The notes under the pieces: generated by a model
Told to the model about the DNA's origin: nothing
The model's input: the letters and a program-made list of their open reading frames with translations, nothing else
The model's database searches: none
NCBI GenBank assembly: GCA_001443365.1
Contig: LDXL01000006.1
Span: forward strand, 87,387-119,386
Reading direction: 5' to 3'
Origin: Thaumarchaeota archaeon CSP1-1
GTDB lineage: Archaea > Thermoproteota > Nitrososphaeria > Nitrososphaerales > Nitrosopumilaceae
Length of the DNA: 32,000 nt
Translations under genes and position numbers: made by a program
Shown here: piece by piece, positions 1 to 32,000 of the stretch
How positions within the stretch are numbered: the first letter of the stretch is position 1
How the letters are laid out: each line of letters opens with the position of its first letter

Positions 1-411
1 TATGATATTGATTTATCAGGAAAAAATGTTGTTATTATTAACAGAAGCAATCTCATTGGAAAACCTCTGTATCATATGCTATTGGAAAAAAATGCTACAG
101 TAATTACCTGTCATTCAAAGACTAAAAACCTTAAAGAAATTTGTCAAAGCGCAGACATTGTCATTTCAGCTGTTGGAGACAGATCAAAATTTGTTCTAAC
201 TCCAGAAATGATAAAGAAAGATGCAATTGTCATTGACGTTGCAATATCCCATCACGATGGAAAATTAGTTGGAGATGCTGATTATGAAAAAATCATTGAA
301 AAAGCTTCGTATGTAACGCCTGTTCCTGGAGGAGTTGGACCCATGACTGTAGCCATGCTACTTAAAAATACTATAACTGCTGCATCATTAAGTAAGGGTC
401 TTGGACACTAG
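1..411 (+). CDS. folD: Bifunctional methylenetetrahydrofolate dehydrogenase/cyclohydrolase FolD, C-terminal part (5' end outside window)
   Basis: Frame 1 is open from base 1 (YDIDLSGKNVVIINRSNLIGKPLYHMLL...). The C-terminal FolD signature ...VTPVPGGVGPMTVAMLLKNT is present. The ORF-track start at 76 is an internal Met. Confidence 0.9.
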   Translation, partial: YDIDLSGKNVVIINRSNLIGKPLYHMLLEKNATVITCHSKTKNLKEICQSADIVISAVGDRSKFVLTPEMIKKDAIVIDVAISHHDGKLVGDADYEKIIEKASYVTPVPGGVGPMTVAMLLKNTITAASLSKGLGH

Positions 412-970
412 TACCGAAAAATCAAGCCTTCGTAAGGTTTTGTTAGAAAGAAGAGATTTAACATCCTATGATTTTATCAAACTTGCAAGCCAAAAAATTC
501 ACAATAGATTAAAACAGATTGAAGTTTTTAGAAATGCAAAAAAGATTGCGTGTTATTTTCCAATAGGAAGTGAAGTGATGACTCAAGATATTATGCAAGA
601 ACTGCTTGGCAATGGTAAAGAGATTTGTTTGCCAAAAGTAGTTGGAGATGATTTGAATTTTAGAAAGATTGGAGGTTTGGGGGATTTAGAGAAAGGAGGA
701 TTTGGCATAATGGAACCAAAAGACAACTGTCCAATAGTAGAAGATATTGATGTTGTTTTGGTTCCTACAGTTGGAATTACTAAAAATGGAATCAGGTTGG
801 GATACGGATATGGGTACTATGACAGATTCCTCTCAAAGTCAAATACAAAAACAATATCCCTTACTTACTCTAAGCAAATCGTAAAATCAATTCCCTTTTC
901 TGAAAAAGACATTAAAATTGATTGGGTTGTTACAGAAGACGAATCTTTTGAAACGTCAAAGATGAGATAG
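401..970 (+). CDS. 5-formyltetrahydrofolate cyclo-ligase (MTHFS family)
   Basis: 189 aa with the family-typical C-terminal motif GIRLGYGYGYYDRFL and matching size. Overlaps the folD stop by 11 nt, suggesting co-transcription. Confidence 0.85.
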   Translation: MDTSTEKSSLRKVLLERRDLTSYDFIKLASQKIHNRLKQIEVFRNAKKIACYFPIGSEVMTQDIMQELLGNGKEICLPKVVGDDLNFRKIGGLGDLEKGGFGIMEPKDNCPIVEDIDVVLVPTVGITKNGIRLGYGYGYYDRFLSKSNTKTISLTYSKQIVKSIPFSEKDIKIDWVVTEDESFETSKMR

Positions 971-2218
971 GCCTTTTTTTCCAATATCAGTTCTGCAATA
1001 CTTGTTTGGCCAGTTTATCTTATTTGCAGCAGAGTATGCAACAGATATTGCCTGCTCCAATGAATTTCCAAGTGCAGTTACTCCTAAAACTCTACCACCG
1101 TTTGTCAATACTTTACCATTCTCTCTTTTGGTTCCTGCATGAAAAACAAATGCCCCCTCAGAGGAAAAATCAAGCCCAGTAATTTCTTCATTTTTTGGAT
1201 ATGCTTCTGGATATCCTTTTGAAGCTAATACAATACAGACTGCACTTTGATTTTTCCAATCAACTGGTCGTAAAGATGAAAGTGTTCCTTCAGTACTTGC
1301 CATTAAATAATCATACAAATCAGAATCCATTCGCATTATGATTGGTTGGCATTCTGGATCTCCCATACGAACATTAAATTCTAAGACATAAGGTTCGCCA
1401 TCTTTTATCATCACACCAGCGTAAAGAAATCCCTTAAAAGGAGTACCCTCACTTTTCATAGAATCAATTGTTTTATCAATGATTTTTTCCTGAATTTTTT
1501 TGGCCATAGATTCATTAATTATTGGAGTAGGAGAATACGCACCCATTCCTCCTGTGTTGGGCCCCATATCGTTGTCGTAGATTCTCTTGTGGTCTTGGCT
1601 TGTTGCCATTGGAATTGCAAAGTTTCCATCAGATAGGGAAATGTAAGAAGCTTCAACTCCGTCAATCCTTTCTTCAATAATTATCCTATTTCCTGCTTCA
1701 CCAAAAGTTTTCTTGACTAGTATTGTATTGACTGCAGAGAGAGCTTCTGCAGTACTGTTGCACACAATTACTCCTTTTCCTGCAGCAAGACCATCAGCTT
1801 TTATCACAACTGGATGATTAATTGATTTTACATACTCGATTGCTTTTTCTGGGTCATCAAAAATTTCAAATGATGCAGTGGGGATATCATTTCGCTTCAT
1901 AAAGTTTTTTGCCCAAATCTTACTTGATTCTAGCTGTGCTGCTTTTTGGGTAGGACCAAATATCTTCAAATTTTTTTTCCCAAAAGAATCAACAATGCCT
2001 AATGCAAGTGGGGATTCTGGACCAACTACAGTATAACAATTATTTTTTTGAGCAAACTCGGCAAGCTCATCGATTTTATCAACTTCTATAGGAATATTAT
2101 TTTCGGTTCCACCATTTCCTGGTGCAAAATATACTATGTCTACTTTAGGACTTTGTGATAACTTCCAACCCAAAGAGTGTTCACGGCCACCAGAACCTAC
2201 CATTAAAACATTAACCAA
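956..2218 (-). CDS. purD: Phosphoribosylamine-glycine ligase
   Basis: 420 aa. N-terminus MVNVLMVGSGGREHSLGWKL and ATP-grasp core (VVIKADGLAAGKGV, EFNVRMGDPE) are typical PurD. Confidence 0.95.
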   Translation of the reverse strand: MVNVLMVGSGGREHSLGWKLSQSPKVDIVYFAPGNGGTENNIPIEVDKIDELAEFAQKNNCYTVVGPESPLALGIVDSFGKKNLKIFGPTQKAAQLESSKIWAKNFMKRNDIPTASFEIFDDPEKAIEYVKSINHPVVIKADGLAAGKGVIVCNSTAEALSAVNTILVKKTFGEAGNRIIIEERIDGVEASYISLSDGNFAIPMATSQDHKRIYDNDMGPNTGGMGAYSPTPIINESMAKKIQEKIIDKTIDSMKSEGTPFKGFLYAGVMIKDGEPYVLEFNVRMGDPECQPIIMRMDSDLYDYLMASTEGTLSSLRPVDWKNQSAVCIVLASKGYPEAYPKNEEITGLDFSSEGAFVFHAGTKRENGKVLTNGGRVLGVTALGNSLEQAISVAYSAANKINWPNKYCRTDIGKKGLSHL

Positions 2219-2310
2219 TGACTTTTGTTTCTATGTCTATTATATAATCCAAGATTTAGTTTTGATAAAATGCAATTACTAAAGATTGAAAATTTCAAAA
2301 CTAATCTAGC

Positions 2311-2320
2311 TTTATAATAT
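2311..2320 (+). promoter_or_regulatory. TATA-like box (TTTATAATAT) upstream of ileS
   Basis: A/T box centred about 27 nt upstream of the ileS ATG at 2343. This geometry is expected for an archaeal promoter driving a leaderless or near-leaderless mRNA. Confidence 0.5.
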
Positions 2321-2342
2321 CAGGGTTCTACCAAAACGGTAG

Positions 2343-5300
2343 ATGCAGTTAGAAAAACAATTTGACTCAAAAAAAATTGAAAAAGAAATCAAAGATTATC
2401 TCTCAAATATCGATTTACACAAAATGATCTTTGAATCTTCGGAAAAAATTCATAAAATTATGTTCATTGAAGGGCCACCAACAATGAATGGAATTCCACA
2501 TGCAGGACATCTTAGAGGCCGAGTGATAAAGGATCTATGGTATCGATACATGACATTAAAAGGAAACAAGGTCGTATTCAATGCAGGGTGGGACACACAA
2601 GGACTTCCTATTGAGCTTCAGGCTGAAAAAGAATTAGGCGTATCAGGTGGAAAAACTGAAATCATAAAATCAATTGGAATTGAAAAGTTAGTTTCTGAAT
2701 GTAAAAAATTGGTTCAAAAATATAATGCAAAATGGGTTGAAGCTGATAACCTTCTTGGAATGTCATTTAACCAAAAAGATGCCTATTGGACTTTTAGAGA
2801 TGATTTTATTGAAAGGGAGTGGCAATTTCTTAGAAAAGCACATGAAAATGGCATTTTAGAAGAAGACTATACAGTAATTGCATACTGCCCAAGTTGCCAA
2901 ACTTCGTTGAGTCATGCAGAAGTAAATCAAGGATATGATATGGTAAAAGATCCATCCCTTTACTACAAGGTAAAGCTACAAGATGAAAATATTTTCTTAA
3001 TTGTATGGACAACAATGCCATTCACTCTTGTGACTGATGCGATGGTTGGTCTTAATCCTGAAGAAAATTATGTCTTTGTCAAAGTCAACGATGAAACTTG
3101 GATAGTTGGTGAAAAAAGACTAGAAGAATTAATGATTGAGATTAAAGTTGAAAATTATTCCAAACAAAAAACGGTTAAAGGAAAAGATCTTGAAGGCAAG
3201 AGATACATTCACCCACTATTGGGGCAAATTCCAGGACTTGATGAATGTGCTAAGGAATCAAACTATCACATTACAGTAGCTGAAGAATTTGTAGATGCAA
3301 ATACGGGAAGTGGGTTGGTTCATCTATCTCCTGCAAATGGAGAAGAAGACATTAAAATTGCAAACAAAAGAGGCGTTAGAATTTTCAATCCAATTGATGA
3401 TGAAGTCAAATTTAAAAAAGAGGCTGGAAAATACGAGGGTCTATTCGTTAGAGATGCTGATGAAAAAGTTGTAGAAGATCTTAGAGATGCAAATGCCCTA
3501 GTAAAAATTGGTAAAATTAAGCATAAGTATCCATTATGTTGGAGATCCCAGCACAAAATAGTCTGGCTTGCAAGAAAGGGTTGGTTTTACAAGCTTGACA
3601 GACTAGAAGACAAGGCAGTAAATGCAGCTGAAAGTGTAAACTATTTTTTTGACCAACCAAAGAATCGGTTTTTAGGGATTATCAAAGAAAAACATCCATG
3701 GTGTATTTCACGAGAGAGGTTTTGGGGATGCCCTCTTCCAATATGGGATTGCAAAGATTGTGGTAAACAGACCCTATTGTTTTCAAGAAAAGAAATTGTT
3801 GATGCAGCATCAAAACTTCCAGATGGACCAAATTTTGAATTACATAGACCGTGGATTGATAATGTTCTTGTAAAATGTGCAAAGTGTGGAAGTGTTAACA
3901 CTCATAGAGAAGAATACGTTCTTGACACTTGGCACAACAGTGGTTCTGCTCCATATTCCTCATTAACAAATGAAGAATATTCTAGCAGCATACCAGCACC
4001 ATTTCTAACAGAAGGAATAGATCAAACAAGAGGATGGGCTTATACACTATTAATTGAAAATGTAATTTTAAACAATGGACCTGTTCCTCCTTACAAGTCA
4101 TTTTTGTTTCAAGGACACGTTCTTGATAAGAATGGGAATAAAATGAGTAAAAGTTTAGGAAATGTAATTGATGCAAAGGAACTTTTAACAAAATATCCAG
4201 TTGACTTGATCAGATTTTACTTTATGTGGAAATCAAGTCCAATTGAGCCACTTAACTTTAGCACAGAAGAATTAATGTCAAGACCATATCAAGTGCTAAG
4301 TACACTTTACCATTTACACTTGTATTTTAAACAAAATAGTGAATACGATAAGTTTGATGAATCTAAAACGACTATACAATGGGCACAAACAAAAAACTTG
4401 TTGCAATCATCAGATATTTGGTTATTATCAAAACTACAGAAATTGATACAAGATTCTAATGACCTAAATGATAAATGTAAATTTCATGAAGCTGCAAGAG
4501 CGCTGGATGATTTTATCATAAATTCATTAAGCCAAATTTACATTCCAATTACTAGAGGAGAATTATGGGATGAAGAGGAGTCAAAAAAAGATAGGAGGTT
4601 TTCAATCTATGCTGTTTTGCATGAAATTTTAAAAACTCTAGATATTTTGTTACACCCATTATGTCCTTTCACCAGTGAATATCTTTATCAAACTACATTT
4701 GCAAAAAAGAAAAGTATTCTTTTGGATTCCTGGCCAAAAGTTCAAGAGTCATTAATTTCAGAAAACATTGAAGCGTCTTTTGATTTACTAAAAGAGGTAG
4801 TATCTGTTTCTGCTGCAGCTAGAATGAAAGGGAAGCTCAAAAGAAGATGGCCACTAAATGAAGCCCTCATTTGTATTAAAAAAAGTGAAAAAACAAAACT
4901 CGAATCACTTTCAGACCTACTAAAATCTCAGCTAAATGTAGAAAAATATACTATCTTTGAGATTGAAAATTTTGAAGGCCTAAAGCAAATAACTGAGATT
5001 GAGAAACTTAAACTTCCATGGTTACCAAAAATTGAATTAGATAGGAAAAAAATTGGTCCCAAAGCAAAACAACTCATGGGTGCATTATTGAAAAAATTCT
5101 CTGAAACCAATCCCATTGAAATAGTTTCTAGTTTACAAAAAGAGTCAAAATTTACCTTTGATATAGAGGGGAATAAAATTTCCTTAGAAAAGGATGACTT
5201 TGTAATTGATTTTGAAGCAAAAAAGGGATTTGCTGTTGCTAAAAGAGATACGTGTGTGGTGTTTATTTCAACAGAAAGAAATGCCGAAATGATGGCAAGA

Positions 5301-5546
5301 GGTCTAATCAAAGACCTTGCCCGAAGACTCCAGACCCTAAGAAAAGAGCGCGGGTATAATCCTACAGATATTTTGAACAAGGCATCCATACTTGATCTAG
5401 ATCCAGAATCATTAGAGATGGTCACACAAAAAGCACAGGAACTTGCATTCCTGGTGAGGGTAAAAGAGGTAAATTTCAAGGAATCTTGTAAATTGTACAA
5501 AGATGACGATATTGATGGTCAAAAGATAAGGATTTCAGTAGAGTAA
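2343..5546 (+). CDS. ileS: Isoleucyl-tRNA synthetase (archaeal type)
   Basis: 1067 aa class I aaRS with HIGH-type motif (PHAGH), KMSKS, the IleRS-typical GWDTQGLPIE and WCISRERFWGCPLPIW, and Cys clusters (CPSCQ, CKDCG...CAKCG). Confidence 0.9.
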   Translation: MQLEKQFDSKKIEKEIKDYLSNIDLHKMIFESSEKIHKIMFIEGPPTMNGIPHAGHLRGRVIKDLWYRYMTLKGNKVVFNAGWDTQGLPIELQAEKELGVSGGKTEIIKSIGIEKLVSECKKLVQKYNAKWVEADNLLGMSFNQKDAYWTFRDDFIEREWQFLRKAHENGILEEDYTVIAYCPSCQTSLSHAEVNQGYDMVKDPSLYYKVKLQDENIFLIVWTTMPFTLVTDAMVGLNPEENYVFVKVNDETWIVGEKRLEELMIEIKVENYSKQKTVKGKDLEGKRYIHPLLGQIPGLDECAKESNYHITVAEEFVDANTGSGLVHLSPANGEEDIKIANKRGVRIFNPIDDEVKFKKEAGKYEGLFVRDADEKVVEDLRDANALVKIGKIKHKYPLCWRSQHKIVWLARKGWFYKLDRLEDKAVNAAESVNYFFDQPKNRFLGIIKEKHPWCISRERFWGCPLPIWDCKDCGKQTLLFSRKEIVDAASKLPDGPNFELHRPWIDNVLVKCAKCGSVNTHREEYVLDTWHNSGSAPYSSLTNEEYSSSIPAPFLTEGIDQTRGWAYTLLIENVILNNGPVPPYKSFLFQGHVLDKNGNKMSKSLGNVIDAKELLTKYPVDLIRFYFMWKSSPIEPLNFSTEELMSRPYQVLSTLYHLHLYFKQNSEYDKFDESKTTIQWAQTKNLLQSSDIWLLSKLQKLIQDSNDLNDKCKFHEAARALDDFIINSLSQIYIPITRGELWDEEESKKDRRFSIYAVLHEILKTLDILLHPLCPFTSEYLYQTTFAKKKSILLDSWPKVQESLISENIEASFDLLKEVVSVSAAARMKGKLKRRWPLNEALICIKKSEKTKLESLSDLLKSQLNVEKYTIFEIENFEGLKQITEIEKLKLPWLPKIELDRKKIGPKAKQLMGALLKKFSETNPIEIVSSLQKESKFTFDIEGNKISLEKDDFVIDFEAKKGFAVAKRDTCVVFISTERNAEMMARGLIKDLARRLQTLRKERGYNPTDILNKASILDLDPESLEMVTQKAQELAFLVRVKEVNFKESCKLYKDDDIDGQKIRISVE

Positions 5547-5603
5547 TTGGTTAGCTTTTAGCGAATGAGGGATAATAAATAAGAAAATTGCGTAATTGTA
5601 GTA

Positions 5604-5933
5604 TTGGTAAAGCAGATCAGCCTTGACTCATGGCAGATACACCATTTATCAGAATTACTTCAGAAGGGATCACTGGTCGTTGCAAAAACTAACACGCCAA
5701 TAATACTTTATCGCCAAACACTAGAAGAAGAAGACAGTTCTTACGAGGAGATAGTATGTACATTGACAAAGGATTATGTAATTGAGCAGCTGGTAATATC
5801 AGGTGGAGTGCTCCCACCCAGTTTTCATCAGCAATTGGTTTTTACCCTAAGTGAGTTTCCAGATAGACTGCTTAGAAAAAGTCGGGATCTATTCTTACAA
5901 ACCGTTGATCTGCTTGAAGAGAATCTGAAATAA
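5604..5933 (+). CDS. Hypothetical protein (109 aa)
   Basis: Intact ORF with a TTG start. A TATA-like ATAATAAATA (5572-5581) lies about 28 nt upstream. No recognisable motif. Confidence 0.5.
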   Translation: MVKQISLDSWQIHHLSELLQKGSLVVAKTNTPIILYRQTLEEEDSSYEEIVCTLTKDYVIEQLVISGGVLPPSFHQQLVFTLSEFPDRLLRKSRDLFLQTVDLLEENLK

Positions 5934-5942
5934 CCATAACAG

Positions 5943-5950
5943 AATATAAG
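5943..5950 (+). promoter_or_regulatory. TATA-like box upstream of sucC
   Basis: AATATAAG is centred about 27 nt upstream of the ATG at 5973. Confidence 0.45.
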
Positions 5951-5969
5951 GACCAAAACTTGGAATTTT

Positions 5970-7085
5970 TTGATGCGTCTACTAGAGTATCAAGCAAAGC
6001 AATTATTTTCTGAGTTTGGGATAAAGATCCCAAAAGGCTTAACCTCAAAAGATGTTGAACAAGGACGAAAGGACGCAGAAGAATTAGGATTTCCGTTTGT
6101 TATTAAATCACAAGTTCCTGTTGGTGGAAGAGGAAAGGTTGGAGCCATACAAAAGTGTCACAATCAAGATGAATTTAATCTAAAATATCCACAGATCTTA
6201 GAAATGTCTGTCAAAGGGGAAAAAACCAGAGCCATTTTACTTGAAAAGATGGCAGAAATCAAAAAGGAATTGTATCTATCGTTATTTTTGAATAGAGGTA
6301 AACGTTGCTACACCATTATTGCTTCCTCAGAAGGTGGAGTTGAAATTGAATCCGTAAAAAATCAAGTAATACGTGAGGTGGGATTAGGAGATGTTGATAA
6401 ACAAGTAGCAGAAGAAGTGGCTAAAGAAATTGGTCTTAAAGGAAATTCTGTGACTGAATTTGTAGACATGTTGCAAAAACTATCAAGGCTTACAATAGAA
6501 AAAGAGGCAGAGCTTGCAGAGATTAATCCCGTTGCTGTCTTAAATGATGGGTCGTTGATTGCCTTAGATGGCAAAGTCATCACGGATGATAACTCGAACT
6601 TTAGACATGCAGAGCTGGAAAAATTTCAAGAGCGCTCTGAGCTTGAAGAGAGGGCAGAAAAAAGTGGCTTTACATTAATTGAACTTGATGGAAACATTGC
6701 AGTTATTGGAAACGGTGCGGGTCTTGTAATGTCAACTCTCGATATGCTTTCAGATAATGGTGGAAAGGCTGCATGCTTTCTTGATGTTGGTGGTGGTGCA
6801 ACACCTGAATCAGTATATGAAGCGCTTACATTAATTAGCAAAATAAAAAAAGTAAAAGGAATTCTTGTCAATCTCTTTGGAGGAATAGTAAAAACAACAA
6901 CTGTTGCATCTGCATTTATCAAAGCTTATGATGAAAAGCTAATTGACAAACCAGTTTTTGCAAGATTGATGGGAGCTGAATCCGATAAATCAAAAGAGAT
7001 GCTAAAAGAAACTAAGACAAAACTTTTTGATTCTGTTGAAGCAGCAATCAATGCTGCAGTAATGGAGGTTAGAAAGAGTGGCTAA
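5970..7085 (+). CDS. sucC: Succinate-CoA ligase (ADP-forming) beta subunit
   Basis: MRLLEYQAKQLFSEFGI... ATP-grasp N-terminus and a C-terminal CoA-ligase domain (NLFGGIVKTT). The true start is probably the ATG at 5973 rather than the TTG at 5970. Confidence 0.9.
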   Translation: MMRLLEYQAKQLFSEFGIKIPKGLTSKDVEQGRKDAEELGFPFVIKSQVPVGGRGKVGAIQKCHNQDEFNLKYPQILEMSVKGEKTRAILLEKMAEIKKELYLSLFLNRGKRCYTIIASSEGGVEIESVKNQVIREVGLGDVDKQVAEEVAKEIGLKGNSVTEFVDMLQKLSRLTIEKEAELAEINPVAVLNDGSLIALDGKVITDDNSNFRHAELEKFQERSELEERAEKSGFTLIELDGNIAVIGNGAGLVMSTLDMLSDNGGKAACFLDVGGGATPESVYEALTLISKIKKVKGILVNLFGGIVKTTTVASAFIKAYDEKLIDKPVFARLMGAESDKSKEMLKETKTKLFDSVEAAINAAVMEVRKSG

Positions 7086-7992
7086 TATTTTTGAATTGTT
7101 ACAAGGAAAAGAAGGAGATGCGGATTACAACAAAAAACCAGTGATTGTTCAAGGAATCACTGGAAAGTTTGGTTCACTTCATACAAAACTTATGCAAGAA
7201 TATGGAACAAACATTGTAGCAGGTGTTACTCCAGGAAAAGGGGGTCAGAAGTTTGAAAACATTCCAATTTACAATTCAGTAAAGGAAGCAGTAGATGCAA
7301 CGGGTTCTAAGATTTCCATTCTGTTTGTGCCTGCCAAGTTTTTTTTGGGTGCAGCTAAGGAAGCAATTGAAGCAGGAATTAAACTTCTAGTTGCAATTCC
7401 AGAACATGTTCCAGTTAGAGACTCTCTAATTATGCTTGATCTTGCTAAAAAAAATGATGTAATAATTATTGGTCCAAATACGCCAGGAATAATGATTCCA
7501 GAAATAATCAAGATTGGAATAATGCCCGCGAGTCCTTTCAAGTCAGGTGACATTGCACTTCTTTCAAAGAGTGGCACTTTGATGTATGAAGTTGCAAACA
7601 ACCTAACAGAAGCTGGTTTTGGCCAAACAATTACTTTAGGAATTGGTGGAGACCCCATTAATGGCACTAGGCTGATAGATGCATTTGAAATGGTAAAAGA
7701 TACCCCAAATCTAAAAGGAATGGTAGTTGTCGGTGAAATTGGCGGAGATGCAGAAGAGGTTTTAGCTCAAAGAATAATCGACAGTAATTTCAAAAAACCA
7801 ATTGTGGCATACATTGCAGGTAGAGCTGCTCCAAAAGAAAAAAGAATGGGTCATGCGGGAGCAATAGTTTATGGAAACTATGGCTCAGCAGAGTCAAAGA
7901 TATCCATGTTCAACAAGGCTAACATTCCTGTGGCTAAAAGACCAGGTGAAGTTGCAATGCTATTAGCTGGTAAGTTCGAAAAATCCGATTAA
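7078..7992 (+). CDS. sucD: Succinate-CoA ligase alpha subunit
   Basis: 304 aa with VQGITGKFGSLHTKLM, SKSGTLMYE and the phosphohistidine loop MGHAGAIV. GTG start overlaps the sucC end by 8 nt. Confidence 0.92.
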   Translation: MANIFELLQGKEGDADYNKKPVIVQGITGKFGSLHTKLMQEYGTNIVAGVTPGKGGQKFENIPIYNSVKEAVDATGSKISILFVPAKFFLGAAKEAIEAGIKLLVAIPEHVPVRDSLIMLDLAKKNDVIIIGPNTPGIMIPEIIKIGIMPASPFKSGDIALLSKSGTLMYEVANNLTEAGFGQTITLGIGGDPINGTRLIDAFEMVKDTPNLKGMVVVGEIGGDAEEVLAQRIIDSNFKKPIVAYIAGRAAPKEKRMGHAGAIVYGNYGSAESKISMFNKANIPVAKRPGEVAMLLAGKFEKSD

Positions 7993-8023
7993 ATTAAAAG
8001 TAAGTGTGAATGGAGAACAGGAA

Positions 8024-8191
8024 ATGCCAATTACAGACCCCGAAAAAAAACAACTAGCTCAAAAGGCACGTCTTCACATGAAGATTTGTTTTTATTGTGG
8101 TGCAAGAAATTCTATAGATGCTACGAGATGTAGAAAATGTCATAATAGCTACCTTAGATTGAAAAATAGAACACTTGGCATAAAGAAGTAG
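8024..8191 (+). CDS. rpl40e: 50S ribosomal protein L40e
   Basis: MPITDPEKKQLAQKARLHMKICFYCGARNSIDATRCRKCHNSYLRLKNR closely follows archaeal L40e, including the C4 zinc ribbon. The ORF-track GTG at 8006 is probably upstream of the real ATG at 8024. Confidence 0.9.
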   Translation: MPITDPEKKQLAQKARLHMKICFYCGARNSIDATRCRKCHNSYLRLKNRTLGIKK

Positions 8192-8242
8192 ATTTTATCT
8201 TAAACCTAAAGATACAAAAAGTTCCTATATTGTAAAAACATT

Positions 8243-8336
8243 GGACCGGTTGTCTAGTGGCTAGGATGACGCCCTCACACGGCGTAAAGATGTAAAAATC
8301 TCGCTAAGGTCATGGGTTCAAATCCCATCCGGTCCA
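8243..8336 (+). tRNA. tRNA-Val (anticodon CAC) with a ~21-nt intron in the variable-loop region
   Basis: Hand-folded cloverleaf. Acceptor GGACCGG/CCGGTCC. D arm GTCT-AGTGGCTA-GGAT. Anticodon arm ACGCC-CTCACAC-GGCGT. T arm ATGGG-TTCAAAT-CCCAT, discriminator A. There are 26 nt between the anticodon stem and the T stem instead of 5, so about 21 extra nt (roughly 8287-8307). Confidence 0.85.
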
Positions 8337-8387
8337 TTCAATTTTCAAAATGAAAGGTATACAAGATGTTAGTTTTAAAATGATTTT

Positions 8388-8645
8388 ATGCCAGAAGAAT
8401 GTGGGCACTTTAATCAGAAAAAAGAGGGAGTAACTCCAAAGACCAAAGGTTGTGAAGAGTGTGAAAAAGAAAAAATGCCATGGGTAGCTATACGACAATG
8501 CTTAACGTGCGGTCATGTAGGCTGTTGTGATTCTTCAGTTGGCCGTCATGCAACAAAGCATTTTGAAGAAACAGGACATCCTGTGATGATTGCGGTGCAA
8601 GATCACCCTTGGAAATGGTGTTATATCCACAAAGAATATTATTGA
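8388..8645 (+). CDS. UBP-type zinc-finger domain protein
   Basis: 85 aa with the Cys/His pattern CEECEK...W..LR.CLTCGHVGCCDSS..RHATKHFEETGHPV, typical of stand-alone Znf-UBP proteins. Confidence 0.75.
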   Translation: MPEECGHFNQKKEGVTPKTKGCEECEKEKMPWVAIRQCLTCGHVGCCDSSVGRHATKHFEETGHPVMIAVQDHPWKWCYIHKEYY

Positions 8646-8674
8646 TATTTCCAGGACATGTTATCTGAACTGAT

Positions 8675-10447
8675 ATGAACAAATACGAACTTGGAACATG
8701 GAATCTCAAAGGGTTAGTAGCCAACCCAAAAAGTCATGCATTTGAAAAACAAATTCAATTAGTTGAAAGAAAAGCAAAACAGTTTGAAAAAATCAAATCA
8801 AAACTAAATCCAAAAATATCATCTAAAAAATTTATTGAAATTTTACATGAATTAGAGGAACTTGATGAAAAAATGAGTATAATTGGCGGATATGCGTCTC
8901 TAACTTATTCAGGAGATACGCAATCAGATGAAGCAACTTCTTTACTTACTCGTATGACAAAACTTGGTTCTGAGATTTCTAATCGTACATTGTTTTTTGA
9001 TTTGTGGTGGAAAAGAGGAATTGATGAAAAAAATGCAAAACGTCTAATCAAAGATTCTGGGGAACTCTCAGGATATCTAAAATACAAACGACTTGTTGCA
9101 AAATACTCCCTTAGTGAACCTGAAGAAAGAATAATTAATACACTTGATGTCACCGGAAGTACAGCACTAATCAAGCTTTATGATAAAATAACAAACGCCT
9201 TTGAATATGTTGTAAAGATTGAAGGTAAAAAAAGAAAGCTCACGCGCGAACAACTCTCTACATATGTAAGAAGTACAAAATCAAAAACACGAGAGAAAGC
9301 ATACAAAGAACTTCTATCTAAATTTTCAAAAAATAAAGGAGTGTTAGGTGAAATTTACCAAAATGTAGTTCTAAACTGGAAGGACGAAGGGATAGAAATC
9401 AGAGGGTTTGCTTCTCCAATATCAATTCGCAATATTGCAAACGACGTGGATGACAAAACAATAAACTCTCTTTTGACAGTATGTAAAAAAAATGCACCTA
9501 TTTTTCAGAATTTCTTTATACAAAAGGCAAAAATGCTTGGATTAAAAAAACTTCGAAGGTATGATCTATATGCGCCAGCTACTTCAAAAATTAAAGAAAA
9601 AAACTACCCATATGACAAATCTGTAAAGCTTGTTTTTGAATCATTAGAAAAATTCAGTCCGCAACTATCTACCTTTGCAAAAAAAGTATTCATAGAGAAA
9701 CATGTTGATTCCTCAATTAGACAAGGAAAACGGGATGGTGCATTTTGTAGTACTTTAGCACCAAAAATTACACCATATGTGTTGGTTAATTTTGCAGGGA
9801 AATCAAAGGATGTTTTTACAGTTGCACATGAGCTAGGTCATGCAGTACACAATATGGCAGCTTCAGATAAATCAATTCTAGTGTCTGATGCCCCACTACC
9901 TTTAGCAGAAACTGCATCTACTTTTTCTGAATTGCTTTTATATGATAATTTGTCTGATAAAATTTCAGCAGATGAGAAAAAAATTATGCTTTCTGAAAAA
10001 ATTGATGATTTGTATGCAACAATAATGAGACAGTCATTTTTTACATTATTTGAAATTGAAGTACATAAACAAATTGCTCAAAGTACCACAATTGAGGAAA
10101 TTTCAAAGGCATATTCGCGTAATCTAAAAGAGCAATTTGGAAATTCGGTTGATACATCTGATGATTTTGCATTAGAATGGAGTTGTATTCCACACTTTTT
10201 CCATACGCCTTTTTACTGCTATGCATATTCTTTTGGAAATCTGTTAGCTTTATCACTATTCCAACGATACAAAAAGGAGGGTCAAGATTTTGTTCCCTCA
10301 TACATTAACATTTTATCTGCTGGCGGATCAAAAAAACCAGAACTCTTACTAGATGAATATGGAATTGACATAGGTTCATCAAGATTTTGGCAGGATGGAT
10401 TTGATTATGTTCATGATCAAGTAAAACAGCTTTCTGCCTTGAACTAG
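8675..10447 (+). CDS. pepF: Oligoendopeptidase F (M3B metallopeptidase)
   Basis: 590 aa with the zinc site HELGHAVH and a downstream E (LAETAS). Length and layout match PepF. Confidence 0.9.
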   Translation: MNKYELGTWNLKGLVANPKSHAFEKQIQLVERKAKQFEKIKSKLNPKISSKKFIEILHELEELDEKMSIIGGYASLTYSGDTQSDEATSLLTRMTKLGSEISNRTLFFDLWWKRGIDEKNAKRLIKDSGELSGYLKYKRLVAKYSLSEPEERIINTLDVTGSTALIKLYDKITNAFEYVVKIEGKKRKLTREQLSTYVRSTKSKTREKAYKELLSKFSKNKGVLGEIYQNVVLNWKDEGIEIRGFASPISIRNIANDVDDKTINSLLTVCKKNAPIFQNFFIQKAKMLGLKKLRRYDLYAPATSKIKEKNYPYDKSVKLVFESLEKFSPQLSTFAKKVFIEKHVDSSIRQGKRDGAFCSTLAPKITPYVLVNFAGKSKDVFTVAHELGHAVHNMAASDKSILVSDAPLPLAETASTFSELLLYDNLSDKISADEKKIMLSEKIDDLYATIMRQSFFTLFEIEVHKQIAQSTTIEEISKAYSRNLKEQFGNSVDTSDDFALEWSCIPHFFHTPFYCYAYSFGNLLALSLFQRYKKEGQDFVPSYINILSAGGSKKPELLLDEYGIDIGSSRFWQDGFDYVHDQVKQLSALN

Positions 10448-10476
10448 AATAGAAAATTTTATTCAAAATTAAAAGC

Positions 10477-10511
10477 GACTGACAGTCATTAAACGCATCA
10501 GACTGTCAGTC
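10477..10511. other. 11-bp perfect stem (GACTGACAGTC / GACTGTCAGTC) with 13-nt loop, 30 nt downstream of the pepF stop
   Basis: Arms checked as exact reverse complements. Followed by TTTGTT. Each arm is itself a 5+1+5 palindrome. Could be a terminator hairpin, a small RNA or paired protein-binding sites. Confidence 0.5.
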
Positions 10512-10612
10512 TTTGTTCCCCTTCGGTTTGAACCGATGTCAAAATGAAAAAGAAATCTACTAAATTTAAACTTTTGAAAGCATTTTAGTTTGTTTGACTA
10601 TATAAAATTGGG

Positions 10613-10765
10613 TTGAATTACCCTAGGTGTTGCAACAAAAAAGCAAAGTATCTTGTAACTTATGATTGTGGACCAGAAAAAAACCAGACAATTCTTGTGT
10701 GTGAAGAACACTATTCAGAAGAGCTATTTCATCGCTTTATAATCAAAGTGGAAAAAATAGGATAG
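10613..10765 (+). CDS. Possible small Cys-rich protein (~50 aa), absent from the ORF track
   Basis: Open frame LNYPRCCNKKAKYLVTYDCGPEKNQTILVCEEHYSEELFHRFIIKVEKIG* in an otherwise empty 345-nt gap. The only start candidate is the TTG at 10613, so the start is uncertain. Confidence 0.25.
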   Translation: MNYPRCCNKKAKYLVTYDCGPEKNQTILVCEEHYSEELFHRFIIKVEKIG

Positions 10766-10791
10766 TAACCTTAATAATTTCAAGCCAAATT

Positions 10792-11979
10792 GTGCTCCAT
10801 GTGTATAGATTATTCATTTTAGCATCTATTTCTTTGATAGTATTTTTCAGCTCTGCTGAAGTTTATGCTCAAGAGCCAAGACTAGCTACATTTCAGGAAA
10901 CTGCTCAGATGATAATTGACCAGAGTATCTCAAATAATGTTACTGCGGCAATTTCTCTGCAGAGTACAAGTAATCAGGAAATTAGGATTACTCCAGAACT
11001 TACAAAAAAAATTCAAGAAACCGAAAGAGTTCGTGCAGTTATCATAACTAGTGAAGAGCAATGTGTTCTTGGGGTACAAGATGAAAGCTGTATTATGATA
11101 AGCATGTCAGTAGAGGGAATTGAAGGGGGAATTAAGGCCATACAAGATACAGGACGCCTCATTGGAGACTCTTTAATTAACGACATTAATGATGAGTTTG
11201 ATACTGATGCAAAATTTCATTCAGTGTTTTTGCATCAAAGAGATGAATCAAACAGAGCATTAGGAACATCTGGGGTTATCTCTGGACAAGGTACGGTTTC
11301 AGCAGTGTATACAATGCCACGAGAAGACTCACAAACAATGTATGAAAAGTTCTCAACCATTTTGCTTCCTTTAGAGATTAGAGAGTCTGGAGGATTTTAT
11401 GAACTTGCTAGGAAATTATCTGCAGAACAAGATGCTAGGATGACACTATCAATAATTCCACAAAACGGAACTTCACTTTTTCAACTGAAACTATCTGTGG
11501 ATTATCCAAATACTGCAACAGGAATAAAAAATATCAGCCCACTTGAATTTTTTAAGACTAACGAATTAAAACGCTCAGATTATTTTTCAAAGGATTTCTA
11601 TCCACTAAATTCTCTTCTAAAGGTTATTTTACTATCACCAGAACCACTCAGAGTAAGTGATGTCAATACCAAAATTGTACCTGATGTAATTAAAGACGGA
11701 GAACGTTTACCAGAATTTACAACTGATGGTTGGTTCTTTGATCAAGAGTCAGGAGAAAAAATTGAAGCGACATATCTTTTTGGAAAAAAGTTCTCAGTTA
11801 GTAAAGATGATCTTGTTTTCACAGTAAGTCCCTTGGACGGTACTAATGGTAACGAAATAAACACGTCATCAAATACAGTAAAGATTGATTCTTTTCAGAT
11901 TGTAATTTTAGTTGGTATAGTTATGGCAGCAGTTGGAGCCTCAATTTATTACATGAAAGGATTTAGAGCAAAACATTAG
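10792..11979 (+). CDS. Secreted or membrane-anchored hypothetical protein
   Basis: N-terminal signal peptide (LFILASISLIVFFSSAEVYAQE) and C-terminal TM helix (IVILVGIVMAAVGASIYY) followed by basic residues. The in-frame GTG at 10801 sits about 26 nt downstream of the TATA-like TTAATAATTT and may be the true start. Confidence 0.6.
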   Translation: MLHVYRLFILASISLIVFFSSAEVYAQEPRLATFQETAQMIIDQSISNNVTAAISLQSTSNQEIRITPELTKKIQETERVRAVIITSEEQCVLGVQDESCIMISMSVEGIEGGIKAIQDTGRLIGDSLINDINDEFDTDAKFHSVFLHQRDESNRALGTSGVISGQGTVSAVYTMPREDSQTMYEKFSTILLPLEIRESGGFYELARKLSAEQDARMTLSIIPQNGTSLFQLKLSVDYPNTATGIKNISPLEFFKTNELKRSDYFSKDFYPLNSLLKVILLSPEPLRVSDVNTKIVPDVIKDGERLPEFTTDGWFFDQESGEKIEATYLFGKKFSVSKDDLVFTVSPLDGTNGNEINTSSNTVKIDSFQIVILVGIVMAAVGASIYYMKGFRAKH

Positions 11980-12527
11980 ACGAGTAATACCGCTGCAGCA
12001 AAAACTGTAGTCCAGCGTCCTTGTTTATCACCTATTGCAGTCTGAGTGACGTTTGCTGTTTTGTAGATCTCACCAGAGATGGTCCACTGTTGTCTTTTCT
12101 CATCCCAGCTTTTGTCAATATCAAACGGAATGCCAAGTGATGAGGCAAGCATTTGAGCTGCAATATCTTCTGCATAGTCGCCTGCTTCCTTTTCTGTTTG
12201 TCCAAAGGAATCGTATTCTGAAAGATACCCATAATGACCTGTGTCTTTTGGTTGTGCAACTCCAACTGAGGCTGCAGTTAACCGGTGGGGTTCTTGTGTT
12301 TGGTTCTTTGAATAAATTGTAAAAAGAATCTGTCCAGGATTGATTATCTTTAGTCCTTCATTTCTTGAGATAAGTTTTGCCTGAGGTGGAAATATACTTG
12401 ATATCAAAACCAAATTGGTTCCAGCGATTCCTGCATCTCTAAGTGCATATTCAAAACTAGTTAATCTGTCCTCGTGAACTCCTTTTCCTTTGGTAAGAAA
12501 TAATTTCTTGGCAACTAGGTCTAACAA
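11976..12527 (-). CDS. pdaD: Pyruvoyl-dependent arginine decarboxylase
   Basis: 183 aa with a self-cleavage-type Ser-Ser site in NLVLISSIFPP. Overall similarity to archaeal PdaD. Confidence 0.88.
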   Translation of the reverse strand: MLDLVAKKLFLTKGKGVHEDRLTSFEYALRDAGIAGTNLVLISSIFPPQAKLISRNEGLKIINPGQILFTIYSKNQTQEPHRLTAASVGVAQPKDTGHYGYLSEYDSFGQTEKEAGDYAEDIAAQMLASSLGIPFDIDKSWDEKRQQWTISGEIYKTANVTQTAIGDKQGRWTTVFAAAVLLV

Positions 12528-12585
12528 TTCTTCAGTTTTTCAAAGGTTTTGATATTTATAGTTTGATTATTGTGAAAATTTCTAG

Positions 12586-13062
12586 TCAAAGCTGTTTGAG
12601 AGAATTTGCAATTTCTTGTCCATGCTTTTCTACATAAATATCACGGAAGATTTTCTTGATTACTCCTTGTTTGTCTATAATGAAGGTGGAGCGTTTTGCT
12701 AATCCGATAATATTTAGTCCGGCATACTTTTTGCAGGTCTCCTTTGTTGGGTCACTTAGATGCAAATAGGGAATATTATATACATCTACAAATTTTTTCT
12801 GTTCCTCTACTGTGTCAATTGATATTGCAAACAAAACAGCGCCACTAGATACAATATCAGAGTAAGATGAGACTACGCTTTGGGCCATCTTGAAGACTTT
12901 TTTTGATGGACATGCAAAAAGATGGTTTTTTGGATAAAAACATAAAACAACATTTTTTTTGTTTTTAAATGACTCTAAATGAATGAGGCTTCCATCATTT
13001 GCTTTTAGCTCAAAATCAGGAGCAGTGTCCCCTTCTTGCATGGCTAATTGTGGCTCATTCAC
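12586..13062 (-). CDS. Peroxiredoxin-like (Bcp/AhpC-TSA family) thioredoxin-fold protein
   Basis: APDFEL...KNVVLCFYPKNHLFACPSK...RSTFIIDKQGVI matches the Prx scaffold, with the peroxidatic Cys and the conserved Arg present. Confidence 0.75.
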   Translation of the reverse strand: MNEPQLAMQEGDTAPDFELKANDGSLIHLESFKNKKNVVLCFYPKNHLFACPSKKVFKMAQSVVSSYSDIVSSGAVLFAISIDTVEEQKKFVDVYNIPYLHLSDPTKETCKKYAGLNIIGLAKRSTFIIDKQGVIKKIFRDIYVEKHGQEIANSLKQL

Positions 13063-13146
13063 CCATATGACTATTTAGCAAACAAGATTATAGTGCGATT
13101 TTTAGGAACTAGTATATTTATAACATCAATTTGACTTGTTGTTGCT

Positions 13147-13695
13147 TTGGATCTTGAATTTTTTCAATCAGAGGCTTTCGTTATTGGATACTATGTGTTG
13201 ACGGTTTCAGCCTCCCTGCTATTGATAAAAGAGACAAAAAAACGATGGCGTGATCTCATAGACGGCAAAAATTCTATGATATTTGCACCAATTTCATTTG
13301 GAATAATTCTTGCTTATGTTTTCCTTGCTTTTGATTTTTTTGAATCAATTCCAATTCTAAATTGGAGCTGGCTTGGCTACAACATTGCGTTTGGGCCATT
13401 TGCAGACCAAGGATTATGGGGAGTTTTACCGTTTATTCCACTATTGCTTTACATGTTTATTCACATAAACTATGTAGAAGAGCTTTATTTTAGAAAATCA
13501 AAAAAGATGGTAATAGTTTGGGCACTAGTCCATATAGCAATGGGAGTCAAAGTTTACATGGCAATTATGCTAATACCGATTGGATTTTTGTTCAAATATA
13601 TTTATGATAAAAAAGGATTAAACCACGCTTATGCTATGCACTTTGCAACAAACATTATGGTCGTAATTACTTTATTCCTTTCTTTTATCCCGTAA
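13147..13695 (+). CDS. CPBP family intramembrane glutamic endopeptidase (CAAX protease/Abi-like)
   Basis: Polytopic membrane protein carrying the three family motifs: EELYFR, a conserved His (LVHIAMG) and HFATN (HxxxN). TTG start. Confidence 0.72.
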   Translation: MDLEFFQSEAFVIGYYVLTVSASLLLIKETKKRWRDLIDGKNSMIFAPISFGIILAYVFLAFDFFESIPILNWSWLGYNIAFGPFADQGLWGVLPFIPLLLYMFIHINYVEELYFRKSKKMVIVWALVHIAMGVKVYMAIMLIPIGFLFKYIYDKKGLNHAYAMHFATNIMVVITLFLSFIP

Positions 13696-13881
13696 GTTTG
13701 GTTCTTGAGTGAAGAAAACCCAACCTACAAAACCACCAAGACAGATATTAATAACACCCATAAATGTAATAAAAAACGAAACTTGTGAAGGTTGAGATAA
13801 TCCTATTATAATTCCCATAGATCCAGTTCCAAAAAACAAGAGCATCAGAACTTTAAGCTTGTGTGGCTTTACGTATTTCAT
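13672..13881 (-). CDS. Small two-TM membrane protein (69 aa), hypothetical
   Basis: Two hydrophobic segments. Overlaps the convergent CPBP gene end by 24 nt. No homology signal recognised. Confidence 0.35.
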   Translation of the reverse strand: MKYVKPHKLKVLMLLFFGTGSMGIIIGLSQPSQVSFFITFMGVINICLGGFVGWVFFTQEPNLRDKRKE

Positions 13882-13995
13882 CGATGTTGCTCAATGTTAT
13901 ATGGTATTAAAGATTGATTATTTTTTAGCATACGAAAAAACTCGCAACTTGCTTTTAGAGAACATTTTAAACCGTCTGTCTTTTTTGTACCTTAT

Positions 13996-14070
13996 GCCAA
14001 TGTAGCTCAGCCTGGCTAGAGCATTCGCCTTGTAAGCGAAAGGTCGCGAGTCCAACTCTCGCCATTGGCT
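13996..14070 (+). tRNA. tRNA-Thr (anticodon UGU)
   Basis: Clean 75-nt cloverleaf. Acceptor GCCAATG/CATTGGC. D arm GCTC-AGCCTGGCTA-GAGC. Anticodon arm TTCGC-CTTGTAA-GCGAA. Variable loop AGGTC. T arm GCGAG-TCCAACT-CTCGC. Confidence 0.92.
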
Positions 14071-14209
14071 CTTTTAGTTCATTTCTTCATCAAAAAAGCT
14101 CGTTAATTTTTAACAAGGGTTTATTAGACGTGAAATGGTCAAGTGATTTATCGGAAATAATGATGGATAGGCAATGAGCTTTTTCTGTCATTGCTAAAGA
14201 TGAAAAAAA

Positions 14210-15532
14210 ATGACTACATTTGATGAATTAGGAATAAAAAAATCCATTTTAGATGGACTAAAAGAAATTGGCTTCAAGGAGGCATTTCCAATTCAAGTAG
14301 CAACTATACCTGTTTTACTCTCTGGAAGAGACGTAGTAGGACAAGCACACACTGGAACAGGAAAGACTGCGGCATTTTCTATTTCTATGTTACAGAAAAT
14401 TACCCCTAACGGAGGAATTCAGGGATTAGTAATTGCTCCAACAAGGGAGCTTGCAATTCAAATCACAGAGGAGATAAGAAAATTAGCTAAACATACAGGT
14501 ATCAAGGCAGCAACAGTATATGGTGGACAAGGAATGGGGCTGCAGCTAGACCAACTTAGAAGAGGACCTGAAATTGTTGTTGCGACCCCAGGTAGATTAA
14601 TTGACCATTTGAAGAGAGGTTCAATTAAACTCAATCAAGTAGGTCATGTTGTGCTTGATGAAGCAGACACTATGTTAGATATGGGATTTATTGAAGATAT
14701 TGAATTTATCTTGGATCTTACTCCTAAACAAAAGGTCATGTCGCTATTTTCTGCAACCATGCCGCCTGCAATTTTGAGATTAGCTGAAAATTACCTAAAT
14801 GATCCAAAACAATTCCTACTTGATGCGGATGATCTAAGTGGAGAGGGCATATCTCAGGCCTTTTTAGTAATTAAAGACAGAGACAAACTAAAATACTTGT
14901 TGGATTTCATTGAAGAAAATAAAAAAGGCCAAACCATAGTTTTTTGTTCGACAAAACATAGGACAAGAGATGTAGCACGAAGTCTTGAAAGAAGCAATTA
15001 CAATGTTGTGGCAATTGAAGGAGATATGTCACAGCATAGACGTGAAAAATCAATGTCTCAATTCCGACGTGGAAAGGCAGACATTCTTGTTGCAACAGAT
15101 GTTGCAGCCAGAGGGATAGACGTACCAGAAGTTGCACTTGTGGTAAATTTTGATGTTCCAAATCAAGAGTTGATGTATTTTCATAGAATAGGAAGAACTG
15201 CAAGAGCAGGGGCAATAGGAAGAGCAATTACTCTAGTGTCATATTCTTCAATCGGAGATTGGAAAGTAATAAAACAACAAACAAAAGTTGTGATGACTGA
15301 TTTGAATGAACAGATGGGAATAGAGATCAACATTCCAGATCCACTAAAAAGACAAGTTGGTCCTCGTAGAATGGGTGGATATCAGAGATCATCTTATGGG
15401 CAAAGAAGAGGTCGTTCATCTGGGTCTAGCCATAGGTCGGCTCGTGACCAATATGATAGAAGAAACAAACCAGGCGATAGACGACGGGATGGTGGCGGAA
15501 AAAGTTACTACGGTTTGAGAAGCAGATGGTAA
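14210..15532 (+). CDS. DEAD-box ATP-dependent RNA helicase with Arg/Gly/Ser-rich C-terminal tail
   Basis: Q motif, AHTGTGKT, PTRELA, DEAD (VLDEAD), SAT and HRIGRTARAG are all present. The last ~70 aa are RG/RS-rich. Confidence 0.93.
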   Translation: MTTFDELGIKKSILDGLKEIGFKEAFPIQVATIPVLLSGRDVVGQAHTGTGKTAAFSISMLQKITPNGGIQGLVIAPTRELAIQITEEIRKLAKHTGIKAATVYGGQGMGLQLDQLRRGPEIVVATPGRLIDHLKRGSIKLNQVGHVVLDEADTMLDMGFIEDIEFILDLTPKQKVMSLFSATMPPAILRLAENYLNDPKQFLLDADDLSGEGISQAFLVIKDRDKLKYLLDFIEENKKGQTIVFCSTKHRTRDVARSLERSNYNVVAIEGDMSQHRREKSMSQFRRGKADILVATDVAARGIDVPEVALVVNFDVPNQELMYFHRIGRTARAGAIGRAITLVSYSSIGDWKVIKQQTKVVMTDLNEQMGIEINIPDPLKRQVGPRRMGGYQRSSYGQRRGRSSGSSHRSARDQYDRRNKPGDRRRDGGGKSYYGLRSRW

Positions 15533-15593
15533 TTTCTTATTTCCTAGAAAATAAAAAGCACAAGTTTAAAGAAAAGAGTGTGAAAGTACTGTA

Positions 15594-15830
15594 ATGCATA
15601 TGGGATATGTTTTATTAAATTGCGACCTAGGAGCTGAAGAATATATTGTTGAGGAACTCAAACATATTCCAGAAGTAAAAAAGGCATATCTTACATTTGG
15701 GGCCTACGATATTGTAGCAGAAGTTCATGCTCCTACTCAAGAAGATTTTGAAAAAACTGTTGGAAATAAGATTAGGCGTCTTGCACGCGTAGTCAGTACA
15801 ATGACTCTAAACGTAGTCAATCCCGAATGA
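15594..15830 (+). CDS. Small Lrp/AsnC-type ligand-binding (RAM) domain protein
   Basis: 78 aa. GYVLLNCDLGAEEYIVEELKHIPEVKKAYLTFGAYDIVAEVHA resembles stand-alone AsnC C-terminal domains. The start may be the ATG at 15600. Confidence 0.65.
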   Translation: MHMGYVLLNCDLGAEEYIVEELKHIPEVKKAYLTFGAYDIVAEVHAPTQEDFEKTVGNKIRRLARVVSTMTLNVVNPE

Positions 15831-15861
15831 TTGTTATATAAGAAAATAAATTTTTAACAAA

Positions 15862-16149
15862 TTGGAAAAAATTGATTATACTGGAATTGTCTGGGCAATT
15901 AATCACAATAACCCTGAACCACTAGTTGAACACTCTTTAAAAAAATTACAAGCCTATGGTATAAAAAAAGAGGATATTGTGTTAACTGATGCTCCAGAAA
16001 ACGTTAAGGTTGGAGCCATTGTAGTTGAGATTTGGCCGTATCATTTGGAGATAGGTCGAGTTAGAACAATTAGAAATGAATCTTTCATTAGTGGTTCGGT
16101 GATGACAATAGAACTCAAAACGGATGCTGAAGGAAAATACATAGACTAG
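15862..16149 (+). CDS. Hypothetical protein (95 aa)
   Basis: Intact ORF with a TTG start. No recognisable motif. Confidence 0.45.
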   Translation: MEKIDYTGIVWAINHNNPEPLVEHSLKKLQAYGIKKEDIVLTDAPENVKVGAIVVEIWPYHLEIGRVRTIRNESFISGSVMTIELKTDAEGKYID

Positions 16150-16511
16150 AAAATTCATTTCAATTTTGCTAAATTACTTTAGTAATCTACAATCCGTCAA
16201 TTAAATACAAAATTAAAAAAATATCTCATTTAACAGACCACTCAATGTGATTTTGACAATGAATGGTTATTATAGATCATATTCTCTTACCCCCAACAAT
16301 GACTAGAAAAATTTTAACCGTCTTATTCCTGACAACAATTTTAATGACTTCAGCTATTGCAGTTTCAATTGAATTGTTACCTCAAGCAGATGCTGCAAAA
16401 AGTGCCGGTACACCATCACAACAATACGGTTCAGCAACTAAGGATAAGGTTTGTGGAGACAAACTTTGTTCTGAGACAGGAGGAAAAACTAAAACACCAA
16501 GTGTTCCGAAA

Positions 16512-16559
16512 AAAGAAGTAACACCTAGTGAACCAAAAGAAGTGACTCCTAGTGAACCA
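16512..16559 (+). repeat. 24-nt tandem repeat x2 encoding a KEVTPSEP linker
   Basis: AAAGAAGTAACACCTAGTGAACCA / AAAGAAGTGACTCCTAGTGAACCA, with 3 mismatches. Confidence 0.9.
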
Positions 16560-16622
16560 GTTTCAGAAAAAGTGGCACCACCAATGTGGCAAAGTGCTTC
16601 AGGCACCATCAAATCAATACAA

Positions 16623-17279
16623 GACCCAGGCATAGGTCATGAGACACATCAACTTGCAATTATTTTGCCACCAAGTGACAAAGTCTACAAGGGATTGTTT
16701 TCATACGATGCTTCAGAACCAATTCAGCTGGCCCTTCATGGCCACTAGCTGATGGTGAAGATAATGGACAACCCATATGGACACCAGATGGTAAAACAAA
16801 GTTTGCATTAACCTTCATTGATCCACAATCTAGCATGGGAAGTTGGATTTTCACTGGCAATGCACTTGCAGTTCATACCATGAATAAAGATCCGTTTACT
16901 GTTAGCTATTCAGTAAGTTACATGGAAAATGAAATGTCTGATACTGTAATGACTGGAACCCTAGATTCAATGCTAGACCCAGGAATCGGTCATGAGACAC
17001 ATCAACTAGCAATCATACTGCCCCCAAGTGAAAAAACTTACAGTGGGGTCTTGACCTATTCAGCGTCAGAACCAATTCAGCTGGTTGCCCTTCATGGACC
17101 ACTAGCTGCTGGGGAAGACATGGGCCAAAAAATTTGGACTCCTGATGGTAAAACAAAGTTTGCATTAACCTTCATTGATGACGAGACAAACATGGGAACA
17201 TGGGCATTTGCAGGAAACGCTCTTGCAGTTCATACCATGAATGAAAATCAGTTTACCGTAAGTTATTCCGTTGTAGCAG
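16623..17279 (+). repeat. Tandem intragenic duplication, period ~353-357 nt (two domain copies)
   Basis: Copy 1 starts GACCCAGGCATAGGTCATGAGACACATCAAC at 16623. Copy 2 starts GACCCAGGAATCGGTCATGAGACACATCAAC at 16976. Long identical stretches occur, for example GATGGTAAAACAAAGTTTGCATTAACCTTCATTGAT. Confidence 0.9.
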
Positions 17280-17300
17280 GACAATAAAGAAAATTTCCCC

Positions 17301-17313
17301 TTTTTTCTTTTTT
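17301..17313 (+). terminator. Oligo-T terminator (TTTTTTCTTTTTT)
   Basis: Two T6 runs begin 14 nt after the stop codon at 17285-17287. Archaeal RNA polymerase terminates at oligo-T tracts. Confidence 0.55.
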
Positions 17314-17378
17314 ATTAGAAAACACGCCTAAAATAGAAAATTAATAGCACCTTAAAGTCTAATTGTCATAGATTAGCC

Positions 17379-17873
17379 TTGTCACGAAAAAAAAGACAAA
17401 ATATTATTCTTGGAATTATTGTGATTGTAGTAATTGGTTTTGTTATCGTGTATTATTATTCTGCAGAGCAGACCAGAATCAAAGGGTTTACTTTTGGGAA
17501 TAATTTACAAAGAATTCAAGAGGATTTAAAAAAAATCCAAACAGAGTTCCAATCAGAGATTACTGTATGGGAAGATGGAGACATTAGTAAAGATGAATTT
17601 TTAGGGTATTCAGATATGCATATTTCAAAAATGGAAGAACTAGTTTCCAGATATGATATTTTAGACCCACCTGAGGTATTTTCCTCATCTGTTGAACTAT
17701 TCAAATTATCAACTCAGAGTCAGCTTGAAAGTGATAAAGAAATTATTCGTTGGATTCAAAGCGGGGATATAGATGCAAAAATTCGATCTGATTCCCTAAT
17801 GGAAGAATCATTTGGATATGAAATGGCAGCGTTAGCAAAATTTAATGCTGTAAAGGCTGGAATTGACCCATAA
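17379..17873 (+). CDS. Membrane-anchored hypothetical protein (164 aa)
   Basis: N-terminal basic stretch plus a TM helix (NIILGIIVIVVIGFVIVYYY). The remainder is hydrophilic and helical-looking. TTG start. Confidence 0.55.
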   Translation: MSRKKRQNIILGIIVIVVIGFVIVYYYSAEQTRIKGFTFGNNLQRIQEDLKKIQTEFQSEITVWEDGDISKDEFLGYSDMHISKMEELVSRYDILDPPEVFSSSVELFKLSTQSQLESDKEIIRWIQSGDIDAKIRSDSLMEESFGYEMAALAKFNAVKAGIDP

Positions 17874-17902
17874 CTTCTTTAAATATGTAAATTAGATTTC
17901 TT

Positions 17903-18659
17903 TTGTTGAAGAAATTCCTGTTGTTGGTTTTTCCGCTAATAGGGCTTCCATGTGTATGGGCTGAAATATCAATCCAAAATGATCAGCAATATTTTGGAGA
18001 TGATGGTACTTTGCACATTGTAGGAGAAATTCAAAAATAATTTTAATGTGCCATTAAATCAAATTGAAGTCCAAGCCAAATTATTTTCAAATGGTATTTT
18101 GATTGATACTGTAAAAACGTCCCCAATGTTAAATACAATTATGCCTCAAATGAAAGGCCCGTTTGATATAATCATTTTAGGCAATGATGCAAAAGGCGTC
18201 GATAAATATTCTCTTGAAATAAGCTACAAATTGACTGAGCCTAAAAACCAAGTCATTGATATTACAAAATCAGACTTTTCAATAGATAATTCTAATAATT
18301 TGGTAATAACTGGAACTGTTGTAAATCATGGAGACATAACTGCAAATACGGTTGTTGTTGTAGCTACTCTATATGACAGAAATGGGAATGTTGTGACTGT
18401 TTCTAAAACACATGTAGAGCCAGATTATCTGAGAGCTGGCGATGAGGCCTTCTTTTTTGTATCAATTCCGGATAAAACACAATCAAACTCCGTTGTAGAC
18501 TATTCACTTGTGGCAGAGTCAGAAGAATATACTGCAGTTCCTGAATTTCCATTTGGCTCTATGATGCTACTTGTATCATCAGTTTCAGCATATGTAGGAC
18601 TGACAAGATATTCAAGTAGGATTATAGTAAACCATGTTTCTGCAACAAATCCAAAGTAG
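17903..18659 (+). pseudogene. Secreted two-domain FxLYD-like protein with a PEF-type C-terminal anchor, frame broken at an A5 run (18033-18037)
   Basis: An unlisted 45-codon ORF (17903-18040) encodes a signal peptide, LLKKFLLLVFPLIGLPCVWA/EISIQ...GTLHIVGEIQK*. Removing one A gives GEIQNNFNVPLNQIEV, joining ORF 18048-18659. The second domain (LVITGTVVNHGDITANTVVVVATLYDRNGNVV) aligns without a gap to the joined first domain (LHIVGEIQNNFNVPLNQIEVQAKLFSNGILI). The C-terminus is PEFPFG followed by a TM helix and basic residues. Confidence 0.65.
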
Positions 18660-19098
18660 GTTCTAACTTTTTTAGTAAAAGATTTTTTTCAAGTGAAGTA
18701 GGGAAATCAAATTTGATTGGAAAAGTGATGCTTAACATATCTTGGTCTGTATGAGATACTCTAATGCCATGGAATTCATTTTTAGTTTCTAAAAGAAAAT
18801 CTCTCCATTGAGATAATCTCTGTTCAACTGCCGCAATTTGTTTTTCTAATCTATCAATATCTATTTCAATATCATTATCAAATATCCCAAATTTTACCAT
18901 TGGGACCATAAAAAATCCTCCTGAAATTTTGTCTTGATTCTTATGCATTTGTTGTATGATTTCACGTTCATTTTCTTTTGGGAATAATTCCCCATAATCA
19001 GGATCAAAATAACCAGCAATGTCTTTTTTTGAATCGTATATTCGAAAATAATCTTCTTCACGCTCAAGTTTCCACATATTGTAACTTCTAATGTTCAA
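18622..19098 (-). CDS. Hypothetical protein (158 aa)
   Basis: Intact ORF, hydrophilic, no motif recognised. Its 3' end overlaps the convergent gene by 38 nt. Confidence 0.5.
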   Translation of the reverse strand: MNIRSYNMWKLEREEDYFRIYDSKKDIAGYFDPDYGELFPKENEREIIQQMHKNQDKISGGFFMVPMVKFGIFDNDIEIDIDRLEKQIAAVEQRLSQWRDFLLETKNEFHGIRVSHTDQDMLSITFPIKFDFPTSLEKNLLLKKLEPTLDLLQKHGLL

Positions 19099-19149
19099 GA
19101 AATTTACAGGTTATGCTAGATCTCAAAAAAATTAATGTTATAAGTATCA

Positions 19150-19494
19150 ATGTTGGACTGTAATTATATGGCAATTTCAAAAAACACGAGAGACTTTATT
19201 GACAGTCTAGTCGACTACTACATCAGTGAAGCTCCCTCGTACAAACAAATAGCTGAAGAATACGTTCCTGAAGTAGAATCGGTAGTGGATACAGCATTTG
19301 GTTATATTGCAGGTTGTGTTTACTCTGGATTTTTACAGGCATACAAAAACATGCAGCAGACCCCTAGCCTTGAAGATATTCAGGAATTTAATAAAATTCT
19401 AAAAGATCGAGCGCCTCTGATAAAAAAAGCTATGATTGAAGACTCTTACAATCCAGAGCTTAGAGGAGTAGGCAAAAAGCGCGTTAATCTGTAG
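19150..19494 (+). CDS. Hypothetical protein (114 aa)
   Basis: Intact ORF. An alternative start is the ATG at 19168 (MAISKNT...). No motif recognised. Confidence 0.5.
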   Translation: MLDCNYMAISKNTRDFIDSLVDYYISEAPSYKQIAEEYVPEVESVVDTAFGYIAGCVYSGFLQAYKNMQQTPSLEDIQEFNKILKDRAPLIKKAMIEDSYNPELRGVGKKRVNL

Positions 19495-19508
19495 GAAAAA
19501 TTTTTCCT
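19493..19508. terminator. Perfect 16-bp palindrome AGGAAAAATTTTTCCT spanning both stop codons of convergent genes, possible bidirectional terminator
   Basis: Self-complementary when checked base by base. It presents a T5 run on either strand and includes the TAG of the plus-strand gene (19492-19494) and the TAG of the minus-strand gene (19507-19509). Confidence 0.4.
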
Positions 19509-20664
19509 AATCTAACTTTAGTATGCCCATTCTAACTAAGTGCTCAACGCCATCAAAGAATACTTTGTCACTGATTCTTTTTTCGGACCATAATAGGGCT
19601 CTTGTCTTAAACCAGTTTGGCATTTTTTCTATGTTGGATTCGCTTACTGGATCTTTTAAATTAAATGGAATATAACTTAACAGAGATTGAAATGATTTTT
19701 CTTTATCAGCAATTGGATTAAGATATTGATTCCAATCAATCTCAGTTGGTTTTGAAAGTTCTCGGATCATAAACCCATTTGGAAATTCCAGAGAGAGTTT
19801 AATTTCCTCAGAAGTAGAATTTGTTACAGGATTGACTAAATGCTTGAGAGTATTTTCATAAGCTTTATCATTAATTGTATTTGTTATCCACATTTTTGTC
19901 AAATCCCGTTGAAGATTAATTAATTCAGAATTAGAATTAGTTATTGCGTAATTGATCAAAGTATTACCAATAGCTGGTTCATAAGGTGCTATCATCACAT
20001 AGTTCTTAGTTGAGGAATCAGCTCGAATTATTATTTTAAATTCATTACATTTATCATAATCAAAATTTGTTCCTATACAATTATCATATTGATCCTGTTT
20101 TTCATGAATTTTCATTTTAATATCGGATTTAGAGAAGCCTTTGTAAGATAATACAAAGTGAGAAAGTTCGTGAGATAATATCCAAGAAGGTAATGTCGTT
20201 TCGTAACTAGAAGAGAAATCAGAACAATCACACATCATTAATAGATGGTTAATTGTTCTATCGTTACCTGAATGCACATAAATTCCATCAAGGTTATTAG
20301 GATGTAAAGTTGATTTTCCTAAAGCTTGATCAAAAATTAGTATCAACAAGTTTACATTCTCAGATTTTTGGAAATCCTTGAATTGTGATTCTGAAATACA
20401 ATTCACTGAATAATTATTATTCTCTAATTGGTAAAGCTCAAAGTATTTGGATGTAAGGCTAGCGTAAACTTTATCCATATTATCTTTAGGACCACAAGTA
20501 TCTTTTTTGATATAGAGTAATTGCCATTCTACTGAAGAATCTTCTGCTGCATATGATTTGGTTAAGGTAGGTCCAAGAATTAGGCCCAAAGTAATCATTA
20601 TACTAAAGATTACGTAAATTTTTTCTCCAGGAACAATATTCTTTATTTTATTGACTTTAATCAT
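19507..20664 (-). CDS. Secreted or membrane-anchored protein with an HExxH motif (putative zinc metallopeptidase)
   Basis: N-terminal TM/signal segment (IYVIFSIMITLGLILGPTL). HELSH in LPSWILSHELSHFVL (DNA 20158-20172). The start overlaps the upstream gene by 8 nt. The fold family was not recognised. Confidence 0.55.
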   Translation of the reverse strand: MIKVNKIKNIVPGEKIYVIFSIMITLGLILGPTLTKSYAAEDSSVEWQLLYIKKDTCGPKDNMDKVYASLTSKYFELYQLENNNYSVNCISESQFKDFQKSENVNLLILIFDQALGKSTLHPNNLDGIYVHSGNDRTINHLLMMCDCSDFSSSYETTLPSWILSHELSHFVLSYKGFSKSDIKMKIHEKQDQYDNCIGTNFDYDKCNEFKIIIRADSSTKNYVMIAPYEPAIGNTLINYAITNSNSELINLQRDLTKMWITNTINDKAYENTLKHLVNPVTNSTSEEIKLSLEFPNGFMIRELSKPTEIDWNQYLNPIADKEKSFQSLLSYIPFNLKDPVSESNIEKMPNWFKTRALLWSEKRISDKVFFDGVEHLVRMGILKLD

Positions 20665-21598
20665 CTGAAAACACCAACACTAATTCTGGAATGTGTGACT
20701 GAGCCTCTCTTGATGCAATGTTTATTTGACCTTCTGAATTTTCGTCACTTTTCATTATGATCCATCCGAAATTTTCTTCTGAAGAAAGATAATCTAGAAT
20801 ATCGTCAGTAACATCAAACTTTACCCAGTAACCTTCTACTTGATTTGAAATCCATATTGAATCTGTTGGGTTTTGGTCAAATTTTCCTCCGTTCCACTGA
20901 TTTCTACAGTCATCCGCCTCGGTAGGACAACTCCAAGTTACCCCATCGCTAGGATTCAATAGATTGCTAACTGGAGTACTTATTCCATTACCTTCCTGCC
21001 AGTCAGTTTCAAAGCTGTGTATATTGATAAGCTGCCCGTCTCCCCAATTTTGATTATTACTTTCTATATACAGTTTGAGAGTTGCAGATTCTAGAGTTTT
21101 GCCAGTAGCTACGTTTTGAATATCATCTTGATTGAAAGCTATCAGAGCCCTGTTGTTAGTTGGTCCAGTACCCATAATTCGTAGAACTTGGTTTGAGCCT
21201 TCGTTACTGTTTTGAACACCTTCTCTAATGAAACTATCTTTTTCAGCAAACAATGTAACTTTATTTCCAGATACCTCGGGCTCTTTTACTGGGAGATTCT
21301 TTACAAGTTTAAGATTGGTGAATTCCTCATTTTTTAAAACTTTTTGTGTTTTAGATAACTCCTCTTCCAGTTGAACAAACATGTGATTAGATGTTTCTTT
21401 GGCATCTTTGAAATTACACAAACCATTCTCACAAATGTTAGTTGGAATTGGGGTTACTTCTGTATATGAAAAAATTTCTTGTATTTCTTCATCTAGTATG
21501 AAAAATGATATCGCAGAAAATGTAATGCCCGCAATTACAAGTAAACTTAAAAGAGTTCTTCCGAGAAGCTCGTCTTTAATAATATTATTCGTTTTCAT
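20657..21598 (-). CDS. Secreted protein with a DNRLRE/CBM96-like beta-sandwich domain
   Basis: N-terminal TM anchor. The C-terminal ~200 aa follow the DNRLRE-domain pattern as I recall it: KDSFIREG..N.NEGSNQVLRI......NRALIAFNQ...ATLKLY...W.EG..GVTW....FDVTD...INIASREA...PELVLVF. The start ATG overlaps the S8 gene stop (ATGA). Confidence 0.55.
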   Translation of the reverse strand: MKTNNIIKDELLGRTLLSLLVIAGITFSAISFFILDEEIQEIFSYTEVTPIPTNICENGLCNFKDAKETSNHMFVQLEEELSKTQKVLKNEEFTNLKLVKNLPVKEPEVSGNKVTLFAEKDSFIREGVQNSNEGSNQVLRIMGTGPTNNRALIAFNQDDIQNVATGKTLESATLKLYIESNNQNWGDGQLINIHSFETDWQEGNGISTPVSNLLNPSDGVTWSCPTEADDCRNQWNGGKFDQNPTDSIWISNQVEGYWVKFDVTDDILDYLSSEENFGWIIMKSDENSEGQINIASREAQSHIPELVLVFSDD

Positions 21599-23748
21599 TT
21601 CATAGCCTCCGAGTCATCTATTAGGAAAACTGCACTTGCAGTTCCATAACCCATTGCATAATCATATTCATTTTGTAATGAAAACAGACCAGGTTCTGTA
21701 TTCTGTTGAATTTTAGTCAATAACTGTTCTGGAGACATATTTGGATTATTCTCAAGAATTAATGCAGCCAAGCCAGCAACATAAGGAGTAGTAGCTGATG
21801 TTCCATAGAATGGCTTGCCGTCTAGAGCTAAGGTTGTTACACCATCAGGCCCTACGACATGAGGAGCTAATTTGCCATTATTTGTGGGGCCTTGTGAGCT
21901 ATATGGTTCTAGTATTCCATCTAGGTGGTTTACCGCTCCTACTACTATTGCGCCATTTGCATCTGCTGGAACTGACACACTACTTTGGGTAACAGGATAT
22001 TCAAGTTCATCATTAACAGTAAAAATTTCCAAAGTTGCATGAGGTCTATTGCTAGGTGATATCATATCCCCAGAATACAAGACTCCAAGAGAATAGATAC
22101 CTTCAGTATCTGGAAGATGATAAATATATTCAAAGGGATTGTCTGAACTCTTTTCTTGCTTGTTTGCAGAGAAATCGACTATTTGTCCTAGCGGATTAAC
22201 AAGCACAAGCTCTAAATCAGCAACATCATCTAGACCCACATCCCACATCATATGAGCGATAATTGGCTTTTCTTCTGCGATTCGATCTTCTGTTACTGTA
22301 ATCGACAAGCCTTCATCGGTATTTGAAAAATCATGCCAATTATTGAGGCTGGAATCCACAAAATTTCCTTCCCAATGCTTATTGCCAAAGTTTCCTGCTG
22401 GTACAACAAAAACAATGCCATTTTCAACGGCTTCCTCAATCTTCTTTGTGACATGACTTGTACCATCAGTTGGGAAGTTAGGCCAACCTGCAGACATTGC
22501 TATAATATCTACATTTTTTGATATGGCTTCATCCACAGCTGCTGCAAATTCAATGTCTGATTCCATGGAATACAAAAATAGTTCAACATCTGGAGCAACG
22601 TCAGCTATAATTTCTGCAACTGCGGTTCCATGCAAGGCTTCATCTCCATTTCCTTGTATTGGCAGATATCCTATCCCTTGTCTGAACGATTTGACTTCAA
22701 CGATATTATCTGAAATTTTTTGATTATTTGTAAATGACAAGTCCAACACAGCTACTTTAATCCCTTTACCAGTAATCCCTGCATATTGTGCCAAATCAGC
22801 ATTCATGAAATACACTCCTTCTGACAATGATTCCTCAAATTGTACTGCTGGGAATGGGGGCCTAATGTTTTCAATACCTTGAATTGACCTGAGTTTTGGA
22901 AGGTCACTTAGCTTAATTGTTAGCTGTACCTGTTTGTCATTTTTTGCGTTAATATTACCTAGTGAAGTTAGTTTGTCTAAAACTGCAGCGTCTGTATTTG
23001 TTAATGTTACTACAACTTTTGTTTTCCCATCTTTAAAGTCAAGTCCTAATTTTTTGGCATCTCTTTTAGGATCTTCACTTTTTAAAAGAGCCGAAATTTT
23101 TGAATCAATTTTATGTTTTGAAAGCTCCTCATGAGAAGCCATCTCTTGTTTAATTTTTAATTTAGTTTCTTTTAGTTCTTGTTTGAGTGTTTTTTTGTAC
23201 TCTTTATCATAATCTAGGTTTTCATTTAATTTCTTGATAACATCTTTGATATCAGAAACGAGAGATTTGAGTTTTTGTTTATCTTCCTCATTTAAGATCT
23301 TTTTTAAATCATTGATCTCTTTTTTAATTTCTTTAAGAGCTTGCAGCTTTTCTTTTAATTCATTTTTATTTCGAGTTTCTTCTCTCTGTTTTTTGATTTT
23401 CTCTATTATAGCTCTTTTCTCTTCATCATCATCGTCATTCGATTGACAGGCACCTTTTGTATCACCATGAGCCAAGTGTGCTTCGGTAGCATTTACTGAT
23501 ACCAAAATTTGCTGGAAATTGTTGGGGTTTCCTGGAGGAATGTGACATATTGTAATTTTTTTATCATCATCTTTCTCATCATCTTTCTCATCATCTTTCT
23601 CATCATCTTTCTCATCATCTTTCTCATCATCTTTCTCATCATCTGCAACAGCAAGTGCCGGGTTAAAATTTGCAAATGTGCCCCAGCTTAATAATAACAC
23701 TGATAGAATCACTACCAATGCTCTAGAATTAGCATACGCTGAAACCAT
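21595..23748 (-). CDS. Secreted S8 (subtilisin-family) serine protease with acidic repeat, Cys/His module and coiled-coil N-terminal extension
   Basis: Catalytic triad contexts are VAVLDLSF (Asp), HGTAVAEIIA (His) and GTSATTPYVAGLAAL (Ser), with the oxyanion Asn in VVPAGNFG. A ~150-aa insert lies between Asn and Ser. The N-terminus carries a signal peptide, then (DDEK)x6, ICHIPPGNP...HLAHGD..GAC, a K/E-rich coiled coil and an I9-like propeptide. Confidence 0.9.
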   Translation of the reverse strand: MVSAYANSRALVVILSVLLLSWGTFANFNPALAVADDEKDDEKDDEKDDEKDDEKDDEKDDDKKITICHIPPGNPNNFQQILVSVNATEAHLAHGDTKGACQSNDDDDEEKRAIIEKIKKQREETRNKNELKEKLQALKEIKKEINDLKKILNEEDKQKLKSLVSDIKDVIKKLNENLDYDKEYKKTLKQELKETKLKIKQEMASHEELSKHKIDSKISALLKSEDPKRDAKKLGLDFKDGKTKVVVTLTNTDAAVLDKLTSLGNINAKNDKQVQLTIKLSDLPKLRSIQGIENIRPPFPAVQFEESLSEGVYFMNADLAQYAGITGKGIKVAVLDLSFTNNQKISDNIVEVKSFRQGIGYLPIQGNGDEALHGTAVAEIIADVAPDVELFLYSMESDIEFAAAVDEAISKNVDIIAMSAGWPNFPTDGTSHVTKKIEEAVENGIVFVVPAGNFGNKHWEGNFVDSSLNNWHDFSNTDEGLSITVTEDRIAEEKPIIAHMMWDVGLDDVADLELVLVNPLGQIVDFSANKQEKSSDNPFEYIYHLPDTEGIYSLGVLYSGDMISPSNRPHATLEIFTVNDELEYPVTQSSVSVPADANGAIVVGAVNHLDGILEPYSSQGPTNNGKLAPHVVGPDGVTTLALDGKPFYGTSATTPYVAGLAALILENNPNMSPEQLLTKIQQNTEPGLFSLQNEYDYAMGYGTASAVFLIDDSEAMK
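23566..23637 (-). repeat. Six identical tandem 12-nt units (plus strand ATCATCTTTCTC) encoding (DDEK)6
   Basis: Exact repeats counted at 23566, 23578, 23590, 23602, 23614 and 23626, with partial units on both sides. Confidence 0.95.
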
Positions 23749-23794
23749 TGTTTTTACCTGAATAATTTTACTCCTGAAAACTAGATGACTCTGT

Positions 23795-23814
23795 GTTTGT
23801 AATTGATTACAAAC
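23795..23814. promoter_or_regulatory. Candidate operator: perfect 9+9 bp inverted repeat GTTTGTAAT-TG-ATTACAAAC
   Basis: Located in the 170-bp divergent region between the protease operon start (23748) and the histidine kinase start (23919). Arms verified as exact reverse complements. Confidence 0.45.
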
Positions 23815-23918
23815 TTTTTCTTATATCCCAAAAATACGTTCAAAATATCAGCAATGAAACTAGTATATGGCCTATCAGAGGCAGCTGGAAAAAAATTGTA
23901 CCATGATGGAGGGATTTC

Positions 23919-25448
23919 ATGAGGCTTAAAACAAAGTTTTCTTTAGAAGTACTTCTTTTAATTTCTCTAATTGGGATGGTATCTATTATTGCAGTTTTAA
24001 ATACAAAACAAGTTCAGGATAGTTTTCTTGATTTGAGTATACAGACATTACCAACTTGGGATGCATTAAAGGACATGAGATTAGCCAACTCTCTGATTTT
24101 ATCATCTACTTTGGAAGTATTGATTTTACAAGATGCGATAAACAATCAAGAAGATGAATTTGGAGTATCTGATTATGAAGAACAAATAGAAAATGAAATT
24201 TTTGAAATAGAAACAGCAAAATCATTATTCAGTGAATCTTTTACTCGATATTCTATCCTTATGGAAGAAAATTTCCCAGAATCCAATATTTATGTAGACG
24301 ATATTTCCAAAAATTGGAATGATTTGGTAATAACGTCTAACAAAATGATTAGATTTAATATTAATGGAAATAATGCAAGGGAAGTTTTAGAATTAAAAAA
24401 TGATTTTGAAAATAGTGTGCAATTACTTAATCAAAATATATTTTCTGCAAATAGTTTTATTGAGCCTCAAGTGAAAAGCAGACAAGCAGTTGTGGAATCA
24501 CTTGTTGATAACACCACTACACAGATCTTAATTGTATTAAATATTTTCATTGGAGCATCATTGGCCTTCAAATTTTTTATCACAAAATCAATTTCACGGC
24601 CACTAATCAAACTAAGAAAAACAGCTCATAAAATTGCAGAAGGAGAATTTGTTAAAACAGAAATGAAAGGGGATGATGAAATTTCTGATCTTGGTAAAGA
24701 TATCGATATGATGTCAACTGAACTTCAAAAACTAAACAGGGCACTAGTAACATCTGAAAGACTGTCATCTATTGGTAGTTTATCGAGTCGTTTGGCACAT
24801 GATCTCAGAAATCCACTATCTGTCATCAAAAACTCTATGGAAATATTGAAATTCAGATTAAATGATAACATGGATGAAAACATTAACCATCAAATTGCAA
24901 TGGTTGGAAGAGCAGTTTCTCGCATGTCACACCAAATTGAGGATGTACTTGATTTTGTGAATATAGCCTCATTGAAATTAGAAAATAGTTCACTCATTAC
25001 AGTAATAGAATCTGCTATTCTTAGTACCGACATACCAAAATCTGTTAAGATAAATTTGCCAAAAAATTCTGTTACGATAAGGTGTGATCCATATAGAATG
25101 GAAGTAGTTATCAGTAATTTATTGAAAAATGCCTCACAAGCAATGGAAGGTAAAGGAGAGATTTCAATCAGAGTTTTAGACCAAAAAGAGGATGTTTTGA
25201 TAGAGATTGAAGATCAGGGTCAAGGGATTCCTCAAGAAAACATGGATAAAATATTTGAGCCCTTATTTACTACAAAACAGTCAGGGACGGGTTTGGGATT
25301 AGCAAGCTGTATCAGCATTGTAGAAAAACATGGAGGCAGTATTTCTGTGAAAAATAATCCTACAGTCTTCACTGTACAATTGCCTAAGGTCCCTAAAAAT
25401 GTAAAACTTGAAGAAAAACAAATAGAAAAGCAAATTCCTAACGAATAA
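23919..25448 (+). CDS. Sensor histidine kinase (two TM helices, extracytoplasmic sensor, HAMP, HisKA, HATPase_c)
   Basis: TM1 (residues ~10-27), a ~165-aa outside domain and TM2 (ILIVLNIFIGASLAFKFFI). HAMP (SRPLIKLRKTAHKIAEGEF). H-box SRLAHDLRNPL. N-box LLKNASQA. G-boxes DQGQGIP and GTGLGL. Confidence 0.9.
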   Translation: MRLKTKFSLEVLLLISLIGMVSIIAVLNTKQVQDSFLDLSIQTLPTWDALKDMRLANSLILSSTLEVLILQDAINNQEDEFGVSDYEEQIENEIFEIETAKSLFSESFTRYSILMEENFPESNIYVDDISKNWNDLVITSNKMIRFNINGNNAREVLELKNDFENSVQLLNQNIFSANSFIEPQVKSRQAVVESLVDNTTTQILIVLNIFIGASLAFKFFITKSISRPLIKLRKTAHKIAEGEFVKTEMKGDDEISDLGKDIDMMSTELQKLNRALVTSERLSSIGSLSSRLAHDLRNPLSVIKNSMEILKFRLNDNMDENINHQIAMVGRAVSRMSHQIEDVLDFVNIASLKLENSSLITVIESAILSTDIPKSVKINLPKNSVTIRCDPYRMEVVISNLLKNASQAMEGKGEISIRVLDQKEDVLIEIEDQGQGIPQENMDKIFEPLFTTKQSGTGLGLASCISIVEKHGGSISVKNNPTVFTVQLPKVPKNVKLEEKQIEKQIPNE

Positions 25449-25519
25449 AATTCTTCAAAAAGTTCGTTCGTTCCACCCACACACTGGCAGATATGTCACA
25501 AATTTGTCATTAATTTGAT

Positions 25520-26734
25520 ATGGAGAACCAAGAGTTGATCTTGCCTGAAGAAGAAGAGGTCATGCCACTTCTAGCGGATTATGGATTAACAGAAGAAGAG
25601 GCACGAGTGTATGTTGGGGTATTAAGGATTGGCACAGGCAAAGTAAGTGAGATTAGCCATTTTACAAATACTGATAGAGTTAAGGGATACAAAATACTTG
25701 AAAATTTGAGAAGTGAAGGATATGTAACTTCAACTCTTTCATCACCAATTTTATTTTCTGCAAATGATCCTAAAACGACATTTGATACTATCTTAACGAA
25801 GAAAAAATCTGGAATTCAAAGATTAGAAAAAAATCAAGCTCGTTTAATTGAAAATCTAGAAAAGCTAAAAGGACATAGTGTAGTGAGTAACCTTCCTAAA
25901 CTCTCAGTAATTTCAGGAAGAGATAATATCTACAATGAAATAAAAAAAATTATTGATGAGACAAAAGATGAGATGTATTTAGTTACATCAACTTCTGATC
26001 TCATTAGAATGTATTATACAGATATTCCTGCTGCCATAAAAAAAGCACTCAAACGTAAAGTAGAAATTAAATTAATGACGGAGTTTGAAGTTTCTGATAA
26101 AACCGATTGTGTTAAAAATCTAGGATTAAATTATTTTAAAGTTGCAAAATTACCTTCCCAAGGCAGAATAGTTTGCAATTCCTCTCAGATTATCATGTCT
26201 GGCTATACCTCAAAGACCTCAAGAATTCATGCAAGCGATGATTCTGCATTAGTAACTAATTCAGATGAAATTACTAGCAACATGCAAAGCTTATGCAAGT
26301 TTATGTGGAAAATGGGAGGAGAAGTAAAAATTGATAAAAAAGGCACTGTTGAAGGAGAATCTCCTAGAATTAAAACGGGCGTACAAAAAAATGCTACAGC
26401 ATTAGTTGTCGATGATGATCCAGATACAGTAGAGATGTTTTCAGATTATTTAGAAAATAAAGGAGTTAATGTAATAGGTAAGGCAAAGGATGGAAAAGAA
26501 GGTTTTGAACTATACAAGAAATTAAAACCAGATGTAATATTTTTGGATGTAATTATGCCAAATTATGATGGATTTTATACGTTAAAGAAGATTAGAGAAA
26601 TAGATGCTGATGCAAAGATTATCATGGTGACTGCTGATTTTTCTCCAACAACTAAGAAAAAGCTAAAGGAATTAAAAGCAACTGATATTATTTACAAGCC
26701 CTACGATGGAAGGGCAATTGATAGAGTAATTTAG
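25520..26734 (+). CDS. Hybrid regulator: N-terminal TrmB-type winged HTH, TrmB-like middle domain and C-terminal receiver (REC) domain
   Basis: HTH: GLTEEEARVYVGVLRIGTGKVSEISHFTNTDRVKGYKILENLRSEGYV. Middle: VISGRDNIYNEIKKIIDETKDEMYLVTS...RKVEIKLMTE. REC: VVDDDPD, phospho-acceptor context VIFLDVIMP, MVTAD and IYKP. Confidence 0.85.
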   Translation: MENQELILPEEEEVMPLLADYGLTEEEARVYVGVLRIGTGKVSEISHFTNTDRVKGYKILENLRSEGYVTSTLSSPILFSANDPKTTFDTILTKKKSGIQRLEKNQARLIENLEKLKGHSVVSNLPKLSVISGRDNIYNEIKKIIDETKDEMYLVTSTSDLIRMYYTDIPAAIKKALKRKVEIKLMTEFEVSDKTDCVKNLGLNYFKVAKLPSQGRIVCNSSQIIMSGYTSKTSRIHASDDSALVTNSDEITSNMQSLCKFMWKMGGEVKIDKKGTVEGESPRIKTGVQKNATALVVDDDPDTVEMFSDYLENKGVNVIGKAKDGKEGFELYKKLKPDVIFLDVIMPNYDGFYTLKKIREIDADAKIIMVTADFSPTTKKKLKELKATDIIYKPYDGRAIDRVI

Positions 26735-26777
26735 AAAAAACTGAATTCGTGTATATCAGAAATTTTGATTCTAAAAA

Positions 26778-27416
26778 TTAGGATTTAGAGCCTAATGAGG
26801 ATACTATAACATCAATAGCATCAGATAATTTTTTGATATCATGCTCTCTGCCTAGGCGATGTATTTCTTCTTTGATAATTTTTAGGGCGGTAGTATTATT
26901 TACTATATCAAAAACATTCGTTCCGCGATAGGGAGTTTCTTTGAGATTCTGACGCACTTCTTCTATTTGGAATTCTTGTTGTTCTAGCTCTTTTTCTGCT
27001 AATGTGCACTCGTACTCTAACTTTTGAAGCTTTGATTTTGTATTTCGCTTTCCTAGTAATAATTGATCAAGGATAGTTGTAACTGATTTGATATCCATTG
27101 TATTAAGAGAATTTTTATCAAGATTAATTTTTTCTAATTTTTGAGATTGTAACATTGCAATTTCTTGGTCAAATCTTTTATGTAATTCCTGTATATGATT
27201 AATTTGTTCTTGATGTTTATCGATTTTCATATTAACATATTTTATGTATTGACCTGTGTTTCCAGCTGCATCTAATGCCCAACGAATTGCATTCTTTGCA
27301 GCCAAATAACCTGATTTTGTTTCTTTTTCTCTTTGTTGTAATCGATCAGTAAACGTTACCGATTCTGCATCATTTAAATGAAATCCTAATGTTACAGATC
27401 TGTCTCCAACATCCAT
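26778..27416 (-). CDS. Coiled-coil hypothetical protein (212 aa as listed, possibly longer at the N-terminus)
   Basis: Long heptad-like K/E/Q-rich stretches. The frame stays open 37 codons upstream of the ATG without any ATG/GTG/TTG (see findings). Confidence 0.55.
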   Translation of the reverse strand: MDVGDRSVTLGFHLNDAESVTFTDRLQQREKETKSGYLAAKNAIRWALDAAGNTGQYIKYVNMKIDKHQEQINHIQELHKRFDQEIAMLQSQKLEKINLDKNSLNTMDIKSVTTILDQLLLGKRNTKSKLQKLEYECTLAEKELEQQEFQIEEVRQNLKETPYRGTNVFDIVNNTTALKIIKEEIHRLGREHDIKKLSDAIDVIVSSLGSKS

Positions 27417-27552
27417 TACGTCTTTTACTTCAACAGTTTTACCAATCTCTGCAATATAGCTAGATTCGTCTTTAGAAATTATTCTGTCTTCTTTACGATT
27501 AATATATTTACGAACCAGAAGATTACCTAGGCATTAGAACTTAAATCAAAAT

Positions 27553-27572
27553 GTATGTAAATTATTACAAAC
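27553..27572. promoter_or_regulatory. Second, imperfect copy of the inverted-repeat motif (GTATGTAAA-TT-ATTACAAAC)
   Basis: 17 of 20 positions are identical to 23795-23814, counted by hand. Lies in the divergent gap between genes 26778-27416 (minus) and 27651-27998 (plus), overlapping a minus-strand TATA-like TAATAATTTA. Confidence 0.35.
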
Positions 27573-27650
27573 ATCGTTTCCGTTCAAATGCACAGATTAT
27601 CACTTGATTACACATGTCTTTTCTATTGATTTTCATACCACTAGAGATAA

Positions 27651-27998
27651 ATGAGAATCAAGAGAAATTTGTTCATGACAGAAGTTACCGAATATCGAAT
27701 ACAGCAAATTGTTGATAATGGTCAGATAGTACAAATGACTCTAGCAGAAGATGTCCTCACAGAACCAGTCTCTCAAAAACAAATGATAATGGATTCTGTG
27801 GCAAAGAAATTGGATCCTGAAATAAAAGAACAGGTAACGCCCTTATTAGAGGCAATACTTCAAGCCCAACCTACAATCCAGATAAAGAGTTACCAACATA
27901 CTTCAATCACCATTACGATGCCAAAAAGCAGATACGAACGAATGGGTAGGCCACAAGTTGGCGAAAAACTGGAAATCAATATTAGAAAAATTTCCTAA
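27651..27998 (+). CDS. Hypothetical protein (115 aa)
   Basis: Intact ORF. An alternative start is the ATG at 27675 (MTEVTEY...). No motif recognised. Confidence 0.5.
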
Positions 27999-30025
27999 AG
28001 TTGTTTTTCTATCTCTGAAATAGATTCAAGTGGCAAGGAGCAAGTAAAGTCCTTACAAACAAAAACAATTGTTTTATCATAATTGAATTCTTTTCCTGCA
28101 AAGAAAGGAATCTTTGCAAGATTTTTTATTTGGTTTTCATCTCTTACGGTTACAAGAATGGATTCAGGAAGAAACATCCCTGTCAAATATTTGGAGATTT
28201 CAGTATTTTTGGGATTTAGGATAGTTATCTCAAGCGGTTTTTGTAAATACATGTAAATTGTATTTAGAAGATATCCAAAACCAAATGGGTTTTCAGCTGC
28301 CATCGTAGCTTGGGATTCCATCACAGCCAAGGAAACTTCTAAGAACTTTTTTTCTTGCGTTAAATGATAGAGACGTAAAAGAGAGTAAGCTGCAACTGAA
28401 TTTCCTGATGGCATAGAAAGATCATAATTGCTTTTGGGTCTAATTATCAACTTTTCATGAGTATTATCTGTCATGAAGAAGTTTTTTTGGGTGGGATCCC
28501 AGAAATGGTCAATTAAATAATTCCCAAAAGTTTGAGCGGTTTCAAGATATTTTGATTTAGGATTAATTTCAAAGATGTCTAATAGTGCACTGATAAAATA
28601 TGAGTAATCTTCAAGGTATGCCTGAATCTTGGAGGTACCATTTTTGTAGGTACGTAAAAGTTTGCCATTTTTAACTAGATGATTTTCTATAAACGAAATA
28701 CATTTCTCTGCAGCGCTCAGAAAGGATTGTTCGTTAGATACCCTAAATCCTTTAGCTAGAGCACTAATCATTAATGCATTCCATGATGTTAAGATCTTGT
28801 CATCTAATCCTGGGGGAATTCTCTTGGTTCGTACATCTAGAAGCTTTTTGATACAAGAGTCCAGGATATTTTTGACTTGATCTTCTGTTTTGCCAAATTT
28901 GAAGGCTACAGAGGATAGAGAAATATTGTTACACAAAATGGTTTTGCCTTCAAAATTACCACCATCTGTCACATCATAAAATAGGCAAAATACATCAGCG
29001 TCATTACCTAAAATTTCTTGAATTTCACTTTTATTCCATACATAGTATTTCCCTTCTTCTCCTTCTGAATCAGCATCTTGCGCAGAATAAAATCCACCCT
29101 CGGTTGAAGTCATTTCCTCTAATACATAGTTCAAAGTTTTTGTTACAACCTCAAGATAGAATGGATCTTTTGTAATTTGGTATGCTTCTGTATATACAAC
29201 AGGAATCAATGCATTATCATAGAGCATTTTTTCAAAATGTGGAACTAACCACCTGGAATCAGTTGAGTATCGATGAAAGCCTCCACGCAATTGATCAAAA
29301 ATGCCTCCTTGCGCCATTTTTCTTAATGTTTTTAATGCAAACTCTTGGAATTTTGAAATTCCAGACAGTTTAGAATATCTTAGCATAAAAGAAAGATTTG
29401 CAGAATTTGGAAATTTAGGGGCGCTTCCAAAACCTCCGTGTATAGGATCACCTAATTGCATTAGATTTATCGCAGCTTCATCGAGAATAGATTTGTCAAG
29501 ATGCTCAAAAGTACTTACAGATTCTGTTTTTTGAAGATTTGTTAAAAAATTTTCTGCTGTCTTAAGAATATCTTGTGGTTTTTCTTTCCAAGATTGAGCA
29601 AGTTGTCTAAGCAGACTTCCAAATCCAGGTCGTCCATATGAATCCAAAATTGGAAAATAGGTTCCAACATAGAATGGTTTTTGATCAGGTGTGAGAAATA
29701 CACTTAGCGGCCAACCACCTTGTCCAGTTGCTATCTGACAAACCTTTTGATAAATATCATCAATGTCTGGTCGTTCCTCCCTGTCAACTTTGATATTAAT
29801 AAAATTCTCATTCATAATTTTAGCAATTTCGCTATTTTCAAAAGATTCATGAGCCATAACATGGCACCAATGACAGGAGCTATAACCAATACTCAAAAAG
29901 ATAGGCTTGTGTTCTTCTGTTGCTTTTTTTAGAGCAGGTTCATTCCAAGTGTACCATTGTACTGGATTTTTTGCGTGTTGTAAAAGATAAGGACTGGTTT
30001 CGTGAATAAGACTATTTTCAGGCAT
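27995..30025 (-). CDS. Thioredoxin-domain protein of the DUF255/YyaL (SPATA20-like) family with a six-hairpin glycosidase-like domain
   Basis: 676 aa. The N-terminus [52 protein letters not shown] is the hallmark of this family. Confidence 0.9.
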
Positions 30026-30161
30026 AAAATTCGTTATAGTGAATATCTATTTGTAGTTACTTGCCAGAGGTTTAGTGAGCAATACAAAAATAATCAGAGA
30101 TTCTGATGGAGGTTCAAAATTTTCATTAAATGTGTGTTGTAAATAACAAACAACAAAAGAA

Positions 30162-30599
30162 ATGTTACGAAGTATATACTATAGTGAGGTCAAAAAATTG
30201 CCTATTAACATATTGATAGCAGAAGATGAAGAAGACATTGCTGAGCAATACCGTATGGGATTTGAAGATAGAGGCCATAAGGTGAAAGTTACCCACAATG
30301 GCGTTGAATGTATCAATGAATATCGTAGAGCTCGTCAATCACTTGGTGAAAAAGAACCTCTAATTTATGATGTAATAATAATTGATCATAACATGCCCTT
30401 AAAGGATGGAGCAATGTTGGCTGAAGAAATTCGAGAAATAAATCCCGAACAGATTATAGTCTTTGCAACTGCTTATGGAAACCAGCTGATAATGGGTTTA
30501 GAAAAATTTGAAGATGTGGATATTGTTACTAAACCTCTATCCATAACAAATTTAATACAAATGGTAGAAGATAGGCACTACAAGACAGTTGAAGCTTAA
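30162..30599 (+). CDS. Stand-alone response regulator receiver protein (CheY-like)
   Basis: ILIAEDEED acidic pocket, phospho-acceptor context VIIIDHNMPLKDG, FATAYG and VTKP. No output domain. Confidence 0.85.
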   Translation: MLRSIYYSEVKKLPINILIAEDEEDIAEQYRMGFEDRGHKVKVTHNGVECINEYRRARQSLGEKEPLIYDVIIIDHNMPLKDGAMLAEEIREINPEQIIVFATAYGNQLIMGLEKFEDVDIVTKPLSITNLIQMVEDRHYKTVEA

Positions 30600-30602
30600 A
30601 AA

Positions 30603-30830
30603 TCAAATTCCTTCTCTTCCTTCTTCAGCCTCATAAATTGCTACATTAATTCTGGCAAGTAATTTCATTTTTGATTTGTGAGCTTTTTTACTATGGCTAT
30701 AATCTTTTTTTTCTACCAATATCTGAAGTCGATTTAATTGTTCAAAGTTCAATTCTTTGAGACCTTTTTTTGAGACAATTCCTAATAGTTTGACTCGTTC
30801 ATGATCCTCTGGAGTAATTTCTTCGGTCAC
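30603..30830 (-). CDS. Hypothetical protein (75 aa)
   Basis: Intact small ORF, charged and helical-looking. No motif recognised. Confidence 0.4.
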   Translation of the reverse strand: MTEEITPEDHERVKLLGIVSKKGLKELNFEQLNRLQILVEKKDYSHSKKAHKSKMKLLARINVAIYEAEEGREGI

Positions 30831-30915
30831 GACAAGTATTTTCTCTAAAGTGAGTATATTCGTATATTGGGAATATCAAGGAATGTAAAAATACAGTTTA
30901 AGAAGTGAGGTTTCC

Positions 30916-31953
30916 ATGGTAGAAAAAATGAGGGCAATGGTATTATCTGAATTAGGACCAATCGAAACCAATCCATTAAAGCTTACTGAAATTGATAGAC
31001 ATGAAATTCAAAGACCTAATGAACTTTTGATTAAAATTGAAGCATGTGGAGTTTGTCATTCTCAATTACATGAAATAGAAGGAGATTGGAAAGATTTGGG
31101 AATACCGCCTATGCTTCCTACTGTTCCTGGCCATGAAGTTGTAGGAAAGGTAGTAGAAATTGGAAAAAATGTTACAAAATTTAAGGTCGGAGATAGAGCT
31201 GGAATATCCCCTTTACTTGAATCTTGTATGAAATGTCAATACTGTAAAGAAGGAAATGAACACTTGTGTGAATCAATGCAGGTTTTGGGAGAATCGCTTA
31301 AGGGAGGGTATGCTGAATATGTAACTGTAACAGAAGATTTTGCAACAAAAATCCCAGAAACAATGCGACCAGAATATGCTGCACCTCTATTTTGTGCTGG
31401 CATTACTGCATACAAAGCAGTAAAAGCAAGTGAGCCATCTAAAAATAAAAAAATTGGAATCTTTGGAATTGGTGGAGTTGGTCACATGGCAGTTCAATTT
31501 GCAATTTTAGAAGGGGCAGATGTTATTGCAATTTCAAGAAATAAAAAACATTTGGAGATTGCAAAAAAATTAGGAGCATCAATAACGATAACTTATAATC
31601 AAGATCAAGAAAAATTCTTACAAGAATTAAAAGAAAAAGTTGGTTTGCTAGATGCGGCAATTGTATTTGCACCAGCAGATATTGTAACAAATACTGCAAT
31701 CAAAGCAATCAAGAAAGGGGGATTAGTGGTTATTGGAACAATTGGCAAGATTTCTAATTTTGTAGCATTTGAAGAAAAAACAATTCGTGGAACTTTAATT
31801 GGATCAAGAAACGACATGAAAGAGGTAATTAGAATTGCAAATGAAAAAAATATAAAAGTTTTTTCAGAAGTTTATCGCCTCGAGCAAGCAAATGAGGTTT
31901 TAGCTAAACTCAAAACTTCAGAAATAGAAGCACGCGCAGTTTTAGTTCCTTAA
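30916..31953 (+). CDS. Zinc-dependent alcohol dehydrogenase (MDR family)
   Basis: GVCHSQLHEIEG, PGHEVVGKVVEIG, structural-zinc Cys cluster (CMKCQYCKEGNEHLC) and Rossmann motif GIFGIGGVGH. Confidence 0.92.
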   Translation: MVEKMRAMVLSELGPIETNPLKLTEIDRHEIQRPNELLIKIEACGVCHSQLHEIEGDWKDLGIPPMLPTVPGHEVVGKVVEIGKNVTKFKVGDRAGISPLLESCMKCQYCKEGNEHLCESMQVLGESLKGGYAEYVTVTEDFATKIPETMRPEYAAPLFCAGITAYKAVKASEPSKNKKIGIFGIGGVGHMAVQFAILEGADVIAISRNKKHLEIAKKLGASITITYNQDQEKFLQELKEKVGLLDAAIVFAPADIVTNTAIKAIKKGGLVVIGTIGKISNFVAFEEKTIRGTLIGSRNDMKEVIRIANEKNIKVFSEVYRLEQANEVLAKLKTSEIEARAVLVP

Positions 31954-32000
31954 TTGCTAAATTAATACAACTCGTATGATTTTATCGATTAGACAGTCGC

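Follow-up and report, generated by a model that had tools for sequence, protein, structure and literature searches.

In a 32,000-nucleotide window of contig LDXL01000006.1 from Thaumarchaeota archaeon CSP1-1, three minus-strand genes for exported proteins (geneA, geneB and geneC) diverge across a 170-nt intergenic region from genes for a sensor kinase and a response regulator (Table 1), and the question is whether these five genes work together and, if so, at what. We consider it probable that they constitute a two-component-controlled cell-surface protein unit conserved across Nitrosopumilaceae. The first-pass annotation had proposed a coupled operon of three secreted proteins (an S8 subtilase, a DNRLRE/CBM96-like protein and a HELSH protein), tied to the two-component system through an inverted-repeat site; its gene-level readings agree with the overlaps, the hydrophobic N-terminal segments, the profile searches and the sequence motifs described here.

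Table 1. Features of the locus, in window coordinates
Feature	Coordinates	Strand	Basis or context
geneC, 385-aa exported protein	19507..20664	-	alignments, conservation, AF2, Foldseek, motif HMM
geneB, 313 aa: N-terminal TM anchor, disordered linker, CBM96/DNRLRE beta-sandwich	20657..21598	-	profiles, AF2, Foldseek
geneA, secreted S8 subtilase, 717 aa	21595..23748	-	Peptidase_S8 1.7e-24, catalytic residues, orthologues
12-nt x 7.1 tandem repeat coding (DDEK)n, inside geneA	23560..23644	-	TRF score 163
A/T-rich box GTAAAATTATTC (geneA strand), candidate TATA element	23760..23771	-	between palindrome and geneA start
Operator-like palindrome GTTTGTAAT-tg-ATTACAAAC	23795..23814		sequence reading, site counts, cross-locus conservation
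TTATAT, candidate TATA box of kinase/regulator transcript	23821..23826		sequence reading
Membrane sensor histidine kinase, 509 aa	23919..25448	+	Pfam domains, H-box
Response regulator, 404 aa: N-terminal TrmB winged helix, TrmB-effector-like middle, C-terminal receiver	25520..26734	+	Pfam
Second, degenerate palindrome copy GTATGTAAATTATTACAAAC	27553..27572		between divergent genes 26778-27416 (-) and 27651-27998 (+)

The three minus-strand genes overlap at both junctions, with an ATGA overlap at 21595-21598 between geneA and geneB and an 8-nt overlap, ATGATTAA, at 20657-20664 between geneB and geneC, both visible in the sequence; at each junction a Shine-Dalgarno-like GGAGG or GGTG lies 7-9 nt 5' of the downstream start. 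All three products have a hydrophobic N-terminal segment, and the AF2 models place helices near the N-terminus at residues 4-36 of the geneB product and 12-34 of the geneC product. We read geneA, geneB and geneC as one translationally coupled operon, predicted to encode exported or anchored proteins, in the lineage of the window.

The subtilase encoded by geneA is organized as a signal peptide, an acidic DDEK repeat, a coiled-coil region, a propeptide-like segment, and a catalytic domain with an insertion of about 130 aa. It scores above the curated cut-off for PF00082 (87.1 bits, cut-off 21.8), and in alignment VAVLD, HGTAVA, AGNFGN and GTSATTPYVAG correspond to D32, H64, N155 and S221 of subtilisin BPN', and the catalytic Asp-His-Ser, in subtilase order, and the oxyanion Asn are intact. 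No Inhibitor_I9 match was found in Pfam; ahead of the catalytic domain, aa ~245-310 form a segment judged by eye alone to be beta-alpha-beta-like. Orthologues across Nitrosopumilaceae are 42-99% identical, and the (DDEK)n repeat is the variable N-terminal stalk region: in the 1109-aa L001 orthologue it is replaced by RTX-like GGxGxD repeats and two Ig-like repeats, and those of L004, L005 and L008 are 1009-1162 aa long. The real start may be a TTG at codon 11, because the L001 equivalent of the ATG has a stop after it. The geneA product itself has no recognised anchor.

Profile searches and structure prediction, which the first-pass annotation had put forward as a check on the 313-aa and 385-aa proteins, had different outcomes for the two, assigning the former to CBM96 and leaving the latter with no significant family or fold match. 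The geneB product exceeds the cut-offs for both CBM96 (PF24517; 51.2 bits, cut-off 26) and the NCBIfam DNRLRE family (NF033679; 55.5 bits, cut-off 34), and some of its orthologues also match the disaggregatase repeat PF06848. Its AF2 model has a pLDDT of ~80-93 within the domain and is matched by Foldseek to a chondroitin-sulfate-binding CBM (8wab; E=1.2e-7, TM 0.74) and an alginate-binding CBM96 (7vbo; E=2.3e-5, TM 0.69), and the predicted fold is a beta-sandwich like those of solved CBM96 structures. It thus shares sequence family and fold with the CBM96/DNRLRE domains of lyase Dp0100 (7vbo), 8wab, and the Methanosarcina disaggregatase and S-layer proteins, but unlike the CBM96 modules of carbohydrate-active enzymes it is stand-alone, membrane-anchored and partnered with proteases. 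The DNRLRE domain has been reported in archaeal S-layer proteins and disaggregatase (PMC9971899).

The geneC product was first described by its HELSH alone; that motif stands, but it is not the only recognisable feature, since it lies in a zincin-like N-terminal domain (aa ~45-235) with an HExxH-x17-H arrangement (H165-E-L-S-H169 and H187, the third His at +18) and two Cys pairs (Cys 57, 89, 196 and 206), followed by a C-terminal surface-protein motif. Among 104 representatives with pairwise identity of at most 50%, H165 is conserved in 94%, E166 in 93%, H169 in 97% and H187 in 95%, the HExxH, H187 and four Cys positions together ranging over 93-100%, and Met 225 is 78% conserved; the HExxH is invariant in an alignment of 26 sequences. 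The AF2 model (pLDDT 73.5, pTM 0.73) has a mixed beta-sheet, the HExxH helix, and a next helix carrying the candidate third ligand H187. This order of elements, with a conserved third His on the following helix, is that of zincins (the MMP/fragilysin metzincins, M91, M78, M48 and SprT), and the best Foldseek matches are metzincin catalytic domains (MMP-16, fragilysin and ADAMTS4), although these are weak (E of at least 0.05, TM of at most 0.38). Pfam searches gave sub-threshold matches only, the best being Peptidase_M91 around HELSH (15.5-16.9 bits, cut-off 25); there was no match in NCBIfam, and profile searches of PDB sequences returned nothing relevant. Metzincins are marked by an extended HExxHxxGxxH/D signature and a Met-turn; the signature is absent, since HELSHFVLSYKG, counted from the second His, lacks a Gly at +3 and has neither His nor Asp at +6. 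Other differences from zincins are the two conserved disulfide-type Cys pairs and the fused thaumarchaeal C-terminal motif.

This C-terminal motif of about 36 aa is a helical hairpin, present as a weak internal copy (aa ~246-277) and a strong terminal copy (aa ~349-385), and a motif HMM finds it to be common to many large thaumarchaeal surface proteins; it also occurs in large BNR-repeat surface proteins and a paralogous S8. We interpret it as a surface tether. The geneC product is a conserved zincin-like domain without a curated family, followed by this motif. The clusters (50% identity) matched by a profile of the whole protein number at least 3,000, some via the C-terminal motif alone.

The kinase has a transmembrane segment, an extracytoplasmic 4HB-like domain of about 170 aa, a second transmembrane segment, and HAMP, HisKA and HATPase domains (Pfam: 4HB_MCP_1 1e-3, HAMP 6.6e-9, HisKA 9e-10, HATPase_c 2e-24), and its H-box, SRLAHDLRNPL, contains the phospho-acceptor His. 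The regulator matches TrmB (PF01978; 2.6e-12, 46.8 bits, cut-off 25.6) and Response_reg (1.6e-24), and its middle region matches Regulator_TrmB (PF11495) at 4e-4 and 20.1 bits, which falls short of the 22.2-bit cut-off; this match is weak in Nitrosarchaeum limnium SFB1 too. The receiver residues DDD, D343, T371 and K393 are all present, and the segments VVDDDP, FLDVIMP, MVTAD and YKPY are invariant in orthologues, among which the regulator is 87-98% identical. With kinase and receiver residues intact, the pair is predicted to be a functional two-component system. A 2018 census lists one HTH regulator among 224 in Thaumarchaeota (PMC5847659), and in archaea as a whole very few response regulators are, like the window regulator, predicted DNA-binding proteins.

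The inverted-repeat site that had been noted between the two transcription units is confirmed as a perfect palindrome, of the general form GTTTGTAAT-NN-ATTACAAAC; it lies upstream of both units, at 46 nt from the geneA ATG and 104 nt from that of the kinase. With up to three mismatches allowed, the window holds two such sites against 0.11 expected by chance; the second is the degenerate copy, whose position is kept in L001, L004, L005, L008, L021, L023, L028, L040 and L043. Across 723 kb there are 20 palindrome sites, all intergenic within this gene set, compared with 0-1 per shuffle. Over all loci the site has the form 9-N(2-3)-9. Every orthologous locus of the window clade keeps the arms exact, while spacer and flanks vary, and they are also exact, with a 3-nt spacer, in SFB1 and L058, although geneA identity falls to 42-47% and regulator identity to 50-58%. 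In the window and SFB1 the S8 start follows the palindrome at 38-46 nt, and SFB1 and Nitrosopumilus sp. b3 have a second site, 36 nt ahead of a separately transcribed CBM96 gene. The SFB1 box AATAATTATTCAAG is similar to the candidate TATA element of geneA and has the same relative position, and TTATAT, which on the kinase side is 6 nt away from the palindrome, is partly conserved in orthologous intergenic regions. We infer binding of the regulator to the palindrome only from this co-conservation and position; the palindrome is not known to resemble published TrmB-family sites.

Within the window clade, where the operon is divergent from the kinase and regulator genes, the whole 20-kb neighbourhood is syntenic (~8.7 kb to ~30 kb), so these loci provide no independent evidence for linkage. 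The linkage of the trio to the two-component system nonetheless holds up, since the five genes and the palindrome recur together in four non-syntenic, differently arranged contexts. In SFB1 the geneC relative and the regulator gene are transcribed in one direction and the kinase, S8 and CBM96 genes in the other, with unrelated flanks; in L055 and L058 the kinase, regulator and geneC relative are transcribed in one direction and the S8 and CBM96 genes in the other, and the flanks are different again. In these three loci the geneC orthologue is directly downstream of the regulator, whose stop codon it overlaps in SFB1, so that three of the four arrangements place geneC in an operon with the kinase and regulator genes and apart from the protease genes. 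Co-occurrence of the five genes is thus borne out, but of the four arrangements only that of the window lineage has the trio as a single operon. In a neighbour-joining tree built from loci other than L058, the L052 and L055 relatives of geneC are sister to the window geneC clade, apart from scattered paralogues.

That the same five genes persist in four non-syntenic arrangements argues for a functional module and not inherited gene order. Simple inheritance of neighbours, with the palindrome an unrelated terminator or structural repeat, would account for conservation of the trio in the window clade, but it is already disfavoured, and we give it hardly any credence, in view of the unrelated flanks, the palindrome arms, which stay exact from genus to genus and in every case lie 5' of S8 or CBM96, and the gene overlaps of 4 and 8 nt. 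In the reading we favour, the kinase would sense an extracytoplasmic cue and phosphorylate the regulator, a dimer of which, by binding the palindrome some 40 nt ahead of the subtilase start, would switch transcription of the exported-protein genes; in the window lineage the position of the palindrome beside the divergent kinase/regulator promoter would also give autoregulation. The subtilase would be secreted on its variable stalk, acidic or Ca-binding, the CBM96 protein would be membrane-tethered and bound to an anionic glycan (S-layer glycans or an extracellular polymer), and the zincin-like protein, held at the surface by its helical-hairpin motif, would be a working zinc metallopeptidase. 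Most likely the module serves to process or turn over surface (glyco)proteins or extracellular matrix in a regulated way, and not for bulk protein feeding.

Such feeding is a reading that has been given to these proteases. Thaumarchaeal S08A subtilases reportedly were taken as nutritional in a deep-sea study. Those of sponge symbionts are interpreted similarly in passages of PMC6790972, which also describe S08A subtilases in most thaumarchaeotes, typically in two copies and mostly membrane-anchored. Secreted proteolysis had been flagged as unexpected physiology for a presumed chemolithoautotrophic archaeon, an argument that is weak because subtilases are already common in ammonia-oxidising archaea. 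In a nutritional (mixotrophic) role the module would be induced by external protein or peptide, and the peptides and amino acids that it sets free would be taken up and deaminated for ammonia oxidation or assimilation. A regulated unit that combines two putative endopeptidases from different catalytic classes would suit this, as would an M3 oligopeptidase in the window (8675-10447) and the SBP_bac_5 peptide-binding protein and M24 peptidase near the SFB1 locus. We nevertheless regard it as unlikely: the conserved module has no peptide transporter, the flanking peptidase and transporter genes vary between contexts, geneB is membrane-anchored and the geneC motif reads as a tether (geneA having no such anchor), and a glycan-binding CBM96 with a surface-anchoring motif fits envelope work better.

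Given the position of geneC in three of the four arrangements, an effector role fits it no better than a sensing-accessory role, and perhaps less well. It could, with or without the subtilase, make, mature or destroy the ligand of the kinase, or be a co-sensor, the protease operon being part of the feedback in what would then be a circuit for cell-cell or envelope-state signalling, and the extracytoplasmic 4HB-type sensor domain is in keeping with this; but the module lacks a conserved pro-peptide candidate gene, geneC has moved into the effector operon in the window lineage, and its paralogues elsewhere are paired with large surface proteins, not kinases, and we rate this role as distinctly unlikely. 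The geneC product could also be non-catalytic, its HExxH helix kept for structure or for metal, serving to tether or restrain the subtilase as its adaptor or inhibitor and leaving S8 as the only proteolytic component. The lack of significant likeness to any peptidase family or structure and the substitutions at H165 (6/104) and E166 (7/104) speak for this, yet H165, E166, H169 and H187 conserved at 93-97%, with two Cys pairs, make a pattern typical of an active extracellular zincin, and the modelled order of sheet, HExxH helix and third-His helix matches the zincin fold; we see only a slim chance for it.

What is new here is the recurrence of the five genes and palindrome in four contexts, and the geneC family; the partnership had not been recognised as a described system, and we found no description of it in the literature searched. 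A stronger claim, which we advance tentatively and think rather doubtful, is that this is an archaeal signalling-effector circuit new in the literature searched, leading from a rare thaumarchaeal DNA-binding regulator through a defined operator directly to a surface-processing machine, with geneC founding a large unrecognised zinc-metallopeptidase family and carrying a new C-terminal surface-anchoring repeat in common with giant thaumarchaeal surface proteins. In its boldest version, geneC and the subtilase would act on the extracellular ligand of the kinase itself, maturing or destroying it, and if this were true, ammonia-oxidising archaea would have a protease-dependent loop for cell-cell sensing or for sensing the state of the envelope. 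Two points deserve attention: a regulatory circuit that lends itself to direct testing, and geneC as a new protein family.

The geneA product belongs to the same peptidase family, and its host to the same archaea, as the S08A subtilases of 'Ca. Nitrosospongia ianthellae' and other ammonia-oxidising archaea. In sponge symbionts these adjoin serpins, and the passages of PMC6790972 searched mention no two-component system linked to an S08A subtilase, nor a linked CBM96 or HExxH protein.

Among bacteria, the arrangement is reminiscent of fsr with gelE-sprE and of DegS-DegU control of Bacillus aprE in that kinase and DNA-binding regulator genes adjoin the protease operon that they presumably control; with fsr/gelE-sprE it also shares a target operon coding for a secreted zinc metalloprotease (putative for geneC) and a serine protease, and a repeat just upstream of the protease promoter, where regulator action is inferred here. 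Both are known examples of two-component protease control, and fsr/gelE-sprE in Enterococcus faecalis is a precedent for protease-dependent signal maturation beside a two-component system. Here, unlike in both, the promoter machinery is archaeal and the output domain, which precedes the receiver, is a TrmB winged helix and not of LytTR or NarL type. Unlike fsr, the locus has no fsrB/fsrD-like peptide-signal genes (no such precursor or processing genes were found in the window, L052, L055 or L058) and has an extra CBM96 partner, and geneC is unrelated to the M4 gelatinase; the resemblance is functional only.

Among archaea, LtrK-LtrR of Methanococcoides burtonii is said to be a two-component system with a wHTH-REC regulator. 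FilI-FilR1/FilR2 of Methanosaeta harundinacea has wHTH-REC regulators (PMC5847659). The window regulator resembles FilR1/FilR2 and LtrR in its order of N-terminal winged helix, middle domain and C-terminal receiver, but the middle is TrmB-effector-like and not DUF1724, the lineage is Thaumarchaeota, and the putative targets are surface proteases, not methanogenesis or cold-response genes; here, unlike in those systems, comparative genomics points to a candidate operator and to its target genes.

The three minus-strand ORFs encoding an S8 subtilase (geneA), a CBM96/DNRLRE protein (geneB) and a HELSH-containing protein (geneC) lie and overlap as the first-pass annotation had described them, judging by the ORF coordinates and junctions. 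The geneA/geneB junction is an ATGA overlap and the geneB/geneC junction an 8-nt ATGATTAA overlap, and both have a Shine-Dalgarno-like GGAGG or GGTG 7-9 nt 5' of the downstream start. The S8 and DNRLRE/CBM96 assignments were borne out by profile scans above cut-off, and the inverted repeat reported between the operon and the divergent kinase/regulator pair is present. An Rfam scan of the window returned two tRNAs only, with none in the module region; the length of tRNA-Val(CAC), 96 nt, suggests that it contains an archaeal tRNA intron. Candidates for a second geneC paralogue or operon within the window were rejected, as one pair of ORFs with an 8-nt overlap encodes succinyl-CoA synthetase subunits and a further ORF is a tRNA synthetase.

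Coordinates of the module, of related loci and of other features (positions are those of the window unless a locus is named)
Feature	Location	Orientation	Length	Description
geneC	19507-20664	minus	385 aa	
geneB	20657-21598	minus	313 aa	
geneA	21595-23748	minus	717 aa	
geneA N-terminal region	23560-23748	minus		
geneA annotated ATG start	23716-23748	minus		
geneC C-terminal motif	19507-19620	minus		
Kinase	23919-25448	divergent from geneA-B-C		TM / 4HB-like / TM / HAMP / HisKA / HATPase
Regulator	25520-26734	divergent from geneA-B-C		N-terminal TrmB winged helix, C-terminal receiver
Palindrome	23795-23814			
Palindrome, SFB1	L052 8836-8856			
Palindrome, L058	L058 9652-9672			
Degenerate palindrome copy	27553-27572			between divergent genes 26778-27416 and 27651-27998, beside regulator gene
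Stand-alone receiver genes	30162-30599; L055 13420-13803			
Carriers of ~36-aa motif	L024 7787-10267; L022 1366-4590; L033 2913-6287; L053 10001-12085			
geneC paralogues, examples	L033 1812-2909; L024 10268-11371			L033 example beside 2913-6287
~481-aa geneC paralogue	L021 8393-9844; L023 9971-11422; L038 16831-18162			
FxLYD protein	18048-18659		203 aa	
Small adjacent ORFs	16263-16748; 16835-17287			
tRNA-Val(CAC)	8242-8337		96 nt	
Rejected ORF pair	5970-7085; 7078-7992			succinyl-CoA synthetase subunits
Rejected ORF	2343-5546			tRNA synthetase

The three genes and the kinase/regulator pair are always together in nine species-level genomes and in the metagenomic loci of the window clade, but because the entire neighbourhood is syntenic there, this co-occurrence alone proves little. 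A metagenome scan via the regulator was set aside as independent support, since all it recovered were close relatives belonging to this syntenic clade. The deciding evidence is from S8 orthologues, 42-59% identical, that lie in different genomic settings. Nitrosarchaeum limnium SFB1 (L052), with unrelated flanks, has the order geneC-like <- regulator / kinase -> S8 -> CBM96, the geneC-like protein being 31% identical (profile E=7e-89); in the related loci L055 and L058, each with other flanks again, it is geneC-like <- regulator <- kinase / S8 -> CBM96, and Nitrosopumilus sp. b3 has S8 -> CBM96 at a contig end. A neighbour-joining tree, which covered L052 and L055 but left out L058, places the geneC relatives of these two loci as sister to the window geneC clade, apart from scattered paralogues whose neighbours are large surface proteins with BNR repeats, a nucleotidyl-cyclase-like gene or beta-propeller proteins. 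The trio and the two-component system thus co-occur in SFB1, L055 and L058 besides the window clade, which answers the neighbourhood check proposed with the first-pass annotation. Found together in non-syntenic contexts, the five genes behave as a single module that has undergone internal rearrangement; mere synteny is now disfavoured, and the feature is real and conserved. S8 homologues of about 50% identity (L053, L056) and a bacterial one at 34% (L057) are without the module, which is therefore limited to a single group of S8 orthologues.

The 170-nt geneA/kinase intergenic region contains GTTTGTAAT-tg-ATTACAAAC, a perfect palindrome; by chance, 0.11 such sites would be expected per window if up to 3 mismatches are allowed. 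In all orthologous intergenic regions both arms, GTTTGTAAT and ATTACAAAC, are exact, and the spacer and flanks vary; the arms are also exact, with a 3-nt spacer, in SFB1 and L058, and the divergent region of L055 has a palindrome with one mismatch per arm. The SFB1 kinase is upstream of and co-directional with S8, so the palindrome is not part of a kinase promoter in that genome; it stands 39 nt 5' of the S8 start that encodes the signal peptide (46 nt in the window), and the A/T-rich box that follows it is similar in both. The S8-CBM96 gap is about 140 nt in SFB1 and Nitrosopumilus sp. b3, and there a second site precedes the CBM96 start by 36 nt. A variable-spacer scan of 723 kb of fetched DNA found 20 sites, all intergenic within this gene set, versus 0-1 per shuffle. 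On the simplest reading of these sequences, the palindrome is a candidate operator at which the dimeric winged-helix regulator conserved along with it would bind. A degenerate copy keeps its position in all related loci, and the two divergent genes around it, coding for a coiled-coil protein and a 115-aa protein, both without a family, may belong to the same regulon. Stand-alone receiver-domain genes also occur near the module in the window and in L055; the latter, directly 3' of CBM96 and 56% identical to the receiver domain of the regulator, may be an additional phosphorelay partner.

The geneA product matches Peptidase_S8 (1.7e-24), and its catalytic Asp, His and Ser and oxyanion Asn align with those of subtilisin BPN', and about 130 aa are inserted between the oxyanion Asn and the catalytic Ser. 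Its N-terminus consists of a signal peptide, a (DDEK)n tract whose coding sequence is a 12-nt x 7.1 tandem repeat, and a coiled-coil region. On sequence comparison this region is a variable, swappable cassette: the (DDEK)n repeat is found in the window and in the related locus L038, and in L001, a 92%-related locus, RTX-like Ca-binding repeats and two Ig-like repeats (5741-7100) take its place, which makes the protein 1109 aa long. Other orthologues are 1009-1162 aa long, and PF00353 is present in some homologues. The annotated ATG start may be wrong; the equivalent ATG in L001 hits a stop two codons on, and the L001 ORF begins at a TTG corresponding to window codon 11. Two related loci (L004, L028) have an additional NHL-repeat gene between kinase and subtilase. 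The first-pass annotation regarded secreted proteolysis as unexpected physiology, a view not upheld here, since secreted or anchored S08A subtilases are reported to be common among thaumarchaeotes (PMC6790972), making the protease by itself ordinary.

Profile searches and structure prediction, also proposed in the first-pass annotation, gave a CBM96 fold for geneB and no significant match for geneC. geneB scores 51.2 bits against CBM96 PF24517 (cut-off 26) and 55.5 bits against DNRLRE NF033679 (cut-off 34), and in its model a low-confidence linker joins an N-terminal TM helix to a beta-sandwich closest to the chondroitin-sulfate-binding CBM 8wab (E=1.2e-7, TM 0.74), followed by the alginate-binding CBM96 7vbo. 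The original description of DNRLRE was from surface proteins of Methanosarcina, and S-layer proteins and disaggregatase contain the domain (PMC2447325; PMC9971899).

For geneC, a word-indexed search found 185 homologues, all unnamed, and 3150 representative clusters (1183 below 1e-10) came out of an exhaustive profile search; among them the N-terminal ~200 residues recur in numerous architectures, and the final ~40 are found alone and repeated in giant proteins. Among 104 representatives mutually <=50% identical, C57, C89 and C206 are 100% conserved, C196 99%, H169 97%, W161 96%, H187 95%, H165 94% and E166 93%. The AF2 model (pLDDT 73.5, pTM 0.73) has a mixed sheet, the HELSH helix (159-174) and then a helix with H187. 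Foldseek against the PDB gave nothing below E=1e-3, the best matches being weak (MMP-16, fragilysin, MMP-13 and ADAMTS4; E>=0.05, TM<=0.38). Profile scans gave nothing above threshold, with Peptidase_M91 at 15.5 bits around HELSH only; profiles from two geneC alignments (A1 and A4) had no meaningful match to PDB sequences, Pfam returned only sub-threshold zincin families for each A4 member, and it covered the domain in none of ten long, distant relatives. Distant relatives, like the proteins with the C-terminal motif only, are labelled merely "hypothetical protein". We read the N-terminal domain, from these sequences and the model, as a zincin-like HExxH-x17-H domain with two Cys pairs that belongs to no curated family and is probably extracellular and stabilised by disulfides. 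The earlier statement that HELSH is the sole recognisable feature of geneC is refined here: H187, the four conserved Cys and the C-terminal motif add to it.

That motif, PNWFKTRALLWSEKRISDKVFFDGVEHLVRMGILKL in geneC, is one copy of a ~36-aa two-helix pattern, W[IF]K..A.WW....I.D..F..GI.[YW]L...G.I, found at the C-terminus of numerous large secreted proteins of thaumarchaea, where tandem copies are frequent. Among its carriers are giants with BNR repeats, an S8 paralogue, and proteins 4046 and 4762 aa long; neither Pfam nor NCBIfam has a model for the motif in them, and it may serve as an anchor to the surface or S-layer. Distant paralogues of geneC, 27-34% identical, occur commonly in Nitrosopumilaceae, Nitrosotalea and Nitrosotenuis (L010-L031, L033-L036), with one in a bin labelled Aenigmatarchaeota, and often adjoin large BNR-repeat surface proteins with the same motif, a nucleotidyl-cyclase-like gene of class III or beta-propeller proteins of YncE type. 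A ~481-aa paralogue in close relatives lies about 400 nt 3' of the alcohol-dehydrogenase-like gene with which the window closes, and the window end (32000) probably falls just before it. Elsewhere in the window, a protein with an FxLYD domain (3e-12) ends in VPEFPFG and a TM segment, a weak match to the PEFG-CTERM sorting signal of thaumarchaea (18.9 bits versus a cut-off of 25), and two small adjacent ORFs, neither matching a known family, show a local duplication, a shared stretch of 49 aa with 73% identity.

We propose that the kinase would sense an extracytoplasmic cue and phosphorylate the TrmB-REC regulator, which would bind the palindrome and control the S8, CBM96 and, in some arrangements, geneC genes; in the window lineage the divergent kinase/regulator operon would be under regulator control too. 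The products would gather at the cell surface, the subtilase secreted and on a variable stalk, the glycan-binding protein tethered to the membrane and the zincin-like enzyme anchored through its motif. The anchors, the motif common to large surface proteins and the history of DNRLRE in S-layer proteins and disaggregatase suggest that the module processes or turns over surface glycoproteins or matrix in a regulated way, with nutritional proteolysis as the rival use of the same proteins. The part of geneC is likewise open to other readings: its operon position beside the kinase and regulator in three of the four arrangements lends support to a role as kinase accessory or signal processor, and it could also be non-catalytic, although we infer catalysis. 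The zincin-like domain and the helical-hairpin motif are two uncharacterised, widespread thaumarchaeal modules that probably shape the cell surface, the passage point for ammonia and other solutes, in a globally important nitrifier group.

A literature search found no paper describing the five-gene module, in keeping with the first-pass view that the partnership is not a described system. In a 2018 census, most archaeal response regulators were without DNA-binding outputs, HTH occurred in only 1/224 thaumarchaeal regulators, and wHTH-REC regulators were reported only from haloarchaea and Methanosarcina, the nearest characterised architecture to the window regulator being FilR1 (wHTH-DUF1724-REC) (PMC5847659); archaeal two-component systems were still called poorly understood in 2026 (PMC13464002). 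The module gives a full testable hypothesis, with a sensor, a DNA-binding regulator, an exact 9-N2-3-9 candidate operator and target genes. To our knowledge very few archaeal two-component systems have known targets, and this circuit is unusually well defined and directly testable. Two-component control of an operon for a metalloprotease and a serine protease is familiar in bacteria, as in fsr/gelE-sprE and DegSU/aprE. The window locus is of this known kind, a two-component-controlled exoprotease system, but it is without the defining parts of those systems and is archaeal, combining an ordinary S8, a CBM96 in an unusual role, a protein family lacking a curated model and a regulator of a rare type whose candidate operator is readable.

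Follow-up and report, generated by a model that had tools for sequence, protein, structure and literature searches.

How a signal perceived by an archaeal two-component system is carried to a promoter is, to our knowledge, largely unknown. The locus described here, from CSP1-1 (Nitrosopumilaceae), raises this question in a concrete form. A palindrome, GTTTGTAATTGATTACAAAC (23795-23814), lies in the 170-bp gap that separates an S8-protease operon on the minus strand from a kinase/regulator operon on the plus strand, and it has to be asked whether this element is an operator, which protein occupies it and how the two promoters on either side respond. The window, i.e., the whole 32-kb stretch of DNA that was analysed, contains the following features around the palindrome:

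19507-23748, minus strand: presumed target operon of three overlapping genes (overlaps of 4 and 8 nt), gene order conserved in loci L021, L026 and L153
21595-23748, minus strand: S8 protease (Peptidase_S8, subtilase), assigned by Pfam
20657-21598, minus strand: CBM96 protein, assigned by a profile match
19507-20664, minus strand: 385-aa protein with an HELSH motif, third gene of the S8 operon
23795-23814, no strand: site 1, perfect 9+9 palindrome and candidate operator, arms invariant in 13 orthologous loci
23854-23922, plus strand: conserved micro-ORF of 22 codons, stop codon overlapping the kinase start (ATGA)
23919-25448, plus strand: sensor histidine kinase, HAMP-HisKA-HATPase_c, assigned by Pfam
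25520-26734, plus strand: response regulator with TrmB winged helix, TrmBL2-like body and C-terminal receiver (Pfam, AlphaFold model), candidate binder of the palindrome

We consider it probable that the adjacent two-component system uses the palindrome as its operator, a docking site for the TrmBL2-like/receiver regulator, and that it probably works as a bidirectional activator site. The identity of the binder, the transcription starts and the choice of activation over repression are all read from DNA sequence in what follows.

Conservation of the palindrome between the divergent operons

The palindrome reads GTTTGTAAT-TG-ATTACAAAC. Its arms (23795-23803 and 23806-23814) are 100% complementary and are separated by a spacer of 2 nt. 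It is located 47-66 nt from the ATG of the S8 protease gene (23748, minus strand) and 105-124 nt from that of the kinase gene (23919). The first-pass annotation had described a perfect 9+9 inverted repeat between divergent transcription units at this position, and its particulars proved correct throughout, i.e., the sequence, arms and spacer, the distances to both start codons, the length of the gap and the ORF starts on the minus (23748) and plus strand (23919). Its gene calls, an S8 protease, a sensor kinase and a TrmB-HTH/receiver hybrid next to the kinase, were all verified by Pfam.

The perfection of the palindrome is not an argument in itself. If arms of 9 nt or more and spacers of up to 10 nt are allowed, the window contains three perfect inverted repeats, compared with 2.95 expected from Markov-1 simulations, 56% of which contain three such repeats or more. 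Since the count does not depart from the chance rate, palindrome perfection was dropped as evidence, and the case rests on conservation and recurrence.

Orthologous loci were gathered from genomes and metagenomes, and 13 of them cover the region of site 1. All 18 arm positions are invariant in these 13 loci, compared with 19 of the 146 remaining intergenic columns (Fisher p = 4e-14), and the identity of the flanks to the window drops to 0.44-0.52. Absence of the repeat at orthologous loci had been named in the first-pass annotation as an observation that would speak against an operator; upon inspection, the repeat turned out to be kept in every locus covering the region. The spacer varies among the loci (TG, GA, TA and CG, as well as CC in one duplicated copy). 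Invariant arms combined with a free spacer are, as far as can be judged from such alignments, the signature of a symmetric dimer that reads two half-sites. MnTg01-like genomes contain an inserted gene for a secreted NHL-repeat protein, together with a second, duplicated copy of the promoter block. Both copies keep the arms (18/18 positions in L024 and 17/18 in L078 and L094), while the spacer and the neighbouring linker have changed. A scan of metagenomes for GTTTGTAA-N4-TTACAAAC gave at least 120 matches and says nothing about a wider regulon; five of the matches listed are orthologous loci, and the others listed are unrelated bacterial operators, Bacteroidota-like repeats and a phage-like locus.

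Recurrence of the site and the regulator family

The core of the palindrome, GTNTGT-N8-ACANAC, has exactly three matches in the window compared with 0.02 expected, a contrast that overstates the significance because the pattern was chosen after the sites had been seen. Allowing one mismatch did not reveal any further match in the window. All three matches reside at conserved promoters within conserved intergenic blocks and less than 7 kb from the kinase and regulator genes. They recur at every orthologous locus and are also kept in a syntenic locus with a more distant regulator (74% identity). The two additional sites and the genes next to them are:

27553-27572, no strand: site 2, GTATGTAAAT-TATTACAAAC, imperfect version of the palindrome that all orthologous loci retain
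26778-27518, minus strand: coiled-coil protein with a conserved N-terminal extension, presumed target of site 2
30132-30151, no strand: site 3, GTGTGTTGTAAATAACAAAC, near-invariant block in 11 aligned loci
30198-30599, plus strand: stand-alone receiver gene, presumably controlled from site 3, with a TTG start that is preceded at 7 nt by the ribosome-binding site GAGGT

Site 2, the full sequence of which is GTATGTAAATTATTACAAAC, had been pointed out before, and we found it both present and conserved, with the consensus GT[AG]TGT[AT]A...T[TG]ACA[AT]AC over the orthologous loci. In site 3, the outer hexamers are in register with those of sites 1 and 2 and the inner bases differ. Of its 20 columns, 18 are invariant when 11 loci are aligned, and the surrounding DNA is unconserved. 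A motif that is equally frequent inside coding sequence would have argued against a regulatory role, as the first-pass annotation stated. Not a single occurrence was found in coding sequence, and 119 kb of thaumarchaeal control DNA from the surroundings of unrelated receiver genes gave no exact match either. The proposal of a local regulon and the specificity estimate are based on about 250 kb of sequence.

Some gene models required attention. The N-terminal extension of the coiled-coil protein has no canonical start codon in CSP1-1; in related loci the protein is called with 227-259 aa, and it did not match any Pfam or NCBIfam family. The mechanically called starts of the receiver gene (30162) and of a neighbouring gene for a 107-aa protein (27651) lack conservation, and 30198 and 27675, respectively, were adopted instead. 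The 107-aa protein and a 253-aa neighbour were considered as alternative DNA-binding proteins and discarded, as neither has a significant family match (the only weak matches are those of the 107-aa protein to Arcadin_1, 0.002, and of the 253-aa protein to HTH_Cmi2_C, 0.17).

The regulator encoded at 25520-26734 is the only recognisable DNA-binding protein in the cluster. It is identical (100%) to a protein of "Thaumarchaeota archaeon CSP1-1". Residues 18-85 correspond to Pfam TrmB (E = 2.6e-12, 46.8 bits versus a cut-off of 25.6) and residues 290-404 to a receiver (PF00072, 1.6e-24), and a match to the TrmB regulator domain PF11495 is weak and below the cut-off (E = 4e-4). The AlphaFold model (pLDDT 79) consists of a winged helix, a long helix, an alpha/beta body, a flexible linker and a CheY-like receiver. 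Residues 1-270 of the model match TrmBL2 over about 265 columns (5bpd, E = 4e-14; also 5box) and TrmB itself at 2e-9 (3qph), and the C-terminus matches the CheY and Spo0A folds. The C-terminal sugar-binding subdomain of TrmB proper and TrmBL1 was not found in the regulator; the receiver is located in its place. Judging from the model, the protein resembles TrmBL2, which lacks the sugar-binding subdomain, with a receiver added. The receiver motifs VVDDD, FLDVIMP, MVTAD and YKP, which comprise the acidic pocket, the phospho-acceptor aspartate, the threonine and the lysine, are invariant in 23 homologues. The kinase has two membrane helices with an outside loop in its N-terminal part, followed by HAMP, HisKA (9e-10) and HATPase_c (2e-24), and contains the H-box AHDLRNPL. 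Kinase and regulator thus carry the residues of a two-component system with a DNA-binding response regulator.

According to a first listing, in which all hits were at least 86% identical, the regulator seemed to be restricted to one genus. This was refuted by an exhaustive search and a second query: The exhaustive representative search yielded one additional full-length regulator cluster, and homologues with 50-65% identity occur in Nitrosopumilus and Nitrosarchaeum, including the cultured N. zosterae, where NZNM25_02740 is the orthologue. Half-sites near the genes for these homologues take the form GTnTGTAAT-N3-ATTACAnAC, i.e., the spacer is 3 nt long. Six loci beyond the set of close orthologues (L148-L153, 93 kb) contain eight exact matches. 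Sites next to the regulator genes are located as follows:

L148 (N. zosterae), positions 3651 and 6226: in front of a CBM96 gene and of a gene for an 810-aa protein, the latter in the kinase operon
L150, positions 251 and 4435: upstream of the kinase operon and of a downstream gene
L151, positions 2442, 2493 and 5456: two between a gene for a 590-aa protein and the kinase gene, one before a gene for a 389-aa protein
L152, position 7506: upstream of an orphan regulator gene

At the promoters of the regulator genes themselves in L148, L149 and L152, a variant is present in which the outer hexamers are 7 nt apart. A single control match, at two mismatches, led us to loci of Nitrosotalea. In three of these, a related palindrome, GTTTGTCTA-ATC-TTGACACAC, lies upstream of a receiver-only gene, the receiver of which is 50% identical to that of the CSP1-1 regulator. 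This gene is divergent from a stand-alone gene for a 290-aa TrmB-like protein that aligns with residues 7-263 of the CSP1-1 regulator (E = 3e-18). By sequence, the pair looks like a split form of the fused regulator.

Taken together, conservation, recurrence and association with a regulator family support the interpretation put forward in the first-pass annotation that the two-component system may use the palindrome to control the protease operon and possibly itself.

Promoter geometry and proposed mode of action

When 23 site orientations are superimposed, positions +7, +9, +10 and +12 from the end of the repeat are 91-96% A/T compared with about 65% elsewhere, which indicates a TATA-like hexamer after a 6-nt linker. 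The hexamer, W-n-W-W-n-W, with its fixed linker is common to the 23 orientations and present at nearly every site. In the window, it is represented by:

23821-23826, plus strand: TTATAT at a distance of 6 nt from the palindrome, putative core promoter for the micro-ORF, kinase and regulator genes
23783-23788, minus strand: weak TATA-like TCATCT (plus-strand reading AGATGA), likewise at a distance of 6 nt, putative core promoter for the S8 operon
27541-27546, minus strand: TATA-like ATTTAA, 6 nt from site 2 and 28 nt before the conserved CTG at 27518

This geometry of a repeat, 6 nt and a TATA-like hexamer on both sides is absent from the first-pass annotation.

On the plus side of site 1, the order is repeat-TTTTTC-TTATAT, followed by 27 nt and the ATG of the conserved micro-ORF. 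The hexamer is kept as TwAwAT in all loci, and it is located 33 nt upstream of the ATG. For other genes of the window, the first base of the TATA-like element is typically found 25-34 nt before the start codon, a distance that implies leaderless or short-leader transcripts. The micro-ORF is probably a leaderless first cistron. Its ATG is found 39-40 nt after the repeat in 10 of the 13 loci, in the MnTg01-like loci it starts with TTG one nucleotide further on, and the frame is open for 21-24 codons among the loci. In L150, L151 and L148, too, the kinase gene is preceded by a micro-ORF. Similar spacings are seen at site 2, where repeat-ATTTTG-ATTTAA is followed by 22 nt to the conserved CTG, and at the CBM96 promoter of N. 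zosterae, where repeat-AAGTCT-ATACTA is followed by 23 nt to the ATG.

The S8 promoter and that of the receiver gene have another set of spacings in common, i.e., repeat, 6 nt, hexamer, 22 nt, (C/G)AGGT, 7 nt and start codon. In both cases the start codon follows the repeat after 46 nt, with (C/G)AGGT at +35 to +39, and is 56.5 nt away from the centre of the repeat. The hexamers of these two promoters, TCATCT and AGAAAT, are poor TATA boxes, and the one on the protease side reads TCATCT, TCATGT, TGATGT or TGAATA among the loci. The hexamers at 23783-23788 and 23821-23826 are symmetric about the palindrome and 32 nt apart, such that hexamer, 6 nt, palindrome, 6 nt and hexamer form a compact control region of 44 bp. 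The same geometry bears on a possible autoregulation: The site is placed 6 nt upstream of the TATA-like hexamer preceding the micro-ORF/kinase/regulator operon, and a like arrangement exists at the system's own operon in L150 and L151 and at the regulator-gene promoters of L148, L149 and L152. A TATA box within the palindrome was rejected for site 1, the centre of which varies and includes CC and CG. A scan for bacterial sigma-70 promoters was set aside as irrelevant to an archaeal host.

The mechanism that we propose would begin with the membrane kinase (23919-25448), which would sense a signal from outside and phosphorylate the regulator (25520-26734), in which a TrmBL2-like winged-helix body is fused with a receiver domain. 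A dimer of the regulator would read two GTnTGTAAT half-sites whose centres are 11 bp apart. Bound 6 bp upstream of a TATA-like hexamer, it would occupy the position of an archaeal activator and would most likely help TBP and TFB to assemble on weak core promoters. With TATA-like hexamers 6 bp off on both sides of site 1, one dimer could drive the protease operon as well as its own operon, the latter amounting to positive autoregulation. The weaker copies at 27553 and 30132 would bring the coiled-coil gene and the stand-alone receiver gene into a small local regulon. The position of the site 6 nt upstream of a TATA-like hexamer, together with the precedent of GvpE (see below), leads us to favour activation of both divergent operons, including positive autoregulation, and it is the hexamers on both sides that point to such activation rather than to simple repression of the protease operon.

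Some observations argue against the operator reading. It is not self-evident that one protein reads half-sites spaced by 7, 8 and 9 nt, the inner half-site bases of site 3 differ, and several neighbouring genes besides the regulator gene have no assigned function. A more far-reaching version, in which one phosphorylation-controlled dimer on one palindrome is a bidirectional activator recruiting TBP/TFB to two weak divergent promoters, the half-site spacing (7, 8 or 9 nt) has co-evolved with the regulator and the circuit is split in Nitrosotalea, can only be offered tentatively.

Among the alternatives, repression by the same protein at the same site deserves most attention, even though we regard it as rather unlikely. 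With a linker of only 6 bp, the bound dimer might cover the BRE. There are precedents, as malE is repressed by TrmB bound at BRE/TATA, and an overlap of the site with the transcription start leads to repression by TrmBL1 and Tgr (PMC4158304). In a variant of this explanation, the protease promoter would use TTATAT backwards, and the palindrome would then span about -16 to +4 and block the recruitment of RNA polymerase. The minus-strand sequence GATATAAG is indeed situated 6 nt upstream of the palindrome and would, at a typical TATA distance, place the start at about 23795-23802, and the ribosome-binding sites AGGT and GAGGT before the S8 and receiver starts fit leaders of 45-50 nt. Yet across the 23 site orientations it is the downstream side of the repeat that has the conserved TATA-like signal at a fixed 6 nt, while no consistent TATA is found upstream. 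Furthermore, at sites that serve one gene (3651 and 6226 in L148, 7506 in L152) the start codon follows 35-38 nt after the repeat, and this leaves room for a TATA element and a transcription start only downstream of the repeat. These points speak against repression.

A real operator that is read by another transcription factor, be it a DNA-binding protein of the cluster or a global regulator, would reduce the link with the two-component system to co-regulation. This appears improbable. The 253-aa and 107-aa neighbours have no family assignment and may be thought of in this context, as may a 210-aa unassigned protein encoded between the TrmB-like and receiver genes of Nitrosotalea. However, the motif tracks the TrmB/receiver gene through the changing neighbourhoods of L148-L153, including loci without the genes for the 253-aa and 107-aa proteins, and L149 and L152 have a regulator gene with no kinase nearby, yet with a variant site on its own promoter. 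In addition, the recognition-helix variants TDRV[KR]GY and I[DEN]RVRTY track the site variants at the regulator promoters, a correlation comprising two groups only. We therefore retain the TrmBL2-like/receiver protein as the favoured binder.

An RNA hairpin formed by the repeat, either in a 5' leader or as a terminator, is very improbable. When transcribed, the repeat can form an 8-bp stem (-6.2 to -6.5 kcal/mol, z = -2.7 to -3.9), and on the plus strand it is followed by TTTTTCTT, but the stem is weak and A/U-rich, and no transcript runs towards it on the plus strand from further upstream. A scan for terminator-like sites gave no call, the arms are invariant and devoid of compensatory changes, site 3 has the motif and no fold (z = 0.01), and what sites 1-3 have in common is outer hexamers at a fixed spacing and not stem pairing. 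The weak stem, the lack of covariation and the missing terminator call led us to reject assignment to intrinsic terminators or RNA hairpins. Finally, a functionless chance palindrome in A/T-rich intergenic DNA, although compatible with the repeat count given above (3 versus 2.95 expected), can practically be dismissed, as 13 loci with saturated flanks have invariant arms, the arms were kept after duplication, and the site recurs at three promoters and in other genera.

Significance and comparison with known systems

Ammonia-oxidising archaea are major players in the global nitrogen cycle. The site described here is a concrete candidate for a conserved pair of cis-element and regulator, with which the route from sensor to promoter is open to testing, and the cultured N. 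zosterae carries a like system. If the far-reaching version of our proposal is true, a two-component system of bacterial type would plug directly into a transcription machinery that is eukaryote-like, that of an ammonia-oxidising archaeon, and secreted proteases would be switched on together with the synthesis of the system itself. The presumed targets, secreted proteases and carbohydrate-binding proteins, hint at on-demand sensing and degradation of external polymers, which would bear on the debate over organic nitrogen use in these organisms.

In the searchable literature we did not find a description of the motif, of an operator of a thaumarchaeal response regulator or of a regulator-operator pair from ammonia-oxidising archaea, and a 2014 review on TrmB describes the thaumarchaeal members of the family as uncharacterised. 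Few archaeal response regulators bind DNA. In 16 thaumarchaeal genomes, a census from 2018 counted 224 response regulators, of which one was a DNA-binding regulator, and it reported the wHTH-receiver architecture only for haloarchaea and Methanosarcina (PMC5847659). The type of element, by contrast with its sequence, is a known one if our reading of the locus is right: a palindrome that serves a winged-helix dimer as operator, in a two-component locus subject to autoregulation.

The closest parallel is provided by the TrmB family, where a palindrome is bound by a dimeric winged-helix protein, position sets activation or repression, and autoregulation is common. The sites of this family are palindromes that lead to activation when located upstream of BRE/TATA and to repression when located downstream or over the start, and the operators described are TACT-N3-AGTA for TrmB, the TGM TATCAC-N5-GTGATA for TrmBL1/Tgr and TACT-N7-8-GAGTA for Halobacterium TrmB (PMC4158304). 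As expected for a TrmB-family operator, the CSP1-1 element is a palindromic repeat in a promoter, upstream of TATA-like hexamers. Its sequence, GTnTGTAAT-N2/3-ATTACAnAC, is unrelated to any described TrmB motif. Unlike TrmB, the CSP1-1 regulator has a receiver in place of the sugar-binding C-terminal subdomain, so control would be exerted by phosphorylation and not by sugars.

With respect to geometry, the site is reminiscent of the GvpE sequences at the haloarchaeal PA/PD gas-vesicle promoters, where an element of about 20 nt is centred between divergent promoters about 35 nt apart and lies next to each BRE (PMC2241852). For GvpE, the spacing to the BRE is critical; in CSP1-1, 32 nt separate the two hexamers and the palindrome is exactly mid-way. 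GvpE, however, is a leucine-zipper-like activator that is unrelated to TrmB and stands outside two-component systems, and it uses two overlapping sequences and not one perfect palindrome. A palindrome directly upstream of a weak BRE/TATA is also known for TFB-RF1 from Pyrococcus furiosus (TCTG-N5-CAGA) and Ptr2 from M. jannaschii, which activate by recruiting TFB or TBP (PMC5937170). These proteins belong to other families and respond to other motifs and signals, and their mechanism was derived from in vitro transcription, whereas ours is deduced from geometry.

As for domain architecture and gene neighbourhood, FilR1 from Methanosaeta (wHTH-DUF1724-receiver) and LtrR from Methanococcoides (HTH-receiver) likewise combine an N-terminal HTH with a C-terminal receiver and have a kinase nearby (PMC5847659, PMC4823666). 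The FilR1 system even includes a stand-alone receiver gene, FilR2, and the same is true for the CSP1-1 locus. FilR1 and LtrR stem from another lineage and differ from the CSP1-1 regulator in their DNA-binding and middle domains, which are other than TrmB/TrmBL2-like.

Micro-ORF, kinase start and duplicated block of the candidate operator

A conserved micro-ORF is located upstream of the kinase gene (23919-25448, plus strand):

23854-23922, plus strand, micro-ORF

Across loci, the micro-ORF comprises 21-24 codons, and in 10 of 13 loci its ATG follows the palindrome (candidate operator, 23795-23814) at a distance of 39-40 nt. Its stop codon overlaps the start of the kinase gene (ATGA), and the encoded peptide is partly conserved within one subclade (M-x-[WR]-L-D-[KGN]...). 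Comparable micro-ORFs also precede the kinase gene in L148, L150 and L151, loci from other genera that encode homologues of the window's regulator. The micro-ORF probably represents a first cistron without a leader, through which translation of the kinase is coupled.

In the MnTg01-like loci, a CTG occupies the position of the kinase start codon (CTGAGGCTTAAAACC; L024 4208-4222, L078 and L094), while ATG or TTG is found elsewhere. The overlap of the micro-ORF stop with this CTG is retained in L078 and L094, and in L024 an early TGA truncates the micro-ORF. The kinase of these genomes may be translated from a non-canonical start or by re-initiation after the micro-ORF. The same genomes carry a gene for a 525-aa secreted NHL-repeat protein, inserted between the protease and kinase genes, and this protein shows homology at its C-terminus to the pro-region of the protease. 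The block of candidate operator and promoter is present in two copies:

L024, operator copies at 2380-2399 and 4066-4085
L094, operator copies at 3962 and 5645
L078, operator copies at 885 and 2430

The block has been duplicated such that each secreted-protein gene possesses its own copy.

Protease operon and start sites of other window genes

Directly behind the signal peptide, the S8 protease gene of the window contains seven 12-nt tandem units encoding (DEKD)n (23548-23656). The length of the S8 protease varies widely in relatives, from 717 to 1129 aa, and some of these proteins carry HemolysinCabind repeats. A membrane-anchored protein is the product of the third gene in this operon:

19507-20664, minus strand, membrane-anchored protein with a HELSH (HExxH) motif

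This protein gave a weak match to Peptidase_M91 (E = 0.022) and is possibly a metalloprotease of the zinc type.

The gene at 26778-27416 has an upstream extension:

27417-27518, minus strand, N-terminal extension of 34 codons (LVRKYINRKEDRIISKDESSYIAEIGK...)

Synonymous changes occur in this extension, whose protein sequence is conserved, and the orthologous gene is called at 227-259 aa in related loci. In the window and in the orthologous loci L001, L004 and L005, no ATG, GTG or TTG is present in frame for the extension, which offers only a conserved CTG (27518 in the window); the orthologous locus L002 provides an in-frame ATG. Two mechanically assigned ORF starts proved wrong. The stand-alone receiver gene starts not at 30162 but at TTG 30198, which is ATG in relatives and is preceded by GAGGT 7 nt upstream. 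The gene for a 107-aa protein starts at ATG 27675 instead of 27651, with GATAAAT ~30 nt upstream.

Further palindromes and look-alike motifs

Two convergent genes end in a perfect 18-bp palindrome (TAGGAAAAATTTTTCCTA, 19492-19509), which covers both of their stop codons:

19150-19494, plus strand
19507-20664, minus strand

With the T5 run that it provides on either strand, this palindrome is a plausible archaeal terminator for both directions. Another block (ATATCTATTTGTAnTTAC, 30043-30060), which precedes the DsbH-like gene (27995-30025, minus strand), is invariant in 11 of 11 loci; it includes a half-site-like TACAAAT that adjoins the TATA box of that gene. An imperfect relative of the motif with 2+2 mismatches (CTTTGTAAGATAATACAAAG, 20139-20158) resides within the 385-aa gene of the protease operon (19507-20664) and is kept in the orthologous loci L021 and L026, probably owing to conservation of the coding sequence.

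Among the matches listed for metagenome loci, the same outer motif occurs in an unrelated bacterial promoter family (L031, L039, L045, L052, L054 and about 25 others). Here, TTGACA is followed after 1-3 nt by GTTTGTAAGTGGTTACAAAC and, ~10 nt further on, by AAGGAG and ATGAGTGTTCC; the motif is an operator of the repressor type, placed between -35 box and ribosome-binding site, and the organisms have 42-52% GC. Tandem GTTTACAAAC repeats were found on Bacteroidota-like contigs. A further sequence, GTTTGTAATTTTTTACAAAC (L072 8676-8695, also L049, L058, L088, L125 and L145), lies at the 3' end of a NAD-ligase-like gene, within a conserved element (~32% GC, contigs >200 kb) among genes of phage-like appearance, and is unrelated to the archaeal sites.

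Regulator cluster in Nitrosotalea

In the Nitrosotalea loci L007, L008 and L009 (about 4149-6405 in L009), genes for a stand-alone 290-aa TrmB-like protein, an unassigned 210-aa protein and, divergently oriented, a receiver-only protein are grouped together. Archaellum or pilus genes (FlaI/FlaJ-like) are situated downstream of the cluster, and a related palindrome with a TATA-like hexamer lies upstream of the receiver gene. The Nitrosotalea receiver shares 50% identity with the receiver of the window's regulator (25520-26734, plus strand), of which the cluster looks like a split form.

What the first reader, a model, noticed from the sequence alone, without database searches (positions are those of the whole stretch)
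25520..26734. Response regulator with reversed architecture: TrmB-type DNA-binding and effector-like domains followed by a C-terminal receiver
Classical response regulators place REC at the N-terminus, before the output domain. Here the order is a TrmB-like winged HTH, a helical linker, a domain resembling the TrmB C-terminal (PLD-like) effector region, and then a complete REC. The REC carries all the phosphorylation residues (DDD pocket, LDVIMP Asp, Thr in MVTAD, Lys in YKP). The gene starts 72 nt after a canonical HAMP histidine kinase. TrmB proteins are normally sugar-responsive one-component regulators. Fusion to REC would convert one into the output of a phosphorelay, possibly integrating a ligand signal with phosphorylation. 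I do not recall this exact architecture being characterised experimentally.
Basis: partly seen in the sequence, partly recalled or inferred. Interest (0 to 1): 0.65.

Follow-up and report, generated by a model that had tools for sequence, protein, structure and literature searches.

The report
Archaeal TrmB-type response regulator with operator
This gene from an ammonia-oxidising archaeon encodes a DNA-binding regulator of the TrmB family with a phosphorylation receiver fused to its tail; the type is catalogued but unstudied, and it probably switches neighbouring secreted-protease genes on or off through a conserved 20-base palindrome.

Summary
ORF 25520-26734 (+, 404 aa) has a TrmB winged helix, a long helix, one alpha/beta TrmB effector-type subdomain, a disordered linker and a complete receiver (D298/D299, D343, T371, K393). 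It lies 71 nt after a 4HB-HAMP-HisKA-HATPase kinase.

The interpretation needs three corrections.
- The N-terminal 275 residues are TrmBL2-like. The sugar-binding second subdomain of TrmB is absent, so sugar sensing has no support.
- HTH first and REC last is the usual order in characterised archaeal DNA-binding regulators (FilR1, LtrR).
- Galperin's 2018 census supplement already lists "TrmB-REC" for two Nitrosopumilaceae. No paper found describes its function.

The family is narrow: Nitrosopumilaceae only, with one other full-length representative among 1.84 billion.

New here:
- A palindrome, GTTTGTAAT-N2/3-ATTACAAAC, sits at promoters of the kinase/regulator genes and of a conserved secreted S8 protease-CBM96-orf385 module. 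It follows these genes through rearrangements in three lineages. The window has three sites.
- The closest stand-alone TrmB-like paralogues lie in kinase | REC - TrmB-like - REC | metallopeptidase clusters, with related palindromes. The fused protein therefore links the two modules functionally.

Best reading: a phosphorylation-controlled, operator-specific transcription factor. Interest is moderate.

The parts
25520..26734 (+). TrmB-REC response regulator gene (404 aa)
   Evidence: ORF. Pfam TrmB + Regulator_TrmB (partial) + Response_reg. AF2/Foldseek match TrmBL2 plus CheY-like REC.
25571..25774 (+). TrmB-type winged helix-turn-helix (residues 18-85); recognition-helix Tyr57
   Evidence: PF01978, E 2.6e-12. 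Y57 aligns with TrmBL2 Y50 and is invariant in 37 fused and stand-alone homologues.
25769..25867 (+). Long helix (residues 84-116), the position of the TrmB coiled-coil dimerisation helix
   Evidence: AF2 secondary structure H84-116. The TrmB coiled-coil is described in PMC4158304. A dimerisation role here is inferred.
25901..26335 (+). Alpha/beta domain (residues 128-272), equal to the first (PLD-like) subdomain of the TrmB effector-binding domain; the sugar-binding second subdomain is absent
   Evidence: PF11495 profile positions 2-138 of 233 only. Foldseek alignment spans all of TrmBL2, ~260 aa. An invariant polar cluster (R134, N136, Y138, D160, Y165, T167, R216, S227, T246, S248, W263) is shared with stand-alone paralogues.
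26336..26395 (+). Flexible linker (residues 273-292)
   Evidence: pLDDT <50 for residues 274-287. Variable in length and sequence in the alignment.
26396..26731 (+). Receiver (REC) domain, residues 293-404; D298/D299 acidic pocket, D343 phospho-acceptor, T371, K393
   Evidence: PF00072, E 1.6e-24. Residue positions. Foldseek TM 0.8-0.9 to CheY/Spo0A.
23919..25448 (+). Putative cognate sensor histidine kinase (TM - ~170 aa extracytoplasmic 4-helix-bundle-like sensor - TM - HAMP - HisKA(H294) - HATPase_c)
   Evidence: Pfam and motif positions. Adjacency to the regulator is conserved in L001-L005, L021/22 and L025.
25449..25519 (+). 71-nt kinase-regulator spacer, unusually conserved (mean column identity 89%)
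   Evidence: Alignment A3. Function unknown. An internal promoter or a degenerate operator is possible.
23795..23814 (.). Operator-like perfect palindrome GTTTGTAAT-TG-ATTACAAAC in the divergent promoter between the S8 operon and the kinase-regulator genes; it ends 6 nt before a TTATAT box (23821-23826)
   Evidence: Arms invariant and spacer variable in five species (A2). Chance 0.01 per window. 26 of 68 exact metagenome matches lie at this same promoter, next to kinases down to 41% identity.
27553..27572 (.). Second operator-like site GTATGTAAATTATTACAAAC between the divergent genes 26778-27416 (-) and 27651-27998 (+)
   Evidence: Conserved footprint in L001-L005 while the flanks diverge (A4).
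30132..30151 (.). Third, weaker operator-like site GTGTGTTGTAAATAACAAAC, 10 nt upstream of the stand-alone REC gene
   Evidence: Core-motif scan. Conserved footprint in L001-L005 (A6).
21595..23748 (-). Predicted target: secreted S8 subtilase-like protein with an N-terminal acidic DEKDDEK repeat
   Evidence: Pfam Peptidase_S8. Homologues lie next to the regulator in L021 (810 aa) and L025 (590 aa), each with a palindrome upstream.
20657..21598 (-). Predicted target: membrane-anchored CBM96-domain protein (overlaps the S8 gene by 4 nt, so the same operon)
   Evidence: Pfam CBM96. The homologue in L021 has its own palindrome 36 nt upstream.
19507..20664 (-). Predicted target: secreted or anchored 385-aa protein of unknown family with a HELSH (HExxH) motif, last gene of the operon
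   Evidence: Homologues sit directly downstream of the regulator in L021 and L025, and the L025 copy has a palindrome upstream.
30162..30599 (+). Stand-alone REC protein (145 aa), a possible further member of the system
   Evidence: Pfam. Operator-like site upstream. 31-36% identical to the third gene (REC ~180 aa) of the split loci.

Best explanation
The gene encodes a functional two-component response regulator whose output is a TrmBL2-type DNA-binding module. The proposed pathway has these steps.
- The adjacent membrane kinase senses an extracytoplasmic signal through its four-helix-bundle domain. (Inferred.)
- The kinase autophosphorylates on His294 and transfers the phosphoryl group to Asp343 of the C-terminal receiver. 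(Inferred.)
- The receiver is tethered by a ~20-residue flexible linker. Phosphorylation changes the oligomeric state or DNA affinity of the wHTH/coiled-coil/alpha-beta module. (Inferred.)
- The module binds as a dimer to the palindrome GTTTGTAAT-N2-ATTACAAAC. (Inferred; the palindrome itself and its conservation are shown.)
- Predicted targets are the divergent promoter shared by the secreted S8 protease-CBM96-orf385 operon and the kinase-regulator operon (autoregulation), plus two weaker sites further downstream.
- The sign of regulation (activation or repression) is undetermined.

The protein is the fused counterpart of a paralogous thaumarchaeal system in which a ~130-aa REC and a ~270-aa TrmB-like protein are separate, adjacent genes.
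For: Domains and catalytic residues are intact. The fold matches TrmBL2 and CheY. The DNA-recognition Tyr is conserved.

The kinase is adjacent in five close species, in L025, and in N. zosterae with inverted orientation. The regulator is more conserved than the kinase (87-98% against 66-94%).

The palindrome is perfect, with invariant arms and a variable spacer across species. Chance gives about 0.01-0.03 such sites per 32 kb.

In three lineages with different gene orders the palindrome follows the same five homologous genes: S8-like, CBM96, orf385-like, kinase and regulator. In metagenomes, 26 of 68 exact matches are this promoter.

Three sites flank the regulator in the window and each is a conserved footprint.

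The split sister loci (kinase | REC - TrmB-like - REC | Peptidase_M10) carry related GTTTGT-N9-ACAAAC palindromes at the TCS promoter and upstream of the peptidase. The only DNA-binding domain common to fused and split loci is the TrmB wHTH.
Against: No binding or phosphotransfer was tested. The link between palindrome and protein is by co-occurrence only.

Nitrosarchaeum (L023) has the regulator without an adjacent kinase and only a weak site.

The structural relative TrmBL2 binds DNA without sequence specificity, according to the PDB titles and PMC4158304.

The inter-domain arrangement in the model is undefined (pTM 0.48), so the coupling mechanism is a guess.

The position of the sites relative to real transcription starts is unknown.
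Confidence: 0.7

Rival explanations
1. Dual-input regulator. The TrmB effector-type domain binds a small ligand and the receiver adds a phosphorylation input, so the protein integrates two signals.
For: The alpha/beta domain keeps an invariant polar cluster (R134, N136, Y138, D160, Y165, T167, R216, S227, T246, S248, W263) in both fused and stand-alone paralogues. This could line a pocket.
Against: The subdomain that holds six of the seven sugar contacts in TrmB is absent. TrmBL2/TrmBL3, which have the same truncated architecture, are described as lacking an effector domain. The conserved residues could equally serve folding, oligomerisation or contact with a REC partner.
Confidence: 0.12
2. 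The palindrome is the site of another transcription factor. The TrmB-REC protein acts elsewhere or has different specificity.
For: The assignment rests on co-localisation only. Only 13-32 kb around each locus was examined, so the genome-wide distribution of the motif is unknown. 42 of 68 exact metagenome matches are in unrelated contigs.
Against: The motif follows the regulator's neighbours through rearrangements. Related palindromes occur in split loci whose only shared DNA-binding protein is the TrmB-like paralogue. No other predicted DNA-binding gene is common to these loci. The unrelated matches have GC of 15-67% and fit chance in a very large collection.
Confidence: 0.12
3. A TrmBL2-like architectural (chromatin) protein that binds DNA non-specifically, with phosphorylation tuning its polymerisation on DNA.
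For: The best structural match is TrmBL2, over its full length. TrmBL2 coats DNA and represses globally.
Against: Identity to TrmBL2 is only about 14%. The family is patchy in the Galperin census (2 of 16 thaumarchaeal genomes), which is unlike a core chromatin protein. It is paired with a dedicated kinase and a locus-specific conserved palindrome.
Confidence: 0.04
4. The receiver is not phosphorylated by the neighbouring kinase. It could be an orphan or cross-talk receiver, a phosphate sink, or a phosphorylation-independent dimerisation domain.
For: Nitrosarchaeum carries the regulator without an adjacent kinase. Thaumarchaea encode many kinases and stand-alone receivers (PMC5847659). Further REC genes lie in the same loci.
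Against: All phospho-acceptor residues are invariant in the 23 REC-bearing sequences of alignment A1. The kinase is adjacent in most lineages. Kinase core, REC and TrmB-like module are all homologous between fused and split loci (47-50%, 48-58% and 39-43% identity).
Confidence: 0.1

Closest known systems
'TrmB-REC' response regulators listed in the Galperin et al. 2018 archaeal TCS census (Nlim_0171 / EGG42941; NADRN5_1556 / AJW71237)
   Same: Same three-domain architecture and same family. The Nitrosarchaeum limnium orthologue (P0271, WP_048097004, from strain BG20) is full-length and about 51% identical to the window protein. All members are Nitrosopumilaceae.
   Different: The census entry is only a label in a supplementary table. 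No function, operator, regulon or partner kinase is described. The window protein belongs to a different, uncultured genus-level clade. Identity of P0271 with Nlim_0171 itself (strain SFB1) was not verified.
TrmBL2 (PF0496 / TK0471; PDB 5bpd, 5bpi, 5bqt, 5box)
   Same: wHTH, coiled-coil helix and a single alpha/beta domain in ~265 residues, with no sugar-binding subdomain. It is the best Foldseek match over its whole length, has a weak sequence match (E 0.012), and shares the recognition Tyr.
   Different: TrmBL2 has no receiver, is an abundant non-specific chromatin protein of Thermococcales, and is about 14% identical. The window protein has a C-terminal REC, a dedicated kinase and an apparent specific palindromic operator.
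TrmB / TrmBL1 (Tgr) / VNG1451C sugar-responsive one-component regulators
   Same: Same Pfam wHTH (PF01978), first effector subdomain (PF11495 N-terminal half), dimeric helix, and palindromic operators as a family trait (PMC4158304).
   Different: They carry the second EBD subdomain with the sugar contacts and have no REC. In the window protein that subdomain is missing and a receiver follows the first subdomain instead.
FilR1 of Methanosaeta (Methanothrix) harundinacea (FilI/FilR system)
   Same: An archaeal DNA-binding response regulator with N-terminal wHTH, a middle domain and a C-terminal REC, partnered with a histidine kinase (PMC5847659). Stand-alone HTH+DUF1724 proteins (Msr regulators) also exist, which parallels the stand-alone TrmB-like paralogues here.
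   Different: The middle domain is DUF1724 (PF08350), which is not detected in the window protein even at E<=1. The wHTH family and phylum differ, and FilR1 regulates methanogenesis.
LtrR of Methanococcoides burtonii (LtrK/LtrR)
   Same: HTH at the N-terminus and REC at the C-terminus. Phosphotransfer from the adjacent membrane kinase was shown in vitro (PMC4823666).
   Different: It is ~20 kDa, with HTH followed directly by REC and no coiled-coil or alpha/beta middle module.

Membership tests
Two-component response regulators (phospho-accepting REC) | Response_reg domain above the curated threshold | tested here: met
   PF00072, 86.7 bits against a cut-off of 30.2, residues 295-400. Foldseek TM 0.8-0.9 to CheY/Spo0A.
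Two-component response regulators (phospho-accepting REC) | Acidic pocket Asp-Asp, phospho-acceptor Asp, conserved Thr/Ser and Lys | tested here: met
   D298/D299(/D300), D343, T371 and K393. These are conserved in all 23 REC-bearing sequences of A1.
Two-component response regulators (phospho-accepting REC) | Cognate histidine kinase encoded nearby | tested here: met
   A HAMP-HisKA-HATPase_c kinase lies 71 nt upstream. The adjacency is conserved in L001-L005, L021/22, L025 and many metagenome contigs. It is absent in L023.
Two-component response regulators (phospho-accepting REC) | Phosphotransfer from kinase to Asp, with a change in output activity | not testable with these tools
   Needs biochemistry.
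TrmB family of transcription regulators | N-terminal TrmB-type wHTH (PF01978) with the recognition-helix Tyr (Y50 of Pfu TrmB) | tested here: met
   46.8 bits against a cut-off of 25.6. Y57 aligns with TrmBL2 Y50 and is invariant.
TrmB family of transcription regulators | Coiled-coil helix after the wHTH, used for dimerisation | tested here: inconclusive
   A long helix at 84-116 is predicted at the right place. Dimerisation itself was not modelled.
TrmB family of transcription regulators | First EBD subdomain (eight-stranded sheet flanked by helices) | tested here: met
   PF11495 profile 2-138, 20.1 bits (just below the 22.2 cut-off) in the window protein and 25.0 bits in orthologue P0121. 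Structural match to TrmBL2 and TrmB.
Sugar-sensing TrmB/TrmBL1 subgroup | Second EBD subdomain (beta-barrel) with sugar contacts N305, G320, M321, V324, I325, E326 | tested here: not met
   The Pfam match stops at profile position 138 of 233. After residue 272 come a linker and the REC. The feature is defined in PMC4158304.
TrmBL2-type (EBD-truncated) subgroup | ~265-aa module of wHTH + coiled-coil + single alpha/beta domain | tested here: met
   Foldseek aligns ~270 columns covering all of 5bpd (260 aa), E 8e-15. Stand-alone paralogues of 270-283 aa align end to end with residues 8-274.
TrmBL2-type (EBD-truncated) subgroup | Non-specific, chromatin-like DNA binding | not testable with these tools
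   Indirect evidence points the other way: a conserved, locus-specific palindrome.
FilR1-type regulators (wHTH-DUF1724-REC) | DUF1724 / FilR1 middle domain (PF08350) | tested here: not met
   No PF08350 hit at E<=1. Only the domain order is shared.
LtrR-type HTH-REC regulators | HTH directly followed by REC, ~20 kDa | tested here: not met
   About 190 residues (helix plus alpha/beta domain plus linker) separate the wHTH from the REC. LtrR size is from PMC4823666.
'TrmB-REC' class of the Galperin 2018 census | TrmB wHTH at the N-terminus and REC at the C-terminus in one thaumarchaeal protein | tested here: met
   A full-length orthologue in N. limnium has the same Pfam architecture.

The most novel reading that the evidence does not exclude
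The fused protein is a Rosetta stone for thaumarchaeal signalling. In the sister system a ~130-aa stand-alone REC is 48-58% identical to the fused REC. It is encoded directly upstream of a ~270-aa TrmBL2-like protein that is 39-43% identical to the fused N-terminus. A homologous kinase and a secreted peptidase gene lie nearby, with related palindromes. This would mean that some of the many REC-only regulators of Thaumarchaeota (77% of their response regulators in the 2018 census) control transcription by non-covalent partnership with TrmBL2-like DNA-binding proteins. That is a route from archaeal two-component systems to the basal transcription machinery that has not been demonstrated. The domain order in the fusion (TrmB then REC) is the opposite of the gene order in the split loci (REC then TrmB-like). 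The fusion therefore did not arise by simple read-through of that REC-to-TrmB-like junction.
Probability: 0.3. Interest if true: 0.7.

Novelty: new member of a known kind. Interest (0 to 1): 0.48.

Why it matters
DNA-binding response regulators are very rare in archaea. The 2018 census table counts one HTH-containing regulator among 224 in Thaumarchaeota. How archaeal two-component systems reach transcription is largely open.

This locus offers a compact, testable case in ammonia-oxidising archaea, which are globally important nitrifiers. It has:
- a kinase with an extracytoplasmic sensor;
- a regulator with a recognisable DNA-binding module;
- a sharply defined candidate operator;
- a small candidate regulon of secreted or surface proteins (S8 protease, CBM96 protein, HExxH protein).

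The paralogous split system, with REC and TrmB-like as separate genes, gives a direct handle on how stand-alone receivers might control transcription factors. A cultured relative, Nitrosopumilus zosterae, carries the system, so experiments are feasible.

Tried and rejected
- NCBIfam gave only partial REC-based hits far below every family cut-off, so no named equivalog applies.
- A PDB sequence search gave only marginal hits (TrmBL2/TrmB, E~0.01). Structure comparison was needed.
- In the representative search, hits with several matched stretches looked like possible TrmB-REC relatives but were multi-REC proteins.
- The genome-contig scan with a single protein found only close full-length relatives (five species) plus REC-only hits. 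It under-samples the family.
- The sigma-70 promoter and intrinsic-terminator scan is not applicable to an archaeon and found fewer sites than shuffles.
- I tried to place the operators relative to TATA boxes and start codons to decide between activation and repression. Start codons of several neighbours are uncertain, so I left the sign open.
- The 10-nt palindrome ACAAATTTGT in the kinase-regulator spacer is not conserved in L002, L003 or L005, so I dropped it.
- A site at 20140-20157 (2 mismatches) lies inside a coding region. It failed the stricter scans and I ignored it.
- The HExxH motif of orf385 as evidence for a protease is only partly conserved, being lost in N. zosterae.
- Literature searches for 'TrmB-REC' and for TrmB + Nitrosopumilus + response regulator found nothing beyond the census.
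Full report
**1. Observation**

The ORF at 25520-26734 (+) encodes 404 residues. Pfam finds three domains:
- a TrmB winged helix (residues 18-85, E 2.6e-12, above the curated cut-off);
- Regulator_TrmB (residues 128-272, E 4e-4, 20.1 bits against a cut-off of 22.2, covering only profile positions 2-138 of 233);
- Response_reg (residues 295-400, E 1.6e-24).

The receiver has the full phospho-acceptor set: D298/D299/D300, D343, T371 and K393.

The preceding ORF (23919-25448) is a membrane kinase with a weak 4HB_MCP match, HAMP, HisKA (H294) and HATPase_c. The gap between the genes is 71 nt.

An AlphaFold2 model built on 37 homologues (pLDDT 81, pTM 0.48) gives these segments:
- wHTH, residues 9-81;
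- one long helix, 84-116;
- an alpha/beta domain, 128-270;
- a disordered linker, 274-287;
- a CheY-like domain, 293-404.

Foldseek against the PDB ranks TrmBL2 first (E 8e-15, about 270 aligned columns, which is the whole protein). TrmB follows (E 2e-10), then receivers with TM 0.8-0.9.

**2. What the N-terminal module is**

The TrmB family review (PMC4158304) states that the effector-binding domain has two subdomains. Six of the seven sugar contacts (N305, G320, M321, V324, I325, E326) lie in the second one. TrmBL2 and TrmBL3 (264 aa) lack that part.

The window protein matches only the first subdomain and then runs into a linker and the REC. The module is therefore TrmBL2-like, not a sugar sensor.

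The DNA-recognition Tyr is present (Y57, aligned with TrmBL2 Y50). It is invariant in all homologues.

The alpha/beta domain keeps an invariant polar cluster that is shared with stand-alone paralogues. Its role is unknown.

**3. Distribution and prior knowledge**

Close homologues number in the hundreds of 90% clusters. All have TrmB+REC, and the named ones are 'response regulator [Nitrosopumilaceae / Nitrosopumilus / Nitrosarchaeum]'.

Among 1.84 billion representatives at 50% identity, only one other protein matches end to end: P0121, at 51% identity. A 41%-identical fragment (P0124) also spans the middle domain and the REC. All other hits match either residues ~10-270 (stand-alone ~270-aa TrmB-like proteins) or the REC alone.

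P0121 is 99% identical to a Nitrosarchaeum limnium BG20 protein.

Galperin et al. 2018 (PMC5847659) list the class 'TrmB-REC' in a supplementary table for N. limnia SFB1 (Nlim_0171) and N. adriaticus (NADRN5_1556). The main text does not discuss it. Table 1 of that paper counts one HTH-containing regulator among 224 thaumarchaeal regulators. No paper in the library has 'TrmB-REC' in its text.

The same census and Najnin et al. 2016 show that N-terminal HTH with C-terminal REC is the normal order in characterised archaeal DNA-binding regulators. FilR1 is wHTH-DUF1724-REC and LtrR is HTH-REC.

So the architecture is catalogued, narrow in range and uncharacterised. Its 'reversed' order is not exceptional for archaea.

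**4. Genomic context**

In five Nitrosopumilaceae species the order is the same as in the window:
- orf385, CBM96 and S8 protease on the minus strand;
- divergently, kinase and regulator;
- then a coiled-coil gene and a small gene, divergent from each other;
- a DsbH-like gene;
- a stand-alone REC;
- an ADH.

The regulator is 87-98% identical across these species and the kinase 66-94%.

Three more distant loci were examined:
- Nitrosopumilus zosterae (regulator ~50% identical): CBM96, an 810-aa S8-like gene and the kinase on one strand, with the regulator and a 377-aa gene divergent.
- L025: a 590-aa gene divergent from kinase, regulator, a 389-aa gene and a REC.
- A Nitrosarchaeum contig: no adjacent kinase.

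BLAST shows that the S8-like, CBM96, orf385-like, kinase and regulator genes are homologous across these loci (Pfam). They form a five-gene module whose order is shuffled.

**5. A conserved operator**

The S8-kinase intergenic region contains a perfect palindrome, GTTTGTAAT-TG-ATTACAAAC (23795-23814). It ends 6 nt before a TTATAT box.

In five species the arms are invariant while the two spacer bases vary. Chance expectation is 0.01-0.03 sites per 32 kb.

The same motif occurs elsewhere, with a 3-nt spacer in the more distant loci:

| Locus | Position of the site |
|---|---|
| N. zosterae | Upstream of CBM96 |
| N. zosterae | Upstream of the 810-aa gene |
| N. zosterae | Upstream of the regulator (weaker site, 1-nt spacer) |
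| L025 | Twice between the 590-aa gene and the kinase |
| L025 | Upstream of the 389-aa gene |

An exact-pattern scan of the metagenome collection returned 68 contigs. Of these, 26 are this same promoter, and some lie next to kinases only 41-68% identical to the window kinase. The rest have unrelated composition (GC 15-67%) and no homologous genes, which fits chance in so large a collection.

The window has two further sites with a conserved footprint:
- 27553-27572, between the divergent genes 26778-27416 and 27651-27998;
- 30132-30151, just upstream of the stand-alone REC gene.

No site occurs elsewhere in the window at this stringency.

**6. A split sister system**

The nearest stand-alone paralogues are 39-43% identical to residues 8-274. 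Six contexts were examined, and all are low-GC contigs. In four of them the arrangement is kinase (-) | REC ~130 aa, then TrmB-like ~270 aa, then REC ~180 aa | Peptidase_M10 (-). The other two have TrmB-like followed by REC.

Similarities to the window system:
- the upstream REC is 48-58% identical to the fused receiver;
- the kinase core is 47-50% identical to residues 280-490 of the window kinase;
- the downstream REC resembles the window's stand-alone REC (31-36%).

These loci carry GTTTGT-N9-ACAAAC palindromes at the kinase/REC promoter and upstream of the peptidase gene. One of them, GTTTGTAATTATATTACAACC, differs from the window consensus in one arm position.

The only DNA-binding domain common to fused and split loci is the TrmB wHTH. 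This is the best available argument that it reads this palindrome.

The gene order in the split loci (REC before TrmB-like) is the opposite of the domain order in the fusion. Simple read-through of that REC-to-TrmB-like junction therefore does not explain the fusion, and the direction (fusion or fission) is open.

**7. Mechanism proposed**

Shown:
- intact domains and catalytic residues;
- the fold;
- conserved kinase adjacency;
- the conserved palindromes and their association with a homologous gene set;
- homology of all three signalling parts between fused and split systems.

Inferred:
- the kinase phosphorylates D343;
- the regulator binds the palindrome as a dimer through the wHTH and coiled-coil;
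- phosphorylation of the tethered receiver alters oligomerisation or affinity;
- the targets are the S8-CBM96-orf385 operon, its own operon (autoregulation), and the genes next to sites 2 and 3.

Whether the regulator activates or represses cannot be decided without transcription start sites.

**8. Rivals**

- A dual ligand-plus-phosphate sensor is weakened by the missing sugar subdomain. It is not excluded, because of the invariant polar cluster.
- Another factor may bind the palindrome. This is possible because the assignment is correlative.
- A TrmBL2-like non-specific chromatin role is unlikely, given the patchy distribution, the dedicated kinase and the specific motif.
The Nitrosarchaeum locus lacks a kinase.

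**9. Verdict**

The finding is real and correctly described at the domain level. It is a member of a catalogued but unstudied, lineage-restricted class of archaeal response regulators, and is best described as a TrmBL2-type regulator with a C-terminal receiver.

It is not categorically new. The candidate operator, the small secreted-protein regulon and the split paralogous system were derived here, and no paper found in this library describes them. Together they make it a good experimental entry point into archaeal two-component transcription control.

Noticed in passing
window 21595-23748 (-): The S8 subtilase-like protein has an N-terminal run of DEKDDEK acidic repeats after its signal peptide. 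The orthologous ORF varies widely in length between close species (about 717 to 1162 aa), mostly upstream of the conserved C-terminal part.
   Followed up: partly
window 19507-20664 (-): This 385-aa protein has no Pfam family. It has an N-terminal hydrophobic anchor and a HELSH (HExxH) motif with a weak Peptidase_M91 hit. The motif is conserved in L025 but replaced by EKLSQ in N. zosterae. It travels with the regulator in all three lineages.
   Followed up: partly
window 25449-25519: The 71-nt kinase-regulator spacer has a mean column identity of 89%. That is more conserved than the kinase protein in the more distant species L002 and L005. It contains AAAAAGTTCGTTCGTTC and CCCACACAC blocks, partly kept even in L025. 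It may be an internal promoter or a degenerate operator. It is unexplained.
   Followed up: partly
window 27417-27530: About 110 nt upstream of the annotated ATG of ORF 26778-27416 (-) is strongly conserved. It is open in the same frame by my hand translation, but has no ATG/GTG/TTG start. The L002 orthologue is 241 aa rather than 212 aa. The true start may be non-canonical or mis-set, which would bring operator site 2 to about 25-45 nt from the start.
   Followed up: partly
P0139 (representative search hit, 445 aa): The same TrmB-like module (wHTH plus middle domain) is fused at its C-terminus to a MEDS domain instead of a REC. A stand-alone MEDS gene also lies next to the kinase in split loci L096 and L098. 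The module seems to accept different C-terminal signalling domains.
   Followed up: no
L094, L096, L097, L098 (split loci): A Peptidase_M10 gene lies convergently downstream of the REC - TrmB-like - REC operon in four loci, each with a palindrome at or just upstream of its annotated start. This parallels the S8/HExxH genes of the fused system. Both systems appear to control secreted proteases.
   Followed up: partly
window 27651-27998 (+): This small 115-aa protein has a weak Arcadin_1 hit (E 0.002, below the cut-off). It is conserved next to the regulator in the window clade and lies downstream of operator site 2.
   Followed up: no
window 8242-8337 (+): ARAGORN calls a tRNA-Val(CAC) of 96 nt, which is long enough to suggest an archaeal intron.
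   Followed up: no
L023 5800-5885: In the Nitrosarchaeum locus, a stretch that looks by eye like a tRNA gene on the minus strand lies just upstream of the regulator, where other lineages have the kinase. ARAGORN was not run on it.
   Followed up: no
L039 699-718 and 2374-2393: One metagenome contig has two exact copies of the palindrome flanking an S8-like gene (60% identity).
   Followed up: no
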